Source of the DNA: Cereibacter sphaeroides 2.4.1
Lineage (GTDB): Bacteria; Pseudomonadota; Alphaproteobacteria; Rhodobacterales; Rhodobacteraceae
Length of the DNA: 32,000 bases
Direction of reading: 5' to 3'
Assembly (NCBI RefSeq): GCF_000012905.2
Contig: NC_007493.2
Location: forward strand, 3,000,001-3,032,000
Shown here: piece by piece, positions 1 through 32,000 of the stretch
How positions within the stretch are numbered: position 1 is the first letter of the stretch
How the letters are laid out: every line of letters begins with the position of its first letter
Made by a program: the position numbers and the translations under genes
Notes under the pieces: generated by a model
What the model saw: the letters and a program-made list of their open reading frames with translations, nothing else
What the model was told of the DNA's origin: nothing
The model's database searches: none

Positions 1-1571
1 CCGTACCCCTCGACACCCCGCGCAACGGCGCTCGCGGCCTCCTCCCCGAAGGCCATCACGGCGAAAGCTGTGCGTCGCATGCCATCCTGGCTGACCTGGA
101 TCCCCAGCTCGTTCAACTGCGACGGAGTGAAGCTGCTGCCCTCGAGAAGGGCCCTCCCCTTCTCCAGCAACTCGCGCTTCCTGTTGAAGCTCTCCCGCCG
201 CGCATCGCTGACGCAGCCCAGATCCAGCCCGATGGGCGTCAGGCGTTGGTCGGCATTGTCGGCGCGGAGAGACAGACGGAACTCGGCCCGCGACGTGAAC
301 ATCCGATAGGGTTCGGTGACGCCACGGCTCGTAAGATCGTCGATCATCACGCCGAGGTAGCTCCCCGAGCGGCTGAAGTGGAGCGGCTCGCGCTCCCGGA
401 TCGAAAGGGCCGCATTGAGCCCCGCCGCGAGCCCTTGGGCAGCGGCCTCTTCGTAACCGGTGGTGCCGTTGATCTGCCCGGCGAAGTAGAGCCCGCCAAG
501 TGCCTTCACTTCGAGAGTTGGACGGAGCTCACGCGGATCGAAATAGTCGTACTCAATCGCGTAGCCGGGCTGCAGGATGCGCACATCCTCGAGCCCGGCA
601 ATCGTGCGAACGTACGCCTCCTGAACCTCCGCTGGAAGAGAGGTCGAGATCCCGTTGGGATAGACGGTGTCATCATCGAGGCCTTCGGGCTCAAGAAAGA
701 CCTGATGCGCCTCCTTATCCGCGAAACGCACAATCTTGTCCTCGATGGACGGACAGTAGCGCGGCCCGACACCCTCGATATGGCCCCCATACATTGCGGA
801 GCGACTCAGGTTATCCCGCACGATCTGGTGAGTCCGTGCGTTCGTATGGGTGATCCCGCAGGCAATCTGACGCGCTTTGGGCGCCCGGTTCAGGAACGAG
901 AAGACAACCGGATCCTCGTCTCCCGGCTGCATCTCAAGCTCGGTCCAGCGAATCGTGCGGCCATCGAGGCGCGGCGGGGTGCCAGTTTTCAGCCGCCCGC
1001 GCGCCAGAGACAGCTCTCCCAAGACTGCCGCGAGCCGCTGCGATGGATCGTCGCCCATCCGACCCCCGGGACGCCGTTGGTCGCCGATATGAATAATGCC
1101 GTTCAGGAACGTCCCCGAGGTGAGGATCACCCGCCCTGCCCAGACACTCGTCCCGTCTGCCAACGAGACTCCCTGAACCCGACCGCCATTGACCTGCAGG
1201 TCGACGACCTCACCCTCAATAACCGTCAGACCGGGCTGCGCTGCCAGAAGCCGCTGCACGGCTTCACGATATAGCCGGCGATCCGCTTGGGCGCGCGGGC
1301 CTTGCACGGCCGGACCCTTCTTCCGATTCAGCAGGCGGAACTGGATGCCCGCCTCATCGGCCGCGCGGCCCATGATGCCGTCGAGTGCATCGATCTCGCG
1401 CACGAGGTGGCCTTTTCCAAGCCCACCGATGGCCGGGTTGCAGGACATGACGCCGAGCCCGGACTTGCGGAGGGTAAACAGCGCAACCTGAACGCCCATG
1501 CGCGCAGCAGCGGCAGCCGCTTCACAGCCGGCGTGCCCCCCACCGATGACAACAACGTCGAAATGTTTCAC
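1..1571 (-). CDS. mnmG: tRNA uridine-5-carboxymethylaminomethyl(34) synthesis enzyme MnmG (GidA); C-terminal part runs off the window
   Basis: My minus-strand translation from GTG at 1571 reads [26 protein letters not shown]...[21 protein letters not shown], and further down [21 protein letters not shown]. The frame is open to base 1, so it is absent from the closed-ORF track. There is an alternative in-frame GTG at 1580. Confidence 0.93.
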
Positions 1572-1582
1572 GTGAAACACCC

Positions 1583-2869
1583 TCACTTCCCGATGCAGAA
1601 GCTGGCAAAGATCTCGCCCAGAAGCGACTCCACATCCACCCTCCCCACGAGAGAGTCGAGGGAGCGGATCGCGCGTCGCAGGTCATCTGCCGCCAGTTCC
1701 GTGTGCTGTTGGCCCCTCAATAGCTCAGCCCGCACCGATTCCATAGCCCCGATTGCGCGTTCGATGGCGAGACGGTGCCGCTCGCGGGTCAAACTTCCGG
1801 CACCTGCAGTGCGTCCCAGAAGCCTCTCGCCGATGGCGGCCACGAGTTCTGGCACGCCCTCTCCCGTCCGGCCCGAGAGGCGCAGCCCCTGCCCCGGTCG
1901 AAGGTCTGCCTTTCCCTGCACAACCAGATCATCAGCCTGAACGGTGATGCCGGACAATGGTCCGCTGTCGTCCAGAAGGAAAACACGCAGGTCCGCGGCC
2001 TTGGCCCGGGTCACGGCGCGTTCGATGCCAAGGCTCTCGACAAGGTCCGACGTGTCCCGCAGTCCCGCCGTGTCCAGGAAGGTCACAGGAAGCCCGTCGA
2101 GATCCATCCGCACCTCGATTACATCGCGCGTCGTGCCGGCGATCTCAGAGGTGATCGCCGCCTCTCTTCGCGCCAGCGCATTGAGAAGCGTGGATTTCCC
2201 GGCATTGGGCGCGCCAACGATGGCGACCTCGAATCCGTCGCGGATCCGTTCCGCAATCCGCGATCCGTCGACCTCCCGCCGAAGATCCGCCAACAGGCCG
2301 TCGATCAGGGTCAGCACTTCGGGCGTCACATCGACCGGCACATCCTCATCGGCGAAATCGATGGTCGCCTCGAGCAGCGCCGCTGCCCGAATGAGGTCCG
2401 CCCGCCACCGCTCTGCCCGCTCACCGATGGCGCCGGAAAAGACCCGCATCGCCTGACGGCGCTGAGCTTCCGTCTCGGCATCGATCAGGTCAGCCAGCCC
2501 CTCGACCTGCGCGAGGTCGAGCCGACCGTTCTCCAGGGCCCGGCGGGTGAACTCCCCGGCTTCGGCCGCCCTCAGCCCGGGCAGGCCGGACAGGACCCGG
2601 AGCACCGAAGAGACGGCAGCAGGACTACCATGGAGATGCAGTTCGGCCGAGGTTTCACCAGTGAAACTGGCGCCAGCGCCGAAGAGCAGCACCAGCGCTT
2701 CGTCGAGAACTTCACCGTTCCACGTCAGACGCCGCAGGGCGGCGTGCCGGAGAGAAGGCAAAGGAACGCCGAACGCCTGCACCGCCTCATGCGACCGCGG
2801 TCCGGAAAGGCGCAAAACCGCCACTCCGGCCTTGCCGCGTGCGCTGGCCAAGGCGTAGATCGTGTCCAT
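1583..2869 (-). CDS. mnmE: tRNA modification GTPase MnmE (TrmE)
   Basis: 428-aa ORF starting [23 protein letters not shown], with G-domain [12 protein letters not shown] and DTAG motifs and the C-terminal CIGK tetrapeptide typical of MnmE. It sits directly upstream of mnmG. Confidence 0.95.
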
Positions 2870-2894
2870 TCCGGCGTCCTGTCGAGCGGGTCGC

Positions 2895-4163
2895 TCAGGT
2901 GTTCATGGAATCGAAGAATTCCGCGTTGCTCTTGGTCTGCCGCAGCTTGGAGATCAGGAACTCGATCGCATCGGTGGTGCCCATCGGGTTCAGGATGCGG
3001 CGCAGGACATAGGTCTTCTGCAGATCGGACTTGTCGACCAGCAGATCCTCTTTCCGGGTGCCAGATTTGAGGATGTCCATGGCGGGGAACACGCGCTTGT
3101 CGGCGACCTTCCGGTCAAGGACGATCTCGGAGTTGCCGGTACCCTTGAATTCTTCGAAGATCACTTCGTCCATCCGGCTGCCGGTATCGATCAGGGCGGT
3201 CGCGATGATCGTCAGCGACCCGCCTTCCTCGATGTTCCGCGCTGCGCCGAAAAACCTTTTCGGACGCTGAAGCGCGTTGGCATCGACGCCGCCGGTCAGC
3301 ACCTTGCCGGACGAGGGCACCACGGTGTTGAAGGCGCGCCCGAGGCGGGTGATCGAGTCGAGCAGGATCACCACGTCGCGCTTGTGCTCGACGAGGCGCT
3401 TGGCCTTCTCAATGACCATCTCGGCCACGGCGACGTGCCGCGTGGCGGGCTCGTCGAAGGTCGAGGAGACGACCTCCCCCTTCACCGACCGCTGCATGTC
3501 CGTGACCTCCTCGGGCCGCTCGTCGATGAGCAGCACGATCAGGTAGCACTCGGGGTGATTGGTCGCGATGGAGTGGGCGATGTTCTGCAGGAGCACCGTC
3601 TTGCCGGTCCGCGGCGGCGCCACGATCAGCCCGCGCTGCCCCTTCCCGATCGGCGCCACCAGATCGATGATGCGCGCGGAACGGTCCTTCATCGTGGGAT
3701 CGTCGACTTCCATCTTCAGCCGTTCATCGGGATAGAGCGGCGTGAGGTTGTCGAAGTGCACCTTGTGGCGCGCCCGTTCGGGATCGTCGAAGTTGATCTT
3801 CGTCACCCGCGTCAGGCTGAAATAGCGTTCGTTCTCGCGGGGCGCGACGATCACGCCCTCGATCGTGTCGCCGGTGCGCAACGAGAACTGACGCAGGATC
3901 TCGGGCGAGACGTAGATGTCGTCCGGGCCCGGCAGATAGTTGGCCTCGGGCGAGCGCAGGAAGCCGAAACCGTCCTGCAGCACCTCGAGCACGCCGTCTC
4001 CGCCGACTTCGTAGCCTTCCTCCGCATGTTCCTTGAGGATCGAGAACATCATCTCGCCCTTCCGCATGGAAGGCGCGTTCTCGATCTCCCACTCCTCGGC
4101 CATGGCCAGTAGATCGGCCGGAGTCTTGGCCTTCAGGTCAGCGAGGTTGAGACGTTCGTTCAT
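2895..4163 (-). CDS. rho: transcription termination factor Rho
   Basis: 422-aa ORF. It has the N-terminal [19 protein letters not shown]..., the Walker A motif PPRTGKT, and [17 protein letters not shown]. Confidence 0.97.
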
Positions 4164-4304
4164 GGCACTCTGCGCTCGTCAGGAGCGCCTCCGGAAGGGG
4201 GAGTCGCTGCAGCATAGGATGGGAAGATGCAATGGACCGGACGGCCCTGCAAGGCCGCACATAGGCGCTGCGACGCCGCGAGTCAATGATCTTGGGCCGG
4301 GGGC

Positions 4305-4769
4305 TCAGAAGCCCCAGTAGTTCCATTTCGCCACAGCGGAGAAGACGATCACCAGCATGAGGAGCGTCGGAAGCTCGTTCATCATGCGGTAGGTGCGCCC
4401 CTTGTGGCGGTTGGCGCCCGCCGCGAAGTCGCGCCGGCGGGCCGCGAGCCACATGTGAAATCCGGTCATCGCCAGAACGCAGGCGGCCTTCGTCCAGGGC
4501 CAGAGCATCGACCAGTCGACGATGCCCGGCGTGAAGACGAGGAGCAGGCCGAAGATCCAGGTCGCGATCATGGCCGGGTTCATGATCGCCCTCAGAAGCC
4601 GCCGCTCCATTGTCTGGAACAGCGCGTCCGTCTCGGTTCCGGCTTTCACGACCTCGGCGTGATAGACGAAGAGCCGGGGCAGGTAGAACAGCCCCGCCAT
4701 CCAGGCCAGCACCGAAATCACATGCAGCGACTTGGTCCACAGGTAGTAGTCGGCCAGGAACGTGCCCAT
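4305..4769 (-). CDS. hemJ: protoporphyrinogen oxidase HemJ (UPF0093/CopD-like membrane protein)
   Basis: The ORF contains WTKSLHVISVLAWMAGLFYLPRLFVYHAE, the HemJ signature as I remember it, and about 4 TM segments. I chose the ATG at 4769 (MGTFLADYY) because GAGGAG lies 6 nt upstream. An alternative ATG at 4796 exists. The 4949 start in the track is unlikely. Confidence 0.8.
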   Translation of the reverse strand: MGTFLADYYLWTKSLHVISVLAWMAGLFYLPRLFVYHAEVVKAGTETDALFQTMERRLLRAIMNPAMIATWIFGLLLVFTPGIVDWSMLWPWTKAACVLAMTGFHMWLAARRRDFAAGANRHKGRTYRMMNELPTLLMLVIVFSAVAKWNYWGF

Positions 4770-5184
4770 CGTCGTCTCCTCGAAGTGGTCGGCCATCCTC
4801 ATAAGAAAAGAAAGATTAGAAGGGAATGATGCAGTAGGGCGCAGGGATAACTGGATTTCCGATCTTACCCCTGCGCTTTTCCACAGGATCCCGCCTGGGG
4901 GCAGCGGTGTGTATAAGTGTGGAGAATTTCCGGACCCTCCGTGAAACACAAATCCGAACAGTGTGTTGCAGGAATTATTCTGTGTGGATAAGTTTCAGGC
5001 CGCTCCCCCCAGCCATGGGAGAGATGGATCGTCCACGGGAGGCGGGAAGCTTCGTCCACGAGTGGACAACTGTGGCTCTTTGCCCGATAACATGGCATCT
5101 TGACGGCCCATCGGTCGCCGACAGCCCGGCTTGTGCCGGATTCGCCGTCAGGAACAGAAGCAGACTATCCACAGCCTCCTCCCC
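4770..5184. other. candidate chromosomal replication origin (oriC) in the divergent hemJ/maf spacer
   Basis: Visibly AT-richer than its flanks. DnaA-box matches to TTATCCACA: TGTGGATAA at 4983-4991 (perfect, minus), TTTTCCACA at 4877-4885, TGTGGAGAA at 4918-4926 and CTATCCACA at 5165-5173 (one mismatch each). The neighbourhood rho-hemJ / maf-aroE-coaE-dnaQ is the conserved alphaproteobacterial origin neighbourhood as I remember it from Caulobacter and Rickettsia. Confidence 0.5.
4983..4991 (-). promoter_or_regulatory. perfect consensus DnaA box (TTATCCACA on the minus strand)
   Basis: The plus strand reads TGTGGATAA, an exact reverse complement of the 9-mer consensus. Confidence 0.6.
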
Positions 5185-5778
5185 ATGCGCCTTCTCCTCG
5201 CCTCTGCCTCGGAAACGCGGCTCGCGCTCCTTCGGGCCGCGGGGCTGGAGCTCGACGCCCTGCCCGCCCGCATCGACGAAGAGGGCGTGCGCGCGGCGCT
5301 GGAGGCCGAGGGCGCCTCGCCGCTCGACGTGGCCGACACGCTGGCCGAGATGAAGGCGCAGAAGCTGGCCGAGCGGCACCGCGAGGCGCTGGTTCTGGGC
5401 TGCGATCAGGTGCTGGCCTTCCGCCGCGAGGTCTGGGGCAAGGCCCCCTCGCCCGAGGCGCTGCGCGCCCAGCTCCTCCGGCTGCGGGGCGAGACCCACA
5501 AGCTGATCTCGGCCCTCGTCCTCTACGAGGAGGGCCGCCCGGTCTGGCGCCATGCGGGCGAGGTGCGGCTCACCATGCGCGAGTGTTCCGACGGCTGGAT
5601 TGACGGCTACATCGCCCGCAACTGGGAGACCGTGCGCCATTCGGTCGGAGGCTACCACCTCGAAGGCGAGGGGGTGCGGCTGTTCTCGGCCGTCGAGGGG
5701 GATTATTTCACCGTCCTCGGCCTGCCGCTCCTGCCGCTCTTGAATTATCTGGGTCAAAGAGGCTTCATTCCGACATGA
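5185..5778 (+). CDS. maf: Maf-like nucleoside triphosphate pyrophosphatase
   Basis: The sequence [32 protein letters not shown]... matches the Maf N-terminal pattern (LASxSxxRxxLL...iDE). I take the start at the internal ATG 5185 of ORF 5131..5778. The stop overlaps the aroE start (ATGA). Confidence 0.85.
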
Positions 5779-6614
5779 CGGAACTCACGCGGATCCCGCT
5801 GGCGGGGGTGATCGGATCGCCCATCGCCCACAGCCGGTCGCCGGCGCTGCATGGCTACTGGCTGAAGCGCTATGGGCTGAAGGGCCACTATATTCCGATG
5901 GATGTGGCGCAGGCCGACCTGCGCGACGTGCTGGCCGCGATGCCGCGGATGGGGTTCGTGGGCTGCAACGTGACGATCCCGCACAAGGAATCGGTGATCG
6001 GTCTGGCCGATATCGTGACCGACCGCGCGGCGCTGATCGGTGCGGCCAACACGCTGATCTTCGGCAAGGACGGCAAGATCCACGCCGACAACACCGACGG
6101 GACCGGCTTCACCGCCAACCTGCGCCAGAATGCGCCCGCCTGGCAGCCCCAGTCGGGGCCGGCGGTGGTCTGGGGCGCGGGCGGGGCCGCGCGCGCCGTC
6201 ATCGCCGCGCTGATCGAGGTGGGCGTGCCCGAAATCCGGCTCGCGAACCGCAGCCGGGCGCGGGCCGACGCGCTCCGCTCGGACTTCGGCGCCAAGGTGC
6301 ATGTGCATGACTGGGTGCAGGCCGGCAACATCCTCGAAGATGCGATGACGGTCGTGAACACCACCTCGCTCGGCATGGTGGGCAAGCCCGAGTTTCGTGT
6401 TCCGCTCGATGCGCTGAACCCGAAGGCCGTGGTGACGGATCTCGTCTATGCGCCGCTGCGGACGCGGCTTCTGGTCGAGGCCGAGGCGGCGGGCTGCCGG
6501 ACCGTGGACGGGCTCGGGATGCTCCTGCACCAGGCCGCTCCCGGCTTCGAGCGCTGGTTCGGCGTCCGCCCCGAGGTGGATGAGGAGACCCGGGCCGCCG
6601 TGCTGGCCACATGA
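5775..6614 (+). CDS. aroE: shikimate dehydrogenase (NADP+)
   Basis: 279 aa. It contains [27 protein letters not shown] and NTDGTGF motifs and the Rossmann motif GAGGAARAV. Confidence 0.95.
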
Positions 6615-7204
6615 GGCCCTTCCGCCTCGGCCTGACCGGCTCGATCGGCATGGGCAAGTCCACCACGGCCGCCCTCTTCGCCGAGGAAGGCGTGCCGGTC
6701 TGGGATGCCGATGCCGCCGTCCATCGGCTCTACGCGCCCGGAGGCGCGCTGGTGGGCCCGGTGGCGGCCCTCTGCCCGGCCGCGCTCAAGGGCGGCGCGG
6801 TGGACCGCGGCGCGCTCCGCGACTGGATCGCGGCCGACCCCACGGCCCTGCCCCGGCTCGAGGCGCTGGTCCATCCGGCGGTCGCGGCCGACCGGGCCGC
6901 CTTCCTCGCCCACGCCCGCACAGACATCGTGCTTCTCGACATCCCGCTCCTCTACGAGAAGGGCTCCGAGGCCGAGATGGATGCCGTGCTGCTCGTCACC
7001 GCGCCGCCCGTGCTGCAGCGGGCCCGTGTGCTCGGGCGCGGCACCATGACCGAAGCGCAGTTCGAGGCGATCCTCGCCCGCCAGATGCCCGACCGCGAGA
7101 AGCGTGCCCGGGCGACCCATATCCTCGAGACGCTGGGCCTTGAGGCCGCACGCGCCTATGTCCGGGCGCTCATCGCCCATATCCGGGAGACCGCCGATGC
7201 GTGA
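6611..7204 (+). CDS. coaE: dephospho-CoA kinase
   Basis: 197 aa with P-loop GLTGSIGMGKST followed by DADAAVHRLY. It shows ATGA coupling with aroE. Confidence 0.94.
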   Translation: MRPFRLGLTGSIGMGKSTTAALFAEEGVPVWDADAAVHRLYAPGGALVGPVAALCPAALKGGAVDRGALRDWIAADPTALPRLEALVHPAVAADRAAFLAHARTDIVLLDIPLLYEKGSEAEMDAVLLVTAPPVLQRARVLGRGTMTEAQFEAILARQMPDREKRARATHILETLGLEAARAYVRALIAHIRETADA

Positions 7205-7886
7205 GATCGTCCTCGACACCGAAACCACCGGCTTCGAGCCCTCCGAGGGGCACCGGATCGTCGAGATCGGCGCGGTCGAGCTCTTCAACCACATGCCGAC
7301 GGGGCGCACCTACCACCAGTATATCAACCCCGAGCGCCCGATGCCGAACGAGGCCTTCGAGGTTCACGGCCTCGGAGACGAGTTCCTGCGCGACAAGCCG
7401 GTCTTTGCGGCCATCGGACGCGCCTTCCTCGATTTCGTGGGCGAGGCCCGCCTCGTGATCCACAACGCCGCCTTCGACATGAAATTCCTGAATTTCGAGC
7501 TCGGGCGCGCCGGCCTGCCCCGCCTCGCGCCCGATCAGGCGCTCGACACGCTGGCCCTGGCGCGGCAGCGGTTTCCGGGCGCGCCCGCCACGCTCGATGC
7601 GCTGTGCCGCCGCTTCGGCGTCGACAATTCGGCGCGCGAAAAGCACGGGGCGCTGCTCGACAGCGAGATCCTGGCAGAGGTCTATCTGGAACTGATCGGC
7701 GGGCGGCAGCCGGATTTCGGACTGGCCAGCTCGGCCGGTGCGCGTCCGGGCAGCCCGGAGGGCGAATGGCGCCCGCGTCCCCGGCCCGTGGCGCTGCCGC
7801 CGCGCATCACCGAGGAAGAGGCCGCCGCCCATGCTGCCTTCGTGGCGAAGCTGGGCGACGGCGCGATCTGGCTCAAACGGGCCTGA
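7197..7886 (+). CDS. dnaQ: DNA polymerase III epsilon subunit (3'-5' exonuclease)
   Basis: MREIVLDTETTGFEPSEGHRIVEIGAVEL carries the ExoI DTET motif; later motifs are HNAAFDMKFL and HGALLDSEILAEVYLEL. I take the internal ATG 7197 of ORF 7104..7886, which overlaps the coaE end. Confidence 0.93.
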   Translation: MREIVLDTETTGFEPSEGHRIVEIGAVELFNHMPTGRTYHQYINPERPMPNEAFEVHGLGDEFLRDKPVFAAIGRAFLDFVGEARLVIHNAAFDMKFLNFELGRAGLPRLAPDQALDTLALARQRFPGAPATLDALCRRFGVDNSAREKHGALLDSEILAEVYLELIGGRQPDFGLASSAGARPGSPEGEWRPRPRPVALPPRITEEEAAAHAAFVAKLGDGAIWLKRA

Positions 7887-7889
7887 GCC

Positions 7890-8390
7890 TCACTGGACGG
7901 GCTGGGCCGCCTTCTGCGCCTCGGCGCGGCGGGCCAGCTCCATCCGGTAGAGCGCGAGGAAATCGACCGTGTCGACGTTCAGCGGCGGGAAGCCGCCGTC
8001 GCGCGTCACGTCCGAGATGATGCGGCGCACGAAGGGAAACAGCAGGCGCGGGCATTCGATCAGCAGGAACGGATGCAGCTGGTCTTCCGGCACGTTCTCG
8101 ACATGGAAGATCCCGCCGTAGTCGAGCTCGAGCAGAAACAGCGTCTCGGCCGAGCCCGACTTGTTCTTCGAGGTCACCTTGAACTTGGTGATGACCTCAT
8201 ACTGATGTTCCACCGACCGTTTGCGGGCGTCGAGGCTCACCTGCACCTGAATGTCGGGCTGGACGTCGCCGCCCTGAAGGCCCTTCTGGGCCACCATGTT
8301 CTCGAAGGACATGTCGCGCACATATTGCGCGAGCACCTGCATCCGGATCTGCGGTGCGGCCTCTGCGGGCGCTCCATTGGCATCGGTCAT
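7890..8390 (-). CDS. secB: protein-export chaperone SecB
   Basis: The ORF contains QIRMQVLAQYVRDMSFEN and LLIECPRLLFPFVRRIISDVTRDGGFPPL. I take the ATG at 8390, which has GGGAGAGA upstream. The track start at 8417 is less likely. Confidence 0.9.
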   Translation of the reverse strand: MTDANGAPAEAAPQIRMQVLAQYVRDMSFENMVAQKGLQGGDVQPDIQVQVSLDARKRSVEHQYEVITKFKVTSKNKSGSAETLFLLELDYGGIFHVENVPEDQLHPFLLIECPRLLFPFVRRIISDVTRDGGFPPLNVDTVDFLALYRMELARRAEAQKAAQPVQ

Positions 8391-8450
8391 CGTGTCTCTC
8401 CCTGGGTCACGGGCCATTTGCGGCCGGTGTATCAGGTCGACGGCTGCGCC

Positions 8451-8927
8451 TCAATGCCGCGTCCAGCCGGAGCTGCCCGGCGGCTGCGACGGCGGAGCCA
8501 GCGGATCGCGCACGGGCTCGACCTCGTGATAGTCCGCCTCGATGGGCGCATCGTCCCGCACCGGCCCGCGCCAGGTCGTGCTGCGCACCTGCACATTGCG
8601 CCCGAGGCGGCGGATCAGCGCCCGCCGGACCGGCGGGATCAGAAGCAGCAGACCCACCGTGTCGGTGAAGAAGCCGGGCAGGATCAGCAGAGCCGCCGCC
8701 AGCGACACGGCAGCGCCGTCGGCCATCAGCGCCAGCGGATCCATCCGCCGCGGCATCTGCAGCGCGGCCTGCATCTCGACCCCCTGCCGCCGCAGCAGGA
8801 AGACACCGAGCGCGGCCGTCCCGAAGATGATGAGCAGCGTGGCCAGAAGGCCGATCGCGCCGCCGATGGTGACGAACAGCGCGATCTCGAGGATCGGCAG
8901 CGCGAGGATGGCCGCAAGTGGCCTCAT
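8451..8927 (-). CDS. fxsA: FxsA family inner-membrane protein
   Basis: 158 aa with N-terminal TM helices and the LPGFFTDTVGLLLLIPPVRR motif characteristic of FxsA. GAGGAGA lies 6 nt upstream of the ATG. Confidence 0.85.
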   Translation of the reverse strand: MRPLAAILALPILEIALFVTIGGAIGLLATLLIIFGTAALGVFLLRRQGVEMQAALQMPRRMDPLALMADGAAVSLAAALLILPGFFTDTVGLLLLIPPVRRALIRRLGRNVQVRSTTWRGPVRDDAPIEADYHEVEPVRDPLAPPSQPPGSSGWTRH

Positions 8928-9070
8928 GGGATGTCTCCTCTATCGAACGTCTTGCAGGCGCGGCGGTGGACTTGCCGCGGGGCCTCCCCTACATAGGGAG
9001 GGATCGCTATCCATACCAACCCCGATATGCCGCGGGACTTCAGGCCCGACGCCCCCGACCGAGGTTAAAA

Positions 9071-9730
9071 ATGAGTTCGTCCCTGATCCAACTGCTGGTG
9101 CTGGCCGGGATCGCCGTCTTTCTGATCATCAAGCTCAAGAGTGTTCTGGGCACGCGCGAGGGCTTCGAGAAGCCTGCGGTGCCGCTCGAAGATCCCAAAC
9201 CGCGTACCCGGCGCGACTTCGAGGTGATCGAGGGCGGACCCGACCGCGACATCATCGACCATGTGACCGATGGCAGCCCCTCGGCCAAGGCGCTGGCGGG
9301 CATGAAGATGGCCGAACCGGGCTTCTCGGTGTCGGAATTCCTCACCGGCGCCCGCGGCGCTTATGAAATGATCGTGATGGCCTTCGAGAAGGGCGAGCTG
9401 GAGCAGATCCGGCCCTTCCTCTCGTCGGACGTGTTCGAAAGCTTCGAGGAGGCCGTGAAGGCCCGCGAGGCCGAGGGCCTGAGCGTCGAGGCCACTTTCC
9501 TCGGCCTGCGCGAAATCGATATCCACGAGGCCTCGTTCGACCGCGACACCCGCGTAGGCCAGGTGGCCGTGCGCTTCGTGGGCGAGCTGACCTCGGTTGT
9601 GCGCGACCGGACGGGTCAGGTGATCGAGGGCAGCCCGACCGAGGTCAAGCGTCAGCGCGACGTCTGGACGTTCGAGCGCCGCATGGGCGCGAACGACCCG
9701 AACTGGCAACTCGTCGCCACCGGGGAGTGA
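9071..9730 (+). CDS. Tim44-like domain protein (N-terminal TM anchor)
   Basis: It starts MSSSLIQLLVLAGIAVFLIIKLKSVLG... and has a C-terminal WTFERRMGANDPNWQLVAT, typical of the bacterial Tim44/TimA family. The ATG at 9071 is preceded by GAGG. This is the conserved secB-tim44-mltA neighbourhood. Confidence 0.85.
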   Translation: MSSSLIQLLVLAGIAVFLIIKLKSVLGTREGFEKPAVPLEDPKPRTRRDFEVIEGGPDRDIIDHVTDGSPSAKALAGMKMAEPGFSVSEFLTGARGAYEMIVMAFEKGELEQIRPFLSSDVFESFEEAVKAREAEGLSVEATFLGLREIDIHEASFDRDTRVGQVAVRFVGELTSVVRDRTGQVIEGSPTEVKRQRDVWTFERRMGANDPNWQLVATGE

Positions 9731-10755
9731 TGCGTGCCCTCGTCCGTGCGCTGGCGGTCTGTGCCGTGACGGCGGCCTCCGGCGCCGCGTCGGCGCAGGT
9801 TCTGGAGTTCGAGGCGCTCGACGGCTGGACGAAGGACGATCACGCCGCGGCGCTCGCCACCTTCCGCCAGACCTGCGACCTCCTGAAGGAGCCGGACTGG
9901 CAGCCGCTCTGCCGGCTCGCGGCCGAGGCCGCCGAGCGTCCTGAAGCCGCACGCGAGTTCTTCGAGCTCTTCTTCCGGCCGGTGCAGGTGGGCGATCCGC
10001 CTGCCCTCTTCACCGGCTATTACGAGCCGGAGCTGGATGGCTCGCCCATCCGCACCCCCCGCTTCGCCTGGCCGATCTATGCCCGTCCGCCCGAGTTGCA
10101 GGACGGCGCCGTCTGGCGCACCCGGGCCGAGATCGAGAGCGGGCTCCTCGCCGGACGCGGGCTCGAGATCGCCTGGCTCGACGATCCGGTCGAGGCCTTC
10201 TTCCTGCAGGTGCAGGGGTCCGGCCGGATCCGCATGCCCGACGGCCGGGTGGTGCGCGTGGGCTATGCCGGCAAGAACGGCCATCCCTACGTCTCCGTCG
10301 GCAAGGAGATGGTCCGTCGCGGGCTTCTCCGGCTCGAGGAAGCCTCGGCGCAGACGATCCGGGCGTGGGTCCGGCGCAATCCGGCCGAGGGCGCGGCGCT
10401 CCTCGCGCTCAATCCCTCCTTCGTCTTCTTCCGCAGGCTGCCGCAGCTGGGCGCAGACCGGGGTCCCATCGGCGCGATGGGACGGTCGATCACCACCCTG
10501 CGCAGCATCGCGGTCGATCCGCTCTTCACGCCCCTCGGCGCGCCCGTCTGGGTCGAGAAGGACGGGCACCGCCCGCTCCGGCGCCTGTTCGTGGCGCAGG
10601 ATACCGGCGGGGCGATCAAGGGCATGCAGCGGGCCGACATCTTCTACGGCACCGGAGCCATGGCGGGAGAGGTCGCGGGCGAGGTCAAGGACGGCGGGCG
10701 GATGATGGTGCTGCTGCCCATCGACCGCGCCTACGCCATGCTGCCCGAGAACTGA
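9727..10755 (+). CDS. mltA: membrane-bound lytic murein transglycosylase A
   Basis: 342 aa. It has the signal peptide MMRALVRALAVCAVTAASGAASAQ, then FTGYYEP, FLQVQGSG and AQDTGGAIKG motifs of MltA/3D-domain proteins. The start is GTG 9727 or ATG 9730. Confidence 0.9.
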   Translation: MMRALVRALAVCAVTAASGAASAQVLEFEALDGWTKDDHAAALATFRQTCDLLKEPDWQPLCRLAAEAAERPEAAREFFELFFRPVQVGDPPALFTGYYEPELDGSPIRTPRFAWPIYARPPELQDGAVWRTRAEIESGLLAGRGLEIAWLDDPVEAFFLQVQGSGRIRMPDGRVVRVGYAGKNGHPYVSVGKEMVRRGLLRLEEASAQTIRAWVRRNPAEGAALLALNPSFVFFRRLPQLGADRGPIGAMGRSITTLRSIAVDPLFTPLGAPVWVEKDGHRPLRRLFVAQDTGGAIKGMQRADIFYGTGAMAGEVAGEVKDGGRMMVLLPIDRAYAMLPEN

Positions 10756-11351
10756 TGGCCCGCCGGCGCACCCTCCGTCCCGATGAGGAAGAGCTGTGGC
10801 AGGCCGTGGCGCGGTCGGCCCAGCCGCTCCATCCGGCCCGCATCCGGACGCATCTGCCCAAGGACGAGCCCGCCCCGCGCGCGCCCGAGCCACAGGTGCA
10901 GGTTCCGATCTTCCCCCATTTCCGGGTGGGCGAGAAGGTGCGCCACGGCACCTCCCACAATCTCGTGCCGCCGCTGCGCGACCATCTCGCGGCCCAGCCT
11001 TTGCGCATGGACGCCAAGAACTTCGCCCGCATGTCGCGCGGCAAGCTCTCGCCCGAGGCGCGGATCGACCTGCACGGCATGACCCTCACCGAGGCCCATC
11101 CCGAGCTCATCCGCTTCGTGCTGAATGCCCATTCGGACGGGCTGCGGCTGGTGCTTGTCATCACCGGCAAGGGCAGCCGCCGGCCCGACGATCACGGGCC
11201 GATCCCGCAGCGGCAGGGCGTGCTGCGCCATCAGGTGCCGCAGTGGCTCCGGATGCCGCCGCTCGGCGCCGTGGTGCTGCAGGTGGCGGTGGCGCATCTG
11301 AAGCACGGCGGCGAGGGCGCCTATTACGTCTACCTGCGCCGCGGTCGCTGA
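10755..11351 (+). CDS. Smr/MutS2-type small DNA-nuclease domain protein
   Basis: It starts MARRRTLRPDEEELWQAV... and has the C-terminal Smr domain IDLHGMTLTEAHPELIRFV...LVITGKG. The ATG at 10755 overlaps the mltA stop (ATGA). The track's longer ORF from 10365 lies inside mltA. Confidence 0.85.
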   Translation: MARRRTLRPDEEELWQAVARSAQPLHPARIRTHLPKDEPAPRAPEPQVQVPIFPHFRVGEKVRHGTSHNLVPPLRDHLAAQPLRMDAKNFARMSRGKLSPEARIDLHGMTLTEAHPELIRFVLNAHSDGLRLVLVITGKGSRRPDDHGPIPQRQGVLRHQVPQWLRMPPLGAVVLQVAVAHLKHGGEGAYYVYLRRGR

Positions 11352-11378
11352 GGCCCGCCATTCGCGCTTCGCGAACGG

Positions 11379-11792
11379 TCAGGCCCAGATCGAGGGATCG
11401 GCGAACTCGATCGAATTGCCGCCCGGATCGCGGACATAGACCGAGCGCGCGCCGTTCGGCCAGTGAAAGTCCGCCTCGATCTCGACGCCCCCCGCCTCCA
11501 TCCGCTGCCGCCAGAGGTCGAGCGCCTCGGGCGGGACGGCGAAGCAGTAATGCCCCTGCCCGCGCATCCCGTGCGGCGGCACCGGCAGGTCCGGGTTGCC
11601 GCCCGGCACCTCGGTCTCGGCCGGGTTGAAGACCAGCAGCACGCCCTCGCCCACCCGGAAGAAGACGTGCCGCCCCTCGGCGCGGGTCACCACGGGCAGG
11701 CCGATCAGATCGCCGTAGAAGGCTTCGGCCGCCGCGAGGTCCGGCACATAGAGCGCGGATTCGAGCGTGCCGAGGATGGGAGGATGGGTCAT
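11379..11792 (-). CDS. VOC (glyoxalase/bleomycin-resistance/dioxygenase) family protein
   Basis: The 137-aa product MTHPPILGTLESALYVPDLAAAEAFYGDLIGLPVV...HYCFAV...VYVRDPGGNSIEF fits the VOC fold pattern. The ATG at 11792 overlaps the stop of the LacI-family gene. Confidence 0.85.
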   Translation of the reverse strand: MTHPPILGTLESALYVPDLAAAEAFYGDLIGLPVVTRAEGRHVFFRVGEGVLLVFNPAETEVPGGNPDLPVPPHGMRGQGHYCFAVPPEALDLWRQRMEAGGVEIEADFHWPNGARSVYVRDPGGNSIEFADPSIWA

Positions 11793-12808
11793 GGCAGGTC
11801 TCCTTGGCCGGGGGGTGGCGGGGCAACGCTCTGCCGGCGGATCAGCTCCACCGGCAGCAGTTCCGACGGACCGCCGAGAGCGCGCGCCTCGATCATGGCG
11901 GACAGCAGCTCGCCCGCCCTTCGTCCGATCTGGCGCCGCGGCTGGCGGATGGTGGTGAGGGGCGGCACCAGATGGGCCGCCACCTCGATATCGTCGAAGC
12001 CCACCACCGACACGGCCGAGGGCACCGAGATGCCCGCATGCTGCAGCGCGCCCATGAAGCCGCAGGCCGCCTCGTCCGAGGCGCAGAAGACCGCCGTCGG
12101 CCGCTCCTTGAGCCCGAGCCAGGTCATCGCGGCGGCCGAGCCCGAGGCAAGCCCGAAGTCGCCGCGGAAGATCCAATCCTCGCGCAGGGGCAGCCCCAGC
12201 GCCTCGAGCTCCCGTCGCGCCCCCGCCAGACGGCTCTCGGTCAGCACATTGCCCACGGGCCCCATCGCATGACCGATCCGCCGGTGCCCCATCTCATAGA
12301 GATGCCGGATCGCGATCTCGGCGCCCGCGGCATTGTCCACCCGCACCGAGGGCAGCGTCTCGCCCATCCATTCGCAGGCAAGGATCACCGGCGGGCGCCG
12401 CCGCGTGGCCAGCGCCTCCTCGGGCAGGGTGCCGTCGAAGACCACCACGCCGTCCGCCAGCCCGCTCTCGAGATAATAGGTGAGCCGCCCCGCGGGATCG
12501 GTGTGGGTGTCCGCGATCAGAAGCCCATAGCCTGCGGGCGTCAGCACCGAGGCGAGGCCGGACAGGATCTCAGAGAAGAACGGGTTGGCGAGGTTCGGCA
12601 CCAGCGCCAGAATGCTGCCCGTGCGCCGCCGCCGGAGGTTCCGTGCCATCGGGTTGGCGACATAGCCCGTCTCGCGCACGGCCCGCAGCACCGCCTCGCG
12701 CGTGGGCTCGGCCACCCGGTCGGGATGGGACAGCGCCCGGCTGACGGTCGCGGTCGACACGCCTGAGAGACGTGCAACATCCTGAATTGTGGCCACTTTC
12801 TGCCGCAT
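11789..12808 (-). CDS. LacI family transcriptional regulator
   Basis: MRQKVATIQDVARLSGVSTATVSRALSHPDRV is the canonical LacI HTH, followed by a periplasmic-binding-protein-like sugar-binding core. I take the start at ATG 12808, internal to ORF 11789..12889. Confidence 0.9.
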   Translation of the reverse strand: MRQKVATIQDVARLSGVSTATVSRALSHPDRVAEPTREAVLRAVRETGYVANPMARNLRRRRTGSILALVPNLANPFFSEILSGLASVLTPAGYGLLIADTHTDPAGRLTYYLESGLADGVVVFDGTLPEEALATRRRPPVILACEWMGETLPSVRVDNAAGAEIAIRHLYEMGHRRIGHAMGPVGNVLTESRLAGARRELEALGLPLREDWIFRGDFGLASGSAAAMTWLGLKERPTAVFCASDEAACGFMGALQHAGISVPSAVSVVGFDDIEVAAHLVPPLTTIRQPRRQIGRRAGELLSAMIEARALGGPSELLPVELIRRQSVAPPPPGQGDLP

Positions 12809-12852
12809 GACGCCTCGCTGTTCCGCGACATCCTGCGCCGCAGGAAAATCGT

Positions 12853-12866
12853 TGTAAACGTTTGTC
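12853..12866. promoter_or_regulatory. LacI-type operator candidate O1 (TGTAAACGTTTGTC)
   Basis: It has a palindromic AAACGTTT core and fits the TGnAAnCGnTTnCA family pattern except for the last two bases. It lies in the divergent spacer between the regulator and the sugar operon. Confidence 0.5.
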
Positions 12867-12884
12867 GCGCGTCTATAGTGACTC

Positions 12885-12898
12885 TGCAAACGATTACA
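12885..12898. promoter_or_regulatory. LacI-type operator candidate O2 (TGCAAACGATTACA)
   Basis: It matches every constrained position of TGnAAnCGnTTnCA. It lies just upstream of the first catabolic gene. Confidence 0.55.
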
Positions 12899-12958
12899 TC
12901 AACGACAGCGGTCGCGATGGAGGAGTTGCGCCGGTGGCGACCGGAGGGAGGAAATCGC

Positions 12959-14017
12959 TTGAAGACGATCAAGGGGCCTGCGCTGTTTCTGGCGCAGTTC
13001 GCGGGCGATGCTGCGCCCTTCAATTCATGGACGTCGATTACCCGCTGGGCGGCCGATTGCGGCTATGCGGGCGTCCAGGTGCCGACCTGGGACGCGCGCC
13101 TGTTCGATCTCGACCGGGCGGCGGAGTCGAAGGACTGGTGCGACCAGTTCAAGGGCGAGGCGGCCGAGGCGGGCGTCGAGGTGACCGAGCTTGCGAGCCA
13201 CCTGCACGGCCAGCTCGTCGCGGCCCATCCGGCCTATGACACGATGCTCGACGGTTTTGCCGATCCGTCCGTCCGCGGCAATCCGAAGGCGCGGCAGGAA
13301 TGGGCGGTCGACCGGGTGATGAAAGGCCTGACCGCCTCGCGCAATCTGGGGCTCAAGGCGATGGCCACCTTCTCGGGGGCGCTGGCCTGGCCCTATCTCT
13401 ATCCCTGGCCGCAGCGGCCCGCGGGCCTTGTCGAGACCGCCTTCGACGAACTGGCCGCCCGCTGGCGCCCGATCCTCGACCATGCCGAGGACTGCGGGAT
13501 CGACCTCTGCTACGAGATCCATCCCGGCGAGGACCTGCACGACGGCGTGACCTTCGAGATGTTCCTCGAGCGCGTCGGTGGCCATGCCCGCTGCAACATG
13601 CTCTACGATCCGTCGCACTATGTGCTTCAGGCGCTGGATTACCTCGACAATATCGACATCTACGGCAGCCGCATCCGCATGTTCCACGTCAAGGACGCCG
13701 AGCTGAACCCGACGGGGCGGCAGGGCGTCTATGGCGGCTTCCAGTCCTGGGTGAACCGGGCGGGGCGCTTCCGCAGCCTCGGCGACGGGCAGGTGGATTT
13801 CGGCGCGATCTTCTCGAAGCTCACCGCGCTCGATTTCGACGGCTGGGCGGTGGTCGAATGGGAATGCGCGCTGAAGCATCCCGAGGACGGGGCGCGCGAG
13901 GGGGCGGAGTTCGTCCGCAACCACATCATCCGCGTGACGCCCAACGCCTTCGACGATTTTGCGGGCGCAGGCACCGACGAGGCCGCCAACCGCGCCATGC
14001 TGGGGCTCGACCGATGA
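12959..14017 (+). CDS. sugar phosphate isomerase/epimerase (xylose-isomerase-like TIM barrel)
   Basis: The ORF contains KTIKGPALFLAQFAGDAAPFNSW...YEIHPGED...MFHVKDAE...DFDGWAVVEWE. The likely start is TTG 12959, with GGAGGGAGG about 8-10 nt upstream. Alternatives are ATG 12917 and the track start 12878. Confidence 0.85.
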   Translation: MKTIKGPALFLAQFAGDAAPFNSWTSITRWAADCGYAGVQVPTWDARLFDLDRAAESKDWCDQFKGEAAEAGVEVTELASHLHGQLVAAHPAYDTMLDGFADPSVRGNPKARQEWAVDRVMKGLTASRNLGLKAMATFSGALAWPYLYPWPQRPAGLVETAFDELAARWRPILDHAEDCGIDLCYEIHPGEDLHDGVTFEMFLERVGGHARCNMLYDPSHYVLQALDYLDNIDIYGSRIRMFHVKDAELNPTGRQGVYGGFQSWVNRAGRFRSLGDGQVDFGAIFSKLTALDFDGWAVVEWECALKHPEDGAREGAEFVRNHIIRVTPNAFDDFAGAGTDEAANRAMLGLDR

Positions 14018-15159
14018 GCCGGTTCGCAGGGAGGGAGGGGCCCATCCGGCTCGGCATGGTGGGCGGCGGCAGCGGGGCCTTCATCGGCGCGGTTCACCGG
14101 ATCGCCGCCCGGCTCGACGGGAAATATCAGCTGGTCGCAGGCGCGCTGTCCTCGACGCCCGAGAGGGCGCGCGAGAGCGCGGCGGCTCTCGGCATCCCGC
14201 GGAGTTACGACGATTTCACCGCCATGGCGAAAGCCGAGGCCCGGCGGCGCGACGGGATCGAGGCGGTGGCGATCGTCACCCCGAACCACATGCACGGCCC
14301 GGTGGCGCGCGAGTTCCTGAAGCGCGGCATCCATGTCATCTGCGACAAGCCGCTGACGGCGACGCTGGCCGAGGCCAAGCGCCTTCAGCAGGCGGCCGAG
14401 AAGGCGGACGCGCTCTTCGTGCTCACGCACAATTACACCGGCTATCCGATGGTGCGCGAGGCGCGGGCGCTGGTGGCCTCGGGCGCGCTCGGGCGGCTGC
14501 GGGTGGTGCAGGTCGAATATCCGCAGGGCTGGATGGCCGCGCCCGTCGCCAACAAGCAGGCCGAATGGCGCAACGATCCGGTGCGCGGCGGCGCGGGCGG
14601 CTCGACGGGCGACATCGGAACGCACGCCTACAACCTCGCCCGCTTCGTCACCGGCCTGAAGGTCGAGGCGCTGGCGGCCGACCTCTCGGAGTTCGTCGAG
14701 GGGCGGCAGAACGACGACAACGCCCATGTGATGCTGCGCTTCGAGGGCGGGGCGCGCGGGATGCTCTGGTGCAGCCAGGTGGCGGTGGGGCATGAAAATT
14801 CGCTGCGCCTGCGGGTCTATGGCGAGAAGGGCGGGCTCGAATGGGCGCAGGAGAATCCGACCGAGCTCTGGCATACCCCTCTGGGCGAGCCGAAGCGCCT
14901 CATCACCCGCATGGGCGCGGGCGCAGGCCCCGAGGCCGCGCGGGTGAGCCGCACGCCCGCGGGCCATCCCGAGGGTTTCCTCGAGGCTTTCGCCACGATC
15001 TATTCGGAAGCGGCCGAAGCGATCCTCGCCCATCGCGAGGGGAAATCCCCGCCCGAGGGCGTGACCTATCCCGGCATCGCCGACGGCCTTGAGGGCATGG
15101 CCTTCATCGACGCCTGCCTGCGTTCGTCGCGCCGGAATGCCGCCTGGGTGGTGCCATGA
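14014..15159 (+). CDS. Gfo/Idh/MocA family NAD(P)-dependent oxidoreductase
   Basis: MSRFAGREGPIRLGMVGGGSGAFIGAVHRIAARLDG... is followed by VAIVTPNHMHGPVAREFLKRGIHVICDKPL. The ATG at 14014 overlaps the upstream stop (ATGA). The 13300 start in the track is an out-of-gene extension. Confidence 0.9.
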   Translation: MSRFAGREGPIRLGMVGGGSGAFIGAVHRIAARLDGKYQLVAGALSSTPERARESAAALGIPRSYDDFTAMAKAEARRRDGIEAVAIVTPNHMHGPVAREFLKRGIHVICDKPLTATLAEAKRLQQAAEKADALFVLTHNYTGYPMVREARALVASGALGRLRVVQVEYPQGWMAAPVANKQAEWRNDPVRGGAGGSTGDIGTHAYNLARFVTGLKVEALAADLSEFVEGRQNDDNAHVMLRFEGGARGMLWCSQVAVGHENSLRLRVYGEKGGLEWAQENPTELWHTPLGEPKRLITRMGAGAGPEAARVSRTPAGHPEGFLEAFATIYSEAAEAILAHREGKSPPEGVTYPGIADGLEGMAFIDACLRSSRRNAAWVVP

Positions 15160-16655
15160 CCGAGCCCGTGCTCGCGATCCGCCAGGTCTCGCGGCTGTTC
15201 GGGCCGGTTCAGGTCCTGTTCGATGTGGATTTCGACCTCCGCCCCGGCGAGGTCCATGCGCTGATCGGCGAGAACGGCGCGGGAAAATCCACCACGATGA
15301 AGATCCTCGCGGGCTATCTCGCGCCCTCGGCGGGAGAGGTGCTGCTGGACGGCAAGCCCGTCCACTTCCCCTCCTCGCGCGAGGCCGAGGCCGCGGGGAT
15401 CGTGATGATCCATCAGGAATTCAACCTCGCGACCCCGCTCACGGTCGAGGAGAACATCTTCCTCGGGCGCGAGTTGAAGCGCGGCCCGTTTCTCGACCAC
15501 CGGGCGATGCAGGCCGAAAGCCGCCGCCTGCTCGAGCGGCTGCACTGCACGGTCGATCCGCGCGCCCGTGTCTCGACCCTGTCCGTGCCGAACCGGCAGA
15601 TGGTCGAGATCGCCAAGGCGCTGGGGCTGAAGGCGCGTGTCCTCATCATGGATGAGCCGACGGCCGTGCTCACCCACCGCGAGACCGACACGCTCCTTGA
15701 ACAGGTGGACAGGCTGCGGGCGTCGGGCACCTCCATCCTCTACACGTCGCACAAGCTCGACGAGGTGGCGCGGATCGCCGACCGGGTAACGGTCCTGCGC
15801 GACGGCCGCCGGGTGATGACGGCCCCGGCGAAGGGCCTGTCCGAGGACCGGATGGCCGAGACCATGGTCGGCCGCGAACTGTCCGGCCTCTTCCCGCCGA
15901 AGTCCCCTCCCGCGCCCGAGCCTGTGCTCAAGGTGACGGGCCTCACCGTGCCGGGCTTCGTCCGTGACGCCTCCTTCACCCTGCGCCGCGGCGAGGTGCT
16001 GGGCTTCGCGGGTCTCGTGGGCTCGGGCCGGACAGAGTTGATGGAGGGGATCGTTGGTCTGCGCCCGGCCACGGGCGAGGTGCGGATGGAAGGTTCCCCC
16101 CTGCCCCGCCATTCCGTGTCGGCGGCGCGCGCGGCGGGCCTCGTCTACCTGACGGAGGACCGCAAGGAGAAGGGCCTCCTCCTCGGCAAGCCGCTGGGAG
16201 AGAACCTCACCCTTCTCGCGCTCGACCGCTTCGGGCGCGTGCTGATCGACAAGGGGGCCGAGGATCGCGCCCTGACGCAGGCGATCTCGGACTTCGACAT
16301 CCGGGTGGGCGACCGCGGGATCAGCGCGGGCAGCCTCTCGGGCGGGAACCAGCAGAAGCTGCTTCTGGCCAAGACCATGCTGGCCGAGCCGCGTGTCGTC
16401 ATCATCGACGAGCCCACCCGCGGGATCGACGTCGGCACCAAGCAGCAGATCTACGGCTTCATCGCCCTCCTCGCCGCCGAGGGCCGCAGCGTCATCGTCG
16501 TCTCGTCCGAACTGCCCGAGGTGATCGGGCTTGCGAACCGCGTCGTCGTGATGAGCGCGGGCCGCATCGCCGGCGAGGTCGAGGGCGACGCCATCACCGA
16601 AGAGAACATCGTCCGCCTCGCGATGGGGCTGAACCACCGGAAGGCCAGCGCATGA
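15156..16655 (+). CDS. sugar ABC transporter ATP-binding protein (duplicated ATPase, RbsA/MglA type)
   Basis: 499 aa with two nucleotide-binding domains. Motifs seen are GENGAGKST, LIMDEPT, LSGGNQQK and VIIDEPTRGID. Confidence 0.93.
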   Translation: MTEPVLAIRQVSRLFGPVQVLFDVDFDLRPGEVHALIGENGAGKSTTMKILAGYLAPSAGEVLLDGKPVHFPSSREAEAAGIVMIHQEFNLATPLTVEENIFLGRELKRGPFLDHRAMQAESRRLLERLHCTVDPRARVSTLSVPNRQMVEIAKALGLKARVLIMDEPTAVLTHRETDTLLEQVDRLRASGTSILYTSHKLDEVARIADRVTVLRDGRRVMTAPAKGLSEDRMAETMVGRELSGLFPPKSPPAPEPVLKVTGLTVPGFVRDASFTLRRGEVLGFAGLVGSGRTELMEGIVGLRPATGEVRMEGSPLPRHSVSAARAAGLVYLTEDRKEKGLLLGKPLGENLTLLALDRFGRVLIDKGAEDRALTQAISDFDIRVGDRGISAGSLSGGNQQKLLLAKTMLAEPRVVIIDEPTRGIDVGTKQQIYGFIALLAAEGRSVIVVSSELPEVIGLANRVVVMSAGRIAGEVEGDAITEENIVRLAMGLNHRKASA

Positions 16656-17644
16656 GTGCCGTCACCGCCCCCCGTCCCCGCTTCCATCTGCATGTGCTGG
16701 GGCCGCTGCTCGCGCTCTTCGTGCTGATCGCGCTCGGCGCCTGGCTGAACCCGAACTTCCTCAGCTACGGCAACGTGACGAACGTGCTGGCGCGCTCGGC
16801 CTTCATCGGCATCATCGCCGTGGGCATGACCTTCGTCATCACCTCGGGCGGCATCGACCTCTCGGTGGGATCGATGGCGGCCTTCATCGCGGGGCTGATG
16901 ATCCTGTCGATGAACGCGCTTCTGCCCCACATGGGCGAAGGGGTCTCGGTCATCCTCGTGGGGGTGCTGGTCGCCGCGGGCGCGGGCCTGCTTGCCGGCT
17001 GGCTCAACGGCTTTCTCATCGCCAAGGTGGGGATCGAGCCCTTTATCGTGACGCTCGGCACCATGGGCATCTACCGCTCGCTGGTCACCTGGCTGGCCGA
17101 CGGCGGCACGCTCTCGCTCGATTTCGGCCTCCGCGGCCTCTACCGGCCGGTCTACTACGGCGGGATCCTGGGCGTCGCCTGGCCGATCATCGTCTTTGCG
17201 ATCGTGGCCATTCTGGGCGAGATCGTGATGCGCCAGACCGCCTTCGGCCGCCATGTCGCGGCCATCGGCGCGAACGAACAGGTGGCGCGCTACTCGGCCG
17301 TCAAGGTGCCGCGCGTGCGGATCGCGACCTATGCGCTTCTGGGGCTGCTCGTGGGCCTCGCCACGATCATGTATGTGCCGCGGCTGGGCTCGGCCTCGGG
17401 CTCGACCGGCGTCCTGTGGGAGCTCGAGGCCATCGCCGCCGTCATCATCGGCGGCACGGTGCTCAAGGGCGGTTACGGCCGCGTCTGGGGAACGGTGGTG
17501 GGCGTCCTGATCCTCAGCCTGATCGACAATATCCTGAACCTCGCCTCGATCGTCAGCCCCTATCTCAACGGCACGATCCAGGGCGTCATCGTCATCCTCG
17601 CTGTCGTCTTGCAGCGGGAGAAGAAGGCCGCGGACGCGCGGTAG
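16652..17644 (+). CDS. sugar ABC transporter permease (RbsC/AraH type)
   Basis: 330 aa and polytopic. The sequences FVITSGGIDLSVGS and VIIGGTVLKGGYGRVWGTVVG are typical of the family. It shows ATGA coupling with the ATPase gene. Confidence 0.93.
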   Translation: MSAVTAPRPRFHLHVLGPLLALFVLIALGAWLNPNFLSYGNVTNVLARSAFIGIIAVGMTFVITSGGIDLSVGSMAAFIAGLMILSMNALLPHMGEGVSVILVGVLVAAGAGLLAGWLNGFLIAKVGIEPFIVTLGTMGIYRSLVTWLADGGTLSLDFGLRGLYRPVYYGGILGVAWPIIVFAIVAILGEIVMRQTAFGRHVAAIGANEQVARYSAVKVPRVRIATYALLGLLVGLATIMYVPRLGSASGSTGVLWELEAIAAVIIGGTVLKGGYGRVWGTVVGVLILSLIDNILNLASIVSPYLNGTIQGVIVILAVVLQREKKAADAR

Positions 17645-17662
17645 ATCCTTGGGAGGAACGTG

Positions 17663-18625
17663 ATGAAACGCAGAGAATTCCTGACCACCGCGGCCGTGGC
17701 CGGTGTGGCCGCCGGGGCCGGCGCAGCCCCCGCCCTCGCGCAGGAGAAGGTGGGCACCATCGGGGTGGCGATCCCCTCGGCCACGCACGGCTTCATGGGC
17801 GGGCTGAACTTCCACGCGCAGGACACGATCAAGCGCCTGCAGCAGGTCTATCCGCAGCTCGACTTCGTGCTGGCCACCGCCGGAAACGCGGGCAAGATGG
17901 TCAACGATATCGAGGACATGGTCGCCACGCGCAACATCAGCGCCCTCGTCGTCCTGCCGTTCGAGAGCGAGCCGCTCACCTCGCCCGTGCAGGCGGTCAA
18001 GGAAGCCGGCATCTGGGTGACGGTCGTGGACCGCGGCCTCTCCGTCGAGGGGATCGAGGACCTCTATGTGGCGGGCGACAACCCGGGCTTCGGCCGCGTG
18101 GCGGGGGAGTATTTCGCCCAGCATCTCGAGTCCGGCAAGAAGATCGTCGTCCTTCGCGGCATTCCCACGACGCTCGACAACGAGCGGGTCGAGGCCTTCA
18201 CCGCGGCCATCGAAGGCTCGGGCATCGAAGTGCTCGACATGCAGCACGGCAACTGGAACCGGGACGACGCCTTCAACGTGATGCAGGACTTCCTGTCGAA
18301 ATATCCCCAGATCGACGCGGTCTGGGCCGCCGACGACGACATGGCCATCGGCGCGATGGAGGCCATCGCACAGGCCGGCCGCACCGAAGAGATGTGGGTG
18401 ATGGGCGGCGCGGGCATGAAAGAGATCATCCGGCGCATCGCCGACGGCGATCCGCAGCTTCCGGCGAACGTGACCTATCCGCCGGCGCAGATCTCCACCG
18501 CCATCGAGCTCACGGCGCTGAAGCTCGTGTCCTCGACCCCGGTCTCGGGGCGTTTCATCATCGGCTCGCAGCTCGTCACGCCCGAGAATGCCGAGCAGTT
18601 CTACTTCCCCGACAGCCCGTTCTGA
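17663..18625 (+). CDS. sugar ABC transporter periplasmic substrate-binding protein with Tat-like signal
   Basis: MKRREFLTTAAVAGVAAGAGAAPALAQE is an RR-type signal, followed by a type-I periplasmic-binding fold. GGGAGG lies 6 nt before ATG 17663; the GTG at 17660 is also possible. Confidence 0.9.
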   Translation: MKRREFLTTAAVAGVAAGAGAAPALAQEKVGTIGVAIPSATHGFMGGLNFHAQDTIKRLQQVYPQLDFVLATAGNAGKMVNDIEDMVATRNISALVVLPFESEPLTSPVQAVKEAGIWVTVVDRGLSVEGIEDLYVAGDNPGFGRVAGEYFAQHLESGKKIVVLRGIPTTLDNERVEAFTAAIEGSGIEVLDMQHGNWNRDDAFNVMQDFLSKYPQIDAVWAADDDMAIGAMEAIAQAGRTEEMWVMGGAGMKEIIRRIADGDPQLPANVTYPPAQISTAIELTALKLVSSTPVSGRFIIGSQLVTPENAEQFYFPDSPF

Positions 18626-18636
18626 GCCGGGGCGAA

Positions 18637-18664
18637 GCGCGGCCCCTCCCCCGAGGGGCCGCGC
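18637..18664 (+). terminator. stem-loop terminator after the sugar operon
   Basis: GCGCGGCCCCTC-CCCC-GAGGGGCCGCGC forms a perfect 12-bp stem with a 4-nt loop, 12 nt after the stop. The trailing T tract is weak (TCTCCTC). Confidence 0.6.
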
Positions 18665-19147
18665 TCTCCTCGATCCTGCCCGGCGACCTGCGCGAGCAGC
18701 GGATCGAACCGCTTCTTGGCCGCGCCCTTCATCGGCACCTCGGCCACGGCCGCCCTGTTCACGGGCTGGCCCACCTGGATCAGCTCCACGATCCCCATCG
18801 GGAAGTGCGGCGCGCATCGTGTCGCCCGGCGCTGCGGTGACGAAGGCGGGTACGAAGACCAGCCAACGGCCTGAGCATCTCGCATTCCTTCCGTCTGCTG
18901 CTCCGGGCCCAGCCCTCCCTGCGAAGCCGCTTTCTGCGCTGCCGTAAGCTCGGGCGATTCGGCTGCGGCCCCTCCGTGCGGCCAGCAAAGGCAGGGCGGA
19001 CGGCTTCTTCTGCGCGCGCAAACGATTGCGCTTGCAGTCGCAGCATTCTCCGCGCCAGCTCCCGCGGATTTTCGTTGACGGGTGGGGCGCGAGTCCGCAC
19101 CGTTCGGTCCTGCGGCCCGGGCCGCAGCGTAACGACCGATCTGGAGG

Positions 19148-19555
19148 ATGATGATGACCAAACCGGCCGAGACCTCCCGCACCTTCCTAGACACGATGAC
19201 CGAGCTGCTCTCCACCCTGTCGGTGGCCCCCATGGGCACGATCATGGCCAAGCGTATGCTCGACATGCAGCAGGGGATCGCGGGCGAGATGAACCAGGCG
19301 GCGCATGACTGGCTCGACCGCCGTCAGGCCGCCGTCAGCAGTCTCGTCGGCACCGCCCACAAGGTGATGGACAAGGGCTTTTCCGACACCGCGACCTATA
19401 CCTCGATGCAGGAATGGTATGGTGGCATGGTCGAGCGCCTGGCCGCCGACATGAAGAGCCCCTACGACCTGATGCTGGCTTGCAGCGCCCATGTGACGCC
19501 GCCGGTCGCCAAGCCTGCCGAGAAGACCGCCTCCACCTTCCGCCGCGCCGCCTGA
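19148..19555 (+). CDS. hypothetical protein (predicted all-helical, no family recognised)
   Basis: 135-aa ORF with the GGAGG Shine-Dalgarno motif immediately upstream of an ATGATGATG start cluster. Codon third positions are GC-rich. The product is MMMTKPAETSRTFLDTMTELLSTL...SMQEWYGGMVERLAADMKSPYDLM. Confidence 0.7.
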   Translation: MMMTKPAETSRTFLDTMTELLSTLSVAPMGTIMAKRMLDMQQGIAGEMNQAAHDWLDRRQAAVSSLVGTAHKVMDKGFSDTATYTSMQEWYGGMVERLAADMKSPYDLMLACSAHVTPPVAKPAEKTASTFRRAA

Positions 19556-19572
19556 GGCGACCGTCGACCGCA

Positions 19573-19603
19573 GGGCCGGAAGCGGTGCGCCCGCCTCCGG
19601 CCC
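19573..19603 (+). terminator. possible stem-loop after the hypothetical gene
   Basis: GGGCCGGA...TCCGGCCC forms an 8-bp stem with a 15-nt loop, followed by TTGCCTGTC. The large loop makes it weak. Confidence 0.3.
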
Positions 19604-19851
19604 TTGCCTGTCAGGCGGCTCTCGGCCGGCCGCCCGTCGCGATTTTCGCACGGCCATCAGGCACCCCCAGAATCCGCCGAGCCCCGGTCTTGCTGCGAAA
19701 TGCCGCAGGCCGGAGCGGCTAACCCATTCCAAAGGATGGGTATTCATGGCCCAAAGACATTTTCTCTCCGCGGGAACCTTCTGTAAGATGAAGGAAAGAA
19801 GGCTAAGACGCCGGTCTCTCCTCCGGCGCCAAGGGCCGAAGGACGATCGTT

Positions 19852-20130
19852 ATGAAAAAGACTATTGAGCGGTTGAACTGGGACGAACTGCTGGACCTCT
19901 ATGGACGGATCTCCAAGGCACTCGACGCCTGCGAGACCCGGCAAGCCGCCGCGAAGGCGCGATCCATGGCAGCAGCGATCTCCAAAGGGGCAGGAAGCGG
20001 GACGAAGCGCGTGAGCTACTTCAACCCGGCAAATCGCGCCGTGTCGTGGAATGGCCGCGGGCGGTGTCCGAACTGGTTCAAGGTGGCCATGGCTCAGGGG
20101 CGCACGCCCGAAGAACTGGCCTCCCTCTGA
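19852..20130 (+). CDS. H-NS family nucleoid-associated protein (HvrA/Spb-like)
   Basis: 92 aa. The N-terminus is coiled-coil-like, and the C-terminal VSYFNPANRAVSWNGRGRCPNWFKVAMAQGRTPEEL matches the alphaproteobacterial H-NS DNA-binding motif (Y.NP....tWsGRGR.P.W). The upstream region is AT-rich. Confidence 0.85.
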   Translation: MKKTIERLNWDELLDLYGRISKALDACETRQAAAKARSMAAAISKGAGSGTKRVSYFNPANRAVSWNGRGRCPNWFKVAMAQGRTPEELASL

Positions 20131-20137
20131 AAAGCCT

Positions 20138-20177
20138 GTCAACGGCCGGGTGGAGAGGGCTCCGGCCGGCCATTGAC
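20138..20177. terminator. bidirectional stem-loop between the convergent H-NS-like and NMO genes
   Basis: GTCAACGGCCGG...CCGGCCATTGAC forms a 12-bp stem with one C/A mismatch. It fills the 55-bp convergent gap. Confidence 0.5.
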
Positions 20178-20185
20178 GCTGTCGC

Positions 20186-21127
20186 TTACAGCCAGCCTTC
20201 GCCGCGAGCTTCCTCGGCGGCCCCGGAGACAGCCTCCCGATAGTCCGCGATCAGGCGACGGCAGAGCTCTGCCGCCTTCGGAATGTCGGAGATGCCGCCC
20301 ACGCCCTGCCCCGCCGACCAGACGTCGCGCCACACCTTTGCCTCGGAAGCCATGTCGAGATGCGGGGCCGCCCCACCCTCGGGATCGATCCCCGCAGCGG
20401 CGAGGCTCTGGCGCAGGAAGCTCGCCGGAACGCCGCTCACCTTCGGCGTATAGACGATGTCCGCCGCCGCGCTCTCGGCCACCATCCGTTTCTGTGCCTC
20501 GGACACCTGCGCCTCCTCGGTCGCGAGGAAGCGCGTGCCGAGATAGGCGAAGTCGGCGCCCATCATCCGGGCCGCTGCCACGTCCCGCCCGGTGTTCATC
20601 GCGCCCGACAGGACGATGGTGCCCGCGAAGAACGACCGGATCTCCGAGACCAGCGCGAAGGGGCTCAGCGTGCCCGCGTGCCCGCCCGCCCCCGCCGCCA
20701 CGGCAATGATGCCGTCGACGCCCGCCTCGGCGGCCTTGCGGGCATGGCGCGCATTCACGACATCGTGGAAGACGAGCCCGCCGTAGCCATGGACGGCCGC
20801 CACCAGCTCCGGCACTGCGCCGAGCGAGGTGATGACGAGCGGCACCTTTTCGGCCACGCAGACCGCCAGATCCGCCTCGAGCCGCGGGTTCGACCGATGG
20901 ACGATCAGATTGACCCCGAACGGCGCGGCATGGGGCTCGAGCCGGCCCTGGATCTCTTGCAGCCAGTCGCGGAACCCTTCGGTGGAGCGCTGGTTCAGCG
21001 CCGGGAAGGTGCCGAGGAGGCCTGCATTGCAGGTCTCCACCACCAGATCCGGGCCCGACGTGAGGAACATGGGCGCAGCGATCACGGGCGCCTTCAGGCG
21101 GCCCCTCAAGGCTTCAGGAACGGGCAT
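20186..21127 (-). CDS. nitronate monooxygenase (2-nitropropane dioxygenase family, FMN TIM barrel)
   Basis: The ORF reads MPVPEALRGRLKAPVIAAPMFLTSGPDLVVETCNAGLLGTFPALN...GVDGIIAVAAGAGGHAG. The ATG at 21127 has GAGGAGGA upstream. The 21394 start in the track is an extension. Confidence 0.9.
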   Translation of the reverse strand: MPVPEALRGRLKAPVIAAPMFLTSGPDLVVETCNAGLLGTFPALNQRSTEGFRDWLQEIQGRLEPHAAPFGVNLIVHRSNPRLEADLAVCVAEKVPLVITSLGAVPELVAAVHGYGGLVFHDVVNARHARKAAEAGVDGIIAVAAGAGGHAGTLSPFALVSEIRSFFAGTIVLSGAMNTGRDVAAARMMGADFAYLGTRFLATEEAQVSEAQKRMVAESAAADIVYTPKVSGVPASFLRQSLAAAGIDPEGGAAPHLDMASEAKVWRDVWSAGQGVGGISDIPKAAELCRRLIADYREAVSGAAEEARGEGWL

Positions 21128-21415
21128 CGGATCCTCCTCTCGCGTGGCGCGAGGTGACACCGCCTGCCGCGCTCCGGTCAACCGTTCCGCTGCGTCGGGG
21201 ACGGTGCGCGCGCGGGACACTGGCCGATGGGGATCCTTGACGAAAGCCGGCGGCCGGATCGAAAGGGTGGAGAGACGGGAGGTTTGCCGAACGAATATTC
21301 GGTAACAAACGCAAAGGGCTCTCAGAGACGGCGCCTCGCCGAGGATCGCAGGATGAGATGCGGTGCGCGGGCCGGTGTCACGCGAGGTCAGCACCCTTGG
21401 GACGACGGGAGAGGC

Positions 21416-21444
21416 GCGGGCGAGGGCGGATCGGCCTCGCCCGC
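21416..21444 (-). terminator. stem-loop downstream of the lipoprotein gene
   Basis: GCGGGCGAGG-9 nt-CCTCGCCCGC forms a perfect 10-bp stem, 8 nt past the stop at 21452. There is no U tract. Confidence 0.45.
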
Positions 21445-21451
21445 AGCCGGA

Positions 21452-21637
21452 TCACCGAATGACGGCACCGCCCACACCGCCGATCACGGCGCCCGTGATG
21501 GGGTCGTCCGCGATCACCTGGCCCGCGACGGCCCCGCCGAGGGCGCCGGTCGCGGCGCGCTGGGTGCGGGTGTCACCACAGGCGGCAACCGCCACGCTCA
21601 GCACGAGGGCGGGAAGCAGGAACTTGGGAATGCTCAT
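21452..21637 (-). CDS. small glycine-zipper lipoprotein
   Basis: 61 aa. MSIPKFLLPALVLSVAVAACGD has a lipobox (AVAAC), and the rest is a Gly-zipper, GALGGAVAGQVIADDPITGAVIGGVGGAV. GGAGGA lies upstream of the ATG. Confidence 0.75.
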   Translation of the reverse strand: MSIPKFLLPALVLSVAVAACGDTRTQRAATGALGGAVAGQVIADDPITGAVIGGVGGAVIR

Positions 21638-21656
21638 CGGGATCCTCCATGTCGGG

Positions 21657-21679
21657 TCCGGGCGGTGTGCCCGCCCGGA
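21657..21679 (-). terminator. stem-loop downstream of ackA
   Basis: TCCGGGCGG-TGTGC-CCGCCCGGA forms a perfect 9-bp stem about 95 nt after the ackA stop. There is no U tract. Confidence 0.35.
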
Positions 21680-21771
21680 ACATTACGCTGAGGAATGCGC
21701 AGAGCGGCAGGAACGTTCCGTCGCAGGGTCTGCCGCTGGCGAAGAATTGCCGTCAGGCGCCGAAAGACCGG

Positions 21772-22962
21772 TCAGGCAAGCGCCACCCCGGCCGAGTAAT
21801 GCGCGACCTCGCCGCAGTGAAGGGCGCGGAGGATCACCGCCTCCTCGTCCGTCGCGATCACGGCCGCCGTCACCCGACTGCCCGGAGCCGAGATCACACC
21901 CTGTCCCGCACCATTCGCGGCCGCATCCATCTCGAGGCCGAGCCAGCCGAGCCCCTCCATCACCCGCGCCCGGATCTCGGGCGCGTGCTGCCCGATTCCC
22001 GCGGTGAAGACCAGCGCGTCGAGGCCGCCCATTCCCGCACTCAGGGCGCCGATCTGGCGCAGGATGAAACGGACGAAGAGATCGACCGCCTCGGCCGCCT
22101 CGGGCCGGTCGCTGGCCAGAAGGTCGCGCATGTCGGGGCTGATCCCCGAGACGCCGGCGAGGCCGCTCTGCCTGCCGAGGATCGTCTCGATCTCCGGCCC
22201 CGTCAGGCCCTGCCGCAGGAAATGCAGGATCACGCCCGGGTCCAGCTGACCGCAGCGCGTGCCCATCATCAGCCCGTCGAGCGCGCTGAAGCCCATGGTC
22301 GTGTCGAGGCTGCGCAGGTTCTCCATGGCGCAGAGGCTCGCGCCGCTGCCGAGATGGGCCACGATCACCTTGCCGCGCCCGGTCTCGCCCAGCACCTCGG
22401 GCAGGCGGCCCGCGATGTAGTCGTAGGAGAGCCCGTGAAAGCCGTAGCGCAGGATGCCTTCCTCGGCCATGGCGCGGGGCAGGGCATAGAGCCGGGCAAG
22501 GCGCGGCCGGTCGTGGTGGAAGGCCGTGTCGAAGCAGGCAATCTGCGGCACACCCGGCCAGCGCGCCTCGACCGCCCGGACCCCGGCGAGGTTGAAGGGC
22601 TGGTGGCTGGGGGCGAGCGGCGAGAAGCTCTCCAGCCGCTCGATCACCTCGGGCGTGAGCAGGACCGGCGCGTTGTAGTCGGGCCCGCCATGCACCACCC
22701 GGTGTCCGGCCGCATGCAGGTCGAGCGGCCCGAGGCGGCCTTCGAGCAGGCCCAGAAGCCACAGCGTCAGCTCCTTGGCGTCCCGCGCATCGGCGGGCGC
22801 GCGCAGTTCGAGCGTGCCGTCGGGCAGGCTGGCCTTCAGCCGCGGCTGAAGGCCGATCCCCTCGATCAGGCCGCGGACGAGCGGGCGCGCATCCGCCACG
22901 TCGAACAGGCCGAACTTGACCGTGGAAGAGCCGATGTTCAGGACGAGCCAGACGGGTTTCAT
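21772..22962 (-). CDS. ackA: acetate (short-chain acyl) kinase
   Basis: It starts MKPVWLVLNIGSSTVKFGLF..., and also contains GHRVVHGG, RYGFHGLSY and FTAGIGQHAPEIR. I take the ATG at 22962 (ATGA overlap with the upstream gene). The 800-aa ORF in the track is this frame read on through the next gene. Confidence 0.93.
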   Translation of the reverse strand: MKPVWLVLNIGSSTVKFGLFDVADARPLVRGLIEGIGLQPRLKASLPDGTLELRAPADARDAKELTLWLLGLLEGRLGPLDLHAAGHRVVHGGPDYNAPVLLTPEVIERLESFSPLAPSHQPFNLAGVRAVEARWPGVPQIACFDTAFHHDRPRLARLYALPRAMAEEGILRYGFHGLSYDYIAGRLPEVLGETGRGKVIVAHLGSGASLCAMENLRSLDTTMGFSALDGLMMGTRCGQLDPGVILHFLRQGLTGPEIETILGRQSGLAGVSGISPDMRDLLASDRPEAAEAVDLFVRFILRQIGALSAGMGGLDALVFTAGIGQHAPEIRARVMEGLGWLGLEMDAAANGAGQGVISAPGSRVTAAVIATDEEAVILRALHCGEVAHYSAGVALA

Positions 22963-24380
22963 TCGGCCACCGGCTTCGTTGGCCGCGCCTCGGCATGGAG
23001 CCGGGCAAGGGCCGCCGAGGTGAGGCGCGCGGAAGGACCGTCGGCGCGGCTCGTCAGCATGATCGGCACCTTCGCCCCGAGCACAAGACCCGCAGCCTCG
23101 GCGCCGCCCAGATGGATCAGCTGCTTGGCGATCATGTTGCCACTCTCGAGGTTCGGCGCCACGAGGATGTCGGCGCGCCCCGCCACGTCCGAGACGATGC
23201 CCTTGGCCTTCACCGCTTCCATCGAAATCGCATTGTCGTAGGCGAGCGGCCCGTCGATCAGCCCGCCCACGATCTGGCCGCGGTCGTGCATCTTGCAGAT
23301 CGAGGCCGCGAGGAGCGTCGAGGGGATCTTGCCCGTCACCGTCTCGACCGCCGACAGGAGCGCCGTGCGCGGGCACTCGATCCCCAGCGCCATGACGAGG
23401 TCGATGGCATTCTGAACGATGTCCTTCATCGTCTCGAGGTCGGGCGCGATGTTGATCGCGGCATCGGTGATGAAGAGGATCCGGTCCACGTCCGGCACGT
23501 CGAGCGCGAAGACATGGCTGAGGCGCCGCTCGGTCCGCAGACCCGTGTCGCGGCGGAGCACCGCCGACAGCAGCTCGTCGGTGTGCAGCTTGCCCTTCAT
23601 CAGCGCGCCCGCGCGTCCGTCGCGCACCAGATCCACCGCCACTTCGGCCGAGGCATGGCTGTGGGGGGTGTCGACGATGCGGCTCTCGTCCAGCGTGACA
23701 TTGGCCGCGGCCGCCGTGGCGAGGATCCGGGCCTTCGGCCCCACCCACCAGGGCGTGATGAGGCCTGCGCCTTCCGCCTGGATCGCGCCGAGAAGGCTCA
23801 GGTCGTCGCAGGGATGGACGATGGCCGTGGGCAGCGGAGGCAGGCTCCGCGCGGCGAGGATGAGGTTGGCAAAGCGCGCGCCCGGCGTGTGCAGCCGCAC
23901 CTCGGGCAGGTGCGAGACCGGGCGGCGCACCTTCTCGCGCGGGGCCATCACCAGCGCCTCGCCGGTGATGACCAGTTCTCCCGCCTGATTGAGGCAGAGG
24001 CAGTCGAGCGTGACCTTGGCCGAGGCCATGTCCTTCTCGCGCACCGTCACCCGCACGGTGATCCTGTCGCCGGGCGAGACCGGGCGGCGGAAGCGCAGCG
24101 ACTGGCCGAGGTAGATCGTGCCGGGGCCGGGCAGGCGGGTGCCCAGCACCGCCGAGATCAGCGCGCCGCCCCACATGCCGTGGGCGATGACATGGTGAAA
24201 GCCCGTCTCGGCCGCATAGGTCGCATCGAGATGGGCCGGGTTCACGTCGCCCGACATGACGGCGAACAGCTCGATGTCCTCGGGGGTCAGCACGCGGTCC
24301 ACCTCGGCGCTCTCGCCGATCTGGAGTTCCTCCAGCGTCCGGTTCTCGACCGTGGTGATGGAAGGATCACATCCGAACAT
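22959..24380 (-). CDS. bifunctional MaoC-type (R)-enoyl-CoA hydratase / phosphate acyl(acetyl/butyryl)transferase fusion
   Basis: 473 aa. The N-terminal hot-dog MaoC part includes FAVMSGDVNPAHLD...HGMW. The C-terminal 300 aa resemble the PTA_PTB fold (ITDAAINIAPDLE...GPLAYDNA...APNLESGNM). Confidence 0.9.
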   Translation of the reverse strand: MFGCDPSITTVENRTLEELQIGESAEVDRVLTPEDIELFAVMSGDVNPAHLDATYAAETGFHHVIAHGMWGGALISAVLGTRLPGPGTIYLGQSLRFRRPVSPGDRITVRVTVREKDMASAKVTLDCLCLNQAGELVITGEALVMAPREKVRRPVSHLPEVRLHTPGARFANLILAARSLPPLPTAIVHPCDDLSLLGAIQAEGAGLITPWWVGPKARILATAAAANVTLDESRIVDTPHSHASAEVAVDLVRDGRAGALMKGKLHTDELLSAVLRRDTGLRTERRLSHVFALDVPDVDRILFITDAAINIAPDLETMKDIVQNAIDLVMALGIECPRTALLSAVETVTGKIPSTLLAASICKMHDRGQIVGGLIDGPLAYDNAISMEAVKAKGIVSDVAGRADILVAPNLESGNMIAKQLIHLGGAEAAGLVLGAKVPIMLTSRADGPSARLTSAALARLHAEARPTKPVAE

Positions 24381-25125
24381 GTCGGCCTCCGTCGATGTGG
24401 GTCACGGTTCCGGTGACGCCCGAGGCGGCATCGGAGGCGAGGAAGGCGGCCACGGCACCCACCTCGTCGATGGTCACGAGACGCCGCTCGGGCGAGCGGG
24501 TCTTGGCATCCTCGATCAGCGCGTCGAAATGGTCGATGCCGCTCGCTGCGCGGGTCGCGATCGGGCCGGGCGAGAGCACGTTGGCCCGGATCCCCTGCGG
24601 CCCGAGCTCGGCCGCCACATGGCGGGTGCAGGCTTCGAGCGCGGCCTTCACCGGACCCATGATGTTGTAATGGTCCACCACCTTCTCGGCGCCGTAGTAG
24701 CTGACCGTCATCAGGCTGCCGCCCGCGCTCATCAGCGGTTCGGCCAGCTTCGCCATCCGCAGGAACGAGTGGCAGGAGATGTCCATGGCCTGTGCGAAGC
24801 CCCGGGCCGAACAGTCGGTGACGCGGCCGTGCAGATCCTCCTTCGGGCAGAAGGCCACCGAATGGAGCAGGAAGTCGAGACGCCCCCAGCGTTGCCTGAC
24901 GCTCTCGAAGACCGCTTCCAGCGCATCTTCCTGCGACAGGTCGAGCGGCAGCAGCGCCGCGGCGTCCACCTCCTCGGCCACCGGCTGGACATGGGGCAGG
25001 GCGCGCTCGTTCAGATAGGTCAGCGCAAGCTCGGCCCCGGCGCCCGCGAAGGCGCGGGCGCATCCGGCGGCGATCGACTGGCCGTTGGCGACACCCACCA
25101 CCAGCCCATATTTTCCCTTCAGCAT
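24367..25125 (-). CDS. fabI: enoyl-[ACP]/enoyl-thioester reductase, FabI family (SDR)
   Basis: 252 aa starting MLKGKYGLVVGVANGQSIA..., with HSVAF, SYYGAEKVVDHYNIMGPVKAALE (the Y-x6-K catalytic pair) and NVLSPGPI. Confidence 0.9.
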   Translation of the reverse strand: MLKGKYGLVVGVANGQSIAAGCARAFAGAGAELALTYLNERALPHVQPVAEEVDAAALLPLDLSQEDALEAVFESVRQRWGRLDFLLHSVAFCPKEDLHGRVTDCSARGFAQAMDISCHSFLRMAKLAEPLMSAGGSLMTVSYYGAEKVVDHYNIMGPVKAALEACTRHVAAELGPQGIRANVLSPGPIATRAASGIDHFDALIEDAKTRSPERRLVTIDEVGAVAAFLASDAASGVTGTVTHIDGGRHVRM

Positions 25126-25137
25126 CGTCCCGGCCCT

Positions 25138-26859
25138 TCAGCGTTGCAGGATGTAGGTGCCCGGCGCCTCGCAGAGCGCAGGGTAGCCGCTCCGGGCGTT
25201 GCCCATCGGGGGCAGCTTGCCCTTGGGCGTGGAGCGTTCGGCGAGCCAGGCGCCCCAGGCGGGCCACCACGACCCCTCGACCGGCGCCGTTTCGGCGAAC
25301 CATTCGTCGGCGTCGCGGTAGGGATCGTCGCGCCCGGTGGTGGCGATGCGGAAATGCCGCCGCGGATGCCCCGGCTCGGACACGATGCCGGCATTGTGCC
25401 CGCCCGAGGTGAGCACGAAGGTCGTCTCGGTCTCGGTCAGCCGCTGGATCTTGAACACCGACCGCCAGGGCGCGACATGGTCCGTCTCGGTGCCCACCGC
25501 GAGGATCGGCAGCCGCAGCTCGGTCAGCGACAGCGCATGGCCCTCGAGCTCGAACTTGCCCTCGGCGAAGCGGTTCTCGAGGAACAGATGGCGCAGATAT
25601 TCCGAATGCATCCGGTAGGGCATCCGGGTCGAATCCGCGTTCCAGGTCATCAGGTCGTTCGGATGCGGCCGCTCGCCCATCATGTATTCATGGATCATCC
25701 GCGACCAGATCAGATCGTTCGACCGCAGAAGCGTGAAGGCCCCGCTCATCTGATCGCTGTCGAGATAGCCCTGATGCCACATCATGTCCTCGAGCAGCGC
25801 CACCTGCGCCTCCGAGATGAAGAGCGCGAGCTCGCCCGCTTCCGAGAAATCGACCTGCGCCGCGAACAGCGTCATCGAGGCCAGCCGCTCGTCGTGATCG
25901 TGGGCCATGCGCGCGGCCATGATCGACAGAAGCGTGCCGCCGAGGCAGTAGCCCGCCGCATGGACCTTCGGCGCGCCGGTGATCGTCTGGATCGCCTTCA
26001 GCGCGGCGCGCGGCCCCTGATCGAGATAGTCGATCAGACCCAGATCGCGGTCCTCGGACTCGGGGTTGCGCCAGGAGATCATGAAGACGGTGAAGCCCTG
26101 CGCCACCAGCCAGCGGACCAGCGAATTCTGCTCGCTCAGGTCGAGGATGTAATATTTCATGATCCAGGCCGGCACGATTAGCACCGGCTCGGGATGCACC
26201 TCCCTGGTGGTGGGGCTGTACTGGATCAGCTCCATCAGATGCGTGCGCAGGACGACCTTGCCCGGTGTCGCGGCCAGCGTCTCGCCGATGCGGAACCCGC
26301 CTTCGTCCATCGGCACGCCGGTCGCGAGGCGGGCCATGTCGCCCGCGAAATTCATCGCGCCCTGCATGAGGTTGGCGCCCCGCGTCTCTGTCGTGCGGGC
26401 CAGCACCTCGGGGTTGAGGAACGGGTTGTTCGAGGGCGACCAGACGTCGAGCATCTGGCGCACCGAAAAGCTCAGCGCCGCCTCATGCGCCCGGTCCATC
26501 CCGCGCAGGCCGGTGGTGGCCGTCTGCCACCAGTCCTCGGTCAGAAGGAAGCTGTCGCGCAGCGCGGCGAAGGGCTGGCGGCTCCACGCCTCCGAAGCGT
26601 AGCGGCGGTCCCTGACCGGAGCCTCGTGCGGCTGCAGCCCCGCTTGCATCAAGGCGGCGGACGCAGTTGCCGCCTTCTCCCACAGCTCCGCCTGTTTTCC
26701 GGGGGCCGCGGCCAGATGCATCATCCAGTCGAGCGCAGCCGTCGCCAGCACCGAGGGCGCCAGACCCCGCGTCATGCCTGCGATGGCGGCGCGTGCCGCC
26801 CGGTCCAGCGCTTGCCCATAGGCCGGCGCACCTTCCGCATTCCACTTCATGTCAGACAT
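25138..26859 (-). CDS. phaC: class I poly(R)-hydroxyalkanoate synthase-like protein (PhaC paralogue)
   Basis: 573 aa with the PhaC N-terminal domain, including PSNNPFLNPEVL. The lipase box has Cys as nucleophile (GYCLGG). It also has WNADSTRMP and a GGHNAGIV His region. Confidence 0.9.
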   Translation of the reverse strand: MSDMKWNAEGAPAYGQALDRAARAAIAGMTRGLAPSVLATAALDWMMHLAAAPGKQAELWEKAATASAALMQAGLQPHEAPVRDRRYASEAWSRQPFAALRDSFLLTEDWWQTATTGLRGMDRAHEAALSFSVRQMLDVWSPSNNPFLNPEVLARTTETRGANLMQGAMNFAGDMARLATGVPMDEGGFRIGETLAATPGKVVLRTHLMELIQYSPTTREVHPEPVLIVPAWIMKYYILDLSEQNSLVRWLVAQGFTVFMISWRNPESEDRDLGLIDYLDQGPRAALKAIQTITGAPKVHAAGYCLGGTLLSIMAARMAHDHDERLASMTLFAAQVDFSEAGELALFISEAQVALLEDMMWHQGYLDSDQMSGAFTLLRSNDLIWSRMIHEYMMGERPHPNDLMTWNADSTRMPYRMHSEYLRHLFLENRFAEGKFELEGHALSLTELRLPILAVGTETDHVAPWRSVFKIQRLTETETTFVLTSGGHNAGIVSEPGHPRRHFRIATTGRDDPYRDADEWFAETAPVEGSWWPAWGAWLAERSTPKGKLPPMGNARSGYPALCEAPGTYILQR

Positions 26860-26943
26860 GGATCGTTCCGTGTTCCGAGAGCTCTGGAGCCCGCTTACGC
26901 TTCTTTCATGAAATCGGTGTAATGCAGCCGCAGCATTTTTGAT

Positions 26944-26957
26944 TTGAGCAAGATCAA
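26944..26957. promoter_or_regulatory. FNR/FnrL-type box TTGAG-CAAG-ATCAA
   Basis: It has one mismatch to TTGAT-N4-ATCAA. Its centre is about 91 bp upstream of the phaC-like ATG (26859), inside an AT-rich patch of the divergent spacer. Confidence 0.6.
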
Positions 26958-27165
26958 GTTATTAATTTGCCGTGATTTAGGGCATCGCAATCTTTGCCGC
27001 ATTGCAGCACAACGGCTTGGCGCAGCCCTGCGACGGATGGTCGCGCTGCAGGATGCGGCATTGACCAGGCAGGGCCGCGCCCTAGTTCCCCGATTCGTGG
27101 GTGAGGTGAGTCTCCGTGGTCTCCGGGCAACGGAAAGGCGCCTGTCGAGTTCCGAGCGGTGTATC

Positions 27166-28104
27166 ATGCGCAGGGTCCGTCTTGTCCGTCTGCTGTTCGT
27201 GTTCAACCTCATGATTGCGGTCATGATGGGGGCAGGGATCGCGCTCTGGACGCCCGACCTGCCACGGGCAGAGCTCGAGGGGCGCTATCTCGCCCGGCCG
27301 GGCGATCTGGTGTCGGTGGCGGGCACCACGATCCACATGCGCGACCGCGGCCCGAAGGGCGCGCCCGCCGTCATCCTCATTCACGGCTTCGGATCGAGCC
27401 TGCATACCTGGAGCGCCTGGCAGGACCGGATGGCCGCCACCCGGCATGTCATCAGCTTCGATCTGCCCGGCCTGGGCCTCTCGCCGCCCGATGCGACCGG
27501 AGACTATTCCGACCGGCGGGTGGCCGAAATCCTGATCGCCATCATGGACCGAGCGGGCCTGCATCAGGCCGACCTGATCGGCAATTCCATCGGCGGGCGC
27601 ATCGCCTTCACCTTCGCCGCCGCCCACCCCGAACGCGTGCGCAAGCTCGTCCTCGTGTCGCCCGACGGCTACGAGAGCCCGGGCTTCACCTATGGCGAGG
27701 CGCCCGAGGTGCCGCTTCTTGCCGAGGCTCTGCGCTACTGGCTGCCGCGGCCGCTGCTGCGCCTGTCGCTCGGCATGGCCTATGCCGATCCCAATGTCAT
27801 GTCCGACCAGATCGTCAGCCGCTACTACGATCTGATCCGCGCACCGGGTGTCCGCGAGGCGCTGATCGACCGGATGCGGCAGACCGTCCTCGTCCCGCCC
27901 GAGACGCTGCTGGCGCGGGTGCACGCGCCGACGCTGCTCCTCTGGGGCGAGGAGGATGCGGTGATCCCGGTCTCGAACGCCCCGTCCTACGCGCGGGCCC
28001 TGCCCGATGTGCGCACCGTGCTCCTGCCCCGCATGGGCCATGTGCCGCAGGAAGAGGGGCCTGACCGCTCGCTCGCCCCGGTCGAGGCCTTTCTCGCCGG
28101 CTGA
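27166..28104 (+). CDS. alpha/beta-fold hydrolase with N-terminal membrane anchor
   Basis: It starts MRRVRLVRLLFVFNLMIAVMMGAGIAL (TM helix). It has the oxyanion motif ILIHGFGSS, the nucleophile elbow GNSIGG, and a C-terminal GHVPQEE. The ATG at 27166 is internal to ORF 26944..28104. Confidence 0.88.
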   Translation: MRRVRLVRLLFVFNLMIAVMMGAGIALWTPDLPRAELEGRYLARPGDLVSVAGTTIHMRDRGPKGAPAVILIHGFGSSLHTWSAWQDRMAATRHVISFDLPGLGLSPPDATGDYSDRRVAEILIAIMDRAGLHQADLIGNSIGGRIAFTFAAAHPERVRKLVLVSPDGYESPGFTYGEAPEVPLLAEALRYWLPRPLLRLSLGMAYADPNVMSDQIVSRYYDLIRAPGVREALIDRMRQTVLVPPETLLARVHAPTLLLWGEEDAVIPVSNAPSYARALPDVRTVLLPRMGHVPQEEGPDRSLAPVEAFLAG

Positions 28105-28125
28105 AGCCGTCCTTCATGCCCTACA

Positions 28126-28150
28126 GGAACCGGCGAAGGTTCAATGCGTT
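28126..28150 (+). promoter_or_regulatory. ECF sigma-type promoter GGAAC-N16-CGTT (EcfG-like consensus)
   Basis: GGAAC lies at 28126-28130, followed by exactly 16 nt and then CGTT at 28147-28150. This sits 35-50 nt upstream of the candidate starts of the PLDc_N gene. Confidence 0.5.
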
Positions 28151-28185
28151 GGCCGACAGATGAGTTCGCAGAAGGGATCCTGCAC

Positions 28186-28389
28186 ATGGAAATGAATATG
28201 TTTCAGCTTCGCGGCTTCGGCGGCCTGATCATCCTTGCGCTGGATCTCTGGGCCTTGGTATCCATTCTCGGCTCCTCCGCCTCGACCGGGCGGAAGGTGC
28301 TCTGGGCGCTGATCGTGATCCTGCTCCCGGTGATCGGCTTCATCCTGTGGCTGATCTTCGGGCCGCGCGGAGCCTCCCGCGGGATCTGA
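28186..28389 (+). CDS. PLDc_N-domain small membrane protein
   Basis: FGGLIILALDLWALVSILGSSASTGRKVLWALIVILLPVIGFILWLIFGPR is the two-TM PLD-nuclease-N-terminal motif. Possible starts are 28186, 28192 and 28198. The track start at 28144 would lie inside the putative promoter. Confidence 0.75.
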   Translation: MEMNMFQLRGFGGLIILALDLWALVSILGSSASTGRKVLWALIVILLPVIGFILWLIFGPRGASRGI

Positions 28390-28444
28390 CCGCCCCAGGT
28401 TCCGGCCCGCATGTGCGCGGGCCGACCAGAGGGAGAAAGAGTGG

Positions 28445-28906
28445 ATGGTCGGGATCAGATCCTACGGTGCGCCGGAACCCGCGGCGCTGGATGCCCTCGA
28501 GACGCTGCATCTGCGCTCCCTCGACGTTCTGGCCGGGTTCGAGACCATGGTGGAGCGGGCCGAGCCCGCGTTCCGGCCCACCGCCGCGCGGTTTCGCGAT
28601 CTGCACCGCGTTCAATCGGAGGAGCTGGCCGAGATGATCGCCCGCTTCGGACGCGAGCCCGAGAGCAAGGGCAGCCTCATGTCCACCGTCAACCGTGCGG
28701 TCGTCTCGCTTCGGTCGCTGGTGAACGGCGTCGATGGCAATATCATCGACCAGATTCAGGACGGAGAGCAGCATGTGGTCACCGCCTTCGACGATGCGCT
28801 GGGCGAGGGGCAACCGATCGACGTGACCGCACGGCTCCGCTCGATGCGGCGCGAACTCTGCCTCCTCCTGTTCGAGACCCAGGCCGCCGCCGCCACAGGC
28901 CGGTGA
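28445..28906 (+). CDS. PA2169/DUF2383 family four-helix-bundle (ferritin-like) protein
   Basis: 153 aa. The pattern LDALETLHLRSLDVLAGFETMVERAE...GSLMSTVNRAVVSLRS...IIDQIQDGEQHVVTAFDDAL fits the family as I remember it. GGGAGAAAGAG lies upstream of the ATG. Confidence 0.78.
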   Translation: MVGIRSYGAPEPAALDALETLHLRSLDVLAGFETMVERAEPAFRPTAARFRDLHRVQSEELAEMIARFGREPESKGSLMSTVNRAVVSLRSLVNGVDGNIIDQIQDGEQHVVTAFDDALGEGQPIDVTARLRSMRRELCLLLFETQAAAATGR

Positions 28907-28952
28907 GACCCCGGCCTTCGCCCTCTGCACCGGACCGACCCTCCCGCCCGCA

Positions 28953-29375
28953 TCAGCCGCTTGCGTCGGCGTCTCCCTTGGACAGGGACGCGGCGATGGT
29001 CCTGTGGAGCTCCGCCACGTCCTCGGGGCCGCTCAGATCCAGCCGCTCGAGGTCGGGCGCAAGGGCGCGAAGTTCCTTGCGGGACACGATTCGCATGGAC
29101 CAGTCCGGGAAGCGGCGCGCGGTGATCGGCTCGAGGTCGAAGGCGAGGATCTCCTGATGCCGGGGGTCGGCAGAGATCAGGCGGAAGAGCTCGTCGCAGG
29201 CCGAGCGCGGCCCTTCGATGGTCTGCACGAAATGCACGCCGTTGTAGAGCAGGATGCCGGTGATGCCGAGGCGCAGGTTCCTGACCCGGCTCGCCCGCAT
29301 GATCTGCACGATGTCCGCCACCGGATCGGCCAGCCGCACGCGGCTTCGATAGGTCAGGGATACCAGCTCATCCAT
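28953..29375 (-). CDS. blrB: short BLUF-domain blue-light photoreceptor (BlrB-like)
   Basis: 140 aa. The BLUF hallmarks are all present: Tyr in LTYRSRV, Gln in FVQTIEG, and Trp/Met in FPDWSM. The length and sequence match my recollection of R. sphaeroides BlrB. Confidence 0.92.
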   Translation of the reverse strand: MDELVSLTYRSRVRLADPVADIVQIMRASRVRNLRLGITGILLYNGVHFVQTIEGPRSACDELFRLISADPRHQEILAFDLEPITARRFPDWSMRIVSRKELRALAPDLERLDLSGPEDVAELHRTIAASLSKGDADASG

Positions 29376-29446
29376 GCTGCCAGTGTGAAGGAGCCTGTGG
29401 TCGCTGCAAGGCCAAACTGCAGACTGAGGACTGCGGTTGCGCCGCC

Positions 29447-30034
29447 TCAGTTCAGGTGCCGGCCGCGGCGCGAGCGGCTGCCTTCCTGCAGGAGATCGAC
29501 CAGCCGCTGCCGCAGCTCCTCGTCGCGCTCGGGCATCCGGCCGGGCGTCTCGATGAGGGCGCGCAGCGCGCTCTCGACCAGCCGGTCGGCCGAGGGCCCG
29601 TCCGGCATCAACTCGCGCGCGTGCAGGCGCAGGTCGCGCACGAGCCGGTCGAGATCGGCCGAGGACGTGCGTTCGGCCAGTTCGATCTGGCGCGCCAGCT
29701 GGCGCAGCATCGCGCGCGCTCCGCAGGGCTTGGCGAAGAACATCACGCGGTGGAACCGGTCGGGCACCGACGTGCGATCGGCCGCGGTGCAGAAGACGAA
29801 GGGCACGCTCCGGTTCAGCAGGCAGTCCGCCAGCTCGTAGCTCTGCTCGGATCCGAGCCGTATGTCGAGGACGGCGGCATCCACCTCGTCGAGCCGGTGG
29901 ATCGCCTCGTGGATGTCGGCGAAGGGTCCGATCACCCGATGGCCCATGCGGCCAAGGTCCCGGGCCAGGTCCTGCGCCTGTATGTGGTCGTCTTCGACCA
30001 CGAGGATGCGAAGGGACAGGGCAACATTCTGCAT
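29447..30034 (-). CDS. response regulator: N-terminal receiver plus ~75-aa C-terminal domain of unknown family
   Basis: MQNVALSLRILVVEDDHIQAQDL...AAVLDIRLG...FVFCTAA...FAKP carries the acidic pocket, phospho-Asp, Thr and Lys of a receiver domain. The ATG at 30034 is internal to ORF 29447..30226. The gene lies 71 bp upstream of blrB on the same strand. Confidence 0.88.
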   Translation of the reverse strand: MQNVALSLRILVVEDDHIQAQDLARDLGRMGHRVIGPFADIHEAIHRLDEVDAAVLDIRLGSEQSYELADCLLNRSVPFVFCTAADRTSVPDRFHRVMFFAKPCGARAMLRQLARQIELAERTSSADLDRLVRDLRLHARELMPDGPSADRLVESALRALIETPGRMPERDEELRQRLVDLLQEGSRSRRGRHLN

Positions 30035-30375
30035 CGAGAACCTCTCGGGACTGATGCGGAATGAACCGGATCGGCGGCCCGAAGTTCCGGGCCGCCGCGG
30101 AGTCCGGTGGATGGCGGGAATGGCGATCTGGCGGCTGCCGCAGGACGCGCCTGACCTGTGCCCCCGATGGCGGCCGGGAAAGTTGACAGCCGTACAGATG
30201 TCAGGGTGGGGCAGGGTGCCGAGCATCGCATCTCATCGGGGCTGGAGCCTGACCCGTCTGTCCGGCCGCAGGGGCTTTCCGCGAGGTGCCGGTGCCTCTC
30301 CGATGACATGGTCCGATCTGAAAATCCACTTCATGCGAGCAGATGCTCTCCGACATGGTCGGAGCCGGGACCGAG

Positions 30376-30828
30376 GCGCAGGGCCGACGGTGCCGTGTTG
30401 CCGGTGTCGGGCCAGAGGGCGAGCCGCGGTCCCGGGGGCAGGGCGAGCGGTTGCCGGAGAGCGGGCGCAGAGCCGCGACGGTGCCGTGTTGCCGGTGTCG
30501 GGCCAGAGGGCGAGCCGCGGTCCTGTGGGCAGGGCGAGCGGTTGCCGGTGAGCGTGCGCAGAGCCGCGACGGTGCCGTGTTGCCGGTGTCGGGTCAGAGG
30601 GCGAGCCGCGGCCCTGTGGGCAGGGCGAGCGGTTGCTGGTGAGCGTGCGCAGAGCCGCGACAGTGCCGCGTTGCCGGTGTCGGGTCAGAGAGCGAGTTGC
30701 GGTCCCGGGGGCCGGGCGAGCGGTTGCTGGTGAGCGTGCGCAGAGCCGCGACGGTGCCATGTTGCCGGTGTCGGGCCAGCGGGCGAGCCGCAATCCCGGC
30801 GGCAGGGCGACCGCGCGGAGCCGCCGCA
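30376..30828. repeat. tandem array, 5 copies of a ~91-bp unit (89+91+91+91+91)
   Basis: Unit starts (GCGCAG) are at 30376, 30465, 30556, 30647 and 30738. The anchor GTTGCCGGTGTCGGG occurs at 30397, 30488, 30579, 30670 and 30761. Scattered substitutions separate the copies, and the 3' third of the last copy is degenerate. Confidence 0.92.
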
Positions 30829-30832
30829 GGCC

Positions 30833-30849
30833 TTTACGCGGCCTTTACG
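30833..30849 (+). promoter_or_regulatory. KdpE-like (OmpR-family) direct repeat TTTACG-N5-TTTACG
   Basis: The hexamers at 30833-30838 and 30844-30849 are 11 bp centre to centre. I remember the E. coli KdpE site as TTTATA-N5-TTTACA. The repeat lies about 80-90 bp upstream of the first kdp micro-ORF. Confidence 0.45.
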
Positions 30850-30925
30850 GAGAAGCGCCCTATCCCGAATGGCGCCCTTACGCGGCTTCGGGCGAGCCTT
30901 CGGCCATCCCATTCAGGAGCGGAAG

Positions 30926-31009
30926 ATGACCGATCTTGCCTATCTCGTTCTCGGCCTCGGAGGCTTCGCGGCCTTTGCCGCCCTCGTGGCGGCTCTCGGG
31001 CGCAGTTGA
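30926..31009 (+). CDS. 27-aa hydrophobic micro-ORF, KdpF-like, upstream of kdpF
   Basis: ATG 30926 is preceded by AGGAG at 7 nt. The product [27 protein letters not shown] is a single TM helix. It shares LGL...F..LVAAL.R with the downstream KdpF. Confidence 0.45.
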
Positions 31010-31021
31010 GGAGAGCCACCG

Positions 31022-31108
31022 ATGTTCGAACCCATTCTGGGCCTTGCGGTTGCCGCGGGCCTCTTCGTCTATCTCGTGGCGGCGCTCGTCCGCCCCGACC
31101 GGTTCTGA
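31022..31108 (+). CDS. kdpF: K+-transporting ATPase subunit F
   Basis: The 28-aa product [28 protein letters not shown] fits the KdpF pattern (GL...YLv.AL..Pe.F). GAGGAGAG lies upstream. It ends 7 nt before kdpA. It is too short for the ORF track. Confidence 0.8.
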
Positions 31109-31115
31109 GGGTCCC

Positions 31116-32000
31116 ATGTCAGAGATCTGGGGCCTTCTCCTCTTTCTTGCGGCGCTGGCGGGCGGCGGCTGGCTGCTCGGCGCCGGCATGGCGCGCCTTT
31201 ATGCGGGCGACGGCCTGCCCGCCGGCCGGCGTCTCCTCGGGCGGAGCGCCCGGCCGCAGGGCTGGACCGACTATGCCATGGCCGTGCTCGCCTTCAATGC
31301 CGCGGGCTTTCTGGCGCTCTATGCGCTGCTGCGGCTGCAGGGCCTCCTGCCGCTGAACCCCGACGGGGTGGCGGGCATGGCGCCCGACCTCGCCTTCAAC
31401 ACCGCGCTGAGCTTCGTCACCAACACCAACTGGCAGGCCTACAGCGGCGAGGCGCAGCTCAGCTACCTCGCGCAGATGCTGGGCCTGACGGTGCAGAACT
31501 TCGTATCCGCGGGCACCGGCATGGCGGTGGGCGTCGCGGTGATCCGCGGCTTCACCGCGCCGAAGGGAGAGAGCCTCGGCAACTTCTGGACCGACCTCTC
31601 GCGCTCGGTGCTCTGGGTGCTCCTGCCGCTGTCGGCGGGGCTCGCGCTCATCCTCATCCTGCAGGGCGTGCCGCAGACGCTGCTGGGCGCCGTGCGGGCC
31701 ACGACCCTCGAGGGGGCCGAGCAGATCATCGCCCGCGGCCCGGCCGCGAGCCAGATCGCGATCAAGCAGCTCGGCACCAACGGCGGCGGCTTCTTCGGGG
31801 TCAACTCGGCCCACCCGTTCGAGAATCCGACGATCCTGTCGGACCTCGTGCAATGCTACGCGATCCTCGTGATCCCGGTGGCCTTCTGCTTCCTCTTCGG
31901 CCGCATGGCGGGCGACGGGCGGCAGGGGCGGGCGATCTTCGCCGCCATGTCGGTCCTGTTCCTTGCGGGTCTGGCCGTCATCCTGTGGCAGGAGAGCGCG
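31116..32000 (+). CDS. kdpA: K+-transporting ATPase subunit A (N-terminal part; runs off the window)
   Basis: My translation from ATG 31116 reads [22 protein letters not shown]...[45 protein letters not shown], the KdpA selectivity-region signature. The frame is open to base 32000. Confidence 0.94.

Follow-up and report, generated by a model that had tools for sequence, protein, structure and literature searches.

Gene clusters related to the RSP_1257-1254 operon

In Burkholderia cenocepacia J2315 the low-oxygen-activated (lxa) locus, a 50-gene island with an FNR/Anr-like TGA-N6-TCA motif, encodes a class I PHA synthase, a phosphate acetyl/butyryl transferase and an acetate kinase, all strongly induced by hypoxia; the homologues are up 75-224-fold when oxygen is low, and deletion of lxa impairs survival of anoxia (Sass et al. 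2013). The operon RSP_1257-1254 (RSP_1257-4) of Rhodobacter (Cereibacter) sphaeroides 2.4.1 shares these three enzymes and a control site of the FNR type, but it is a compact four-gene operon which includes a FabI. The universal stress proteins, class II ribonucleotide reductase, alcohol dehydrogenases and acetoacetyl-CoA reductase of lxa are absent from the 32,000-nucleotide stretch of DNA analysed here (the window). An ABC/HlyD transporter and a P-type cation ATPase, also lxa components, neighbour the MaoC-Pta fusion gene of this operon in other genomes. In Burkholderia sensu lato the phaC 'group D1' clusters, made up of phaC, a phaJ-pta fusion, ackA and fabI, contain the same four families, including the unusual PhaJ-Pta fusion, with fabI placed after ackA, unlike in R. 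sphaeroides; they were described from genome synteny, oxygen regulation lying outside that study, and their authors propose that acetate is stored into PHA. The phaC2-pta-ackA genes of Herbaspirillum seropedicae form an equivalent cluster, and such clusters have also been described in P. aeruginosa islands.

The Sinorhizobium meliloti operon orfA-pta-ackA-fabI (Summers et al. 1999, as cited in later work) is reported to be under phosphate-starvation/PhoB and not FNR control, and in the literature its Pta and AckA go by the names of phosphotransacetylase and acetate kinase; the Pta, which is Ptb-like, is 60% identical to the C-terminal domain of RSP_1255. Like the R. sphaeroides operon it has a kinase of the Ack family and a FabI that carries the acidic-helix signature, whereas a Cys-type alpha/beta hydrolase (DUF3141) takes the place of PhaC2 and the MaoC domain is lacking, though FabI is present. 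The overall chemistry proposed below, which on the R. sphaeroides side is predicted, is that of clostridial butyrate fermentation (thl-hbd-crt-bcd/etf, ptb-buk), and a Ptb-like transacylase is common to both. The clostridial route leads from acetoacetyl-CoA-derived 3-hydroxybutyryl-CoA through crotonyl-CoA, butyryl-CoA and butyryl-phosphate to butyrate and ATP. In R. sphaeroides an (R)-specific hot-dog hydratase would stand in place of crotonase, a FabI-type NADH reductase of the SDR family in place of the flavin-dependent Bcd/Etf and an Ack-family kinase in place of Buk, and a PHA synthase is attached.

Organisation of the operon and its control by FnrL

RSP_1257-1254 is an already known locus, activated by FnrL at low oxygen, as published experiments have shown; Dufour et al. 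(2010) and Imam et al. (2014) treat it as a regulon member only, under the labels 'phbC fabI' and 'polyhydroxyalkanoic synthase'. The FnrL 14-mer, gene order and products in the window are those of the published operon, with no structural difference. The first-pass annotation had regarded the co-operonic arrangement as one of no established function, which is right for the biochemistry, but the arrangement and its oxygen regulation had been described before. The operon is one local form of a low-oxygen module that is widespread in proteobacteria and links PHB metabolism to acyl-phosphate/ATP chemistry. Its features are as follows.

26944-26957, no strand: TTGAGCAAGATCAA, FnrL (FNR/CRP-family) palindrome, 9/10 match to TTGAT-N4-ATCAA
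25138-26859, minus strand: phaC2 (RSP_1257), 573 aa, paralogue of a PHA synthase, class-I-like
24367-25125, minus strand: RSP_1256, a fabI paralogue of 252 aa, NADH-dependent enoyl-thioester reductase, 'acidic helix' clade
22959-24380, minus strand: MaoC-Pta fusion (RSP_1255), PhaJ-type hydratase plus Ptb-like phosphotransacylase, 473 aa
23901-24380, minus strand: N-terminal part of RSP_1255 (residues 1-160 approximately), MaoC/PhaJ (R)-specific enoyl-CoA hydratase domain, PF01575
22959-23879, minus strand: C-terminal part of RSP_1255 (residues 168-473 approximately), Ptb-like phosphotransacylase domain, PF01515
21772-22962, minus strand: ackA-family acyl kinase (RSP_1254), 396 aa, PF00871

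The tight packing noticed earlier was found in every detail: a 12-nt gap separates phaC2 from fabI (25126-25137), fabI shares 14 nt with the fusion (24367-24380), and the fusion shares with ackA the 4 nt ATGA (22959-22962), an overlap through which RSP_1254 is translationally coupled to the fusion. The gene boundaries were identical in the public gene calls for the same protein set, and a sequence scan of the four-gene operon found no terminator-like site inside it.

The FNR box proposed upstream of the first ATG is present as well, the centre of TTGAGCAAGATCAA lying 91.5 bp upstream of the phaC2 start (26859); provided that it is a class II site, transcription would start near 26909. Two FNR-type sites with at most one mismatch occur in the 32-kb window, while 0.22 +/- 0.48 were expected from shuffles, and both here and in the published locus TTGAGCAAGATCAA lies 13,985 bp from the neighbouring FnrL site, that of RSP_1243-2. 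Since the same 14-mer is the published motif of the FnrL peak, found by ChIP-chip for RSP_1257-4 with positive regulation (Dufour et al. 2010) and by ChIP-seq with 31.47-fold enrichment (Imam et al. 2014), the box is not just a match by chance. The wild type to fnrL mutant expression ratios, obtained in anaerobic photosynthetic growth on acetate medium, were 3.29 (RSP_1257), 3.9 (RSP_1256), 5.99 (RSP_1255) and 2.31 (RSP_1254), and like the ChIP data they describe illuminated, growing cells and not dark starvation. The occupancy in vivo and the lower transcripts of all four genes in the mutant bear out the suggested FnrL-activated single operon: FnrL occupies the box and, in anoxic cells, activates each of the four genes. 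MppG is a repressor of the same operon.

Properties of the four gene products

The family assignments made from the letters alone (PhaC, FabI, MaoC-Pta and acetate kinase) held in profile searches. RSP_1257 matched the Pfam families PhaC_N, PHBC_N and Abhydrolase_1, and scored 534 bits against TIGR01838, below its cut-off of 622.65. In comparison with the solved PHA synthase 9knj (362 bits) the Cys lipase box GYCLGG, already pointed out in the first-pass annotation, as well as TDHVAPW and GGHNAG could be aligned to the catalytic motifs, so the Asp and His of the triad accompany the Cys and the triad is intact. With RSP_1257 over-expressed, PHA polymerase activity was 3.4 U/g instead of 0.7 U/g (PMC6390342); PhaC2 can polymerise 3HB-CoA. 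The FixK2-controlled phaC2 of B. diazoefficiens was reported not to be required for PHB synthesis.

RSP_1256 exceeded the cut-off of NF005717 (432 bits, cut-off 337) and remained under those of the other FabI models. The catalytic Tyr-x6-Lys is kept, while the ACP-docking residues K201/R204/K205 of E. coli FabI are aligned with D/D/A, and the K201/R204 positions are non-basic in 27/27 linked orthologues as well as in the FabI of the S. meliloti operon. Judged from these alignments, the operon-linked FabI clade is devoid of the basic ACP-docking residues and is acidic where E. coli FabI docks ACP. According to Tn-seq the other two FabI genes, RSP_3176 and RSP_2344, are essential and RSP_1256 is not; it is dispensable for growth and, as had been supposed, an extra (third) copy and not the housekeeping enzyme.

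The MaoC domain of RSP_1255 matched PhaJ1 of P. aeruginosa (5cpg) with 144 bits and PhaJ of A. caviae (1iq6) with 98 bits. Its active-site motif D-x-N-P-x-H is kept, D45, N47 and H50 being invariant or nearly so in the alignment of the domain. Two positions of A. caviae PhaJ are known from the mutagenesis literature to limit chain length, and RSP_1255 has Leu at both, thus the domain looks like a PhaJ1-like (R)-hydratase of short-chain specificity. The whole fusion scored 729 bits against NF006045. Its transacylase part resembles phosphate butyryltransferases far more than classical Pta, in profiles (TIGR02706, 289 bits; TIGR00651, 64 bits) as well as in matches to the PDB (Ptb 7vg9, 205 bits; Pta 1td9, 49 bits).

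Of the Ack/Buk identity suggested for RSP_1254 only the former part stood: by its profile scores the protein is an Ack-family enzyme (PF00871, 343 bits; TIGR00016, 330 bits at a cut-off of 293) and not a Buk (TIGR02707, 24 bits). Equivalents of the catalytic N7, R91, D148, H180, R241 and E384 are kept, and the acetate pocket retains V93 and F179. L122S was found in R. sphaeroides alone and N124Q and P232A clade-wide, which suggests a mildly altered acyl pocket with most of the acetate pocket conserved.

Distribution of the fusion and possible roles of the operon

New in this analysis are the occurrence of the MaoC-Pta fusion in at least 598 species genomes, the FNR-box enrichment at its loci, the acidic FabI clade and the short-chain-type hydratase domain. 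FNR-type boxes numbered 45 in 1.17 Mb of fusion loci and 3.6 +/- 2.1 in shuffles (about 12-fold) and were concentrated just upstream, although the enrichment is partial, with a box scoring at least 8/10 at 21/76 inferred operon starts. Among 57 well-flanked loci the co-occurrence of the four genes was borne out for the fusion and ackA, adjacent in 49, but PhaC2 and FabI were near the fusion in 23 and 21 only (about 40% each). Since the fusion and ackA stand without other module genes locally in 24/57 loci (about 40%), the four-gene pathway is not the conserved unit, and FabI and PhaC may be optional.

Our preferred explanation, held tentatively and somewhat short of probable, is an FnrL-controlled module at the acetyl-CoA/(R)-3-hydroxybutyryl-CoA node which would convert acyl-CoA to acid and ATP and dispose of reductant in C4 compounds. 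With respiration restricted, short acyl-CoA, almost certainly acetyl-CoA and probably C4 acyl-CoAs, would be turned through acyl-phosphate into acid and ATP by AckA together with the Ptb-like Pta domain. Surplus reductant would be directed to C4 products of (R)-3HB-CoA by two alternative routes: either PhaC2 would polymerise it to PHB, or the PhaJ-type domain would form crotonyl-CoA, to be reduced by the non-ACP FabI with NADH to butyryl-CoA, which would leave by the same Pta-Ack pair with the gain of ATP. The hydratase-transacylase fusion would tie the C4 branch to the phosphorylating exit. The sequence from 3HB-CoA through crotonyl-CoA, butyryl-CoA and butyryl-P to butyrate and ATP is plausible for these enzymes, because the operon is FnrL-controlled, the non-essential third FabI lacks the basic ACP-docking residues, the transacylase is Ptb-like and the hydratase PhaJ1-like; in the literature consulted no documentation of butyrate excretion by R. 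sphaeroides was found. The mildness of the clade-wide changes in the kinase pocket, the loci that have the fusion and ackA alone, the B. diazoefficiens phaC2 result and the partial FNR-box enrichment also speak against the preferred explanation.

That the Pta-AckA pair makes only acetate and ATP from acetyl-CoA, with PhaC2 as an independent PHB electron sink and the MaoC domain and FabI supplying or trimming 3-hydroxyacyl-CoA monomers or being functionally marginal, is doubtful but the most serious of the alternatives. It is the published Burkholderia and Bradyrhizobium view (Pta-Ack for ATP, PHA as electron sink), can be likened to the Anr-dependent pyruvate fermentation for P. aeruginosa survival, and agrees with the description of the S. 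meliloti relatives as phosphotransacetylase and acetate kinase, with the conserved Ack catalytic and most acetate-pocket residues, and with the loci of fusion and ackA alone. However, a hydratase with conserved catalytic residues persistently fused to the transacylase in so many species would be hard to explain were the transacylase never to see a C4 product; its Ptb-like character and the recurrence beside the fusion of a dedicated FabI clade, non-essential and devoid of ACP-docking residues, also argue against it. Assimilation under anoxia seems unlikely: AckA and Pta would activate external acetate, crotonate, 3-hydroxybutyrate or butyrate to acyl-CoA, the PhaJ domain would hydrate where needed and PhaC2 would store the product as PHA, as in the anaerobic volatile-fatty-acid storage of polyphosphate-accumulating bacteria. 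Hydration is the classical direction of PhaJ enzymes, PhaC2 is an active polymerase, many fusion loci belong to sludge organisms, among them Rhodocyclales and Zoogloea, deletion of lxa speeds up growth on beta-hydroxybutyrate, the FnrL dependence was measured on acetate medium, and 'feeding acetate into PHA synthesis' has been proposed in the Burkholderia literature. Yet FabI has no role in this direction, since enoyl reduction by NADH is effectively irreversible, ATP would be spent exactly when it is scarce, PhaA/PhaB lie outside the operon, and most fusion-ackA loci lack PhaC2.

The first-pass annotation had suggested that PHB or 3HB-CoA could be converted through crotonyl- and butyryl-CoA to butyrate and ATP in dark anoxia; in the strict form of this scheme stored PHB is the feedstock, from which PhaC2 or a depolymerase would release 3HB-CoA by thiolysis. 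Enzymatically this is as plausible as the preferred explanation; granules of R. eutropha are known to yield 3HB-CoA by thiolytic cleavage of PHB, and a second 3HB-CoA oxidised to two acetates would provide redox balance, like crotonate dismutation. The polymer-consuming direction is nevertheless disfavoured and we consider it improbable: over-expressed PhaC2 acts as a polymerase and raises net PHB synthesis (PMC6390342), therefore PHB is favoured as a parallel electron sink over a substrate, though PHB-derived 3HB-CoA could enter too. Moreover, the operon contains no depolymerase, the divergent hydrolase RSP_1258 is not FnrL-dependent (1.08-fold), and the ChIP and expression data come from the light-grown cells mentioned above. 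Least probable is an addition to type II fatty-acid synthesis, by FabI and the hot-dog dehydratase domain, for the intracytoplasmic membrane at low oxygen. The NCBIfam name of RSP_1256 is enoyl-ACP reductase FabI, and the metabolic model originally listed it as a fatty-acid elongation isozyme. Low oxygen does induce membrane proliferation in R. sphaeroides, which would suit such a function. Against it, RSP_1256 is no backup for the two essential FabI genes, acidic residues replace the basic ACP-docking ones across its clade, the dehydratase domain is PhaJ-like, for CoA esters, and not FabZ/FabA-like, and the module is found also in many non-phototrophs.

Operon layout and control by FnrL

ORF listing and translation bore out the four co-directional genes described in the first-pass annotation, and its account of the junctions was right as well. 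A 12-nt gap separates phaC2 from fabI, a 14-nt overlap joins fabI to the gene of the fusion protein (a PhaJ/MaoC-type hydratase domain followed by a Ptb-like phosphotransacylase domain), and the fusion gene and ackA share a 4-nt ATGA overlap.

25138-26859, minus strand: PhaC-like gene (phaC2, RSP_1257), 573 aa
24367-25125, minus strand: fabI paralogue (RSP_1256), 252 aa
22959-24380, minus strand: MaoC-Pta fusion gene (RSP_1255), 473 aa
21772-22962, minus strand: ackA-family gene (RSP_1254), 396 aa
27166-28104, plus strand: divergent alpha/beta hydrolase gene (RSP_1258); between this gene and the operon lies a common intergenic region that holds the FnrL box

The GC content is approx. 65-72% across the window. 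Since scans for sigma-70 promoters and intrinsic terminators gave no match between 21300 and 27300, the ends of the operon were set by gene spacing and by the published operon call.

The box TTGAGCAAGATCAA at 26944-26957 matches TTGAT-N4-ATCAA in 9 of 10 positions; its centre lies 91.5 bp upstream of the start codon (ATG at 26859). Sites with at most one mismatch to this consensus occur twice in the 32-kb window, versus 0.22 ± 0.48 times in shuffled sequences. A second FNR-type palindrome, TTGAAGACGATCAA at 12959-12972, is a published ChIP-seq site of FnrL, the FNR-type regulator of this organism, assigned to RSP_1243-2 (LacI-family regulator) with 6.3-fold enrichment. The FnrL ChIP-seq motifs of both sites are found at chr1 3013043 and 3027028 in strain 2.4.1, and the distance between them is 13,985 bp in the window and in the genome of this strain alike. 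The identical motifs and the identical spacing mean that the locus is RSP_1257-RSP_1254 of strain 2.4.1 or of a near-identical strain.

The presence of an FnrL-type site, which had been proposed from the sequence, is confirmed by published work on strain 2.4.1. Dufour et al. (2010) obtained a FnrL ChIP-chip peak with exactly the TTGAGCAAGATCAA motif (entry 'RSP1257-4, +, phbC fabI'), and Imam et al. (2014) found 31.47-fold ChIP-seq enrichment at this motif and positive regulation. In the latter study the wild type and an fnrL mutant were compared in anaerobic, photosynthetically growing acetate cultures, and the transcripts were 2.3-6-fold lower in the mutant (wild type/mutant ratios of 5.99 for RSP_1255, 3.9 for RSP_1256, 3.29 for RSP_1257 and 2.31 for RSP_1254). 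Imam et al. (2014) further count RSP_1257-4 among nine high-confidence targets that MppG, a regulator of the Rrf2 family, represses. The suggested check of operon status is likewise already answered in the literature, where RSP_1257-4 is annotated as an operon. The structure and regulation of the operon are thus demonstrated; the chemistry discussed below is what we infer from the encoded proteins.

The divergent RSP_1258 was considered as a PHB depolymerase partner and was dropped, since its profile matches are those of a generic alpha/beta hydrolase and its transcript level was unchanged in the fnrL mutant (ratio of 1.08; Imam et al. 2014).

Predicted properties of the encoded enzymes

The PhaC_N, PHBC_N and alpha/beta hydrolase domains were recognised in PhaC2 by Pfam profile search. 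The Cys lipase box GYCLGG, noticed in the first-pass annotation, is present and aligns together with TDHVAPW and GGHNAG with the catalytic motifs of PDB 9knj, so that the Cys-Asp-His triad is kept. The score against the class I PhaC model TIGR01838 (534.1 bits) stays under the cut-off of 622.65, and PhaC2 classifies by its sequence as a divergent, 'group D'-like PhaC paralogue. When RSP_1257 ('phaC2') was over-expressed in R. sphaeroides, PHA polymerase activity went up from 0.7 to 3.4 U/g protein, and PHB rose as well (PMC6390342).

In the fusion protein the MaoC domain (PF01575, hot-dog fold) shares about 55% identity with P. aeruginosa PhaJ1 (5cpg, 144 bits). Its SGDVNPAH segment aligns with SGDRNPVH of PhaJ1 and SEDFNPLH of A. 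caviae PhaJ, and the catalytic D-x-N-P-x-H is kept. In A. caviae PhaJ, L65 and V130 close the acyl pocket and restrict the enzyme to C4-C6 substrates, according to mutagenesis work; the MaoC domain has Leu at both equivalent positions. The transacylase domain scored 205 bits with the Ptb structure 7vg9 and 49 bits with the Pta structure 1td9. Against the profiles, the fusion reached 289.2 bits with the Ptb equivalog TIGR02706, under its cut-off of 410.5, and 64.5 bits with the Pta model TIGR00651 (cut-off 311.2). By these scores the transacylase domain resembles Ptb far more than Pta. The whole protein matches NF006045 over profile positions 4-464 of 467 (728.8 bits, cut-off 282), a family whose name comes from annotation only. 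Our literature search found no functional study of a characterised MaoC-Pta fusion.

The FabI paralogue RSP_1256 passes the cut-off of NF005717 (431.9 bits versus 337) and is under the cut-offs of all other FabI models. The SDR Tyr-x6-Lys is kept, its YNIMGPVK segment aligning with the catalytic Tyr and Lys of solved FabIs. In E. coli FabI the basic residues K201, R204 and K205 dock ACP; the equivalents in RSP_1256 are D, D and A. No basic residue stands at the K201 or R204 equivalent in any of 27 operon-linked FabI orthologues or in the S. meliloti operon copy, and the R204 equivalent is Asp or Glu in all of them. Since housekeeping FabIs vary at these positions too (G, R, Y in Brucella), the docking residues are suggestive rather than proof. 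Whether this copy is the essential fatty-acid enzyme, a check proposed in the first-pass annotation, is answered by the Tn-seq data of Burger et al. (2017): RSP_1256 is non-essential, and the other two FabI genes, RSP_3176 and RSP_2344, are essential. The non-basic docking positions together with the non-essentiality suggest that the substrate of RSP_1256 would be a CoA ester rather than an ACP ester.

RSP_1254 belongs to the acetate/propionate kinase family (TIGR00016, 329.6 bits, cut-off 293.4; ASKHA acetokinase fold) and keeps the equivalents of the catalytic N7, R91, D148, H180, R241 and E384, as well as V93 and F179, which belong to the acetate pocket in the Methanosarcina enzyme. In this pocket, which was compared with a view to longer acyl substrates, two substitutions, N124Q and P232A, are clade-wide, and the Leu122 equivalent (AckA residue 119) is Ser in this organism only; of 72 orthologues, 57 have Leu. 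With 24.4 bits against the butyrate kinase model TIGR02707 (cut-off 289.1), RSP_1254 is by profile score clearly not a member of the butyrate kinase family. No functional study on FnrL and acetate kinase was found in the literature for sphaeroides, nor for Dinoroseobacter.

Occurrence of the module and its possible function

The fusion architecture is represented by at least 8000 protein clusters and was confirmed in at least 598 species of Alpha-, Beta- and Gammaproteobacteria (one genome per species). In order to describe its surroundings, 57 loci were used in which the fusion gene has 4 kb or more of sequence on either side. As to the co-occurrence of the four genes, which the first-pass annotation wished to see profiled, ackA follows the fusion gene in 49 of the 57, the PhaC2 type is also present in 23, the FabI type in 21 and the exact gene order of the window in 9, and 24 loci have the fusion and ackA alone. 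Other frequent neighbours, in the flanks of loci L003-L082 from other genomes, were ABC ATPase/HlyD efflux genes (25 loci), P-type cation ATPases (10) and the F-type ATPase a and c subunits (6 each). These transporters and ATPases may tie product export or ion homeostasis to the module. The de novo clustering of neighbouring ORFs gave many shadow-frame clusters in the GC-rich loci, and several representatives without Pfam match were left out.

FNR-type boxes (at least 9 of 10 positions, with TGA...TCA core) were found 45 times in 1.17 Mb of fusion loci, compared with 3.6 ± 2.1 in shuffles, and they cluster upstream of the fusion gene, at a distance of 1-4 kb, and again 2-3 kb downstream from its start. 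A box directly 5' of the inferred first gene occurred in 21 of 76 orthologous clusters (background 4.7%), a low count because the operon starts are poorly defined; this test was replaced by the locus-wide box density. The enrichment indicates that oxygen-responsive control is a recurrent, though not universal, trait of the fusion neighbourhoods.

Several relatives of the locus have been described. In the phaC group D1 of Burkholderia an 'unusual' phaJ-pta fusion occurs with phaC, ackA and fabI, and was likened there to the S. meliloti orfA-pta-ackA-fabI operon, which is PhoB-controlled according to a passage in a review citing Summers 1999. A phaC2-pta-ackA operon is known from Herbaspirillum, and a genomic island of P. 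aeruginosa carries a class I.3 phaC, DUF3141, pta, ackA, fabI, phbB, paaJ and an EmrA/RbbA/YadH pump. In the lxa locus of B. cenocepacia, low oxygen increased the PHA synthase 224-fold, Pta/Ptb 116-fold and acetate kinase 75-fold; these genes lie behind an FNR-like TGA-N6-TCA motif, and deletion of lxa lowered anoxic survival. The phaC2 paralogue of B. diazoefficiens is a FixK2 target, reported to be dispensable for PHB synthesis. The ABC/HlyD transporters and P-type cation ATPases beside the fusion in other genomes match components of lxa. Among the gene calls flanking the present operon, none of the lxa-island markers looked for (universal stress proteins, class II ribonucleotide reductase, alcohol dehydrogenases) was found.

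The S. meliloti pSymB operon has the order DUF3141 (L083, the pSymB locus, 2748-4964), unfused pta, ackA, fabI; it lacks the MaoC domain, and DUF3141 sits at the place of PhaC2. The similarity of DUF3141 to PhaC2 is weak but colinear over the G-x-C-x-x-G box (G-N-C-Q-A-G), the Asp motif and the His motif, and in three Janthinobacterium loci (L058, L061, L071) the gene directly upstream of the fusion encodes DUF3141 in place of PhaC2. This suggests that DUF3141 could be a PhaC-like Cys enzyme interchangeable with PhaC in the module. From the S. meliloti operon and the exchange in Janthinobacterium, the recurring unit is made up of an alpha/beta hydrolase of the Cys type, either PhaC or DUF3141, a Ptb-like transacylase that may or may not carry the hydratase domain, Ack and an acidic-helix FabI. 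The frequency of loci with the fusion and ackA alone, together with the MaoC-less S. meliloti operon, means that the four-gene pathway is not an invariant unit.

The reading that we tentatively prefer, and consider nearly as probable as all others together, is a hypoxic acyl-CoA node. Pta-Ack would form ATP from acetyl-CoA and probably also from C4 acyl-CoAs, and (R)-3-hydroxybutyryl-CoA (3HB-CoA) would either be polymerised by PhaC2 or be dehydrated and then reduced to butyryl-CoA, an extra NADH sink. One rival is an ATP-forming route that ends in acetate only, with PHB as a separate sink, and the family of the kinase fits with it; but that hundreds of species keep an intact hydratase fused to the transacylase speaks for a transacylase substrate downstream or upstream of a C4 enoyl- or hydroxyacyl-CoA, beyond acetyl-CoA alone. 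Anaerobic assimilation of acids into PHA is another rival, which agrees with the polymerase activity of PhaC2. In the acid-forming direction, enoyl reduction is the sole reaction that joins the hydratase product to the transacylase, and it is exactly what a CoA-directed FabI would supply, which favours the acyl-CoA node. A booster of fatty-acid synthesis is the third rival, and has to be set against the dispensability and the acidic docking positions of RSP_1256. The stricter version in the first-pass annotation, in which PHB itself is the fuel for butyrate and ATP, is weakened: PhaC2 behaves as a polymerase on over-expression, a co-regulated depolymerase is absent (RSP_1258 being FnrL-independent), and the occupancy by and dependence on FnrL were measured in illuminated, growing cells.

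A wider proposal, which we regard as unlikely although worth stating, is that many respiratory Proteobacteria possess an unrecognised, FNR-controlled butyrate (C4-acid) fermentation via (R)-intermediates. The route would run from PhaA/PhaB through the PhaJ domain, a CoA-specific FabI-type NADH enoyl reductase and the hydratase-fused Ptb-like transacylase to the Ack-family kinase, with PhaC (or DUF3141) buffering the shared 3HB-CoA pool by way of polymer. If true, it would yield ATP and re-oxidise NADH, and could explain the anoxic persistence of 'obligate aerobes' and of phototrophs in the dark.

The genomic feature as such is already known, the operon being annotated and ChIP-validated and its synteny described in several genera; since the locus and its oxygen control are in the literature, the genome map gains no new element. 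The present analysis adds how widely the fusion is distributed, the enrichment of FNR boxes, the FabI clade with the acidic helix, the alternation of PhaC and DUF3141 and the short-chain hydratase signature. With these the hypothesis of a C4 fermentation becomes more concrete and easier to test, without being established. The module is present in hundreds of proteobacterial species including Burkholderia pathogens, where a hypoxia locus with homologues is needed for full anoxic persistence. Should a fermentative exit for C4 compounds indeed be built from the fusion, the kinase and the non-ACP FabI clade, it would represent a new way of forming butyrate enzymatically, would tie PHB metabolism to substrate-level phosphorylation, and would provide a concrete handle on how aerobes survive anoxia and on the redox balance of phototrophs used to produce PHB or H2. 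The C4 chemistry is readily testable in this genetically tractable organism, each of the four proteins being soluble and the product of a single gene.

Flanking genes

According to the gene calls, the operon is flanked by the hydrolase, PLDc_N, DUF2383, BLUF and kdp genes on one side and by sugar ABC transport genes on the other. Assemblies of Cereibacter (Rhodobacter) sphaeroides encode an identical fusion protein with the same genes around it: the divergent alpha/beta hydrolase, PLDc_N, DUF2383, a BLUF protein of 140 aa and kdp. The kdp genes lie toward the window end, and no link of BLUF, DUF2383 or kdp to the operon was seen. The remaining features are:

28953-29375, minus strand: 140-aa BLUF blue-light sensor protein, presumably BlrB-like, past RSP_1258
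28445-28906, plus strand: DUF2383 protein, past RSP_1258
20186-21127, minus strand: nitronate-monooxygenase/FabK-family (NMO) flavoprotein, within the insertion
19852-20130, plus strand: H-NS-like gene, within the insertion
19148-19555, plus strand: 135-aa ORF, within the insertion region

Directly 3' of ackA, a gene with its own start (21451-21636, minus strand) encodes a predicted 61-aa lipoprotein with a glycine-zipper (YMGG-like) motif; it is probably outside the operon. Between this gene and the sugar ABC-transporter genes there is a strain-variable insertion (approx. 18700-21400), present in one public assembly (L002) and absent from L001, whose fusion protein is identical. The NMO-family gene (313-aa gene call, possibly FabK-like) was rejected as an operon member: approx. 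640 nt and the small lipoprotein gene separate it from ackA, it lacks an FNR box, and another strain does not have it. Together with the H-NS-like gene it may point to horizontal acquisition of the insertion. A '2-nitropropane dioxygenase' was strongly hypoxia-induced in B. cenocepacia, as reported in the lxa paper.

Follow-up and report, generated by a model that had tools for sequence, protein, structure and literature searches.

On chromosome 1 of Cereibacter (Rhodobacter) sphaeroides, a 91-bp sequence is repeated five times in tandem immediately upstream of the kdp promoter. This arrangement raises the question of whether the repeats regulate the neighbouring genes, encode a protein or small RNAs, switch expression by changing in number, or are a minisatellite. 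We examined the question in a 32,000-nt stretch of the chromosome (the window) and in the orthologous loci of related strains.

Structure and surroundings of the array

The array sits in an intergenic region of ~890 bp, with a divergent operon for a response regulator and the BLUF protein BlrB on one side and the kdp operon on the other. Its distance from the response-regulator start codon is 340 bp. The features are listed by their positions in the window; L numbers identify loci from other assemblies.

28953-29375, minus strand: BLUF protein
29447-30034, minus strand: response regulator, a receiver-domain protein of 195 aa
30201-30375, no strand: unique stretch directly 5' of the array, 79-99% identity among strains
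30376-30828, no strand: the whole 91-bp array (probable minisatellite), defined by Tandem Repeats Finder, 15-mer spacing, unit register, nhmmer unit profile and composition
30376-30464, no strand: unit 1, 89 bp, a boundary unit whose close counterparts are unit 1 of L007, L020 and L021
30465-30555, no strand: unit 2, 91 bp, identical to unit 3 of L016 in the first 72 alignment columns
30556-30646, no strand: unit 3, 91 bp, nearest relatives unit 4 of L016 and unit 4 of L021
30647-30737, no strand: unit 4, 91 bp, nearest relative unit 3 of L019
30738-30828, no strand: unit 5, the 3' boundary unit, nearest relative the last unit of L019
30833-30849, plus strand: TTTACG-N5-TTTACG direct repeat, probable KdpE operator, outside the array and marking its 3' limit
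30927-31009, plus strand: hydrophobic ORF of 27 aa with an AGGAG ribosome-binding site
31022-31108, plus strand: kdpF
from 31116, plus strand: kdpA

Tandem Repeats Finder reported a repeat at 30385-30810 with a period of 91, 4.7 copies, 91% matches, 0% indels and a score of 698. Together with the unit register, this confirmed the five head-to-tail units of the initial annotation, which start at 30376, 30465, 30556, 30647 and 30738 and measure 89, 91, 91, 91 and 91 bp. The exact 91-bp spacing that had been claimed for the 15-mer GTTGCCGGTGTCGGG was also found: it occurs exactly five times (30397, 30488, 30579, 30670 and 30761), against an expectation of 0.11 matches in shuffles, and five occurrences were reached in 0/100 shuffles. 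Pairwise identity between the units of the window array was 66-88 of 91, counted in fixed 91-bp frames. The length of unit 1 is due to a 2-bp deletion near its 5' end (GGGCCGACGG vs GAGCCGCGACGG), and the final ~20 bp of unit 5 are diverged (GGCGACCGCGCGGAGCCGCCGCAG). The array has a G+C content of 76.6%, with a G-rich plus strand (GC skew +0.245).

The internal sub-repeats that had been described for each unit are present but less regular than thought. The second GTTGCCGGTG sub-repeat is exact in unit 2 only; it reads GTTGCCGGAG in unit 1 and GTTGCTGGTG in units 3 and 4, and unit 5 has none. Likewise, AGGGCGAGC occurs twice per unit in units 1-3 only. The 91-bp unit is the product of an older internal duplication of 38+53 bp. 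The entire 91-bp period is repeated and the array shows no unique spacers, so that a CRISPR array was rejected, as it had been in the initial annotation.

The last unit ends at 30828, 4 bp before the first of two TTTACG half-sites (30833-30838 and 30844-30849, spacer CGGCC), which agrees with the boundary given earlier. In the E. coli KdpE site, a 5-bp gap separates direct repeats of 6 bp, TTTATA/TTTACA (PMC3264566). The TTTACG box has the same architecture (PMC3264566), with two 6-bp TTTAYA-like direct repeats and a 5-bp spacer upstream of kdpF(A)BC. Among the 15 distinct sequences of this region found in the loci, the half-sites were invariant and the spacer varied (CGGCC, CGCGC or CGCCC). 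Conservation switched on at the first TTTACG in these sequences; downstream of it they were almost invariant, and upstream they were variable. The suggestion that the box is a KdpE site is thus consistent with the published architecture and with the invariance of the half-sites, and we regard it, from its sequence, as a probable operator. No further KdpE half-sites were found within the array or in the rest of the intergenic region. The architecture of the box and the absence of half-sites from the array place the array outside the core kdp promoter.

The neighbouring genes and the remainder of the intergenic region have features of their own. The receiver domain of the response regulator (29447-30034) scored under the Pfam cut-off (27.9 vs 30.2 bits), its C-terminal region gave a weak sub-threshold match to the PhyR sigma2 domain (PF22029, E=0.0023), and no DNA-binding output domain was recognised in the protein by Pfam. 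A perfect hairpin with a 10-bp stem, CGGCGGCCCG-AAGTTC-CGGGCCGCCG, is located at 30072-30097, ~40 nt upstream of the response-regulator start codon, and the minus-strand sequence GGAAC-N16-GGTT (30088 to 30064) resembles an ECF-sigma-type promoter. The block GAAAGTTGACAGCCGTACAGATGTCAG (30180-30206) holds the palindrome TGACA-N10-TGTCA. The intergenic region around it is variable, but the block itself is conserved among strains of C. sphaeroides and almost conserved in C. johrii; it may be an operator or promoter element. PpsR-type TGT-N12-ACA sites were not found in the intergenic region. A small minus-strand ORF (MKWIFRS...) in 30201-30375 was considered and rejected; its residues change non-conservatively from strain to strain, and in L029 the third codon is a stop. 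On the kdp side, the 27-aa ORF directly 5' of kdpF is kept in all loci including those of C. johrii and is annotated as a 46-aa hypothetical protein in some assemblies. It had no Pfam match and may encode a small membrane protein that belongs to the kdp operon and has so far gone unrecognised.

Distribution, copy number and sequence variation

The unit was found at a single locus. A search of the 32-kb window by nhmmer with the unit profile gave no other copies, and blastn against 72,556 plasmids gave no match. With a 24-base unit pattern, the sole match in the species-representative genomes was one unextended chance match. A 25-base pattern gave one match, at the kdp locus, in a 3.0-Mb contig of a C. 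sphaeroides-type assembly and none elsewhere in the metagenome collection. Overall, pattern scans of genome, metagenome and viral collections returned the same locus and two unextended chance matches (L005 and L024). We therefore rejected a dispersed intergenic repeat family (REP/BIME, ERIC or MIRU-like), since the unit has one locus only in the window, the plasmids, the species representatives and the 3.0-Mb contig. The initial annotation had tied a neutral reading in part to the unit being a generic repeat dispersed over many loci, and this is not what we observed. A mobile element was rejected because no terminal inverted repeats flank the array. Queries on the kdp-upstream locus, on sRNAs named after the neighbouring genes and on R. 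sphaeroides VNTRs returned nothing relevant in the searchable literature; as far as that literature shows, the 91-bp array at the kdp locus is previously undescribed.

Orthologous loci were fetched via exact and homologous neighbouring proteins and then scanned with the unit profile. Their copy numbers are listed below. Several come from draft assemblies, in which repeats may be collapsed, but the values 1, 3 and 5 were obtained from complete genomes, and the units of any one array are not identical.

5 units: the window and nine assemblies with the identical array
5 units: GCA_052246835, GCA_046882885, GCA_046882915 and GCA_003547135
4 units: GCA_900188265 and GCA_009795945
3 units: GCA_003846385 (complete genome)
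2 units: GCA_003359035 and GCA_003547155
1 unit: GCA_003363065.2 (complete genome with johrii-like genes)
0 units: four assemblies of the C. johrii type

The locus with one copy (L029; GCA_003363065.2, CP147411.1) contains exactly one 91-bp unit at ~2350-2445 in an intergenic region of sphaeroides-type layout, and its genes are 90-96% identical to those of the window, a level equal to that of C. johrii. Because it has the same flanks as the arrays, this locus apparently represents the progenitor arrangement. Short stretches on either side of its unit resemble each other (GCCGCCACG... and GCCGCCCGC...). In typical C. johrii, the unit is missing and the stretch 30201-30375 is mostly deleted together with it, yet both flanking transcription units and the kdp promoter are kept. 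A protein search with the KdpA N-terminus toward more distant Cereibacter species gave only relatives of ≤83% identity and fragments.

The C. johrii loci contain a tandem repeat of another kind. In L010 (3761-3994), and also in L025, L027 and L028, a 100-bp sequence unrelated to the 91-bp unit is duplicated in tandem (2.2-2.4 copies, ~75% matches). It derives from the response-regulator 5' region, of which the window has one copy (~30037-30140). The same intergenic region has given two unrelated minisatellites in sister lineages. Both are lineage-specific and resemble each other in type of event and approximate unit length, but the C. johrii copies are unrelated in sequence, fewer and more diverged, and they are located at the opposite end of the intergenic region. 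This second duplication is consistent with a region under weak constraint where duplications arise easily.

All 35 units that we compared were mutually different. Their nearest neighbours were mostly units of other strains, and boundary units tended to match the boundary units of other strains. This indicates that the array is older than the divergence of the strains and forms a mosaic in which interior units have been gained and lost. Unit variants were common to different strains at different array positions, which indicates that the arrays differ by gain or loss of whole units. Unit lengths were 90-92 bp in some strains (89-92 bp overall), with 1-bp indels within units. The flanks of L017 and L019 are 97.7-100% identical to those of the window, yet these loci have 3 and 4 units; copy number therefore changes faster than point substitutions accumulate. 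On the other hand, the array was identical in the nine assemblies that share the intergenic sequence of the window, suggesting that it is not hypermutable on laboratory time scales.

Identity among strains was 94-99% for the genes, 97-100% for the kdp promoter (94% in C. johrii), 84-99% for the array units and 79-99% for the stretch 30201-30375. Conservation at the locus is thus lowest in the array and in the unique stretch adjoining it on the 5' side, and this stretch is fast-evolving and the most variable of all. Within the unit, GTTGCCGGTGTCGGG was more uniform than the remainder, being exact in 26 of the 35 units; binding of this site, instead of common descent, could account for the uniformity. 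The second GTTGC.G..G sub-repeat was among the most variable segments.

Some assemblies showed irregularities at this locus. In the complete genome GCA_009797605.1 (CP047031.1; L001/L011), we noted a 1-bp intergenic indel and a truncated kdpA call (387 vs 551 aa), both of which probably result from sequencing errors. Of the Logan short-read contigs, L008 terminates within the first unit, which shows that the array breaks assemblies, and L009 terminates 80 bp 5' of the response-regulator gene.

Coding, RNA and regulatory functions

Could the array be a coding repeat? ORFs of 191 aa (plus strand), 186 aa (minus strand) and 99 aa cross it, and gene callers predict a 175-aa product in some assemblies. 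Long ORFs on both strands would be compatible with a repeat protein, but such ORFs are expected to arise spuriously at 77% G+C, and none of the three had a Pfam match. Moreover, 91 is not a multiple of 3, and any frame is destroyed by the whole-unit differences and 1-bp indels between strains, so that the crossing ORFs cannot be conserved. The initial view that this is not a protein repeat holds, and we consider a coding function practically excluded.

A transcribed array was examined for structure and for signals of transcription. No Rfam family matched at the gathering threshold and chance-level matches alone appeared at E≤10, in line with the earlier statement that no RNA family was recognisable. 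The MFE z-scores against dinucleotide shuffles were +0.77 (plus strand) and +2.39 (minus strand), i.e. the array folds no better than shuffled sequence. When 27 units, taken from nine arrays, were aligned (A1), RNAalifold drew two consensus hairpins per unit on the G+T-rich plus strand. Changes on both sides were seen in 1 of the 24 predicted pairs. The proportion of paired cells was 97.5% vs 97.0% in column shuffles, and polymorphisms in the plus-strand hairpins mostly kept pairing via G-U; such pairing is to be expected when transitions occur in a G+T-rich strand, and the shuffles show it equally. There was no clear excess over shuffles in the paired fraction (20/500) or in the covariation score (69/500). 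Neither sigma-70-like promoters nor intrinsic terminators were found in 29900-31200. Canonical G-quadruplex motifs were also not found in the array; one motif with loops up to 15 nt was present, without enrichment over the window.

R. sphaeroides has tandem sRNA clusters, and the best comparison is with CcsR1-4 (RSs0680a-d), the cuckoo RNAs, which form 2-4 hairpins with the loop motif CCUCCUCCC in each and have compensatory changes in the stems (PMC4615179). The array shares with this cluster the organism, the intergenic location and tandem units of similar size. Unlike the cluster, it lacks CCUCCUCCC, covariation beyond the controls and an Rfam match; on either strand of 30035-30930, CCUCCUCCC had no match with ≤1 mismatch and one match with 2 mismatches. 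Tandem small RNAs of the CcsR1-4 type, or a repetitive leader or antisense RNA, would agree with the hairpins drawn by RNAalifold and with the existence of the cuckoo family. Against such transcripts speak the Rfam, folding, covariation, promoter and terminator results, the 1-bp indels among units, the lack of the element in the sister species and its location 5' of the KdpE box, outside the expected kdp mRNA. The proposal of tandem sRNA genes in the initial annotation thus found no support, and we consider a transcribed repeat highly unlikely.

A regulatory array would consist of units that carry a binding site, for example the near-invariant GTTGCCGGTGTCGGG, for a transcription factor or nucleoid protein, or it would act as a spacer or insulator of tunable length; in either case copy number would set the expression of kdp or of the response-regulator gene. 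The position of the array favours this explanation, because sequence directly upstream of the KdpE box can influence activator-dependent promoters, as do the 15-mer, which varies less across strains than any other part of the unit, and the differences in copy number between strains. However, conservation within the locus is lowest in the array and the adjoining 5' stretch, one of the sub-repeats is among the most variable segments of the unit, the units have no KdpE half-site, and the period of 91 bp is not a whole number of helical turns. In addition, C. johrii keeps the response-regulator gene and a 94% identical kdp promoter without any unit, and no DNA-binding domain was recognised in the neighbouring response regulator. 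The evidence, in particular the low conservation, the unit-free C. johrii loci and the missing half-sites, leans against the phased binding sites proposed earlier, and we regard a cis-regulatory array as unlikely. A copy-number-dependent role as an upstream module, which is suggested by sequence, mainly by the near-invariant 15-mer and the proximity of the KdpE box, appears distinctly unlikely. That each unit provides GTTGCCGGTGTCGGG as a site for a DNA-binding protein, making the array a copy-number-tunable upstream module of kdp or of the BLUF/response-regulator operon, is very unlikely; if it were true, strains with 0-5 units would differ heritably in the expression of genes for K+ uptake or light response. 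The remaining possibility is a contingency (phase-variation) locus, in which an array that is hypermutable within populations switches the expression of a neighbouring gene. The variability in copy number (0-5 units) that had been anticipated for such an element was indeed observed, and it exceeds the rate of point substitution in the flanks. The switching function, in contrast, is at odds with the identity of the array in nine assemblies, which suggests stability on laboratory time scales. Furthermore, the tract is upstream of an activator site and neither inside an ORF nor between core promoter elements, and its 91-bp unit is far from the tracts of 1-9 bp of classical contingency loci. We consider a contingency locus highly unlikely.

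A probable minisatellite beside the kdp promoter

Our data are best explained by an ordinary minisatellite. The units stand head to tail without spacers, their number is polymorphic, a single-copy progenitor state is apparent in L029, and the array is non-coding. We conclude that the array is likely a single-locus non-coding minisatellite (VNTR) that changes by slippage or unequal recombination and is under weak or no sequence constraint; it is probably neutral.

Intergenic VNTRs of this kind are used in bacteria for MLVA typing, and Burkholderia pseudomallei is reportedly an example with catalogued tandem-repeat loci. The array resembles MLVA-type loci in its head-to-tail units of tens of bp without spacers, its intergenic position, its strain-variable copy number and the point changes between copies. 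It differs from them in a unit that is at the long end of the range and that was built by the 38+53-bp duplication. The MIRU of Mycobacterium tuberculosis are tandem intergenic units of 40-100 bp that vary in number and belong to a family dispersed over dozens of loci. The array is similar to MIRU in unit size, tandem arrangement, intergenic position and variable number; unlike the dispersed MIRU, its unit is present at one locus only.

We propose a tandem duplication of a 91-bp segment that lay 5' of the kdp operator. This first event may have been triggered by the short resemblance of the sequences on either side of the single-copy unit (GCCGCCACG... and GCCGCCCGC...). Expansion to 2-5 copies in the C. 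sphaeroides lineage would then have proceeded via replication slippage or unequal recombination between units. The resulting array presumably has no sequence-specific function of its own. Its sole likely effect would be to alter the distance between the kdp promoter and the upstream sequence by about 90 to 450 bp, and the consequence for expression is probably small.

As it stands, the array matters little and is one more bacterial VNTR. It could be used as a marker for typing C. sphaeroides strains. It also calls for caution in annotation and assembly, because spurious genes of 175 aa are called on it and assemblies from short reads break there. For the neighbouring operon, the locus cleanly delimits the functional kdp promoter, since conservation begins exactly at the KdpE box. 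Should copy number tune kdp or the BLUF/response-regulator operon, the natural alleles with 0-5 units would form an existing series in which to study the effects of upstream spacing on an activator-dependent promoter.
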